Positions 1 through 32,000 of a stretch of 32,000 bases of DNA are shown in pieces. Positions within the stretch are counted from its first letter, which is position 1, and the number at the start of each line of letters is the position of its first letter. The position numbers and the translations under genes are program-made. This stretch comes from an uncultured bacterium (GTDB taxonomy: Bacteria; Margulisbacteria; WOR-1; CAVSGV01): positions 780,001 to 812,000 of the forward strand of contig OY969425.1 of the NCBI GenBank assembly GCA_963699255.1. Direction: 5' to 3'. The notes under the pieces are model-generated. The model ran no database searches and was not told the origin of the DNA. It was given only the letters and a program-made list of their open reading frames with translations.

Positions 1-413
1 GGAATGATCTGCCTCGCCTTGTAAGACAATATCACTTTCTCGGCCCTGTCCCGGGAGCTGCTGTCTTCCTGCGAAACCGCTGGGCCTGACATCAAAAGCT
101 CCTCTATTTCTTCTTCACCGGCGAACATCTTTGCGGTGATCCCGCGCCTTTTTGCTTCCTGAAGATAAAGCTGCCTGTTTATAAGATCACCGATAAGCTC
201 TTTCTTCATTTTTTCGCGGACGGACCCATCGATATTCTCACCGAAATATCTCTTATAGGAATCCTCATATCTTGCCAGGGAATACTCATACTCGTCCTTG
301 TAGATGTTGTCGCCGTTAACAACGATGGCGATCTCCGGCTCGGCAACGCACGGGAAGAACAATAAGAGGAAAAACAGCAGGATAACCGATGATCTTTTAA
401 TGTCGCATCTCAC
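1..413 (-). CDS. SurA-N/PpiD-like periplasmic chaperone (peptidyl-prolyl isomerase family); 5' part only, runs off the left edge
   Basis: Not in the ORF track because it is truncated. Manual minus-strand translation from GTG at 411-413 gives MRCDIKRSSVILLFFLLLFFPCVAEPEIAIVVNGDNIYKDEYEYSLARYEDSYKRYFGENIDGSVREKMKKELIGDLINRQLYLQEAKRRGITAK... This is a hydrophobic signal-like N-terminus followed by the VNG..I...E / LI...L.QEAKRRGI pattern typical of SurA N-terminal domain proteins. Confidence 0.5.
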   Translation of the reverse strand, partial: MRCDIKRSSVILLFFLLLFFPCVAEPEIAIVVNGDNIYKDEYEYSLARYEDSYKRYFGENIDGSVREKMKKELIGDLINRQLYLQEAKRRGITAKMFAGEEEIEELLMSGPAVSQEDSSSRDRAEKVILSYKARQII

Positions 414-436
414 AACTCACATCTCTATTCTCGGCA

Positions 437-1996
437 TCAATGCCTGAAGTGTCTTTTCCCTGTGAACACCAGCGCGATATTATGCTCGTTCGCGGCGGCG
501 ATCACTTCCGCATCCCTGATCGAGCCTCCCGTCTCAATTATCGCGGAAATGCCGGCTTTTGATGCCATGTCGATAGAATCCCTGAACGGAAAGAACGCAT
601 CTGAAGCGAGAACTGCGTTCTTTGCAAGCGTCCCGGCATTTTTAAGCGCTATTTCCACGGACTGCACTCTGTTCATCTGTCCAGCCCCAACACCAAGGGT
701 TTCCTTGCCTTTCGCCACAACTATCGCGTTGGATTTCACAAATTTCACGACGCCCCAAGCGAAGAAAAGATCCTCGAGTTCCGCCACGGAAGGCTGCTTC
801 TTTGAAACGACCTTTATGTCCGACAGGTTCAGCTCGAGCATATCGGTATCCTGAACGAGGAATCCCCCGCGGACCCTTTTGTAATCGAACCCTTTCCACA
901 CGCTGGTCAGCGAGCCCTTCCCCATTTCGAGAAGCCTTATATTCTCCCTTTTTTTAAGGATCTTTAGGGCCCCTTTATCGAATTCCGGCGCCGCTATCGC
1001 CTCGACAAAATGGCCCCCAAGCGCCTTGGCCATTTCCTCATCAACGGTCCTGTTAGCGGCAATGACACCGCCGTAAGCTGAAACAGGATCGGATGCAAAA
1101 GCTTTTTTATACGCGTGCACGATCTTTTCGGCCTGGCCAACGCCGCAGGGGTTGGTATGTTTAACTATGACAACGGTCGGAACAGCGAAATATTTTACAA
1201 TGGCCCACGCTGAATCAATATCATATATGTTATTGAAAGAGAGTTCCTTGCCGTGAAGCTGCTTCATCTGCGTGGTATCTCCAGTAACGCCAAGTTCCCT
1301 GTAAAAAGCCGCCTTCTGATGGGGATTTTCGCCGTAACGAAGGTCCTGCGCCTTCTCAAGGAATATGTCGATCTCGCCGGGCATCCCGGGTTTTGCTTCA
1401 TGCTTTACCCTGCCCTTAAAATAAAGTGATATGCGCGAGTCATACTTTTTCGTGTGCGAGAATGCTTTGCTGGCAAGAAGCTCTTTGGTCTGGAACGAGA
1501 GCTTGCCGCCCTTTTTCCTCAGCTCTTTCAATATCATGTCATAATCGGCCGGGTCTACGATGATCGCGACATCCTTGTAGTTCTTTGCCGCGGCCCTGAC
1601 CATACTGGGCCCTCCTATGTCGATATTTTCGATCGCTTCTTCGTGGGAGAATTTCGGCTTGGAGACCACCTGTTCAAAAGGATACAGATTGCAAACAACG
1701 ATATCTATCGGCCTTATTTTGAACATTTTCAGGTCTTTCAGGTGGTTCTTTTTGCTCCTATCGGCAAGAATGCCGCCAAAGATGGCGGGGTGAAGGCTTT
1801 TTACCCTGCCATCGAGCATTTTCGGATATCCAGTCAGTTCCGGCACTTCGATGACCTTTATCTTGCCTTTCCTTAAGTGTTCTGCCGTCCCTCCCGTGGA
1901 TACGATGTCATATTTCAGCTTCTTCAATCCCTTCGCGAACGGGATCAAATTCGTCTTGTCCGAAACAGATATCAAAGCTAATTTATTGTTTTTCAA
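437..1996 (-). CDS. purH: Bifunctional AICAR transformylase / IMP cyclohydrolase
   Basis: 519-aa ORF with a TTG start. The N-terminal MGS-like region (ALISVSDKTNL...STGGTA...GRVKSLHP) and the C-terminal AICARFT region (KHTNPCGV...GGSIRD) are full length and collinear with PurH. Confidence 0.95.
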   Translation of the reverse strand: MKNNKLALISVSDKTNLIPFAKGLKKLKYDIVSTGGTAEHLRKGKIKVIEVPELTGYPKMLDGRVKSLHPAIFGGILADRSKKNHLKDLKMFKIRPIDIVVCNLYPFEQVVSKPKFSHEEAIENIDIGGPSMVRAAAKNYKDVAIIVDPADYDMILKELRKKGGKLSFQTKELLASKAFSHTKKYDSRISLYFKGRVKHEAKPGMPGEIDIFLEKAQDLRYGENPHQKAAFYRELGVTGDTTQMKQLHGKELSFNNIYDIDSAWAIVKYFAVPTVVIVKHTNPCGVGQAEKIVHAYKKAFASDPVSAYGGVIAANRTVDEEMAKALGGHFVEAIAAPEFDKGALKILKKRENIRLLEMGKGSLTSVWKGFDYKRVRGGFLVQDTDMLELNLSDIKVVSKKQPSVAELEDLFFAWGVVKFVKSNAIVVAKGKETLGVGAGQMNRVQSVEIALKNAGTLAKNAVLASDAFFPFRDSIDMASKAGISAIIETGGSIRDAEVIAAANEHNIALVFTGKRHFRH

Positions 1997-2591
1997 TTTT
2001 CACCCTTCTCCCTTCTATCTTTAATTTTCCTTCGCTGAAAAGCCTTATGGCTTCCGGATATATTCTGTGTTCTTCATCAAGTATCCTGGCCGACAGGGAT
2101 TCTTCCGTGTCGTTATCAAGGACGGGGACCACGGCCTGGATTATTATGGGGCCCGTGTCGCATCCCTCATCGACAAAATGCACGGTGCAGCCGGAAAACT
2201 TGACGCCGTACTCAAGCGCTTTTCTCTGGACATGAAGCCCCGGGAAAGCGGGAAGGAGCGCGGGATGTATGTTCATTATGCGTCCCCTGAAGTGCTGGAC
2301 CAGCTCCGGCGACAAAAGCTTCATGTAGCCGGCAAGGCAGACAAGCCCGACCTTATTTTCCTCAAGCGTCTTGATCACCTGAATATCATATGAAGACCTG
2401 TCGCTGTGTTCCCTGCCGTCAATGACAACAGCCTTTATCCCGTGTTTCCTGGCCCTTTCCAGGGCCGCCGCGCCAGGAACGTTGCTTATGACAACGGCTA
2501 TTTCGACGTTGATCTTTTTGGAAGAGACGGCGTCAATTATCGCCTGCAGGTTCGATCCTCTTCCTGAAACAAGAACGCCGATCTTCAGCAT
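1983..2591 (-). CDS. purN: Phosphoribosylglycinamide formyltransferase
   Basis: 202 aa with the motifs GVLVSGRGSNLQAIID and NIHPALLPAFPG and the Asp in VDEGCDTGPII. It overlaps purH by 14 nt, consistent with one operon. Confidence 0.9.
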   Translation of the reverse strand: MLKIGVLVSGRGSNLQAIIDAVSSKKINVEIAVVISNVPGAAALERARKHGIKAVVIDGREHSDRSSYDIQVIKTLEENKVGLVCLAGYMKLLSPELVQHFRGRIMNIHPALLPAFPGLHVQRKALEYGVKFSGCTVHFVDEGCDTGPIIIQAVVPVLDNDTEESLSARILDEEHRIYPEAIRLFSEGKLKIEGRRVKIEKQ

Positions 2592-3604
2592 TATTTTATC
2601 TCCACTTCTCCCGATCCTTTTTGAATCTCGCCGATGACCACGCCCCCGGACAGTTTTGCCGTTGCTTTTGCGTCTTTTTTATCCACGACCAGGACCATGC
2701 CAATCCCCATGTTGAACGCCTTGAACATTTCAGCGTCGGATATATTCCCGTATTTTTTTATGACATTGAATATCTTCGGGACGGTCCATGATGAACTGTC
2801 GAACACGGCCTTTGTTCCCTTCGGCAGGACCCTTCCGACGTTCTCCGGAAGTCCTCCTCCCGTTATATGAGCGATCCCTTTTACATTTACCTTATCGAAA
2901 ACCTTAAGCAATGTTTTTGAGTATATGATCGTCGGGGTCAGAAGCGCTTCCCCCACCGTTGCATCAAGCCCGCCGACGCGGCTTGAAACCTTCAATCCCG
3001 CGACATCAAAAATCACTTTTCTCGCCAGAGTATATCCGTTGCTGTGAAGCCCGGATGACGGAAGGCCTATTATCACGTCCCCGGCTATTATTTTCCTGCC
3101 ATCGATCAACTTTTTCTTATCGACTATGCCGACGGCGAACCCCGCAAGGTCATATTCGCCCCTGCCGTAAAGATCGGACATCTCCGCTGTTTCTCCTCCG
3201 ATAAGCGCGCAGCCCGCCTGTTTGCATCCTTCGGTAATGCCTTTCAATATCTGCTCGATGATATCAGGCTCGATCTTATTGCACGCGATATAATCAAGGA
3301 AAAACAACGGTTTCGCCCCGAGGCATGCGACATCATCAGCATTCATCGCAACAAGGTCGATCCCGACCGTGTCGTGTTTGTTCATTTCAAAAGCTATTTT
3401 TACTTTTGTGCCGATCCCGTCGGTACCCGAAACGAGCACCGGTTGTTTGTATCCTTTTTTGTCGATCTCAAAGCAGCCGCCAAAAAGCCCTATCTCGCCC
3501 AGCACTCCCTTGATATTGGTGGACTTAGCGAGTTTCTTTACCCGCCTGACAACCTCATATCCGGCTTCGATGTCAACTCCGGCCTGCTCATATGTAACCG
3601 CCAT
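2591..3604 (-). CDS. purM: Phosphoribosylformylglycinamidine cyclo-ligase (AIR synthetase)
   Basis: 337 aa with YEQAGVDI, DGIGTK, DLVAMNADD and GGETAEM, the PurM family motifs. Confidence 0.95.
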   Translation of the reverse strand: MAVTYEQAGVDIEAGYEVVRRVKKLAKSTNIKGVLGEIGLFGGCFEIDKKGYKQPVLVSGTDGIGTKVKIAFEMNKHDTVGIDLVAMNADDVACLGAKPLFFLDYIACNKIEPDIIEQILKGITEGCKQAGCALIGGETAEMSDLYGRGEYDLAGFAVGIVDKKKLIDGRKIIAGDVIIGLPSSGLHSNGYTLARKVIFDVAGLKVSSRVGGLDATVGEALLTPTIIYSKTLLKVFDKVNVKGIAHITGGGLPENVGRVLPKGTKAVFDSSSWTVPKIFNVIKKYGNISDAEMFKAFNMGIGMVLVVDKKDAKATAKLSGGVVIGEIQKGSGEVEIK

Positions 3605-3608
3605 TAGA

Positions 3609-5009
3609 TCATCTTCCTTTTTTGAATAACAAACTTATGTTCTGCATTTGTTCGGGTATTTTCACGCAGTAACTGCCGTTCAGGCACGCCAGACAAAGGC
3701 TGTTTTTGGGAAGGCTGATGGAATCGACAAGGTTCCTTATGCTCAGGTAAGCGAGCGAATCCGCGTCAAGGAACTTGCGGACGCTCTCAATGCTCATGGT
3801 ACCCGCTATGAGTTCCGCCTTGGACGGAGTGTCTATACCGTAAAAACAGGGGAAAAGTATCGGAGGAGAACTAATCCTCATGTGGACCTCCCGTGCCCCC
3901 GCGTCACGCAGTATCTTGACTATCTGCTTGCTCGTTGTGCCCCGTACAATAGAATCATCGATCACGATCAGTTTTTTCCCTCTCACAACGTCCCTTATCG
4001 GATTAAGTTTTAGCTTTACGCCCAGATCCCTTATTGCCTGGCTCGGCTGTATGAACGTCCTTCCTATGTACCTGTTCTTGATAAGCCCGTCAGCGAACGG
4101 GATATTTGATTCCTGGGCATACCCTATCGCAGCTGATATTCCTGAATCGGGAACTCCGATAGTAAGGTCCGCGTCGACCTTGTTCTCCTTTGCAAGATAT
4201 TTTCCCATTATCGTTCGCGCGTCATAAACGGTCCTTCCGTCAAGTTTGCTGTCCGGCCTGGCCAGATAAATAAATTCAAAGGCACAGAGCGCTTTTTTTG
4301 CCCTCGGAGCGTACGTGATCGACCTGACGCCTTCCTGATCGATCACGACCATTTCGCCGTTCGATATATCCCTTACAAAATCCGCGCCCAGCACGTCAAG
4401 CGCCGCGGTCTCTGAAGAGAAAATATACGAAGAACCGAGCCGGCCCATGCACAAAGGCCTTATGCCGTTGGGATCCCGAACAGCGATCAGCTTGTCCCTG
4501 GTCATTATGACAAGCGCATACGCGCCCTGAACTTTTTTGCACATTGAAATGACGGCTTTTTCGATAGTATCTTCATCCGACCTCGCGATTAGAGCCGCCA
4601 TGACCTCGCTGTCCGTTGTACCTTTAAAGTTATACCCCTGTTCCTTCAGTTCCATCGTAAGTTCGCCCGAGTTCACAAGGTTCCCGTTATGGCCGAGAGC
4701 TATAGGCCCGAATTTGGAATCGAGTACCAGCGGCTGCGCATTTTCTATCGTGCTCGTCCCCGTGGTCGAATACCTGACGTGTCCGCACGCGATATGCCCG
4801 CCGTTCAATCTGTTAAGGATCTCTTCGTTAAAAACGACGGCGCACAGCCCCATTCCCCTGTGGGATATCATGTTCTTTCCGTCAGCTACTGCTATTCCCG
4901 CGCTTTCCTGTCCCCTGTGCTGGAGAGCGAATAAGCCGTAATAGACCATCTTCGACAGGTGGTCGCTGTCAAAAGAATATATTCCGTAAACTCCGCAGAA
5001 TTCTCTCAT
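3609..5009 (-). CDS. purF: Amidophosphoribosyltransferase
   Basis: 466 aa. It has a short propeptide followed by the nucleophile Cys (MREF-CGVYGI), the PRTase loop LIVIDDSIVRGTT and C-terminal Cys residues typical of the Fe-S type PurF. Confidence 0.95.
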   Translation of the reverse strand: MREFCGVYGIYSFDSDHLSKMVYYGLFALQHRGQESAGIAVADGKNMISHRGMGLCAVVFNEEILNRLNGGHIACGHVRYSTTGTSTIENAQPLVLDSKFGPIALGHNGNLVNSGELTMELKEQGYNFKGTTDSEVMAALIARSDEDTIEKAVISMCKKVQGAYALVIMTRDKLIAVRDPNGIRPLCMGRLGSSYIFSSETAALDVLGADFVRDISNGEMVVIDQEGVRSITYAPRAKKALCAFEFIYLARPDSKLDGRTVYDARTIMGKYLAKENKVDADLTIGVPDSGISAAIGYAQESNIPFADGLIKNRYIGRTFIQPSQAIRDLGVKLKLNPIRDVVRGKKLIVIDDSIVRGTTSKQIVKILRDAGAREVHMRISSPPILFPCFYGIDTPSKAELIAGTMSIESVRKFLDADSLAYLSIRNLVDSISLPKNSLCLACLNGSYCVKIPEQMQNISLLFKKGR

Positions 5010-5010
5010 G

Positions 5011-5430
5011 CTATTCTCCTATTATCTGAACAGCGATATCACGGGACCGGGGCCTTGTGTCATGATCTATAACGACTATCTGCTGCCAAGTGCCGAGCAA
5101 TAATTTTCCTTCCGTAAAAGGCACCGTGAGCGAAGGGCCTATCGCCGATGCCCGTATGTGCGAATAACCGTTGCCGTCGCCCCAGGTCTCATTATGAGCA
5201 TAAACTTCATTCGACGGCGCGATCCGCTCGCCAAAAGCCTTGATATCCTTAACAAGTCCGGGTTCATACTCTAATGTTGTAACAGATGCTGTTGAACCCG
5301 AGACAAAAACATTCACAATGCCGTTCGAGATCTTCGATTTCGAAACAAGATCCGATACCTTTGAAGTTATATCGACAACTTCGTCCTTGCCTTTTGTGCT
5401 TATCCTGACCGACCCGGCAACTACCGGCAT
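5011..5430 (-). CDS. YjbQ/UPF0047 family protein (secondary thiamine-phosphate synthase-like)
   Basis: 139 aa. The pattern VFVSGSTASVTT.EYEPG...D...NGYSHIRA...G.S...P...G.L.LGTWQ.I...D is typical of the YjbQ family. Confidence 0.8.
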   Translation of the reverse strand: MPVVAGSVRISTKGKDEVVDITSKVSDLVSKSKISNGIVNVFVSGSTASVTTLEYEPGLVKDIKAFGERIAPSNEVYAHNETWGDGNGYSHIRASAIGPSLTVPFTEGKLLLGTWQQIVVIDHDTRPRSRDIAVQIIGE

Positions 5431-7127
5431 AACTCTTCCAGCTTATCGACAGCCTTATCGATGTCTATCAGCTGGGTCTTTGAATCCGCCCTGGTCTTTA
5501 TCTCGACCTTCTTTTCCGCGAGAGACTTCGGACCTATTATGACCTTTATCGGAAATCCGATAAGGTCTATATCTTTCAGCTTGACCCCTATCGATGAATC
5601 CCTGTCGTCAAGGATCACCTCGACTCCTTTTTTGGAAAGGCCGTCATAGATCCTTTCGGCTACCTTCGATTGTTCCGGTTCCTTCATGTTCACCGGCACT
5701 ATGGCGACCTTGTAAGGAGCCAGCGACAGAGGCCACTTTATCCCGAAATCATCATTGTTCTGCTCGATCACTGCGCCGGCGATCCTGGATACCCCTATTC
5801 CGTAACAGCCCATTATGTACGGTTTTTCTTTCCCGTCCTCGCCGAGATAGTTCGCCTTCATTTTTTCGCTGTATTTGGTGCCTAGCTTGAATATATGTCC
5901 GACTTCGATCCCCCTGGTCATGACAAGTTTCCCTCCGCACTTCGGGCAGGGGTCGCCGACTTTAGCAAGCCGCAGATTATCGGTCTCATCCGCTTTGTAA
6001 TCCCTGCCGTATCTGACGTGGATCATGTGAGCGTCATTCTCGTTGGCTCCGGCGATGCCGTCTTCGATCTCCGTCACCGACCTGTCGGCGTATATCTTGA
6101 CACTCAATCCCACAGGCCCGGCAAAACCGACCGGAGCGCCGGAAACTTTTTCGACAGTTGCGGCGTCCGCCATCTCGATATCTTCCCTGCCGAGGATCTT
6201 CTTCAGTCTTGACTCGTTCAGCTGGTGGTCGCCCCTTATCAGGACAGCAACAACCTTATCTCCGGCTTTATAAAGCAGGGTTTTTATCATACATTCCTGA
6301 GGCACTTTCAGGAATTTTTCCAGTTCCTCAATTGTCTTTATGTTCGGTGTTTTTACCTTTTCAATTTTGGGTATCTTTTTCTCGCATCTCTCATCTCTCA
6401 TCTCGCATCTCTTGATTTCAGCCATTTCCTTCGCCGCCGCGTAATCGCAGCTGTCGCAGTGCATGATCTCATCCTCTCCCGTCGGCGACAGAACCATATA
6501 CTCCTGGGAGAATCCTCCGCCGATAGGCCCGGGATCGGCATGCACCACTTTATATTTGAGTCCGCACCTGTCAAAAATGCGGTTATAAGTTTCATACATG
6601 ATCTTATATGTTTTCTCCAGCCCCGCTTCGTCCTTATCGAAAGAATAAGCGTCCTTCATTATGAATTCGCGGGACCTCATCACCCCAAACCGGGGCCTTA
6701 TTTCATCGCGATATTTGGTCTGTATCTGGTAAAGGTTCAGAGGCAGTTCTTTGTATGACTTTACGTTGCTGCGGACAAGGTCGGTGATCACCTCTTCGTG
6801 CGTGGGGCCAAGGCAGAATTCCCTGTCGTGCCGGTCCTTTATGCGGAAAAGCTCCTTCCCGTAAACATCCCATCGGCCTGTTTCCATCCACAGTTCCGAA
6901 GGAAGAATGGCGGGAAGCTTGACTTCAAGGGCGCCGGCCCTGTCCATTTCCTGCCTTACGATCTGCTCGATCTTATGTATGACCCGCCATCCAAGAGGTA
7001 AATATGTGTAGACTCCTGAAGAAAGCTTCCTGATAAGGCCTGCCCTCAGCATAAGCTTGTGGCTCACTATCTCCGCTTCAGTAGGGTCTTCGCGGAGCGT
7101 GGGGGCAAGCAATCGTGACATCTTCAT
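5421..7127 (-). CDS. proS: Prolyl-tRNA synthetase (bacterial type with editing insertion)
   Basis: MSRLLAPTLREDPTEAEIVSHKLMLRAGLIRKL..., class II motifs and an anticodon-binding C-terminus. The ORF track starts at 7142, but by my reading codon 7140-7142 is TGG on the minus strand. I therefore place the start at ATG 7125-7127 (ATG 7119-7121 is also possible). Confidence 0.93.
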   Translation of the reverse strand: MKMSRLLAPTLREDPTEAEIVSHKLMLRAGLIRKLSSGVYTYLPLGWRVIHKIEQIVRQEMDRAGALEVKLPAILPSELWMETGRWDVYGKELFRIKDRHDREFCLGPTHEEVITDLVRSNVKSYKELPLNLYQIQTKYRDEIRPRFGVMRSREFIMKDAYSFDKDEAGLEKTYKIMYETYNRIFDRCGLKYKVVHADPGPIGGGFSQEYMVLSPTGEDEIMHCDSCDYAAAKEMAEIKRCEMRDERCEKKIPKIEKVKTPNIKTIEELEKFLKVPQECMIKTLLYKAGDKVVAVLIRGDHQLNESRLKKILGREDIEMADAATVEKVSGAPVGFAGPVGLSVKIYADRSVTEIEDGIAGANENDAHMIHVRYGRDYKADETDNLRLAKVGDPCPKCGGKLVMTRGIEVGHIFKLGTKYSEKMKANYLGEDGKEKPYIMGCYGIGVSRIAGAVIEQNNDDFGIKWPLSLAPYKVAIVPVNMKEPEQSKVAERIYDGLSKKGVEVILDDRDSSIGVKLKDIDLIGFPIKVIIGPKSLAEKKVEIKTRADSKTQLIDIDKAVDKLEELCR

Positions 7128-7174
7128 CTTTTTCCCGATCACCCCTGCCTAATAGAATTCGAGGAACATGTGTA

Positions 7175-7203
7175 TTATACAGGATTTACCAGTGAATTAC
7201 AAG
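7175..7203 (-). promoter_or_regulatory. Sigma70-like promoter upstream of proS
   Basis: On the minus strand: TTGTAA (7198-7203), 17 nt spacer, TATAAT (7175-7180). It lies about 50 nt upstream of the proS start. Confidence 0.4.
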
Positions 7204-7333
7204 TTAAGGTTTTTATTGATATGACAGCAAATAAGTGGTTTTTTCACGTAAATAAACCCCACGAAAAATAGCCAAAGGAGCAGGACAAACGAGAAGTTAA
7301 AAAAGATTAAATCTTGAATCAAACATACAAGGT

Positions 7334-8005
7334 TTATATATTATTTTCAATAAATATTTTAAAGGAAAGATCTGCCAGTTTTTCCGGCGTCAAAATATCC
7401 AGGTTCTTTGGAACTTTATAATGTGAGAACATTAATTGCCAAGCATATTGCCAGGGAAAATTTTGTGCATTTGGACCATCCCGCTTAGCCCTTCCGAAAA
7501 GCAAAGCAACAAAATTTAGCGGATCATAAGTCCCGGGTTTCATTCCTTTTACTGTGACCGTTGTCATATATCCGGGGAAAATAATTCTTACATCATCGAA
7601 TATTCCCTGGGTCAACGGAGGGAAAACCTTAAAAATGTTGTCCCGCGCACTACTGAATAATTCTGTTATATCTTGAGGATATCCGCACTCCCCTGTTCTT
7701 CCCATTAAAGATTCGGTTTTAAAAGAAATCTCTTTATCGGACTCGTCTAAAAAAAGCGCGCTTCCCAACGTATACGCGACCTCAACATTTTTAATTTCAT
7801 CATGTTCCCTATTTTCAAGCCCGTCACACCCTGCCAGCACACAACCGGTTCTCGCGTCAACAGGATGTCGATCAAAACGGAACAGGAACGGCTTTTTCAA
7901 TATTCCGCACTCCCCATATTGGGTATTATATTCTCGCTCTTTTACCACGAAGGAATTTTTAACCTTGCGAATAAAATGCCCATATTCGGATATATACATT
8001 CCCAT
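7334..8005 (-). CDS. Hypothetical protein (223 aa, orphan)
   Basis: A long ORF in an AT-rich island, with AGGAG 9 nt upstream of the ATG. It has no signal peptide or TM segment and I recognise no family motif. Confidence 0.6.
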   Translation of the reverse strand: MGMYISEYGHFIRKVKNSFVVKEREYNTQYGECGILKKPFLFRFDRHPVDARTGCVLAGCDGLENREHDEIKNVEVAYTLGSALFLDESDKEISFKTESLMGRTGECGYPQDITELFSSARDNIFKVFPPLTQGIFDDVRIIFPGYMTTVTVKGMKPGTYDPLNFVALLFGRAKRDGPNAQNFPWQYAWQLMFSHYKVPKNLDILTPEKLADLSFKIFIENNI

Positions 8006-8175
8006 ATTTTATATCTCCTATATTTGAGAGCTTAGAATAATTGACTTATTTTCAACCCCTCATCGCTTTCTGCGTATGTTATCGATAGATATAAGTGAAA
8101 ATTTCAGAAAGTACAAATATTTGATGGGGGATTTTTGTTTTTGCTGATATAAGGGAAATCGTCCCTGCGGATCAT

Positions 8176-10317
8176 CTACATCACTATTTTAGGAAAATCG
8201 GCGATCTCAAGGTACATTCTTTCCAGGGTTTTCAGGAGCGCCAGCCGGTTGGCGCGGACCTTTTCGTTCTTGTCCATCACCATAACCTTAACGAAAAAGT
8301 CATCAACAGGTTTCGTCATATTAGACAGCTCTTTCAACGCCGTTTCATAATCATTCCTGCCGATGGCTTCGCCGATGCGGGCATTGACGTCAAGATGAAG
8401 TGCATATAACGATCTTTCATCTTCCTGGACAAAATCAGCTTCAACCACGTTTTCCCTTGTCGCGTTGACGGCCAGCCTCGATATCCTGTCCGCCGTGAAA
8501 ACTATTCCCTTGAACCACTCCTCCTTAAGGCGCCTTGACAGGACCTTTGCTTTTTCGCAGACATCGAGCACATCTCCAAAATGAGAAAGCGCCGCGTCGG
8601 CGACATCATATTTTGTATTTCCTTCAATAAGGACGGCTTTTACTCTGGCCGCTAGAAAAGAGAGCACGTCGGAAGTGACTTTCTGGGCATTATTATATTT
8701 AACGTTCCCCGCCGTGAATATCTCGCCCAGGAAAAGCGGCTCATATAACTTGTAAGACTTTCCGATGAGGTCTTCCAGCTCCAGGTTTATTTTCCTGTTC
8801 AGGAGAACGCTGACTATGCCCTGAGCTTGCCTTCTTAGCGCAAAAGGATCTTCGGAGCCGGAAGGGATAAGGTTTATGCTGAAACATCCCACGATAGAGT
8901 CCATCTTGTCCGCTATCCCGACCACCGCGCCTTCGATGGAAGACGGCATGATATCTTCGGAATGCCTGGGAAGGTAGTGCTCGAATATGCCGTTCGCTAT
9001 CTCCTTCGGCTTGCCTTCGAGGAGGCTGTACTCCCTTCCCATAACTCCCTGGAGTTCGGGCAGCTCATATACCATCTGGGTCAGGAGGTCCGCCTTGCAA
9101 ATCTGGGCGATGCGCTTTATGTTCTCTCTCTGGCTCTGGTTAAGCTTGAGTTCTTTCGCTATCCAGTCGGACAGCGCGACGATCCTCTCCACTTTTTCGG
9201 AAACGGAACCCAGCTTGTCGTAAAACGCGACCTTCTCGAGCTTCGGCAAACGGTCTTCAAGGAATTTTTTTCTATCTTCGTCAAAAAAGAATTTAGCGTC
9301 ATAAAGGCGGGCCGCGAGAACTCTTTCATTGCCTTCCTGCACGTTCTTCAGCCCTTCTTTCCTAACTCCGTTCGCGATATTAACGAACAATGGAAGTATG
9401 CGCCCCGCTGGATCGGAAACCGATATGTATTTCTGGTGCTTCTTCATTACCGTAACGAGTACATCCTTTGGAAGGCTCAGGTATTCTTTTTTAAAGCCGC
9501 CGGAAAGCGGCACCGGCCATTCCACAAGGTAATTGACCTCATCAAGGATGTCCCCTTCGATCAAAGCCGTTCCGCCTTTTCTTTTTGCCGTCTCCCTGAC
9601 CATGTCCGATATCTGCGCCTTTCTCTCGTTCTGGTCAAGCATCACCTTGCCTTTTAAGAGGGCGCTCTTGAAATCCTTGATGTTTATGCCTTTCGCGGTA
9701 TTTATCGTTATCGGCTTCGAGCCGAAGAACCTGTGGCCGAACGTCTTATTTGAGGACCTTATGCCGGCTATCTCAAAGTTCATCACCTTTTTCCCGCAGA
9801 CAGCAAGTATCCAGTGCAGCGGGCGTATGAACTTAAAATCCACGCTCCCCCATCTCATTGAGATGGGAAGATAAAGCGATCTGATGAGCTTCGGAAAAAG
9901 CGATCCAAGGACCTTGTCGGTCTCGATCCCCTTTTCCGTGACGGACGCAAAAACAAATTCCTTGTCGCCGACCTTTTTTATCTTCAGGTCTGAAACGGAA
10001 ACTCCCTGGCCGTTCGCGAATCCCTCCCCCGCCTTAGTCGGGGCGCCGTTTTCGGCGAAAGCCACCTGTTTGTGAGGGCCCCTGACCTCTTTTTTAAGAT
10101 CGTCCTGCTTATGCGGAAGCCCCTCTATGTAAAGCACAAGTCTTCTGGGCGTGCCGTACGTTTCTATCGATCCGTATAACAGCCTTGACGCCTGAAGTTC
10201 TTTTTCAGCCTTTTGTTTAAGGTCGGCAAGTATTGCCGGCATGAACCTGGCCGGAACTTCCTCAAGGCCGATCTCCAGTAAAGCATTTATTTTTTTGTTT
10301 GTTTCCGTTTTTTTCAT
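8176..10317 (-). CDS. glyS: Glycyl-tRNA synthetase beta subunit
   Basis: 713 aa with LLEIGLEEVPARFMP...GTPRRL near the N-terminus, full-length GlyS architecture, and a position downstream of glyQ. Confidence 0.95.
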   Translation of the reverse strand: MKKTETNKKINALLEIGLEEVPARFMPAILADLKQKAEKELQASRLLYGSIETYGTPRRLVLYIEGLPHKQDDLKKEVRGPHKQVAFAENGAPTKAGEGFANGQGVSVSDLKIKKVGDKEFVFASVTEKGIETDKVLGSLFPKLIRSLYLPISMRWGSVDFKFIRPLHWILAVCGKKVMNFEIAGIRSSNKTFGHRFFGSKPITINTAKGINIKDFKSALLKGKVMLDQNERKAQISDMVRETAKRKGGTALIEGDILDEVNYLVEWPVPLSGGFKKEYLSLPKDVLVTVMKKHQKYISVSDPAGRILPLFVNIANGVRKEGLKNVQEGNERVLAARLYDAKFFFDEDRKKFLEDRLPKLEKVAFYDKLGSVSEKVERIVALSDWIAKELKLNQSQRENIKRIAQICKADLLTQMVYELPELQGVMGREYSLLEGKPKEIANGIFEHYLPRHSEDIMPSSIEGAVVGIADKMDSIVGCFSINLIPSGSEDPFALRRQAQGIVSVLLNRKINLELEDLIGKSYKLYEPLFLGEIFTAGNVKYNNAQKVTSDVLSFLAARVKAVLIEGNTKYDVADAALSHFGDVLDVCEKAKVLSRRLKEEWFKGIVFTADRISRLAVNATRENVVEADFVQEDERSLYALHLDVNARIGEAIGRNDYETALKELSNMTKPVDDFFVKVMVMDKNEKVRANRLALLKTLERMYLEIADFPKIVM

Positions 10318-10334
10318 AATTTGCCTTTAAATAC

Positions 10335-10470
10335 CAATCTTCAACATAAAACTTCAAACCTCAAACTTCAAAATCCCAGACAAATCTCAAATTCCAACTT
10401 TCAACCCCAATTTTGGGTTTAGAATTTGGGATTTATTTTGATATTTGAAGTTTGGATTTTGGATTTTTGA
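10335..10470. repeat. Long imperfect palindrome built from degenerate CAAAYTT-type units, in the glyQ-glyS spacer
   Basis: There are nested inverted repeats around a centre near 10411. These are CAAACTTCAAA (10362-10372) against TTTGAAGTTTG (10444-10454), an 11/11 match. AAATCTCAAATTC (10382-10394) pairs with GAATTTGGGATTT (10422-10434) at 12/13. AACCCCAA (10403-10410) pairs with TTGGGTT (10413-10419). The right arm encodes the last ~11 codons of glyQ. Confidence 0.6.
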
Positions 10471-11347
10471 TCAGCGGGTGCCCCATCGCCTCCCTCTGTT
10501 CAACATAAAGTTTGGCGCAATCCCTTGCCAGTCTCCTGATCTTTCCTATGTAAGCCGTCCTCTCGGTTACAGCGATGGCTCCGCGCGCGTCAAGGATATT
10601 GAACGCGTGGGAGCATTTAAGCACGTAATCGAACGCTGGCAGGACAAGCCTTGATCTTATCAGGTTGACAGCTTCTTTCTGGTAAAGATCGAACAGGCTG
10701 TTCATGATATTCATGTCGGCAAGCTCAAAGTTATATTTGCTGTACTCGATCTCTGATATTTTATGTATGTCCCCGTATTTTATCCCTTTTGCCCATTCGA
10801 CGTCATATACGCTGTCGACCTTCTGGGAGAAAGCCGCGATCCTCTCAAGCCCGTAAGTGATCTCAACGCTGACCGGATTGACGTCAAAACCTCCGCACTG
10901 CTGGAAATAAGTGAATTGCGTTATCTCCATTCCCGCAAGCCAAACTTCCCATCCGACCCCCCACGCCCCCAGAGTGGGCGATTCCCAGTTGTCCTCCACG
11001 AAACGGACATCGTATTTGTAGGGATCGATCTTTATTGCTCTTAAGCTGTCCAGGTAAATATCCTGGATGTTCAAAGGAGAGGGCTTCATTATCACCTGGA
11101 ACTGGTAGTAGTGTGCCAGTCTGTTGGGGTTCTCGCCGTAACGGCCGTCGGTCGGGCGTCGGACAGGATCAACATACGCGACGTTCCAGGGTTCGGGCCC
11201 CAGGACCCTGAAAAAAGTGGGCGGGCTCATCGTCCCGGCGCCTTTTTCCATGTCGTACGGCTGCTGGATTACGCAGCCCTGTTTTGCCCAGAAATTCGAA
11301 AGGTTCGAGATTATGTCCTGGAAATACATGCGGAGTGATTCTAACAC
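10433..11347 (-). CDS. glyQ: Glycyl-tRNA synthetase alpha subunit
   Basis: [35 protein letters not shown]...[24 protein letters not shown] is near-invariant GlyQ sequence. The track start is GTG at 11347. ATG at 11329 (MYFQDII...) is an alternative start. Confidence 0.95.
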
Positions 11348-11474
11348 AAGGCAATAGGTTGTTCAAATGCGCTCAAATAATATCAAGCACCTTATAACCC
11401 GGTGACAAAAAGGGGAAGAATAACGTCGGGAAAGTCAGAAATATCAATTACTGGACAAAAAAGCAGCAAAGTAG

Positions 11475-12530
11475 TTATTCGTTAATATGCAGACAATATG
11501 TATTTTCAAATGCATGCCCGGTAATTGAATGAGCAATATCTATACAGCCGCCTTTGCATTGTTCCCCATGTTCACACGTGGAGCATCTTCCTTTAAGAAA
11601 TGTCCTGTCAAAATGCCTCGAATAACAAAATAACTTTGGATCGTTCCAAATGTCATATAAATTTCTTTCTCTTATATTTCCTTCTACATATTGATCCGGC
11701 AGAGAATTGCATCCTTTGATGTTCCCATTGCTTTGGATCCCAAGATTTGATTTGCCGGCCTTACACCCATTCCAATGCATGCAATTAATGGAAGATCTCG
11801 GGAATTTATCGGAAAAATAACCGATATCATCGGCGCCTGCAATGGGGAGTTCAGCGATTGAATATTTTGTTGCCGAATCATGAACGAATTTGGCGATCCT
11901 TAGATAATCATGTTTATCAATGAAATATTCTTCATTAAAGCGGCAACCATTTTTACTGGCTATTTGGACCTGCCATCCGATGCCTTTGCCTAATATAATG
12001 TCCCGGATCAGGGGCATCTCATCGATATTAAGCTTATTGACAGTAGTAATAATTGAAACATTGATCCCATTTTCTTGAAATATTTTAATGGAGCGCATTA
12101 CCTTATCAAAAGAACCCTTAAAGCTTCTGATCCTATCATGAGTTTCAGGCCTTCCTCCATCCAAGCTTAAACCAATCACCTGTGGACCGGTTTTCATGAC
12201 CTTTGATGTTAAGCTTTTATTCCCCGGGAACAAAGAACCATTGCTTACATAAGTTACGCCTAGATCCAGATCTTTTATCAAGCGTGCTATCTCATACCAG
12301 TCCGCTCTTAAAAAAGGTTCTCCGCCGATCAAGGACACCCTCTTGAAACCGATCCTTTTTAGGTCTTTGGCCACGGTCTTAATTTCTTCTATTGATAATT
12401 CATTCGCCCTGTTCGCCCCTGCCGAACTTCCACAGTGCAAACACCTAAAATTGCATAGAAGGGTGATCTCCCAAACGGCGCAATCGGGGGTAATATCTTT
12501 TGAGATGGGTCGGATTATTCTTATCCTCAT
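11475..12530 (-). CDS. Radical SAM enzyme with C-terminal SPASM domain (peptide/protein-modifying type)
   Basis: It carries CNFRCLHC (CX3CX2C) at residues ~26-33 and GGEPFL. The SPASM cysteine pattern is complete: CKAGKSNLGIQSNGNIKGC (CX12GX4C) then CSTCEHGEQCKGGC (CX2CX5CX3C) and a final YC. Confidence 0.85.
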   Translation of the reverse strand: MRIRIIRPISKDITPDCAVWEITLLCNFRCLHCGSSAGANRANELSIEEIKTVAKDLKRIGFKRVSLIGGEPFLRADWYEIARLIKDLDLGVTYVSNGSLFPGNKSLTSKVMKTGPQVIGLSLDGGRPETHDRIRSFKGSFDKVMRSIKIFQENGINVSIITTVNKLNIDEMPLIRDIILGKGIGWQVQIASKNGCRFNEEYFIDKHDYLRIAKFVHDSATKYSIAELPIAGADDIGYFSDKFPRSSINCMHWNGCKAGKSNLGIQSNGNIKGCNSLPDQYVEGNIRERNLYDIWNDPKLFCYSRHFDRTFLKGRCSTCEHGEQCKGGCIDIAHSITGHAFENTYCLHINE

Positions 12531-12545
12531 ATAAAATACCGGTAT

Positions 12546-13523
12546 CTACCTGACGCAGACATTTGTTTTCATCACACGAGAAGCGACAACCCTCAAATAT
12601 CTATTATAATTCTCTTTTATAAAGAAGTCGGATCGAAAGATATTCGTTTTGCCGGCTTTCTTCCCGCTTTCAATAAAAAGCTGCAGATAGTCCTTTGCGC
12701 TATTATAATCCATTTTATTCCCGGCTGTTGCCAGTATGTCCCAGAAACTTTGTTTTGCCAGTTTATCAAGGGGTTCCTTAATGTCGCCTGATATGTCTGT
12801 TTTGCGGGAATCCTTCTTGTAATTCAATAAGAACAATAATGTCTTCGGGCTGACATATTTATAAAAATCAATAAAGGTCCGCAGCATTGTTCCATCCTTT
12901 ACGGACAAATAATCTTCAATGATCTTATTTAAACATGGCATGTCGGAATATTCGATCTTTATGCCCCCGTGCCTGTTTATCGCGCTTATTATGCTGTTCC
13001 TCATATCGGACCGCGCGGAACCGTTTTTTTGGGCGATCACCTGAATGGTTGGCTGGAAAAGTATTTCCTCGGTCCTGTTGGCGCTTGTAACTATAAATCC
13101 GCTTTTTTTCAACATATCGGCCAATAGATCATATGGAAAGCAGAATTTATGGGACATGCCGGGTTCTTCCGTGCCATAGATACAGCAGAGGATATTTTCT
13201 TTGTTTCCCGGTTCGTTTTGCCTTAAGTATTCAGAAAAAGCCTTTTCAATGTCGGGGGTTAAGATCTTAACTGTACCCTTGTCCTTTAAAAGCAAATAAA
13301 GATCGGCAAGAGTAAAATAAGCCTTACAAAATCCAAGGTGTTCAATAACATCCTTAAGCAATATCTCCTCAAAATAATCATGGGGCAGATTGAGCTTGAC
13401 GGCAGATTGAATAAAATCCGCGACCGATGCGGCGGAAATGTCGATATTTAAATAACCTGATTGATAATCAAAACCACAGCCAAGATTAATCTTCCTTGGA
13501 TATTTCTTCGTAAAAGATATCAT
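12546..13523 (-). CDS. Class I SAM-dependent methyltransferase with an uncharacterised ~150-aa C-terminal domain
   Basis: The N-terminal region has the glycine-loop motif INLGCGFD...GYLNIDI and later LKDVIEHL, as in Methyltransf_11/23-like proteins. I recognise nothing in the C-terminal half. The only in-frame ATG overlaps the upstream gene by 38 nt. Confidence 0.65.
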   Translation of the reverse strand: MISFTKKYPRKINLGCGFDYQSGYLNIDISAASVADFIQSAVKLNLPHDYFEEILLKDVIEHLGFCKAYFTLADLYLLLKDKGTVKILTPDIEKAFSEYLRQNEPGNKENILCCIYGTEEPGMSHKFCFPYDLLADMLKKSGFIVTSANRTEEILFQPTIQVIAQKNGSARSDMRNSIISAINRHGGIKIEYSDMPCLNKIIEDYLSVKDGTMLRTFIDFYKYVSPKTLLFLLNYKKDSRKTDISGDIKEPLDKLAKQSFWDILATAGNKMDYNSAKDYLQLFIESGKKAGKTNIFRSDFFIKENYNRYLRVVASRVMKTNVCVR

Positions 13524-14259
13524 CTTTGCTTATGACAGCATACCTCGTTCCTTTTGTATAGGGTTTATCAACTTGCGGGCTATTAACTCCCGCTGATGAA
13601 ATGAAGTTAGGAACTGTTGAAAGATTATAAATCCGTTGGTGCGTTGTGTTGTCAAGAATGTTTATAGTGTCTATTGTCATTTGAAAGCCTTCTTCGGTTT
13701 CAGCCAATTTCACACCCGTTGTATTCACGCCGTCTAGATCATTGGGCAAAGAAAGCTTGGCGGTGCCAAGATCGATAGTATGACCGTATGGAGTAGTGGC
13801 GGTTACGCCAGGAGCAAAATTTATGTAAATATTGCCACCCTCAAGAGAAAACTTTAATCCCAGATTTTTTAAATTGGCTGCAGAATTTACTTCAACAGTA
13901 TAATCATATTTATCGGCAACCTTGCTTCCCCCGGAAATACAGCTCATTATTTCAACGGATGGTTTTAAATATTTATTTGTAAATTTATCCAAAATTTCCG
14001 ATCCGGGCATTTCACCATATAAAGACGACATTATTTGATTTAATTTCGCATCAGTATTATCTTCTAACCATAGGTCCATTAACGTTGAACACGCTTCTTC
14101 CATCCTTTCATTTTCTGGCTTAGAGGTGTTATTCAATGATGCCGATACTTCATTTTTAATCGCTTCAGTATCTTCATCTAATCTGTTGGTTTTACCTTTG
14201 ATCTGAATACCGGATGTTATAGGCTTATTCGATCCAACCTTCATATCACCATTTGTCAT
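13486..14259 (-). CDS. Hypothetical protein (257 aa from ATG 14259), first gene of the radical SAM cassette
   Basis: The ORF track begins at 14298, but the ATG at 14257-14259 is preceded by AAAGGAG with an 8-nt spacer, giving MTNGDMKVGSN... The protein is rich in Asn, Thr, Ser and Gly, has no signal peptide or TM segment and shows no recognisable family. Confidence 0.6.
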   Translation of the reverse strand: MTNGDMKVGSNKPITSGIQIKGKTNRLDEDTEAIKNEVSASLNNTSKPENERMEEACSTLMDLWLEDNTDAKLNQIMSSLYGEMPGSEILDKFTNKYLKPSVEIMSCISGGSKVADKYDYTVEVNSAANLKNLGLKFSLEGGNIYINFAPGVTATTPYGHTIDLGTAKLSLPNDLDGVNTTGVKLAETEEGFQMTIDTINILDNTTHQRIYNLSTVPNFISSAGVNSPQVDKPYTKGTRYAVISKDDIFYEEISKED

Positions 14260-14303
14260 ATTTATCACTCCTTTTAGCGAACGATCAACCTTCAACACTG
14301 CAT

Positions 14304-14345
14304 ATTATACCTATGAATTTTATACCTGAACAATGCCCTTGTCAA
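14304..14345 (-). promoter_or_regulatory. Sigma70-like promoter of the orphan/MTase/rSAM cassette
   Basis: The minus strand carries a perfect TTGACA (14340-14345), followed after 15 nt by TATAAA (14319-14324), and a perfect TATAAT at 14304-14309. All lie about 45-80 nt upstream of the ATG at 14259. Confidence 0.4.
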
Positions 14346-14436
14346 ATAACAGTTGTCTGTTTGGATAATACTCCCTGAGACACCGGCAAAAGCCATTCAA
14401 TCAGTGGAGATAGATCGGGAAAGATCACTCACTCCC

Positions 14437-14465
14437 TTTCCATCCTTTTATAAATAATGTATAAT
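14437..14465 (+). promoter_or_regulatory. Sigma70-like promoter of fmdB-trpD, possibly giving a leaderless or near-leaderless mRNA
   Basis: TTTCCA (14437-14442), 17 nt spacer, TATAAT (14460-14465). Only 8 nt (GCCCCCGT) separate the -10 box from the ATG at 14474, and there is no Shine-Dalgarno sequence. Confidence 0.35.
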
Positions 14466-14473
14466 GCCCCCGT

Positions 14474-14716
14474 ATGCCGTTCTACGATTATAAATGCAAA
14501 GACTGCGGGAAAACCTTCGAGATAGAAAAGGGTATGAACGAAAAAGCGCACCCGAAGTGCCCGTTTTGCAAAAGCTCCCAGACCTCCAGGAAGTTCACGG
14601 CGCCCAGGCGCGCGCCGTCCAAGTCCGACTATCTCGACCACGAGGGAAGCGAACAGAGCGGATCGTGCTCATCCTGCTCGAGCGGGGTCTGTTCCACCTG
14701 CAACACGAAAGGATAA
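14474..14716 (+). CDS. FmdB-family zinc-ribbon protein (CxxC_CxxC_SSSS type) with a Cys/Ser-rich tail
   Basis: MPFYDYKCKDCGKTFE...HPKCPFCKS has two CxxC pairs at the family-typical spacing. The low-complexity tail is SGSCSSCSSGVCSTCN. Confidence 0.8.
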   Translation: MPFYDYKCKDCGKTFEIEKGMNEKAHPKCPFCKSSQTSRKFTAPRRAPSKSDYLDHEGSEQSGSCSSCSSGVCSTCNTKG

Positions 14717-14720
14717 TATA

Positions 14721-15734
14721 ATGATAAAGGACGCTATAAAAAAAGTAGTAGAAAATACGGACCTTTCAACTGACGAAGCCTCCACAGTAATGGGCGAGAT
14801 AATGCGCGGGGAAGCCACCCCTTCCCAGATATCCTGCCTTATAACCGCGCTAAGGATGAAAGGCGAAACGGCTGACGAAGTAACAGGTTTCGCTTCAAAA
14901 ATGAGGGAACATGCGTTAAAGATAGATGTGAAATTCGGCAACCTTATTGACACCTGCGGCACCGGCGGGGATTTCTCTGGGACGTTCAATATCTCTACCG
15001 TTTCAGCTATCGTTGCGGCCGCCGCGGGAGCCATGGTGGCAAAACACGGCAACCGCTCGGCATCCAGCAAATGCGGAAGCGCCGACGTACTTGAAGCGTT
15101 GGGAGTGAAGATAGACCTTCCCCCCCAAAAAGTCAAAAGATCCATCGAGGAAATAGGCATCGGATTCATATTCGCCCAGACTTTCCATCCCGCCATGAAA
15201 TACGCCGGTCCTTCCCGCAAGGAAATAGGCATAAGGACAATATTCAATATTCTGGGGCCTTTAACGAACCCAGCCGGGACCAAATTCCAGCTGCTTGGCA
15301 TCTTCAGCGAGAAACTGACCGAGCTGATGGCGCGCGTCCTCCAGAATCTGGGATCCACCGAAGTGATGGTGGTCCACGGGATGGACGGGCTGGACGAAAT
15401 AACCCTTACGGACAGGACCAAAATATCCCACTTAAAGGACGGGAACATAAAGACTTATTTCATCGAGCCAAAGGATTTCAGGATGAACCGATACGCGAAA
15501 GAAGATCTCATCGGCGGCTCCGTGAACGATAATGTAAAGATCACGCGTGACATCTTAAAAGGCGTTGAAAAATCCGCGAAACGCGACATCGTCCTGCTGA
15601 ACACGGCCGCTGCCCTGGTGGTTGGCCAGGTCGCGAAAGACATCAACGACGGGATAGCAAGGGCAAAAGAAGCGATAGACAGCGGAAAAGCTTTCAAAAA
15701 GCTTGAAGAGCTGATAAAGTTCACGAACGGCTAA
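14721..15734 (+). CDS. trpD: Anthranilate phosphoribosyltransferase
   Basis: 337 aa with DTCGTGGD, KHGNRSASSKCGSADVLEALG and NILGPLTNPA motifs. The start is 4 nt after the fmdB stop, with an AAAGGA RBS. Confidence 0.9.
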   Translation: MIKDAIKKVVENTDLSTDEASTVMGEIMRGEATPSQISCLITALRMKGETADEVTGFASKMREHALKIDVKFGNLIDTCGTGGDFSGTFNISTVSAIVAAAAGAMVAKHGNRSASSKCGSADVLEALGVKIDLPPQKVKRSIEEIGIGFIFAQTFHPAMKYAGPSRKEIGIRTIFNILGPLTNPAGTKFQLLGIFSEKLTELMARVLQNLGSTEVMVVHGMDGLDEITLTDRTKISHLKDGNIKTYFIEPKDFRMNRYAKEDLIGGSVNDNVKITRDILKGVEKSAKRDIVLLNTAAALVVGQVAKDINDGIARAKEAIDSGKAFKKLEELIKFTNG

Positions 15735-15736
15735 TA

Positions 15737-15799
15737 TCACCCTGAGCGAAAGCGAAGGGTCTGCCTTAACAGATTCTTCGTCCTTCGGATTCAGAGTGA
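15737..15799. repeat. Imperfect 63-nt hairpin element (GAGCGAAAGCGAAGGG type)
   Basis: The left arm TCACCCTGAGCGAAAGCGAAGGGTCTG (15737-15763) pairs with the right arm CAGATTCTTCGTCCTTCGGATTCAGAGTGA (15770-15799) through the blocks TCAC, CTGA, CGAA, CGAAG and TCTG. It lies between the trpD stop and the lptB RBS, and no U-tract follows it. Confidence 0.55.
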
Positions 15800-15817
15800 C
15801 AGGTTGGAGGAGTTAAG

Positions 15818-16531
15818 TTGCATATCAAAACCGATAAACTTATAAAATCTTATCACGGAAGGAAAGTCGTCGACGAAGTCTCCATCGAGGTCGAACAGGG
15901 AGAGATAGTCGGCCTTCTGGGACCCAACGGGGCCGGGAAAACAACGACGTTCTACATGGTCGTCGGCCTGGTCCGCCCGAATTCCGGCACCGTCTATCTA
16001 GGCGAAAAAGACATAACAAACATCCCCATGCACTTCAGGGCGCAGAGCGGCATAGGCTACCTGCCCCAGGAACAGTCGGTCTTCAGGAAGCTGACGGTTG
16101 AAGAGAACATCCTTGTCCTCTGGGAGCTGATGCCGCACATGGCGAACAATCAGGACATCGCTTTGATATTTGAGGAGCTTGGGATCTCGCATCTCAAGAA
16201 AAGAAAATGCTACGAGCTCTCCGGCGGCGAGATAAGAAGAGTTGAAATAGCCAGGGCGCTTGCCACGCATCCCTCGTTCTTATTGCTTGACGAGCCGTTC
16301 ACCGGGGTGGACCCGAAGACGGTATTTGACCTCCAGAAGATAATCGTCATGCTGAAAAAGAAAGGCATCGGCATACTGATAACCGATCACAATGTAAGGG
16401 AAACCCTTTCCATAACGGACCGCGCGTACATTATTCACAAGGGCAAGGTACTGATATCGGGTTCAAGCGATCAGATCGCCGGAGACGAGACCGCGAAAAG
16501 GCTCTATCTCGGCGAAGAATTCAAGATGTAA
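15818..16531 (+). CDS. lptB: LPS export ABC transporter ATP-binding protein
   Basis: TTG start preceded by GGAGGAG. It has the Walker A motif GPNGAGKTTTFYM, GIGYLPQE.S.F..LTV.EN, the signature LSGGE.RR.EIARAL and Walker B LLLDEP. The size of 237 aa is typical of LptB. Confidence 0.9.
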   Translation: MHIKTDKLIKSYHGRKVVDEVSIEVEQGEIVGLLGPNGAGKTTTFYMVVGLVRPNSGTVYLGEKDITNIPMHFRAQSGIGYLPQEQSVFRKLTVEENILVLWELMPHMANNQDIALIFEELGISHLKKRKCYELSGGEIRRVEIARALATHPSFLLLDEPFTGVDPKTVFDLQKIIVMLKKKGIGILITDHNVRETLSITDRAYIIHKGKVLISGSSDQIAGDETAKRLYLGEEFKM

Positions 16532-17619
16532 TGATAAAGATCATCGATCGCTATATATTCAAAGAGCTGTTCGATCCTTTTCTTTTCGGGCTCGGGGCCT
16601 TCACCGCGATACTTTCTGCAAGCATGATACTCTTCGACCTTGTACGTGCGGTCGTTGTAAGGGGCATGCCCCTTCTCACGGCCGTTCAGATATTCATATA
16701 CAGGCTGCCGGGGACGGCGGTTTACATATTCCCCATGGCCACGCTTCTCGCGGCGCTGCTCGCGTTCGGCAAGCTCTCCTCGCAGAGTGAGATAATCGCT
16801 TTTAAAGCTGGCGGAATAAGCCTGTACAGAATAATGGTCCCGGTCCTTACCTTCGGTTTTGTGATCAGCCTGGTTACTATGTTGTGTTATGAAGTCATCG
16901 TCCCGCGCGCCAATCTCGCCGCGACCGATCTAATGATGGTAACACAGGTAAGACAATCGCCCAAGATACAAAAGAACGTCCTTATTCCCGAAGTGGAAAA
17001 TGACACCCTAAAAAGGATGTTTTTCGCGGGATCCTTGAGGGGCGATCTGATGGAGAATGTGGTAGTTGAAGAGTTCACGGACGGAAAACTCTCTCAGATC
17101 ATCAATGCCAAAGAAGCAAAATGGGAAAAAGAAAAGAACACGTGGCTTTTCAAGAACGGGATAATCTATCTCTTGAGCGATACGGGAGAATACAAACACC
17201 TCATCAGGTTCAAAGAACAGTACATGACGATCAAATATTCGCCCGCTGATTTTTACATGGGGGACAGAAAGCCCGAAGAAATGAACATGATCGAACTGAA
17301 CAAATACATACAGCTGAAAAAGAAGATGGGTGAAAGCACTCTTGACCTTCAGATCCAGTATTTTCTCAAAGGGGCGATACCCTTCTCCTGCCTTGTGTTC
17401 GTCCTTCTCGGGGCTCCGCTGGGACTGTCCCCGCAGAGAAGTTCTTCTTCGATCGGGCTTGGGCTTTCTGTTCTGATCGTCGTCTTCTATTACTTCATTA
17501 CATTCGCCGCAATGGCCGTAGGCGAGCTGGGTTTAATACCGCCGATAGCCGCAGCCTGGCTTCCGAACATCATCACGGGAGGCATAGGAGCGTATATCCT
17601 GAACAAATCGGCTCAGTGA
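16531..17619 (+). CDS. LptF/LptG family permease (YjgP/YjgQ)
   Basis: 362 aa with the IIDRYIFKELF... N-terminus, six hydrophobic segments and a central periplasmic beta-jellyroll-like region. It is translationally coupled to lptB through the overlap ATGTAATG. Confidence 0.85.
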   Translation: MIKIIDRYIFKELFDPFLFGLGAFTAILSASMILFDLVRAVVVRGMPLLTAVQIFIYRLPGTAVYIFPMATLLAALLAFGKLSSQSEIIAFKAGGISLYRIMVPVLTFGFVISLVTMLCYEVIVPRANLAATDLMMVTQVRQSPKIQKNVLIPEVENDTLKRMFFAGSLRGDLMENVVVEEFTDGKLSQIINAKEAKWEKEKNTWLFKNGIIYLLSDTGEYKHLIRFKEQYMTIKYSPADFYMGDRKPEEMNMIELNKYIQLKKKMGESTLDLQIQYFLKGAIPFSCLVFVLLGAPLGLSPQRSSSSIGLGLSVLIVVFYYFITFAAMAVGELGLIPPIAAAWLPNIITGGIGAYILNKSAQ

Positions 17620-17642
17620 ACATAGATATATCCAAGAAGCAC
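17613..17642 (-). repeat. Displaced relic of an lnt 3' end (direct repeat of 18590-18619)
   Basis: The minus strand reads GTG CTT CTT GGA TAT ATC TAT GTT CAC TGA (VLLGYIYVH*). The real lnt end reads GTG CTT CTT GGA AGG ATA TAC GTT CAC TAG (VLLGRIYVH*). The two share 23/30 nt, are ungapped and are in the same frame. Confidence 0.7.
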
Positions 17643-17674
17643 GCAAGTTCGCTCTGATATCCTAGTATCTCGGA

Positions 17675-18415
17675 TCAATACCCAAAATCGATCCCAAATC
17701 CTAATGTAAAAGGCGTCCTTCCTGTCTTCGATGAAAATGAAGCGATGACCGTTGGAAATCCTAATTCAAAATATAAATTGATATAAATGTCCTTCTTTTT
17801 CTCAATGGTGCCGCAATAAGCCCTCTTCTTCTTTATCTTTAATACCTGGACATTTGTTCCAACTGACAAATTAACATCTATAAGACCACGCACTGTATCT
17901 GCTCCCTTTTGATCGGACAGATAGTTGGAAGTAGTAGTATAAATAAAATCAGGCCCTGCTTTCACGTACGGAGACACTCTCATGATCCCGGGTGAGAAAC
18001 CCGCGATAACATAAGGGCTGAACCAGCAAGCGAACCTGGTGTAAGGATATCCTTTTGAGGTCTCTGCGGCTGGCCCGGAAGCAGCGTTCCCGGATCGATC
18101 AGGCTGCGCGAAATTCACAACGGTCCACTCGCCCCCAAATCCAACATTATCATTAATCGCTCTTGTTGCCTGTGCGCCATAACCGTACCCCGTCAAAGTA
18201 TAAGGACTGATCACTCCAAAATTATTCAGAATAATTCCATTCATTTTGAAATCGAGCCTGGATGGGATTGCCTGGTCGGGCGGCACAGGCCTCTCAAACT
18301 CTGGCGGCTCGGTTAGCCTCTTGGTTTTGTCTTTCCCTTTTTTGTCATGCCCCTTAACATAAAACATTGAGAAAATAGAACCTGAACTATTATTCATTGA
18401 GATTGGGTCGCTCAT
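17675..18415 (-). CDS. Hypothetical protein, outer-membrane beta-barrel-like C-terminal region (246 aa)
   Basis: AAGGAG lies 6 nt upstream of the ATG. The C-terminal ~190 aa are Gly/aromatic-rich with an alternating pattern and end in FTLGFGIDFGY, an OMP-type terminal aromatic. The N-terminal ~55 aa are charged and Pro-rich with no signal peptide. Confidence 0.55.
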   Translation of the reverse strand: MSDPISMNNSSGSIFSMFYVKGHDKKGKDKTKRLTEPPEFERPVPPDQAIPSRLDFKMNGIILNNFGVISPYTLTGYGYGAQATRAINDNVGFGGEWTVVNFAQPDRSGNAASGPAAETSKGYPYTRFACWFSPYVIAGFSPGIMRVSPYVKAGPDFIYTTTSNYLSDQKGADTVRGLIDVNLSVGTNVQVLKIKKKRAYCGTIEKKKDIYINLYFELGFPTVIASFSSKTGRTPFTLGFGIDFGY

Positions 18416-18466
18416 TTATTCTCCTTTTTCATTCCTGTTTCTTGGGCCGATCCTGCATTTATATCG

Positions 18467-18497
18467 ATTATATTCTGCGGAGATTTCACTCTATCAA
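18467..18497 (-). promoter_or_regulatory. Possible promoter of the 246-aa ORF
   Basis: On the minus strand: TTGATA (18492-18497), 19 nt spacer, TATAAT (18467-18472). The spacer is longer than optimal. Confidence 0.3.
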
Positions 18498-18526
18498 GAA
18501 CATTATTAGGGGAATATAAGGATGAG

Positions 18527-18571
18527 AAGAATCCCCTCCCGCTTCGCTCGTACCCCCTTTATTAAAGGGGG
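18527..18571. repeat. GAGCGAAGCG-type element plus an 8-bp hairpin downstream of lnt
   Basis: The minus strand of 18527-18556 reads GGGTACGAGCGAAGCGGGAGGGGATTCTTC, which shares the GAGCGAA(A)GCG core with the element at 15737-15799. CCCCCTTT-ATT-AAAGGGGG (18553-18571) is a perfect 8-bp stem with a 3-nt loop. Confidence 0.5.
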
Positions 18572-18589
18572 ATGGGGGGATGGGCACGC

Positions 18590-19960
18590 CTAGTGAACGT
18601 ATATCCTTCCAAGAAGCACGCTGGCCTGCTCAACATTTGATCTTTTAACTACCCTTCCCAGCGGATCGATTATCGCGGATATCCCCGTGTTCGCGGCCTG
18701 AACAACGTACACGCCGTTCTCGACGGCGCGCATCTGCGACGCCTGGATATGCTGATAGAGCGCGGCCGAATCAAAGAACCAGGCATCGTTGGTGGCCACC
18801 AGAATGAACCGGGCTCCCTTTTTCACCTGATCCCTGACCAGATACGGAAAAGTGGATTCGAAACATATAGCGACCCCTGCCTTGACCGCACCCAGGTCTA
18901 TCAGCTGTGGCTTGGGGTTGGAGTTATAATCCTGCGCGAAGAGCTTATCCTCCCCCAGCAGACGATAGGAGATGGGCCTCAGCGGAAGGTATTCTCCAAA
19001 AGGAACAAGCCTTTGTTTGTCGTACCTGCCGATCAGCTGTCCGCTTTTTGAAAATGCCACGACCGAATTGTATATTTTATCTCTTTCCCTGTAAGGAGTG
19101 CCGATCATGAAGAACGCGCTGCCACCGGCGATCAGCTTTTCTATCTTTGAATGTATGGCATTCTCCTCGAAGAGGTAGGTTGTAACGGCGGTCTCCGGCC
19201 AAATGACGATGTCCGGCTTCGACAGCAGGGCTTTTCTGCTGAGCTTTTCCTGGACGCTGACGATATCGAGAGCGTTCCTGTAATCAAGCTTTGTGTCCTG
19301 GGAAATATTCGCCTGGATAATGGCAACACTGACCGACTTCCCGGATACCTTGAAGGCATGAATCCTGTAATATCCAAACCCTGCGGCTACGGCCAATATC
19401 AAGGCCGCAAAGCAAATATTCCTGAGCTTTCCGGCTAGAATATCCTCGGCCACGGCTTCATTGAACAATACGATCAGGAAAGTTATCCCATAAACCCCTG
19501 CAACGCTCGCCAGCTGCAGAACGGGAAGGAAACCTGCCTGGGAATATCCCAGCCCGCCACCCGTCACTCCGTAAGGCCCAAGCGACCTTAACCATTCAAT
19601 TGCCGTCCAGATAAAAGGTATAAGAAGAATATTGAACTTCGTCAGTCTGGTCGAAAAATACTTCGTTATCCCGGCAAACGCGGCCACAAAAAGAGCCTGG
19701 AAAACCGCCAACATTATCCACGCAAATACCGCCCACGCGCCCGCCCACTTTGACAGGGTTACCATCCAGAAAAGAACTCCCCCAAAAAATATGACGCCGC
19801 TCATCGCTCCGCACATGACAGCTTCCGATTCCGATCTTGCCCTTTTTATCGAAACAAGAAGCGGTACGAGCGCGACGTAAGCAAGCGGAAAAAGGTTGAA
19901 CTTGGGGAACGACAAGGTCAGCAGCAAACCGGAAATAATAGCCGGAATAAAATTCATCAT
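18590..19960 (-). CDS. lnt: Apolipoprotein N-acyltransferase
   Basis: There are multiple N-terminal TM segments and a C-terminal nitrilase-like domain with WPE, K and the catalytic Cys in VAICFESTFP. The track start is 19978. The ATG at 19958-19960 forms an ATGA overlap with the upstream lipoprotein stop, so I prefer it. Confidence 0.9.
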   Translation of the reverse strand: MMNFIPAIISGLLLTLSFPKFNLFPLAYVALVPLLVSIKRARSESEAVMCGAMSGVIFFGGVLFWMVTLSKWAGAWAVFAWIMLAVFQALFVAAFAGITKYFSTRLTKFNILLIPFIWTAIEWLRSLGPYGVTGGGLGYSQAGFLPVLQLASVAGVYGITFLIVLFNEAVAEDILAGKLRNICFAALILAVAAGFGYYRIHAFKVSGKSVSVAIIQANISQDTKLDYRNALDIVSVQEKLSRKALLSKPDIVIWPETAVTTYLFEENAIHSKIEKLIAGGSAFFMIGTPYRERDKIYNSVVAFSKSGQLIGRYDKQRLVPFGEYLPLRPISYRLLGEDKLFAQDYNSNPKPQLIDLGAVKAGVAICFESTFPYLVRDQVKKGARFILVATNDAWFFDSAALYQHIQASQMRAVENGVYVVQAANTGISAIIDPLGRVVKRSNVEQASVLLGRIYVH

Positions 19961-20673
19961 TGCACCATGACCTTCCAATTCAGTATATCCGCGCTTGGAC
20001 TTATCCCCGTATCCACTTCATCGCTTCCTGATACAGTGGTACCCGATATCGTGTACACATAAGAAGTCGAAGGAGAACTGTTCATGGGGGACAGGTTATC
20101 TTCAACTAATTTCGTTCCTTTGTCAACAGTGACAAAATCAAAATTCAATCTCTCCGTAAGGGTCCCCAGCTTGCTCATGTTAATAGTAAGAAGTATTTGG
20201 TTTGGATCAGCTCCGCTCCAGGTGGCTATGACCTCTTTAGTTGGTGTCGCCTCGGAAGTGAAAGATCCTTTTACGAACGAGAACGCGTTTCCGTCAAGCA
20301 CTACATAGCTCTTCCATGTCGGATAATACTGGCCGTAATAGTCCACGTCGGGCTGCGCCGGAGTATCTCCAGGCTCAACGAACTGGGTCGGCATGAAAGG
20401 AAGGATGGGCGCAGAATCGTTATTGAACAATATATAATATTTATTGAGAGAGGTATCGATATTGCTCCTGAAGTCGATCTCTATCGTTATGTGCTTTCCG
20501 GGCGGAAAAACCGGCGTGACGACCTTCGCGCAACCGCAAAGCGCGGTTACAATTACCAATGACCAAATTCCAATAACCAAACAATTAACAAATTTCAATG
20601 CCCAATGATCAGGTTTTGAATTTAGAATCTGCTTATTGCTTGGAACTTGGTTATTGGTTATTGGTAATTTCAT
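19957..20673 (-). CDS. Putative lipoprotein (238 aa), function unknown
   Basis: It has a hydrophobic segment plus a lipobox-like LVIVTALCGC-AKV. The start ATG overlaps the lptD-like stop (TGATG) and the stop overlaps the lnt start (ATGA). The N-terminal ~40 codons are encoded by a palindromic element. Confidence 0.65.
   Translation of the reverse strand: MKLPITNNQVPSNKQILNSKPDHWALKFVNCLVIGIWSLVIVTALCGCAKVVTPVFPPGKHITIEIDFRSNIDTSLNKYYILFNNDSAPILPFMPTQFVEPGDTPAQPDVDYYGQYYPTWKSYVVLDGNAFSFVKGSFTSEATPTKEVIATWSGADPNQILLTINMSKLGTLTERLNFDFVTVDKGTKLVEDNLSPMNSSPSTSYVYTISGTTVSGSDEVDTGISPSADILNWKVMVQ
20551..20669. repeat. 119-bp MITE-like imperfect palindrome inside the 5' end of the lipoprotein gene
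   Basis: It has perfect 10-bp termini, AATTACCAAT (20551-20560) and ATTGGTAATT (20660-20669), with 12/18 matches in the next 18 nt of the arms. It shares the 10-mer CAAATTCCAA (20564-20573) with the glyQ-glyS palindrome (10388-10397). Confidence 0.6.
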
Positions 20674-23009
20674 CAGTACCTCGCCGGCGACGCCTGCTCA
20701 AAATTCATGTTATCCATGAAGCTGTTGAAATAATTCCCGTTCTCGCTGGATACATATGAGATCGGGAATTGCGGGAAAGCCTTAAGCGTCATCCCGAACC
20801 TGAACTCCTTCATGTAATCATTATAAGTGAAAACCGCCTCCCAGCAATGGAGATCCTTGACTATAGCAAGGTCCCTGAGCATATACGTGCCCGTTGTGAC
20901 ATCGTACGTATGCCCCATCTTGAAATGCCAGCTGTTCTCCCACGTATCGCCTATCTCCAGGTCCACCAGGCTGTTCGCGGAAAGCAGCTGCCCGCTGTTA
21001 ATGTCATAAACAACGCTGGCGGTATTGATGAACTTCGGGAACGGCGTGACGGTAACGGAAGTCTCCAGGTCCCTGTATCTCAGCTGCTCAACGCTCCAGC
21101 CGCCGGTCATCCTGAACGACAGCTGTTCATTCGGAGTTATCAGGAGATCGGAAACAATGTCGTTGTACGTGCTGTTCTGATAATTATATCCCGCGGAAAC
21201 ATCGAACGTCAGCTTGCTCAGGTAATAAAGGGTCACTTTATCCGATATGTAATTATACTCGCTTCCGAGGCTCTCGAAAAAGAACGGCGTGTTGCCGTCC
21301 ACTCTCGCCCTGCCCCAGTCCGTGTTGTTCCTGAAAAATCCCCACTGATCCGTTTGCATGTTCAATGATTCCTTATACTGGTATCTCTGGTCGCCTGTAT
21401 CATAAGCATATTGATCAAGGCCCAATCCGGACCTCAACATGGTACCGAAACCCAGATTATCGGTCCTTGAGAGGCCCGCTCCCATAGAATACTCGTTCGC
21501 CGTCATGTTCCTCATCTTCGCATAGTCCGAAATATATTTCGCCTCGTGGTATCTTGCGGCGCCGAGGCTCAGGTTCAGGTTGAAATATCTCAGGTCGACC
21601 GGATTGAAAGCTATCGCCATTTCCGGGAGTTTCTCCAGGTATTCATAGTTATTGTCGCCTTTGTACCGGTTGCCGTCCATATCAACATACCAGTTCTCGG
21701 TGAGCCTGAACGAATAGAACGAACCCTTGTAAGTGAGATCTATCCTCGGTTCGAGTTTCTCATCAGCCGCGTACCCCTCATCGGTCAGATAACTTGAGTA
21801 ATTCACGTTCACGGACAACTTCGCGTCATCTGTGAACAGGGACTGCTCGTGAAAGAACCTGTCATGAGAATTTTTCCATTCCGGGCCGGTAAGGCTCTGG
21901 CTCTCATCCCAGGAAAACCCGGTGTTATAGCTTCCGGACCTGTTGCTTATGTTGAACGCCTGGGAATTCTGGTAAGTGTACATGTTATCCGAGGCGCTGT
22001 AATTCAGGTTCATCTGGTGAGGGCCCGTGTTCAAGGTGTAATTCACCGATGAATCCGTGTCATATTTTCTGCCCGAGGGCACCTGATAGATGGACGCGGA
22101 GTCATGAGAAAGCGTCAGCTTGGAATATTGGTCAAGATCGATCGTGTGGTTCAGCTTAAAAACATAATCGTTCAGCCCGGTATCCCTCTCGTCCATCCTG
22201 TAATAATACAGGCTTCCGGAATTTTGGTCGTTAAGCTTATAGTCGTGCAAAATACCGTACCCGGGGCCCTTGATCTCGGTTGTATCGACATAGATGATAC
22301 CGTTCGCGCTGTTATTTACGAAATAATCAAAGGAGGTCTTCAGGAATTTGCCCTCGACATCATTCTCTCCGTAAATAAAATTATAAGGGCTCCGTTTTGT
22401 CTTGAAGTTGTATACATAATAGGGCGACATGAATGGCGTGGGAACACCAAGAACATACATAATGACCCAGTATCCAACAAGTTTGTCGTCCGGATAATAA
22501 TCGAACCATCTGGCTTTTATGTAATAATGAGGCGGGTCATAATCGCATGTGGAGAGCGCGCCATTTTCCCCCATTTTCACTTCCGGCAGGTCGGTCAGTT
22601 TATCCGCGGAAACGTAAAGGTTCGTCTTTACATCTGTGGGATAAAACACTGTCTTGAGGTTGAAGACGACCGCGGTCTCGCCGGAAATGTCATAAGTGAT
22701 CATCCCGGAGGAAATATCATATTCCGGACGCTTTATCTTGACGCGGCCTTCCGCCGTAGCGACGTTCGCATTCACGTCGATCCTGGCGGAATCGGACTCG
22801 ATAGTTATGCCTTCAAATAAGATCTCCACGCTGCCTGACGCGGTTATGATCCCCGCCTCCTGGTTGAACTTCAGGTTGTCCGCAGCCACCCTGACGGGAA
22901 TATCTTCGCAGAAGGTAAAATTTATTAAAATCGCAAAGGAAACAAATATGAATGAAATAAAAGTTTGACGGAACCTGCGACTAAAGTCGCGGTTCCGATA
23001 AGAAGGCAT
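20673..23009 (-). CDS. lptD: LptD/OstA-like LPS-assembly outer membrane protein
   Basis: An OstA-N-like region (VRVAADNLKFNQEAGIITASGSVEI...ARIDVNANVATAEGRVKI) is followed by ~650 aa of Tyr/Asn/Ser/Gly-rich barrel-like sequence. The track start GTG 23090 would bury the signal sequence. The ATG at 23007-23009 gives MPSYRNRDFSRRFRQTFISFIFVSFAILINFTF, a proper signal peptide. Confidence 0.75.
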   Translation of the reverse strand: MPSYRNRDFSRRFRQTFISFIFVSFAILINFTFCEDIPVRVAADNLKFNQEAGIITASGSVEILFEGITIESDSARIDVNANVATAEGRVKIKRPEYDISSGMITYDISGETAVVFNLKTVFYPTDVKTNLYVSADKLTDLPEVKMGENGALSTCDYDPPHYYIKARWFDYYPDDKLVGYWVIMYVLGVPTPFMSPYYVYNFKTKRSPYNFIYGENDVEGKFLKTSFDYFVNNSANGIIYVDTTEIKGPGYGILHDYKLNDQNSGSLYYYRMDERDTGLNDYVFKLNHTIDLDQYSKLTLSHDSASIYQVPSGRKYDTDSSVNYTLNTGPHQMNLNYSASDNMYTYQNSQAFNISNRSGSYNTGFSWDESQSLTGPEWKNSHDRFFHEQSLFTDDAKLSVNVNYSSYLTDEGYAADEKLEPRIDLTYKGSFYSFRLTENWYVDMDGNRYKGDNNYEYLEKLPEMAIAFNPVDLRYFNLNLSLGAARYHEAKYISDYAKMRNMTANEYSMGAGLSRTDNLGFGTMLRSGLGLDQYAYDTGDQRYQYKESLNMQTDQWGFFRNNTDWGRARVDGNTPFFFESLGSEYNYISDKVTLYYLSKLTFDVSAGYNYQNSTYNDIVSDLLITPNEQLSFRMTGGWSVEQLRYRDLETSVTVTPFPKFINTASVVYDINSGQLLSANSLVDLEIGDTWENSWHFKMGHTYDVTTGTYMLRDLAIVKDLHCWEAVFTYNDYMKEFRFGMTLKAFPQFPISYVSSENGNYFNSFMDNMNFEQASPARY

Positions 23010-23062
23010 ATGTAAAATTAATTCTACATGGGCGGGAAAGGGAACCGCGAATTCATTCGCGG
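22970..23062. repeat. Pair of hairpins sharing GGAACCGCGA, flanking the lptD-like start codon
   Basis: Hairpin 1 is GGAACC(T)GCGAC-TAAA-GTCGCGGTTCC (22970-22996), 11 bp with one bulge. Hairpin 2 is CCGCGAA-TTCA-TTCGCGG (23045-23062). TCGCGGTTCC (22987-22996) and GGAACCGCGA (23041-23050) form a 10-bp inverted repeat spanning ATG 23007-23009. Confidence 0.6.
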
Positions 23063-23093
23063 GATTAAAAGCGGTGCTTTCTGTCTCCACAGC

Positions 23094-25478
23094 TCAGTTT
23101 TTTATGGTCTTATAAGCCAGGCGACGTCGCGTGATGGGAGACAGAGGATCGTTCGTCTTGATCTTTTCCCAGAGAGAGATCGCGTTCTGTGCCTGTCCTT
23201 TCAGATACATGATGTCCCCGAGATTCATATATACCGCCGAAAGACTGGGGTCGGCCTCAAGAGCCCTGTTGAACTCCTGTGTGGCGGATTCCAGATCGTT
23301 CTTTAAATAATGGTAGATCCCCATATTGTTGCGCGTCACTGCTGAGCCGGGGTCTATTGAGAGCGCCAGATTCAGGCGCGTTTCCGCCTGCTCAAGGTGT
23401 TTCTCCCTCATGAACATGACGGCAAGATTGTTCAGGGCAGTGCAGAATTTCGGGTCAAGCTGGACCGCCAGCTCGAATTCCTCCGTTGCCCCCTTAAAAC
23501 GGCCCTTGATAAAATGTTCAAACCCGGCGCTATTGTGCTCCTGTCCGAACGATACGTTCAACAGGTCTCCCGCGGCTTCGGCTCGGCGCTGATCAGTCCC
23601 CCACATGCCGATAATGTTTTTTGCTCCGAACTGTTCGATCACGGCAACGATCGACTTGTTCCTTTGAGCCTCCGGGTTCACCGCCGCCAGATTCCTTGTC
23701 CTGGCCTGAAGACCCGCGAATTCAACATCTTCAGAAAGGATCGTTTCATATTCAGCCAGCGCTCCCGAAACGTTCCCCACAGCTTCATAAGAAGAGCCCA
23801 GATTGAACCTTATCGTTTTTGCCACGTCTCCCAGCTCTTTCGGCACAACCTCGAGGGCTCGCTCAAACTGTATAGCCGCAAGATCGAACCTCCCAAGCTC
23901 CATAAAAGTAAGGCCGAGAAGATTGTATGCGAACGGCGCCCTTGCGCTGTCTTTCACGGCAGCCTGAAGCTCCTTGACGCCTTTGTCAAAATCCCTGATC
24001 ATCAGATAAACCTTTGCGACATCCAGATGAGTGCCGATCCTCCACGGGTCCTCATCGATCCTCTTCTTTATGCGATCTATTTCCTCCCTGAGAAGAGCAA
24101 GGCTTGCTTCCTCATATTTTTTGTGAAGAGCAACATTGAAAGGATCGATGTTCATCGCGGAGGCAAAGGAACCCTGCGCCTTCAGGAAGTTGCCCATCTT
24201 CATGAACGCGTCCCCCATTATTTGATGGGCGGGAGCATAGTTCTTGTCCAGGTAGATCATGAATTCCGCTTCTTCTATCGCGGAGATCCCCTGGCCGGAA
24301 AGAATATATGCCTGTCCCAGCACCTGGCGGACAAGGATCATGTTCGGGTTTTCTTTTTCAATCTTGAGGCATTTGTCTATTATGGTCTTTGCCGCGCTGC
24401 CGGCGAGCTTCATCACTTCCAGATACTCAATAAGAGCTTCTTCAACGCGTCCGAGCTTGAGATAGGCGTCACCAAGGGATTCATGAGCGTGCACCTGCCC
24501 CGGATATTTTGACAACACGTCCTTGAATCCGGCTATGGCTTCATCTATGTACTGGCTGTTGTATTTCATCAGTTTCCCGTATTCATCGACCGCTTCGCTG
24601 TACGCCCCCTTCAGGGTAAGCGCTCTTCCCAGAGCTTTAAGCGTGGACGGCTCATCAGGATATTTATCCAGGGATCCCTTGAATTTTGAGATGACTTTGT
24701 CAAGGCGGCTCTTATCCATCAAAACGATCTCCTCAAGCTCAGCGGAAGCAAGAGAAGGCTGGATCGCCTTCAGATAAACATCCGCAAGCACTTCCTTGAC
24801 GTGCAAGTTGTTCGGCTGTTTTTTCTTCAGATCTTCCAGCTTGTGTATCACCTCGGAGGAGAAAGATGCGTCCAGGCCAAGCATGGCATAAAAACTGTTC
24901 GCGGCTTCATCAAGCATATCAACTCTTCCCTGAAGCTCGCCGAGTATCCTTAAATAGTTCTTGTTGTTCGGGTCAGCAGCCACAAGCCCCTTGTAAAGGG
25001 AGACCGCATCAATGATGCGGTCTTTTTCTATGTACGCGCCCGCAAGCATTTCCGTAAGCGAAGTGTCTTTCACGTCAGACCTGAAAGCGGCCTCTATCAC
25101 CGCTATGGCGCTGTCAATGTCTCCCTGTTTCAGGTACAGCTTGCCCAGAATGTTGTAAACGTCCGACCTGTCGGACGCGATGTCCAGTATTTCCTCAAGC
25201 TCGCTTATTGCGCCTTCAACTTCTCCAAGATATAAATGAAGGTCCGCGAGAGAGAGCCTCGCGTTTATATTTTCCGGATCGCTATCCAGGATGTTTTCAT
25301 ATAAAAGCGCGACTTTTGAAGCAAGCCTTGGATTATACAAAAGCGCGATCCTGAATTTAAGCCGCGCTTCTTTGAAGTCCCCTCCTGAGAGGTGTATCTG
25401 CCCGAGCCTTAACAGTTCTTGAGGGTTCGCCCCATGTTTGTTTACCTCTTTTTTTAGTTTCTCCATGTCTGTTATCAT
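23094..25478 (-). CDS. Tetratricopeptide (TPR) repeat protein, 794 aa
   Basis: The ~34-aa helical repeats have a TPR-type pattern throughout (e.g. YNILGKLYLKQGDIDSAIAVIEAAFRSD and AYNLLGLTFMELGRFDLAAIQFERALEVVP). The start forms an ATGA overlap with the upstream lptF/G stop. Confidence 0.85.
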   Translation of the reverse strand: MITDMEKLKKEVNKHGANPQELLRLGQIHLSGGDFKEARLKFRIALLYNPRLASKVALLYENILDSDPENINARLSLADLHLYLGEVEGAISELEEILDIASDRSDVYNILGKLYLKQGDIDSAIAVIEAAFRSDVKDTSLTEMLAGAYIEKDRIIDAVSLYKGLVAADPNNKNYLRILGELQGRVDMLDEAANSFYAMLGLDASFSSEVIHKLEDLKKKQPNNLHVKEVLADVYLKAIQPSLASAELEEIVLMDKSRLDKVISKFKGSLDKYPDEPSTLKALGRALTLKGAYSEAVDEYGKLMKYNSQYIDEAIAGFKDVLSKYPGQVHAHESLGDAYLKLGRVEEALIEYLEVMKLAGSAAKTIIDKCLKIEKENPNMILVRQVLGQAYILSGQGISAIEEAEFMIYLDKNYAPAHQIMGDAFMKMGNFLKAQGSFASAMNIDPFNVALHKKYEEASLALLREEIDRIKKRIDEDPWRIGTHLDVAKVYLMIRDFDKGVKELQAAVKDSARAPFAYNLLGLTFMELGRFDLAAIQFERALEVVPKELGDVAKTIRFNLGSSYEAVGNVSGALAEYETILSEDVEFAGLQARTRNLAAVNPEAQRNKSIVAVIEQFGAKNIIGMWGTDQRRAEAAGDLLNVSFGQEHNSAGFEHFIKGRFKGATEEFELAVQLDPKFCTALNNLAVMFMREKHLEQAETRLNLALSIDPGSAVTRNNMGIYHYLKNDLESATQEFNRALEADPSLSAVYMNLGDIMYLKGQAQNAISLWEKIKTNDPLSPITRRRLAYKTIKN

Positions 25479-26560
25479 GAAATGAAATAATTCTCCTTTA
25501 TTATAAGGGAAACCCCTATGATCCCAAAGAAAATATTAGGCAGCCATGCTGCCGCAAAGGGGGAGATTATACCGCCGTGACCGAATGACCTGAATACCGA
25601 CGCAACGACATAGAACGTAAATATCAGGGCCACACAAAACACTAGGCCGAAAGCCCTTCCTGAACGAACGGCGGGCAGGCTGAAAGGGATCCCCAGAAGA
25701 GCGAAGACCAGACAGGTCACGGGAACCGAGATCTTCATGTAAAGGTCCGTGAGAAGGACCTTGGCGTCCACGCCCCCCTTCTCTAACATGGAAACCAGAT
25801 TGGAAAGCTCTTTGCTGTTCATCTCATATGTGGTCTTTTGATCGGTAAAGTTCGTAATGTTCTCGTTAACCAGCACCTGCATTTCCGAGAAATTCGCCTC
25901 GTAGTCCAGTTTACCCGATGCATCATCATACCTGTGAATGACGCCGTCCGAGAGCGTCCAGTTGTTCCCGTCATATTTGGCCGACTTCGCAATGATCACC
26001 CTTGGGAATCTTCCTTCTCCCATCTCATATATCATCAGGTCCTCAAGCGTATTTGTCTTTTGATCGACCTTCCTAACATAAAAATACCGGTTGCTTGAAT
26101 CGCGAAAGAAAACATTTTCCTTTATTTCAGGCAGCGGCTGGCGCAGGATCATCTCCCTTATAATGTTCTCCGATGTATGATTCGACCAGGGAACAAGGTA
26201 TTCATTCGTCAAATAGGACAGCAAACTCACCGCAACCGCTATCAGTATCACAGGGGCGCTTATCCTGAAAAGGCTTACCCCGCTCGTCCTTAGCGCTATC
26301 ATCTCGTTTTCCTTTGACATCCTGGAAAATACCATTGATGTCGCGAACACCATGGACACGGGGAACGTCAGGACCATGATCGCCGGCAGCTTAAAAATAA
26401 GCAGCCGCAGAACCACGAGAAGCGGCACCCCCTTGTTTATTATAAGGTCCGTGTAAGTGAAAAGGAGATCCGTTATCATGATCAAAATAAATCCAATGAT
26501 ACCCAAAAGGTAAGGCGGTACCAGTTCAAAGAAAATATATCTATCCAGGGTCTTTACCAA
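25475..26560 (-). CDS. LptF/LptG family permease (YjgP/YjgQ), second copy
   Basis: 361 aa with an N-terminal TLDRYIFFELV..., six hydrophobic segments and a central soluble domain. It is a paralogue of 16531-17619. Confidence 0.85.
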   Translation of the reverse strand: MVKTLDRYIFFELVPPYLLGIIGFILIMITDLLFTYTDLIINKGVPLLVVLRLLIFKLPAIMVLTFPVSMVFATSMVFSRMSKENEMIALRTSGVSLFRISAPVILIAVAVSLLSYLTNEYLVPWSNHTSENIIREMILRQPLPEIKENVFFRDSSNRYFYVRKVDQKTNTLEDLMIYEMGEGRFPRVIIAKSAKYDGNNWTLSDGVIHRYDDASGKLDYEANFSEMQVLVNENITNFTDQKTTYEMNSKELSNLVSMLEKGGVDAKVLLTDLYMKISVPVTCLVFALLGIPFSLPAVRSGRAFGLVFCVALIFTFYVVASVFRSFGHGGIISPFAAAWLPNIFFGIIGVSLIIKENYFIS

Positions 26561-26748
26561 TCTTCTCGGCGTCTCCTAGCTTCTTTTCTTTTCGCTGTCT
26601 CCAGATCATGCCTTCTTTTCTCGCTCGGCTTTTCGTAATATTCTCTTTTCTTCAACTCGTCAATAACGCCCTCTTTCCTCAGCTTCATCTTGAATTTTCG
26701 GAGCGCCTTGTCTATGTCTTCACCCTTCTTGATCTCAACTTCTACCAT
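26554..26748 (-). CDS. rpsU: 30S ribosomal protein S21
   Basis: 64 aa: MVEVEIKKGEDIDKALRKFK.K....GV..ELKKREYYEKPSEKRR, the bS21 family sequence. GGAGGAGG lies 6 nt upstream of the ATG. Confidence 0.9.
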   Translation of the reverse strand: MVEVEIKKGEDIDKALRKFKMKLRKEGVIDELKKREYYEKPSEKRRHDLETAKRKEARRRREDW

Positions 26749-26764
26749 TGTTAACCTCCTCCCG

Positions 26765-27094
26765 TTATCCCGGGGGCCACTTCAGTTTTCTGCCTCCCAG
26801 AACGTGAAAATGCAAATGTGGGACAGCCTGTCCTGCATCCTTTCCAATATTCATGACAACCCTGTAACCGCTGTCACGCACGCCCTTTATCTCCGATACC
26901 TTGGCAATACAATTGAATATTTCCGGCAGAACATCATTTAACCCTGATGAGTTTAATACATGTTCCTTGGGTATTATCACAACGTGGACCGGAGCCTGAG
27001 GTGCCACGTCATCGAACGCGATGACCCTATCGGTCTCATGAACGATGTTGCTCTTTATTTCTTTATTTGCAATCTTGCAAAATATGCAGTTCAT
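26765..27094 (-). CDS. HIT-family (histidine triad) nucleotide hydrolase
   Basis: MNCIFCKIANKE...APVHVVIIPKEH...HLHFHVLGG contains the HxHxHxx triad. I prefer the ATG at 27092-27094 because it forms an ATGA overlap with the PSP1 stop. The track start at 27142 adds 16 non-conserved residues. Confidence 0.88.
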   Translation of the reverse strand: MNCIFCKIANKEIKSNIVHETDRVIAFDDVAPQAPVHVVIIPKEHVLNSSGLNDVLPEIFNCIAKVSEIKGVRDSGYRVVMNIGKDAGQAVPHLHFHVLGGRKLKWPPG

Positions 27095-27667
27095 TTCCCG
27101 TCCTCGCTTTCGTATTGAAGGCAGCACATAAGCCTGCCGCAAATACCGGAAGTTTTTGTCGGGCTTATGGATATCCCCTTTTCTTTCAACGCCTTCACTG
27201 ATACATGCCTTGGTTTGTCAAGCCAGGCAACACAGCAAAGCGATCTCCCGCATAGCCCAAGGCCCCCGATGATCTTTGCCTCATCCCTCGGGCTGACAAG
27301 GTGTATATCAACTTTTGCGTCAAGAGCCGACGACAGGTCTTTTTTCAGGATCCTTCGTGTTAATTCCACCTTTTTGCTCGGTAACCCTGTAGTATAAATG
27401 CACCTTCTTATCGTCAAAAAGATATTCTGCGTTGATTATCTTAATAGGGATCTCGTGCTCGCGTACTTTTTGCATCCCTATCCTCATGGCTTTTCTCTCT
27501 TTTTCATCAAGGCTCTCTATGTGTCTTAGATCCTCAGCATTCGCATATCTTATGACTTTCCGAAGTCTTACCTCGCGGTCCAGGTTCTTGGGGAACCCTC
27601 TTTCAAAGGATATGATCTGACCTGCTTCAAGGCCGCGGTCGGTCTCGACGATCACCTTGGCCCCCAA
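27091..27667 (-). pseudogene. PSP1/RicT (YaaT-like) domain protein, reading frame interrupted by a +1 shift near 27386-27399
   Basis: Two overlapping ORFs carry consecutive halves of one PSP1 domain. ORF 27320-27667 gives ...VIVETDRGLEAGQII...INAEYLFDDKKVHLYY. ORF 27091-27417 gives TTGLPSKKVELTRRILKKDL...SPRDEAKIIGGLGLCGRSLCC...PTKTSGICGRLMCCLQYE. The position downstream of holB matches the known holB-yaaT synteny. Confidence 0.8.
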
Positions 27668-27740
27668 TTTGATCGCTTCTTCCTTGTAGCCGGTAATTGG
27701 GCAGATCTGACCGAACTTTCTTAATCTTATGGCTAAGTTC

Positions 27741-28526
27741 TTAATTTTTTGCCTCCTCTTGAAGGGATAAGAACATGGAATCCAGGGCGAGCCGCTTGTT
27801 GCCGTTCCGCTCTATCCCTCTCAATGCGTCAAATATCTTCCTGGCCGCCAGAATTTTCTCTCCCGACTTAAAACCGACCTTATCACTGAAGTTATACAGA
27901 ACGGAATTCAGCTTCCCCTCTACATCGGGATCAAAGCTCAGCTCTTCGGAAATGCGAAGCATTTGCGGTATGCTCATTTCCTCTATCTTTAAGATCTTCT
28001 CCGTCAGATCGTCAACGCTGTCATCGGATACTGGATTTTCATCATAAAAGATCAGCTTTTGACAGCGGGATGCGATGGTTTTAAGGATCTTGCTTTCCCT
28101 TACAGTGGTGAGTATGAACAAAATATTGTGAAGCGGCTCTTCCAGGGTCTTTAAAAAGCTGTTCGACGCCTCTTCGGTCATCTGGTCGGCGCCGTTTATC
28201 ACGATAACTTTCCATCCGGATCCCGACGGGCCGTATTTGACAAAGTCGGTGATCTGCCTTATCTCACTTATCTTGATGCTTTTATTATCACTAGAGAGGA
28301 TGAGCAAGTCGGGATGGATGCTTTTTTTGATCTTGCTGCAATTTTCGCACGGAACTTCTTCAAGGCCGCACGGAGAAATCCCCTTGGAAGTGCAGTTCAG
28401 GACCCTCGCAAAGAACGCAGCCTCATCAAGCAGGGATTTCGAGTCAGTGCCGACAAAAAGGTAAGCATTTGGTATTCTCCCGCTCGCCGCGGCACCTAAA
28501 AGGATCTTCCTTGAAATATCTTTCAA
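27741..28526 (-). CDS. holB: DNA polymerase III delta-prime subunit
   Basis: TTG start. It has the motifs IPNAYLFVG, the zinc-module-like C..C..C motif followed by IHPDL, and a box resembling the family's Walker-B region (VIVINGADQMTEEASNSFLKTLEEP). At 261 aa it is short but collinear with HolB. Confidence 0.85.
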   Translation of the reverse strand: MKDISRKILLGAAASGRIPNAYLFVGTDSKSLLDEAAFFARVLNCTSKGISPCGLEEVPCENCSKIKKSIHPDLLILSSDNKSIKISEIRQITDFVKYGPSGSGWKVIVINGADQMTEEASNSFLKTLEEPLHNILFILTTVRESKILKTIASRCQKLIFYDENPVSDDSVDDLTEKILKIEEMSIPQMLRISEELSFDPDVEGKLNSVLYNFSDKVGFKSGEKILAARKIFDALRGIERNGNKRLALDSMFLSLQEEAKN

Positions 28527-28590
28527 ATTTCACCACCGTGGCTATATTATAACAAAAATATAATTATTTGCCTTAAATTTATAGGGGCGT

Positions 28591-28600
28591 GGGGGGGGGG
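28591..28600. repeat. G10 homopolymer tract (C10 on the coding strand of neighbours)
   Basis: Ten consecutive G at 28591-28600, 65 nt upstream of the holB start and 29 nt downstream of the FGE-like ORF stop. Confidence 0.9.
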
Positions 28601-28628
28601 AACTATTAATGATGCGATTTGAGGTGTG

Positions 28629-29357
28629 TTATATTCTTTTGGGGCTTCCTTCTTTAAATTTTAGAAGAGAGCTGAAATTTACACAAAATCTCAAAAAGGA
28701 TGACAGAGGCCTGAAATATTTATACTCGACAAGACGAAGCGCGGTGTAGTAAGGAGATAAGGCGCAGTAATAATGAGTCTCGGGGTGAAGGATCATCCGA
28801 TCCGTTTCGAGCGTGGAACAGAGAACATAGGAACGCGACCCTTCAATTTTAGTTTCGGTCCATTCCCAATTATCCCCTAACAATTTATGTTTAACTGATT
28901 TGTAGGCTTTCAGCCATTCAACCTCGGTCGGGATCACGAATTCTCTGCCGGTTATCTCGTTCAGCCTTTTAACAAATGCTCTGTATTCATGCAGGTTGAG
29001 GGATGTTCTAATGTCGGCTTCCGACGGATCACCAAGAACAGATTTGTGTCGTTCGGTACCATGCCCTCTGATCTCATATTCTGTGTCTTTCATGCATTGG
29101 TTGAACAGGTCGAAAGATACTTCTACTTGCATAATTCTGTAAGGTTTTCCCCGGACGTTGATGAGTGATAATTGTGGCAAAATAATTCGGCTGTTATTTT
29201 TCTGCATCAATTTCATATTGATATCGATCCTTTCCCGGACCATATTCTCGCACGCCCGATACGCCACTTCTGAGGTGCTTAATCTGACTGATTTGCGCAC
29301 TCGCTTCATCGGACGCTCAATGACAATTTTTTTTAAATTCACGCCCAATCCCGCCAT
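28629..29357 (-). CDS. Hypothetical protein with a divergent FGE-sulfatase/SUMF1-like domain
   Basis: 242 aa in an AT-rich island. KPYRIMQVEVSFDLFNQCM...LHEYRAFVKRLNEITGREFVIPTEVEWLKAY...GDNWEWTET...YTALRLVEY follows the SUMF1 pattern (Y.I...EVT...F..F, A.AFC.WL....G...RLPTE.EWE.A, WEW, GFRLV), but the match is weak and shortened. Confidence 0.5.
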   Translation of the reverse strand: MAGLGVNLKKIVIERPMKRVRKSVRLSTSEVAYRACENMVRERIDINMKLMQKNNSRIILPQLSLINVRGKPYRIMQVEVSFDLFNQCMKDTEYEIRGHGTERHKSVLGDPSEADIRTSLNLHEYRAFVKRLNEITGREFVIPTEVEWLKAYKSVKHKLLGDNWEWTETKIEGSRSYVLCSTLETDRMILHPETHYYCALSPYYTALRLVEYKYFRPLSSFLRFCVNFSSLLKFKEGSPKRI

Positions 29358-29512
29358 AGTTTTAATTCATCTCCATTAAACCTCGGAACATTTACATGGC
29401 AATATATTATCGTCAAATTTATAAATAAATTTCGCTTATTAATGATAATTGAACAAACTATATGTCTATATATGTGCGAGGTTTTAGAGGGGCGAGATTG
29501 CCTATATTTTCC

Positions 29513-31684
29513 TTAAAATATCTTTCTGGTAACATTGTAAACATCCGAAACAGATCTTATCGTTTTTATTACGCCGGACAGATGCGCTACATCCTTAACG
29601 TCAACGATCAATTTGATCATCGCCATACTGCCGCGCTTTGTTTTCACGTTAGCCGCGCTCACGTTCGTTTTTGACTCTGCTATCCTTTCAAGGATATCAT
29701 GGATAACGCCGACCCTGTCGAACGCCTCCACTTCTATCTCAACGGGAAAGGCCTGCTCAGGACCAGGATCCCACTCAACATTAACATACCTTCCGCTGCC
29801 TTCCTCCGCGCGGCTCACGTTGGGACAATCGCGTTTGTGGACCGTCACGCCTTTACCTTTCGTGACAAAACCAACGATCTCTTCTCCCGGAAGCGGCCTG
29901 CAGCACTTGGAAAACCTGATAAGAACATTGCTGGCCCCGACAACTTGAACCCCTATATGCTTCTTGCCCTGTCTGACCCTGGCAGATTTTTTTGCGGGAA
30001 TCACCGGATGTATCAGCTCATCTTCCACCGGCGCAACGCCGTGGCGCTTATCCCATATGCTCCTTATCTTCTTTGCGACAACGTAGGGTGAAAGCTCGCC
30101 ATACCCTATCTGGACCATCAGATCATCCATATTAGGAAGATTAAATTCCTTAAGCAGCGTAGCGGTGATCTCGTCCACAAGGGCTTGAGAGGGCTCGAGC
30201 ATGAATTTCTTAAGCTCCTCGTTAAGCGACGCGCAGCCTCTGCTCAGGTTCTCTTCACGTTTCTGCTTCTTGAACATGGATTTAATCTTTGTGCGCGCCG
30301 CGGAGGTCTTCACAAAATTGAGCCATCCCATGCTCGGGTTGTCGACTTTTCCGGTAATGATCTCGACAATATCCCCGTTCTTGAGCTTATAATCAAGCGG
30401 AACGATCTTACCGTTCACTTTTGCGCCGGTGCACCTGTGACCGACCTCGGTATGCACGGTATAAGCTAGATCAACAGGTGTCGATGAGACCGGAAGCGCA
30501 TGAACGGCGCCTTTCGGGGTAAAAACAAAGACCTCATCGGTAAAAAGATCTATCTTCAGGCTCTCCATGAAATCTTTCGCGTTCGAGAGGTCTTTCTGCC
30601 AGTCAAGGATGGACCGCAGCCATTCCATTTTCTGATCGAGAATGCCGGGCTTTCCGCCTTCCTTGTATCTCCAGTGCGCCGCAACGCCGTGTTCGGCGAC
30701 CTTATGCATTTCTTTCGTCCTGATCTGGACCTCGATCGGATATCCCCCGTCCCCGATGACCGTGGTATGCAGAGACTGGTATCCGTTCAGCTTCGGCATC
30801 GCTATGTAATCGGTGAAGCTTCCCGGTATCGGGCGCCAAGCCGCGTGAACGAGCCCCAGAACGGCGTAACAGTTTTTTACGGAATCAACTATGATCCTTA
30901 CCGCAAGAAGATCGTACAGGTCCTCGAACTCAAGGTTCTGGCTGACCATTTTCCTGTAGATGCTGTAAAAATGCTTCGGACGTCCGGATATTTCCGATTG
31001 TATGCTCATCTCCGATACGATCTTCCGCACTTTAGCAACAAAATCCTCTATGCGCTCTTCTCTCTCCGCCCTTCTCTGCGCCACTTTTACCCTGATCTCT
31101 TCGTACTTGTCCGGCTCAAGATACCTGAAAGCTAGGTCCTCCAGCTCCCATTTAATCCGCCATATGCCGATGCGGTGCGCCAGAGGAGCGAATATTTCCC
31201 GTGTTTCTATCGAGGTTTCTATCTGTTTTTCTCTGGGTAGGTACTGAAGCGTTTGCATGTTATGGAGGCGGTCGGCGATCTTGATCACGATGACCCTGAT
31301 ATCCTCGCCCATGGCAAGGAGCATCTTCCGGAAATTCTCCGCCTCACGCACTTCCCTTGACTCAAAGACCAGCTGGCCGAGCTTCGTCACTCCCTCTACC
31401 AGGCATGCTATCTCTTCTCCAAAATTTTCCGCTATAGCCTCTTTTGTGACTTTGCCGTCCTCGATCACGTCATGAAGAAGCGCCGCGGCGATCGTTACCT
31501 GGTCCTGTTCAATGTCCGCGAGGATCTGCGCTACGGCGAGGGGATGGATAATGAAAGGTTCGCCCGAAAGCCTTAGCTGGCCTTCGTGATGCTTTTTCGC
31601 GTATTCGAACGCCTTCTCGATCAACGATACATTGACCTGAGGATTATATGTCTTTATTTTCGCTATTAAGTTTGAACAGTCCAA
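29513..31684 (-). CDS. relA: Bifunctional (p)ppGpp synthetase/hydrolase (RelA/SpoT homologue)
   Basis: 723 aa with a TTG start. It has an HD hydrolase domain (HPLAVAQIL...LLHDVIEDG), a synthetase domain (YRSLHTTV-like QSLHTTVIG), a TGS domain (VFVFTPKG....LP.GSTPVDLAY) and a C-terminal ACT-like region. Confidence 0.95.
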   Translation of the reverse strand: MDCSNLIAKIKTYNPQVNVSLIEKAFEYAKKHHEGQLRLSGEPFIIHPLAVAQILADIEQDQVTIAAALLHDVIEDGKVTKEAIAENFGEEIACLVEGVTKLGQLVFESREVREAENFRKMLLAMGEDIRVIVIKIADRLHNMQTLQYLPREKQIETSIETREIFAPLAHRIGIWRIKWELEDLAFRYLEPDKYEEIRVKVAQRRAEREERIEDFVAKVRKIVSEMSIQSEISGRPKHFYSIYRKMVSQNLEFEDLYDLLAVRIIVDSVKNCYAVLGLVHAAWRPIPGSFTDYIAMPKLNGYQSLHTTVIGDGGYPIEVQIRTKEMHKVAEHGVAAHWRYKEGGKPGILDQKMEWLRSILDWQKDLSNAKDFMESLKIDLFTDEVFVFTPKGAVHALPVSSTPVDLAYTVHTEVGHRCTGAKVNGKIVPLDYKLKNGDIVEIITGKVDNPSMGWLNFVKTSAARTKIKSMFKKQKREENLSRGCASLNEELKKFMLEPSQALVDEITATLLKEFNLPNMDDLMVQIGYGELSPYVVAKKIRSIWDKRHGVAPVEDELIHPVIPAKKSARVRQGKKHIGVQVVGASNVLIRFSKCCRPLPGEEIVGFVTKGKGVTVHKRDCPNVSRAEEGSGRYVNVEWDPGPEQAFPVEIEVEAFDRVGVIHDILERIAESKTNVSAANVKTKRGSMAMIKLIVDVKDVAHLSGVIKTIRSVSDVYNVTRKIF

Positions 31685-31700
31685 AACACTATTTCCTTGC

Positions 31701-32000
31701 TTATCTTCCGAAACCGCGCCTACTCGCTCTAGTCCTGTCCATTACACCTATGCTCGGCGGGATCGCAGACCTTCTTGCGGGCTGCCGATCACGCTGCGGC
31801 TGGTTCTGCTTCTCCGCACTGATCAGAGACTTATTTATGGCGATTATCTTACAGGAGTTCTCCAGACACGTCGTATACTGCAGCGCTTCAGATAGGCTTC
31901 CACCGACGGCAAAGCTCCCGAAATCCTTTATCAGCGAGATCAGATATCCGGATTTGAAAACCGGAGGAAGGAACTTTGCCAGATCCTCCGAGGACGTTCT
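31701..32000 (-). CDS. C-terminal fragment of a class II aldolase/adducin-like protein; runs off the right edge
   Basis: Not in the ORF track. Manual minus-strand translation gives ...LAKFLPPVFKSGYLISLIKDFGSFAVGGSLSEALQYTTCLENSCKIIAINKSLISAEKQ...GFGR*, with the stop at 31701-31703. The segment GSFAVGGSLSEAL....LE..CKI resembles the HG....G..L.EA......LE..A motif of class II aldolases. Confidence 0.4.
   Translation of the reverse strand, partial: RTSSEDLAKFLPPVFKSGYLISLIKDFGSFAVGGSLSEALQYTTCLENSCKIIAINKSLISAEKQNQPQRDRQPARRSAIPPSIGVMDRTRASRRGFGR

Follow-up and report, generated by a model that had tools for sequence, protein, structure and literature searches.

A mobile three-gene cassette joins a radical SAM/SPASM enzyme and a methyltransferase to an orphan protein bearing a widespread tyrosine core motif

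Maturases of the radical SAM/SPASM type modify a ribosomal peptide or protein, and two of them, PqqE and MftC, act on a tyrosine. A 32,000-nucleotide stretch of DNA from an uncultured bacterium, here called the window, contains a gene for such an enzyme next to genes for a methyltransferase and a 257-residue orphan protein, with no short precursor gene among them. The question raised by this locus is what the enzyme acts upon. The original prediction, made from the sequence alone, had offered the orphan itself or an unlinked target, and had suggested that the trio might be horizontally acquired.

Organization and mobility of the cassette

The three genes lie on the minus strand between glyQS and the fmdB-trpD genes: the orphan ORF at 13486–14259 (ATG at 14259; 270 residues if read from a GTG, 13486–14298), the methyltransferase gene at 12546–13523 (325 residues) and the radical SAM/SPASM gene at 11475–12530 (351 residues). 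The orphan and methyltransferase genes share 38 nt, and 15 nt separate the methyltransferase gene from that of the radical SAM enzyme. As originally predicted, the cassette is AT-richer than its flanks, with a GC content along the window of 0.37–0.42 over positions 11501–14500 versus 0.45–0.52 in the glyQS and fmdB-trpD flanks. It also has the promoter-like signals and strong ribosome-binding site ascribed to it. The top-scoring promoter-like site within 11200–14800 is a minus-strand TTGACA −35 hexamer (14340–14345) and TAAAAT −10 hexamer (14317–14322) with a 17-nt spacer, an 11/12 match. A second TATAAT (14304–14309) and, 8 nt 5' of the ATG at 14259, the minus-strand ribosome-binding site AAAGGAG (14268–14274) were read directly from the sequence. 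A scan of the window against Rfam found no RNA.

The absence of a short precursor gene was likewise borne out. Neither intergenic flank contained an ORF of at least 20 residues with the core motif described below, and when an HMM of that motif was run against the 353 ORFs of the window the orphan was the sole match. FmdB (14474–14716), rich in Cys and Ser, was examined as a possible precursor and dismissed, given that it is a Zn_ribbon_8 protein and is kept beside trpD in relatives without the cassette.

The co-occurrence of the three genes was evident from their recurrence, with an orphan-type gene, in three further loci (L001, L003 and L010) and on the P0004 contig, in all of which the gene order and the overlap between the orphan and methyltransferase genes are kept. 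The hosts of the trio are Margulisbacteria and other metagenome-assembled genomes, with unrelated neighbour genes in each, and the cassette is AT-rich in the other hosts too. In the closest syntenic relatives the cassette is absent and the site between fmdB and glyQ is occupied by typA or a TPR gene; in comparison with the closest of these (L093, which has typA there), the segment without DNA homology spans 11337–14451. The AT-richness, the differing neighbours and the absence from this junction in the closest syntenic relatives all support horizontal acquisition, and the cassette is a mobile module that was recently acquired in the window genome. A 9-nt direct repeat, TCGGGAAAG, is present on the plus strand at 11426–11434 and 14415–14423, the coordinates originally given, and was rightly regarded as only suggestive: the 9-mer has exactly two occurrences, and 13 of 100 shuffles reach at least two matches. 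It was set aside as a candidate insertion scar, as it is not significant and homology with the relatives stops outside it.

A tyrosine core motif in short precursors and in the orphan protein

The family of the radical SAM enzyme extends to Asgard archaea, Thermoplasmatota, Elusimicrobia, Margulisbacteria, Chloroflexota, Syntrophia and Nitrospirota, and no description of it was found in the open-access literature and curated libraries searched. In the wider family the radical SAM gene is usually linked to a homologous methyltransferase gene and to one to five tandem precursors, the C-termini of which have the consensus Y-P-x-G-T-x-Y-[S/G/A]-[T/S/V]-[V/I]-S-x-K-D-F. More than 100 short peptides with this core motif at their end lie beside related enzymes in archaea and bacteria, and short proteins ending in it adjoin radical SAM enzymes that are 37–55% identical to that of the window. 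The core HMM matched 62 of 92 sources, with one to five tandem copies in each, and gave no matches at E<0.05 on a 652-kb control. A core-bearing ORF adjoins the radical SAM gene in 55 of 79 genome loci, a maturase–substrate pairing that is thus conserved across genomes, and a methyltransferase homologue does so in 51 of the 79 (35 of the 45 loci in which each side extends for 3 kb or more). Only the radical SAM enzyme, methyltransferase and precursors are conserved across loci; no leader peptidase or exporter is conserved across them or found among the three genes of the cassette.

The core profile was derived from 108 cores aligned on the invariant tyrosine (Tyr0). The residue after it is small in 96 of them (S 50, G 33, A 13) and is Tyr, Phe or His, as seen in Elusimicrobia, in 12, while the +2 position is T in 63, S in 31 and V in 13 (107 of 108 together). 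Other frequent residues are G at −3 (94/108), Y at −6 (82/108) and F at +8 (87/108), although the forms in Chloroflexota, WOR-1, L012 and L085 end 3–4 residues past Tyr0 and lack both Y−6 and F+8. The 108 cores showed no conserved Cys, Lys-Trp or Glu-Tyr pair. Among 76 paralogue pairs from multi-precursor loci, 97% differ at the position just before Tyr0, as opposed to 0% at Tyr0 itself and 8% at +1, and the usual panel at this preceding position is L plus R/K plus Y/F. The short precursors (57–134 residues) have a conserved, helical N-terminal leader, consensus IIKLYKIGKKLGLSKKEIN, in 77 of 101 cases, and Pfam and NCBIfam scans of five of them returned no family. Some are fused to a Kunitz/BPTI inhibitor domain (52 bits), and overall the core tag is carried by secreted peptides, lipoproteins and Kunitz-domain proteins.

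The family to which the orphan belongs numbers 13 proteins in a set of 1.84 billion representatives, and the orphan itself was assigned to no Pfam or NCBIfam family. Most members end in Y-T-P-G-T-R-Y-A-V, the most conserved stretch of the family, and this conservation cannot be accounted for by the overlap with the methyltransferase gene because the stretch lies upstream of the 38 shared nucleotides. Structure prediction with AF2 on an 11-sequence alignment gave a model with an overall pLDDT of 79 and a pTM of 0.71 (a 2-sequence alignment gave a pLDDT of 49.6), in which residues 15–217 (13609–14217, minus strand; pLDDT ~90) form a well-folded domain of four helices and a beta sheet, followed by a C-terminal tail, residues 218–257, that is predicted to be disordered. 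A Foldseek search with this model found no match in the PDB and BFVD. The tail holds the family core as YTKGTRYAVISKDDIF, within the motif Y234-T-K-G-T-R-Y240-A-V-I-S-K-D-D-I-F-Y250 (13510–13560, minus strand). Its Tyr240 (codon 13540–13542, minus strand), preceded by Arg239, corresponds to the Tyr0 used to align all 108 cores and is the proposed site of modification.

The orphan is very probably the substrate of the cassette enzymes, because its disordered tail bears the tyrosine motif that ends more than 100 short precursors beside homologous radical SAM and methyltransferase genes; of the two targets originally offered, it is therefore the orphan that is supported. Since conventional short precursors are found in the wider family, the clade of the window is an exception rather than the rule. 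No member of the orphan family was matched (E>0.3) by an HMM of the leaders of 77 short precursors, and on this basis the segment NLKNLGLKF inside the orphan was rejected as a cryptic leader. In the predicted structure it is the folded domain that would stand in the place of the leader.

The two enzymes and their proposed chemistry

The window radical SAM enzyme has the features of its superfamily, a CX3CX2C cluster motif (CNFRCLHC, residues 26–33; 12432–12455, minus strand) and a C-terminal SPASM domain (11493–11765, minus strand) with seven cysteines (C256, C274, C316, C319, C325, C329 and C346) that are invariant across the family alignment. Pfam matches above cut-off to Radical_SAM (98 bits) and SPASM (33 bits, cut-off 21.5) agree with the signature originally recognized. 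The best NCBIfam matches are TIGR04103 (204.5 bits over the full length, cut-off 725) and TIGR03913 (201 bits, cut-off 592), to whose annotated members the enzyme is ~33–34% identical. By the curated threshold, then, it would be assigned to a related family and not to TIGR04103 itself. Its scores also stay below the equivalog cut-offs of AhbD (148 bits against 500), NirJ2 (140/500), MftC (126/265), PqqE (82/381) and anSME (68/349). As judged by profile scores, the enzyme lies outside the characterized clades, in a large family without a curated model.

The middle gene encodes a putative class I SAM-dependent methyltransferase domain (approximately residues 1–160) followed by a family-specific helical domain. 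The glycine loop reported in it is present, and its motif I (NLGCG, residues 13–17) and the acidic D28 are invariant in the family. Pfam and NCBIfam scans assigned no family to the window protein, which has a weak Methyltransf_23 match (E 0.05), but Methyltransf_11/23 is reached through homologues, one of which, from Asgard archaea, scores 22.2 bits with Methyltransf_11 (cut-off 21.2). Profile matches in the PDB were to class I methyltransferases (E about 1e-3). When core residues (Y−6, T−2, T+2 and D+7) were compared by eye with the presence of the methyltransferase, no consistent pattern was apparent.

We consider it likely that the three genes form a self-contained operon for protein modification that moves horizontally and has the orphan as its substrate. 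One sigma-70-type promoter would drive three translationally coupled genes, and the orphan would act as a folded carrier of ~200 residues presenting the core motif on its disordered 40-residue tail. The radical SAM/SPASM enzyme would act on the tail at or beside Tyr240, and the methyltransferase would add a methyl group at some site. The nearest named relatives of the enzyme point to splicease-type chemistry, a possibility beyond those in the original prediction, and by analogy with them the most likely reaction would be one that removes a tyramine unit from Arg239-Tyr240-Ala241. The R-Y-A sequence of the window, curated scores far below cut-off and an identity of ~33% count against splicease chemistry. 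A broader and distinctly tentative proposal is that the family may be a large, unreported branch of splicease-like radical SAM enzymes in both domains, of which the window enzyme is a rare member, each paired with a dedicated methyltransferase; they would equip the invariant tyrosine of a portable C-terminal tag with a methylated ketoamide-type warhead, with specificity set by the preceding residue (L, R/K or Y/F) and the tag here placed on a ~200-residue domain without detectable fold relatives.

Many SPASM maturases make C–C or C–O links, and it is conceivable, if rather unlikely, that the enzyme of the window instead forms a cross-link centred on the invariant tyrosine of the orphan, with no excision. 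This could be a triceptide-type three-residue cyclophane (an aromatic-X-X motif) from the Tyr240 ring to the beta-carbon of Val242, or a link from Tyr240 to the upstream Tyr234, with the methyltransferase capping a hydroxyl or carboxylate. The +2 residue of the core is nearly always one with a beta-CH bearing a branch or hydroxyl, and the second aromatic at −6 and the Phe at +8 are frequent. SkfB (92 bits), PqqE (73 bits) and SuiB (68 bits), all of this link-forming kind, were the closest relatives of known structure when the PDB was searched by profile, ahead of anSME (49 bits), and WgkB, DynA and MftC, also of this kind, are among the NCBIfam matches. However, a cross-link explains neither why the residue preceding the tyrosine varies more among paralogues than any other core position nor why it is limited to L, R/K or Y/F, and the absence of Y−6 and F+8 from the shorter forms noted above also argues against it. 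Furthermore, triceptide maturase models of the XyeB type were not in the best 25 NCBIfam matches, and the two nearest families adjoin x-Y-[G/A] peptides.

It is far less likely that the orphan is an accessory partner (a scaffold, chaperone or immunity protein), with its motif a docking tag and the true substrate unlinked. The orphan is much bigger than typical RiPP precursors, the cassette has no leader-type sequence, and SPASM enzymes with unlinked substrates are known, for example anSME. Nevertheless, the motif is the sole conserved C-terminal element of short neighbours that are precursor-like in having a separate conserved N-terminal leader and tandem arrays, no further gene is conserved in any locus, and the orphan tail is predicted to be disordered and accessible. 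PQQ and mycofactocin each derive from a peptide tyrosine, and least probable of all is a cofactor-biosynthesis role (AhbD/NirJ-like for haem, or PQQ/mycofactocin-like, the tyrosine tail giving a small redox cofactor tailored by the methyltransferase), which would suit the AhbD, NirJ2 and MftC matches, the unusual conservation of the core across domains of life and the anaerobic lineages of the family, but is opposed by how far those matches fall under their cut-offs, an identity to MftC of 24–25%, the absence of nearby haem genes, cofactor genes and a peptidase, and systematic paralogue variation beside the tyrosine that would be needless for a single cofactor product.

If the operon does modify its own orphan protein, then a three-gene island that looks like an orphan opens up a widespread enzyme–substrate family that lacks a curated model and has a clear 15-residue tag, and the window genome has recently gained a module that brings along the cargo protein it modifies. 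Being short, C-terminal, built around one invariant tyrosine and portable across very different carrier proteins, the tag would be attractive both for new post-translational chemistry and as a handle for protein engineering, a field in which spliceases already have this appeal. Both the Kunitz fusions and the L, R/K and Y/F panels suggest that the products may be a family of protease inhibitors encoded in the genomes of anaerobic bacteria and of Asgard and Thermoplasmatota archaea; to our knowledge, ribosomal natural products have hardly been described from these archaea. A role as a secreted inhibitor is not obvious in the window host, as the orphan lacks a signal peptide and no protease or exporter gene lies in the cassette.

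Comparison with known systems

Among other SPASM maturases, PqqE, MftC, SuiB/StrB, SkfB, anSME and the triceptide cyclophane synthases share with the window enzyme the CX3CX2C and seven-cysteine SPASM architecture. Their sequence relation to it is distant (49–92 bits in the PDB profile search), and the window enzyme differs in having neither an N-terminal RRE domain nor, in its cassette, a PqqD/MftB-like partner gene, and its family in having a core without the conserved Cys, Lys-Trp or Glu-Tyr pair.

Closer resemblances are found in the families of the two best NCBIfam matches, the annotated members of which adjoin x-Y-[G/A] peptides, including ..IALYGLPPELF in Nostoc, ..MLYGG.. and ..KPYGV.. 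in Azospirillum, ..VLYAAG.. and ..QPYGAG.. in Aureibacter and ..VMYGTG.. in A. rectalis. The second-best match, TIGR03913, is the maturase of the GDL-motif peptide (DUF1843) systems, for which no published chemistry was found in the literature searched. Like the window family, these have tandem small substrates with a tyrosine motif (x-Y-G or x-Y-A), and in the Aureibacter cluster a class I methyltransferase gene lies directly 3' of the radical SAM gene. In contrast, the tyrosine motif is N-terminal in the DUF1843 peptides and C-terminal in the window family, the TIGR03913 maturases are longer (about 475–516 residues) and have a cut-off that the window enzyme does not reach, and the Aureibacter methyltransferase has no homology to that of the window.

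The best match, TIGR04103 (nif11-class peptide radical SAM maturase 3), is probably the PlpX family, on the basis of one annotated locus and a review. Spliceases of the PlpX type are SPASM radical SAM enzymes (IPR026482); they target the X-Y-G site of Nif11/NHLP precursors and yield products that inhibit proteases (PMC11002830, PMC10849128, PMC11626197, PMC11414181). The window enzyme remains far under the TIGR04103 cut-off, its putative splice-type motif is R239-Y240-A241 instead of X-Y-G, and 50 of the 108 cores of its wider family read Y-S, with Y-Y, Y-F or Y-H in a further 12. That family also differs from the spliceotide systems in having no Nif11/NHLP leader, in the dedicated methyltransferase linked in most loci and in its extension to Asgard archaea and Thermoplasmatota. 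The likenesses to the spliceotide systems (PlpX, RhaX and RasX) are that the radical SAM/SPASM enzyme is encoded beside its substrate, that the Nostoc member of TIGR04103 is 33% identical to the window enzyme, and that an invariant tyrosine is followed by a small residue and preceded by a variable, protease-P1-type residue. Moreover, some splicease systems are binary and lack a separate RRE protein, and PlpXY splices engineered tags carried by whole proteins (PMC11414181).

Composition and insertion site of the cassette

The gap between the start of glyQ (11347) and that of the divergent fmdB-trpD pair (14474) is filled by three minus-strand ORFs: an orphan protein of 257 aa (13486-14259, from ATG), a methyltransferase of 325 aa (12546-13523) and a radical SAM/SPASM enzyme of 351 aa, the rSAM (11475-12530). 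As the orphan and methyltransferase genes share 38 nt and only 15 nt separate the methyltransferase and rSAM genes, the three are probably translationally coupled. The GC content of the cassette is 0.37-0.42 versus 0.45-0.52 in both flanks. The top sigma-70-like site in the region (TTGACA, a 17-nt spacer and TAAAAT, 14345-14317) matches at 11 of 12 positions, and a strong ribosome-binding site, AAAGGAG, lies 8 nt upstream of the ATG at 14259; no terminator-like site was found downstream of the rSAM gene. The descriptive statements of the original prediction (ORFs, GC content, promoter, ribosome-binding site, protein motifs and the presence of a 9-nt repeat) were all confirmed. The repeat is real, but it is not statistically significant and is unusable for fixing the cassette ends.

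The trio recurs, with the same order and overlap, in two Candidatus Margulisbacteria MAGs beside cysS (loci L001 and L003), in a 'Deltaproteobacteria' MAG between lpxA and a PIG-L gene (L010) and on a JGI contig, and in every host it is AT-richer than its flanks (GC 0.36 versus 0.52, 0.37 versus 0.48, 0.39 versus 0.46 and 0.32 versus 0.36). A metagenome scan with GlyQ located the genomes most closely related to that of the window. The order lptF-lptB-trpD-fmdB / glyQ-glyS is kept in L093 (GlyQ 84% identical), with typA at the junction, and in L094 (73%), where a TPR protein takes that place. In L095 (74%), lptF-lptB-trpD and glyQ-glyS are retained, fmdB was not detected and the cassette is absent; on the short contig L092 (85%) typA lies upstream of glyQ and the cassette genes were not detected. 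DNA homology between the window and L093 ends at 11336 and restarts at 14452. Because relatives without the cassette carry other genes at this position and homology breaks at these two points, the cassette is, on comparative sequence grounds, an acquired insert at a variable site. The horizontal acquisition proposed earlier is thus upheld by AT-richness in all hosts and by absence from the fmdB/glyQ junction of syntenic relatives.

Several further features of the region were recorded. In the two closest relatives, typA/bipA is directly upstream of glyQ (L093 4034-5833, L092 867-2669), occupying in L093 the fmdB/glyQ site that holds the cassette in the window. A typA gene was not found within 9000-17000, the part of the window examined for it. 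The FmdB-type zinc-ribbon protein (14474-14716; Zn_ribbon_8, 49.5 bits) is rich in Cys and Ser at its C-terminus (GSCSSCSSGVCSTCNTKG) and was rejected as a cassette member, being kept beside trpD in cassette-free relatives. Two other AT-rich pockets, 7001-8500 (GC 0.39-0.43) and 28501-29500 (GC 0.40-0.41), contain ORFs of 223 aa (7334-8005) and 242 aa (28629-29357) that had no Pfam match and may be additional acquired genes.

The orphan as candidate substrate

The original prediction found no short precursor gene in the cassette or its flanks and guessed that the orphan might itself be the substrate. Both points held. The C-terminus of the orphan family carries the same core as small proteins (short precursors) encoded beside related rSAMs, which end in Y-P-x-G-T-x-Y-[S/G/A]-[T/S/V]-[V/I]-S-x-K-D-F; in the window it reads Y234-T-K-G-T-R-Y240-A-V-I-S-K-D-D-I-F. 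No small ORF of the cassette flanks contains this motif, and the sole match to the core HMM in the window is the orphan. The core is the best-conserved part of the orphan family, and its position upstream of the overlap between the genes means that the overlap does not account for this conservation. The family is small: the orphan had no match in Pfam or NCBIfam and one non-self match in 5.8 billion clusters, and only 13 proteins emerged when 1.84 billion representatives were searched exhaustively with a profile.

An AlphaFold model of the orphan (11-sequence alignment; pLDDT 79, pTM 0.71) has a compact region at residues 15-217, with four helices on a beta sheet (pLDDT ~90), and predicted disorder at residues 218-257. 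This combination of a folded domain and a disordered tail suggests that the orphan is a carrier whose tail is accessible. Foldseek found no match for the domain in the PDB or BFVD. The leader of the short precursors is absent from the orphan, and the evidence suggests that in the window clade the folded domain stands in its place. Judged from sequence, the orphan is very probably the missing precursor, or substrate, of the cassette.

The enzymes, their wider family and its carriers

Profile HMM searches identified the rSAM as a complete radical SAM/SPASM enzyme (Pfam Radical_SAM 98 bits, SPASM 33 bits), with CNFRCLHC at residues 26-33 and seven conserved SPASM cysteines. Its radical SAM core begins at residue 21, which leaves no space for an N-terminal RRE domain. 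It reached no curated NCBIfam cut-off: the best match was TIGR04103, 'nif11-class peptide radical SAM maturase 3' (score 204, cut-off 725), followed by TIGR03913, 'GDL motif peptide-associated maturase' (201/592), AhbD (148/500), NirJ2 (140/500), MftC (126/265), PqqE (82/381) and anSME (68/349). Solved structures are likewise distant (SkfB 92, PqqE 73, SuiB 68 and anSME 49 bits). The methyltransferase matched Pfam weakly (E 0.05). It has the class I motif I NLGCG, a conserved N-terminal domain and a family-specific C-terminal ~160 residues; its homologues match Methyltransf_11/23, its PDB profile matches are class I methyltransferases (E ~1e-3), and 7 of its 8 matches in 5.8 billion clusters are non-self.

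Thirteen close homologues of the rSAM are 55-90% identical to it, and beyond these the family extends to many members at 37-48% identity. Scanning a single genome per species gave 79 family loci, spanning Promethearchaeota, Thorarchaeota, Thermoplasmatota, Elusimicrobiota, Chloroflexota, Melainabacteria, Syntrophia, Nitrospirota, WOR-1 and others. A methyltransferase homologue adjoins the rSAM in 51 of these (35 of the 45 flanked by 3 kb or more on each side). When neighbouring genes were clustered across the 79 loci, conservation was limited to the rSAM, the methyltransferase and a group of small proteins; no peptidase or transporter was conserved. Of 92 sources, 62 had neighbouring ORFs that matched the core HMM, at one to five tandem copies per locus; in a control set of 652 kb (6971 ORFs) the HMM matched nothing at E<0.05.

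Among 108 different cores aligned on the anchor Tyr (Tyr240 in the window), the conserved positions are Y-6 (82), G-3 (94), S/G/A+1 (96), T/S/V+2 (107), V/I+3 (98), D/E+7 (97) and F+8 (87). A helical leader, consensus IIKLYKIGKKLGLSKKEIN, is conserved in 77 of 101 short precursors, and the parts preceding the core vary widely between lineages. In Asgard precursors a membrane helix follows the leader. In Elusimicrobia the leader (KLYELGAKTGL..EV) lies within a lipoprotein signal peptide, in its unusually long n-region (L061 7550-7915; also L042, L059, L062, L065, L069, L073, L077 and L081), with lipoboxes including LSGC, LAAC and LTAC. Sec/Lgt export may strip this leader, which may account for the absence of a dedicated peptidase or exporter. 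Precursors from Syntrophus, Geobacteraceae and Nitrospiraceae MAGs place a Kunitz/BPTI domain after the signal sequence and before the Tyr core (L020 4556-4984, 52 bits; L037 4517-4990, 53 bits; L044 4580-4984, 20 bits, below the cut-off of 21). Chloroflexota carriers are zinc-ribbon or PMT_2-like proteins. At L047 (30-1346) the core terminates a PMT_2-like membrane protein of 438 aa that also contains a zinc ribbon, and two proteins have a double core (L030 2723-3352, L053 4327-4707). Given the doubled cores and the core on a PMT_2-like protein, the tag appears portable between carriers.

Two Thermoplasmatota loci (L014 3571-8262, L016 4013-8396) combine a pair of paralogous rSAM/SPASM genes with a single methyltransferase and as many as five tandem precursors of 57-70 aa, each with a distinct residue before the Tyr (Y, F, R, K, H). 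L014, like the Asgard locus L007, shows canonical x-Y-G-T cores together with L, R/K and Y/F panels. In the high-GC relative L012 (rSAM 55% identical; positions 5143-5888 and 8931-9707) the precursor is 99 aa long and ends in GPGTRYAVVDKNDL. The window methyltransferase has no homologue there; 1.9 kb downstream, on the opposite strand, is a membrane methyltransferase of the ICMT/PEMT family.

Proposed chemistry and comparison with known systems

PlpX-type spliceases are SPASM rSAMs (IPR026482) with Nif11/NHLP precursors that excise a tyramine unit at X-Y-G (PMC11002830, PMC10849128, PMC11626197, PMC11414181), and PlpXY has been applied to splice tags placed inside whole proteins (PMC11414181). 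TIGR04103 is probably the PlpX family. Tandem precursors were compared at 29 loci (76 paralogue pairs): the anchor Tyr changes in none, position +1 differs in 8%, and the preceding residue, the most variable of the core, differs in 97%. In 104 of the 108 cores that residue is one of R, L, K, Y and F, and a locus typically combines an L version with an R/K and a Y/F version; all window-clade members have R or K. Based on the invariant Tyr, the small +1 residue and the P1-like variable residue before the Tyr, and also on the fusions to protease-inhibitor (Kunitz) domains, we tentatively rank first a splicease-like reaction, in which the rSAM would excise a tyramine unit at Arg239-Tyr240-Ala241 of the orphan tail. 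A Tyr-centred cross-link made by the rSAM, which we rank second and consider unlikely, fits both these core features and the inhibitor-domain fusions less well than splicing does.

A second observation in favour of splicing is that the nearest annotated rSAM relatives all adjoin peptides of x-Y-[G/A] type. A Nostoc TIGR04103 enzyme (33% identical) has a Nif11-type precursor upstream ending ..IALYGLPPELF and a small ORF downstream; Azospirillum TIGR03913 enzymes (33-34%) are preceded by three DUF1843 peptides (..MLYGG.., ..KPYGV.., ..PMYMA..); and an Aureibacter relative (32%) is preceded by ..VLYAAG.., ..PMYAAS.. and ..QPYGAG.. and followed by a non-homologous class I methyltransferase. On Aureibacter tunicatorum plasmid pAT1 (L175 2198-4968) the order is three DUF1843 peptides, the rSAM and this 187-aa methyltransferase, which is unrelated in sequence to that of the window (BLAST E 0.53) and looks to have been recruited independently by a related system. 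The closest annotated relative, on an Agathobacter rectalis plasmid (L174; 38.5%), has an unannotated small ORF ending ..GPVMYGTGVRM directly upstream (3695-3901) and an MFS transporter downstream, and may represent the family in the human gut.

The splicing proposal departs from the known spliceases: the rSAM falls below the curated thresholds (204 against 725 for TIGR04103), and, unlike X-Y-G, the window motif is Y-A and half of the family has Y-S. Neither Pfam 2025, NCBIfam June 2026 nor the open-access literature searched describes the rSAM family with its 15-residue C-terminal tag, the obligatory-looking methyltransferase partner, the reach into Asgard and Thermoplasmatota archaea or the 200-residue carrier of the window clade. 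The kind of system, a radical SAM/SPASM enzyme acting on an adjacent ribosomal substrate and possibly of splicease type, is already known, and the splicease survey of Scott et al. (Chem 2022, 8:2659), with its 27 verified splicease-substrate pairs, may already include some of the family as a 'type'.

Follow-up and report, generated by a model that had tools for sequence, protein, structure and literature searches.

Two convergent envelope genes, lptF/G and lnt, are separated in the window (the whole 32,000-nucleotide stretch of DNA that was analysed) by a segment containing a single gene, designated here as ORF246, and each border of this segment carries a copy of the lnt 3′ end. The features of the locus are as follows:

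16531–17619, plus strand: lptF/G permease gene, 362 aa (Pfam LptF_LptG, E 7e-84)
17613–17644, minus strand: displaced original lnt 3′ end (VLLGYIYVH*), now a relic; the left-hand repeat copy (25/30 to 18592–18621)
17645–17674, minus strand: 30-nt spacer from the ORF246 stop codon to the relic, forming the right end of the insert (read directly)
17675–18415, minus strand: cargo gene ORF246, 246 aa, a clade-restricted orphan
18421–18426, minus strand: ribosome-binding site AAGGAG, 5 nt 5′ of the ATG (read directly)
18462–18489, minus strand: promoter-like GTGAAAT-N16-CGATA, a motif typical of the genome
18530–18582, minus strand: dispersed palindromic element of ~55 nt, called a hairpin in the earlier note
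18590–18621, minus strand: functional lnt 3′ end (VLLGRIYVH*), the right-hand repeat copy
18590–19978, minus strand: lnt, apolipoprotein N-acyltransferase, 462 aa (Pfam LNT_N and CN_hydrolase, E about 1e-34)

The functional end of lnt reads GTGCTTCTTGGAAGGATATACGTTCACTAG (minus strand, 18619–18590), and the second copy reads GTGCTTCTTGGATATATCTATGTTCACTGA (minus strand, 17642–17613). Direct reading confirmed the positions of these two 30-mers and the identity of 23/30 that had been reported for them, while the repeat search gave 25/30 for 17615–17644 versus 18592–18621 at a spacing of 977, because the match extends 2 nt (GC) toward the body of lnt. Local alignment of the copies scored 35, compared with a mean of 14.2 (sd 2.1, maximum 26) in 2000 shuffles, and a block-shuffled version of the 1.77-Mb genome contained only 3 direct pairs scoring at least 33 at spacings of 300–6000 nt. 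Genome-wide, no third copy was found when up to 9 mismatches in 32 were allowed, and searches with a degenerate 30-mer and with both copies returned two sites only; the repeat is therefore not a dispersed element, whereas dispersal would, according to the earlier note, have refuted an insertion. A genome-wide scan for other direct pairs with both copies at ORF stop codons, 0.3–6 kb apart, detected only two, both of which resemble duplicated intergenic regions, and showed no sign of a general process behind such repeats. The stop codon of the relic had been thought to overlap that of lptF/G, but the two are separate (17613–17615 and 17617–17619); it is the reading frames that overlap, the final 7 nt of lptF/G with its stop (TCACTGA) being held in common with the relic lnt frame. 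Except for these 7 nt, the relic is now non-coding.

The same 7-nt overlap of lnt and lptF/G, with no gene in between, exists in more than 15 (about 17) sister lineages of this Margulisiibacteriota family (G001, G003, G004, G005, L040–L045, L047–L049, L189, L190, L192, and L193). Alignment with these relatives thus bore out the suspicion that the two genes formerly lay tail to tail, and the existence of empty sites means that the arrangement in the window is not common to all relatives. The position of the relic relative to lptF/G is exactly that of the lnt end at the empty sites, and lptF/G itself is 78–93% identical to orthologues that adjoin lnt in relatives. When compared with an ancestor-like sequence, composed of the lnt end of the sister genus G005 and the flank common to the empty sites, the relic shows 3 mismatches in 33 and the current lnt end 5 in 33, and this agreement, together with the geometry, upholds the identification of 17613–17644 as the displaced end of lnt. 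In the lnt tree, the carriers fall into one clade (100/99), whose sister is G005, a genus with the empty site (95/91). Every known member of the carrier clade has ORF246 between lnt and lptF/G, and five carrier lineages share the minimal one-gene insert, which is ancient, fixed in a genus-level clade, and not a recognizably mobile element. The preserved coding sense of the relic does not reflect selection, for in sister lineages the relic has in-frame stops or is deleted: 15/17 positions are identical in L034, with an in-frame TAA, and 14/17 in L038, while 8 nt remain in L037 and the relic is almost deleted in L035. The relic is evidently decaying at unequal rates in the daughter lineages, with 25/30 remaining in the window.

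ORF246 has no Pfam or NCBIfam match. A database search returned one cluster only among 1.84 billion representatives, and no homologue outside the carrier clade was found in 40 relatives or among the 1.84 billion representative proteins. A search had been proposed for homologues beside integrases or next to lnt in other taxa; none was found outside the clade, and all those found adjoin lnt, namely four homologues of 63–74% identity, each between lnt and lptF/G. With a dN/dS of 0.25–0.44, at a dS of 0.4–1.0 among the carrier lineages, the gene is under purifying selection. Its GC3 is 0.45, versus 0.60–0.68 in most neighboring genes, and its codon score lies in the 8th percentile of long ORFs; in these respects the composition of the insert is atypical for the host genome. 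The presence of the ORF and of its ribosome-binding site was confirmed, the latter being kept in relatives as AAGGAG, AAGGAA, or AGGGAG, and spacers homologous to the 30-nt one at the right end of the insert measure 7–45 nt in L034, L035, L037, and L038. An origin of ORF246 by tandem duplication of lnt was dropped; a genome search with ORF246 as the query retrieved ORF246 alone, and the ORF and the relic are read in different frames.

It is conceivable that ORF246 is ancestral and was lost elsewhere, or that the repeat arose by chance or is a functional motif (a terminator or a dif-like or dispersed element) and not a scar. In favor of ancestry, a gene does lie between lptF/G and lnt in class-level relatives, but this is a DUF3084 gene that shares its strand with lptF/G and has no relation to ORF246, which itself is confined to its clade; moreover, many independent deletions would be needed, each restoring the same 7-nt overlap. 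Against a motif stand the absence of the repeat elsewhere in the genome, the failure to find a terminator-like site, the lack of conservation of the relic in sister lineages, and the distance of the locus, at 797.6 kb, of about 300 kb from the terminus deduced from the cumulative GC skew, which peaks near 500 kb. We regard both ideas as very improbable. A dif/Xer module was rejected on account of the same terminus position and the want of a third similar site in the genome.

Besides the gene and its ribosome-binding site, two elements had been described between the copies. The promoter-like TTGATA-N19-TATAAT is present in the sequence but is not conserved in relatives, whose comparison revealed instead a conserved promoter-like motif in front of ORF246, GTGAAAT-N16-CGATA (18489–18462). 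This motif occurs at 27 sites in the genome, versus 0.45 in shuffles, with a spacing of strictly 16. It is kept 5′ of the ORF246 homologues in L034, L037, and L038, and partly in L035, and it also precedes an unrelated cargo gene in L046. The genes 3′ of the 27 sites include those for an rpoD-like factor, an RRM protein, and an SLH protein and do not form a motility or stress set, for which reason a sigma-28 or ECF reading was dropped. The hairpin, which had been taken as part of the insert, is an unrelated dispersed element: its core, CCCCCTTTAATAAAGGGGG, occurs at 8 genome loci with common flanks, AATCCCCC...GGGGGATT, and it is found in the window and in L038/L039 but not in L034 or L037. 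It entered secondarily and did not belong to the original insert.

The same point has received two further, independent inserts in relatives. In L035 (event B, the insertion in the window being event A), an 1161-nt insert lies between 51-nt copies of the lnt end that are 82% identical, with a local score of 59 compared with a maximum of 27 in 2000 shuffles, which strengthens the earlier comparison with att sites. L035 thereby holds two inserts, the newer one nearest lnt. At this site lnt had no gene overlap that could force a duplication, and the insert is placed inside the lnt end despite a free 140-nt spacer. The two copies have lineage-specific bases in common just past the stop (TGAAC-CAT). 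The cargo of event B is a paralogue, 48% identical, of a native TPR family; this native member was also its best match, and no homologue was found at other lnt sites. In L046/L194 (event C), the insert at the same point carries a gene unrelated to ORF246, and the duplicate comprises only ~17 nt on the lptF/G side of the overlap. Relative to the lnt stop, the duplicates extend from about −35 to +7 in event A, from about −35 to +16 in event B, and from 0 to +17 in event C. The inserts of events B and C measure 1.2–1.4 kb and are free of mobility genes. The same few bases have thus been struck three times, and all the inserts are oriented like lnt.

The insertion had been proposed to be a genomic island integrated into the 3′ end of lnt or the remnant of a larger one. 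A derived insertion of ~1 kb in the lnt end is indeed present, but integration by an island with its own integrase is not supported, and no larger island was seen at the lnt/lptF/G site in any relative. The reported absence of an integrase holds, ORF246 being the sole gene of the insert and belonging to no Pfam family; no recombinase or transposase gene was found in the insert, near it, or in the inserts of relatives. The genome contains six tyrosine-recombinase genes (PF00589), the nearest of which is 70 kb away. An island whose attP mimicked the lnt 3′ end, with later deletion of the integrase and most cargo, would explain an imperfect direct repeat of a gene 3′ end, the empty sites in relatives, and the atypical composition, and it is well established that some islands rebuild the 3′ end of the gene they enter. 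All five carrier lineages, however, have the same minimal insert, so that a reduction would have to be older than the ancestor they share. To suppose that three inserts shrank independently to about 1 kb is unparsimonious, and among about 25 lineages examined none showed an occupied site with an integrase. A remnant of this kind therefore seems improbable. A survey through lnt homologues likewise turned up only empty sites or known inserts, and no occupied lnt sites with mobility genes. A phage attP as the source of the lnt-end copy was discarded when a 21-nt degenerate lnt-end pattern gave no match in IMG/VR viral contigs, and an IS, MITE, or DDE transposon was rejected because no terminal inverted repeats exist at the insert borders and the duplicates, at 17–51 nt, are not of fixed length. 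As a separate observation, in the L187 contig lnt is followed by dispersed intergenic repeats and then by the contig end.

From these comparisons, the history of the locus can be reconstructed as follows. In the ancestor of the family, lnt and lptF/G were convergent with the 7-nt overlap. At the base of the genus-level clade, a segment of about 0.9 kb with ORF246, its promoter, and its ribosome-binding site entered exactly at the overlap, oriented like lnt, and the insertion copied the last ~30–40 nt of lnt plus the overlapping stops. The lnt gene retained a full 3′ end (18590–18621), and lptF/G kept its own end, followed by a useless copy of the lnt end (17613–17644). Thereafter, the relic decayed unequally and the cargo gene was retained by purifying selection. 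We consider this course of events, a one-gene insertion at the overlap with duplication of the lnt end and decay of the relic, highly probable. As for the mechanism, a small circular DNA that already bore a copy of the lnt 3′ end might have been integrated by a Campbell-type single crossover, catalyzed by a recombinase acting in trans or achieved by short-homology recombination. This route is suggested because an independent insert in a relative has the same lnt end and orientation, with a 51-nt duplicate that also starts at about −35; we propose it tentatively, and no recombinase, transposase, or excision product speaks for it. The varying extent of the duplicate, which in event C is confined to the lptF/G side, argues against one fixed att site. 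Taken as a whole, history and mechanism together form what we consider, with moderate confidence, the best explanation of the locus.

Alternatively, DNA captured at a break or by replication template switching might have been inserted illegitimately with in-place duplication of the target, and selection might have filtered the outcomes: with 7 nt common to lnt and lptF/G and neither gene dispensable, only overlap-duplicating events would have survived, the convergent junction being, on the same supposition, the sole permissive, non-operonic spot in a tightly packed cluster. The other junctions of the cluster do join co-directional genes that overlap or are coupled, and class-level relatives have variable extra genes at the lnt-convergent junction. 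The differing length and side of the duplicates in the three events and the lack of a recombinase anywhere at the site also fit. The bases past the stop common to the L035 copies are explained by duplication in place as well as by a donor from a close relative, and the lineage-typical promoter-like motif and the native paralogue carried as cargo B imply that the inserted DNA could have had a source other than a dedicated mobile element. We nevertheless consider this explanation, along with its supposition about the junction, somewhat less probable than the first: event B went into the lnt end with a 51-nt duplicate when there was no overlap to preserve and a 140-nt spacer lay unused, three inserts share the same few bases and the orientation of lnt, and target duplications of 30–51 nt fit no transposase that we know of.

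Islands that integrate into a gene 3′ end and restore their target are known for tRNA and tmRNA genes, for trmE (SGI1), and for fda (ICESt1/3). The present locus agrees with them in its imperfect direct repeats consisting of the last tens of bases of the target, an intact target with the displaced copy at the far border, empty sites in relatives, atypical composition, and repeated use of the same gene end. It differs in that integrase and excisionase are absent in or near all three inserts, which are one-gene units of 0.9–1.4 kb with duplicates of variable extent, and in that the insert in the window is ancient and fixed. A literature search found nothing specific, and to our knowledge lnt has not been described as a target of 3′-end integration. 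Recombinase-less modules moved by host enzymes, such as IMEX at dif and the pdif modules of Acinetobacter plasmids, are likewise small cargo units with short specific flanking sites; the repeat here, however, is not dif-like but a direct copy of a coding 3′ end, far from the skew-inferred terminus and with no similar site in the genome. Integron cassettes resemble the inserts as ~1-kb one-gene units placed in succession at a fixed point, as in L035, but the cargo genes here have their own promoter-like motif and ribosome-binding site, no attC-type palindrome at the ends, attI, or intI is present, and the hairpin lies 5′ of ORF246 and is dispersed over 8 unrelated loci. It is unlikely, though worth stating, that the lnt 3′ end serves in this family as a landing site for recombinase-less one-gene cassettes, each furnished with a lineage-typical promoter and a 30–50-nt copy of the lnt end. 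If that were so, the cassettes would stack as in L035 with an integron-like outcome, would move by a trans-acting recombinase or by short-homology recombination of excised circles, and would allow small streamlined genomes to gain envelope or surface genes without harming overlapping essential genes.

Comparison of the relatives displays the ancestral state, the scar, and the steps of its decay, which makes the locus an unusually clean and datable record of gene entry: a compact genome gained a gene where two essential envelope genes share bases, and both stayed whole. At least three small inserts without mobility genes at the same bases suggest either site-specific gene gain, which would then operate in an uncultured phylum, or a strong selective funnel at convergent overlaps. 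These findings do not overturn current understanding but add a new target, in a new lineage, to the known pattern of gene-3′-end integration.

The cargo itself, a clade-restricted orphan in a cluster for lipoproteins and LPS transport, is a candidate lineage-specific envelope component. Its AF2 model has 8 strands with a mean pLDDT of 41.6 and a pTM of 0.36, and the top Foldseek matches of this low-confidence model are NspA, OmpA, OprF, PagL, Ail, OmpW, and OmpX (E about 1e-3 to 4e-2). The model suggests that the product may be a small 8-stranded outer-membrane beta-barrel, the class to which all of these top matches belong, in which case a barrel would have joined an envelope-biogenesis gene cluster. 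In contrast to barrels of the OmpA/OmpX type, ORF246 has no sequence-family match, and by eye its first 50 residues (MSDPISMNNSSGSIFSMFYVKGHDKKGKDK...) lack a hydrophobic core, with no visible signal peptide; this N-terminal stretch of ~50 residues is polar and disordered. The eight long predicted strands and a C-terminal aromatic residue (…GIDFGY) would agree with the OmpA N-domain, OmpX, NspA, OmpW, PagL, and Ail.

Gene calls and a family search gave the gene layout that an earlier, sequence-only note on the window had described, in which an additional open reading frame lies between lnt and the convergent lptF/G gene.

15818-16531, lptB
16531-17619, lptF/G
17675-18415, minus strand, ORF246, 246 aa, no family assignable
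18590-19978, minus strand, lnt

Direct reading of the window confirmed two 30-nt copies of the lnt 3' end, with the frames and stop codons that the note had given them. A repeat search recovered them as a direct pair of 30 nt (17615-17644 and 18592-18621; 25/30 identical) at a spacing of 977 nt. The local alignment score of the copies was 35, versus a mean of 14.2 (sd 2.1, maximum 26) when the partner was shuffled 2000 times, and the whole genome, a single contig of 1.77 Mb, yielded after local shuffling 3 pairs scoring at least 33 at distances of 0.3-6 kb, or about 0.05 per 32-kb window. A genome-wide search found no third copy.

The relatives detected through lnt carry the name Candidatus Margulisiibacteriota and, at the class level, Saganbacteria/WOR-1. 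Four further genera of the family (G001, G003, G004, and G005) have lptF/G and lnt overlapping by 7 nt (TCACTGA) with no intervening gene, the final codons of the two genes terminating at one shared base. The same overlap, again with no intervening gene, exists in metagenome contigs L040-L045 and L047-L049 and in L189, L190, L192, and L193. Contigs L034-L050 come from freshwater and sediment samples. The downstream copy in the window, at 17613-17644, abuts lptF/G in the exact register of these empty sites, and it differs at 3 of 33 positions from an ancestor-like 33-mer, composed of the lnt end of G005 and the flank common to the empty sites, compared with 5 of 33 for the current lnt end. These observations confirm the central prediction of the note, that lnt was once directly convergent on lptF/G, and the downstream copy is referred to below as the relic. 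Within the order, the abutment is in turn a derived arrangement: in class-level relatives (L177-L186), lptF/G is followed by a DUF3084 gene, which a spacer of ~350 nt separates from the convergent lnt. No DUF3084 gene exists anywhere in the genome under study. Some of these relatives have additional genes at the DUF3084-lnt junction, encoding PP2C-like, FHA, and DUF6036 nucleotidyltransferase proteins.

No homolog of ORF246 was matched among 40 relatives; the protein corresponds to a single cluster in a set of 1.84 billion representatives and has four homologs, with 63-74% identity, among 5.8 billion proteins. All of these homologs are encoded between lnt and lptF/G or, on contigs that reach just one of the two genes, beside that gene. 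In the lnt tree, the five carriers (the window, L034, L035, L037, and L038) form one clade (support 100/99) whose sister is G005, an empty-site genus (support 95/91), and this topology points to a single insertion at the base of the carrier clade. The alternative of ancestral presence followed by repeated loss, or of a chance or functional motif in place of a scar, is contradicted by the data and is extremely improbable. Because dS within the clade is 0.4-1.0, the insertion is old. The relic has decayed to different extents among the carriers: 25/30 positions are identical in the window, 15/17 in L034, where an in-frame TAA has appeared, and 14/17 in L038, while 8 nt remain in L037 and the relic is nearly deleted in L035/L036, where only 7 nt separate the stop of the ORF246 homolog from lptF/G. 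The “coding-preserved” character that had been ascribed to the relic is therefore not a product of selection but of small-number luck, together with the 7 nt maintained by lptF/G.

The same point has been used again. In L035, an extra 1161 nt separates lnt from the ORF246 homolog and has at each border a 51-nt copy of the lnt end (1535-1585 and 2696-2746; 82% identity). The local score of this pair is 59, whereas the best of 2000 shuffles reached 27. The downstream copy contains an in-frame TAA and passes into what had been the left end of the older insert, and the left boundary of the duplicate, at about -35 from the lnt stop, is near that of the older event. A 10-N gap in the scaffold (2755-2764) has no effect on this evidence because both copies lie upstream of it. 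Within this segment is a gene, apparently frameshifted, whose product is a transglutaminase-like/TPR protein, a 48%-identical paralog of a native family with a member at 1.379 Mb of the genome under study. At 1715-2673, a 246-aa ORF overlaps a 73-aa TPR ORF, with a 102-nt TPR repeat spanning the frame change, and the two are probably one frameshifted gene of ~320 aa. A third insert, of 1.35 kb, occupies the same point in L046, which represents one organism together with L194 and L195 and belongs to a lineage whose neighbors have empty sites; the cargo gene of this insert (7480-8652; also in L194 and L195) specifies a surface-repeat protein of the LA_2272 family, 390 aa long (NCBIfam NF047436, E 7e-22). 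The duplicate there is only ~17 nt (TGAGCGG-AC--ATAAA), not significant by itself, and represents a remnant of the lptF/G end that now stands beside lnt. The cargo genes of all three inserts have the same orientation as lnt.

These comparisons establish that the two genes ancestrally overlapped, that a single old insertion duplicated the lnt end, that the relic has since decayed, and that one point was used repeatedly; from this we infer the mode of entry. We slightly favor, at a little under an even chance, a Campbell-type single crossover, in which a small DNA circle bearing a copy of the lnt end would enter at the lnt end, leaving direct repeats of the shared block and restoring lnt; the catalyst might be a trans-acting recombinase or short-homology recombination. 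This model is preferred because it accounts for the direct repeats, the restored lnt, the recurrent insertion at this site, and the orientation of the cargo. The main rival, illegitimate capture with in-place duplication, filtered by the need for both overlapping genes, is possible though rather unlikely: the duplicates vary in extent between events, the L035 copies have lineage-specific bases in common, and the cargo is native in character, all of which favor it. However, lnt of L035 overlapped no gene at the time of the second event. A duplicate that nothing forced is not accounted for by selection alone, and this is a further reason for preferring the crossover.

The note had also considered an island or its remnant. 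The family and repeat searches revealed neither an integrase or transposase gene nor a terminal inverted repeat in the window insert; the six tyrosine-recombinase genes of the genome all lie at least 70 kb from the locus, which is ~300 kb from the terminus inferred from GC skew. The pattern of the lnt end is absent from IMG/VR, and no larger element was found at the site among ~25 lineages. A decayed integrase-bearing island would need three independent reductions to ~1 kb, and we regard it as improbable. The cumulative GC skew has its maximum near 500 kb and its minimum near 1430 kb, which would give unequal replichores of ~0.93 and ~0.84 Mb, and a gene for an Xer-like recombinase is located at 1426.9 kb, close to the minimum.

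The insert has the pattern of an integration at a gene's 3' end, but it lacks the recombinase that defines integrase islands and thus falls outside that family, and it also differs from dif modules, IS/MITEs, and integrons in the features tested. It is an att-like insertion scar of a known pattern, whose novelty is the target, lnt, in an uncultured lineage, where it provides a clean evolutionary case. There is a modest, rather small chance that the scar marks a recombinase-less cassette system.

ORF246 has a GC3 of 0.45, versus 0.60-0.68 in most of the genes around it, and its codon score places it at the 8th percentile of long ORFs genome-wide. The homologs keep their length (239-248 aa), and their dN/dS of 0.25-0.44, versus 0.10-0.15 for lnt, indicates at the sequence level a real, fast-evolving gene. 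The AlphaFold model, built on an alignment of five sequences, has low confidence (pLDDT 41.6); in it, ~50 disordered N-terminal residues precede eight long strands. The Foldseek matches of this low-confidence model are small outer-membrane barrels throughout (E 1e-3 to 4e-2), which offers a lead, and only that, toward a putative small outer-membrane barrel.

The conserved signal upstream of ORF246 is the promoter-like GTGAAAT-N16-CGATA (18489-18462, minus strand), not the TTGATA-N19-TATAAT proposed previously. GTGAAAT-N16-[CT]GATA has 27 genomic occurrences where 0.45 would be expected, nearly all with the 16-nt spacing, and the motif also precedes the unrelated cargo gene of L046; the inserted DNA thus appears to use the putative promoter type of the lineage itself. 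The motif may be the main promoter form of the lineage or define a large regulon. Besides ORF246, sites precede an rpoD-like sigma gene and genes for an RRM RNA-binding protein, an NtrC-like regulator, and a RelA/SpoT-like protein, and two tandem sites stand before the gene for an 862-aa SLH-domain protein.

The “hairpin” noted at ~18530-18582 is a dispersed, REP/MITE-like palindromic element of ~55 nt (AATCCCCC..CCCCCTTTAATAAAGGGGG..GCGAGTGAAGCGAGCGGGGGATT) found at 8 loci in the genome, for example at 466.8, 552.1, 1429.6, 1438.2, and 1664.0 kb. At the lnt site it is present in L038/L039 and absent in L034 and L037, and therefore arrived later than the insert. At 1438.2 kb, its 3' half occurs in tandem repeats.

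Elsewhere in the genome, an island of ~11 kb (1534-1546 kb, locus L197) lies between the tmRNA gene and smpB. It encodes a DpnII-like restriction enzyme accompanied by an N6/N4 methylase, an ATPase-TOPRIM protein of the OLD family, a protein of the ORF6N type, and a papain-like peptidase. Repeat modules in intergenic positions, located at the edge of the island and around dapB, are found again at 67, 69.5, and 1209.7 kb, and in the relative L187 the same modules directly follow lnt, where the 63-kb contig ends.
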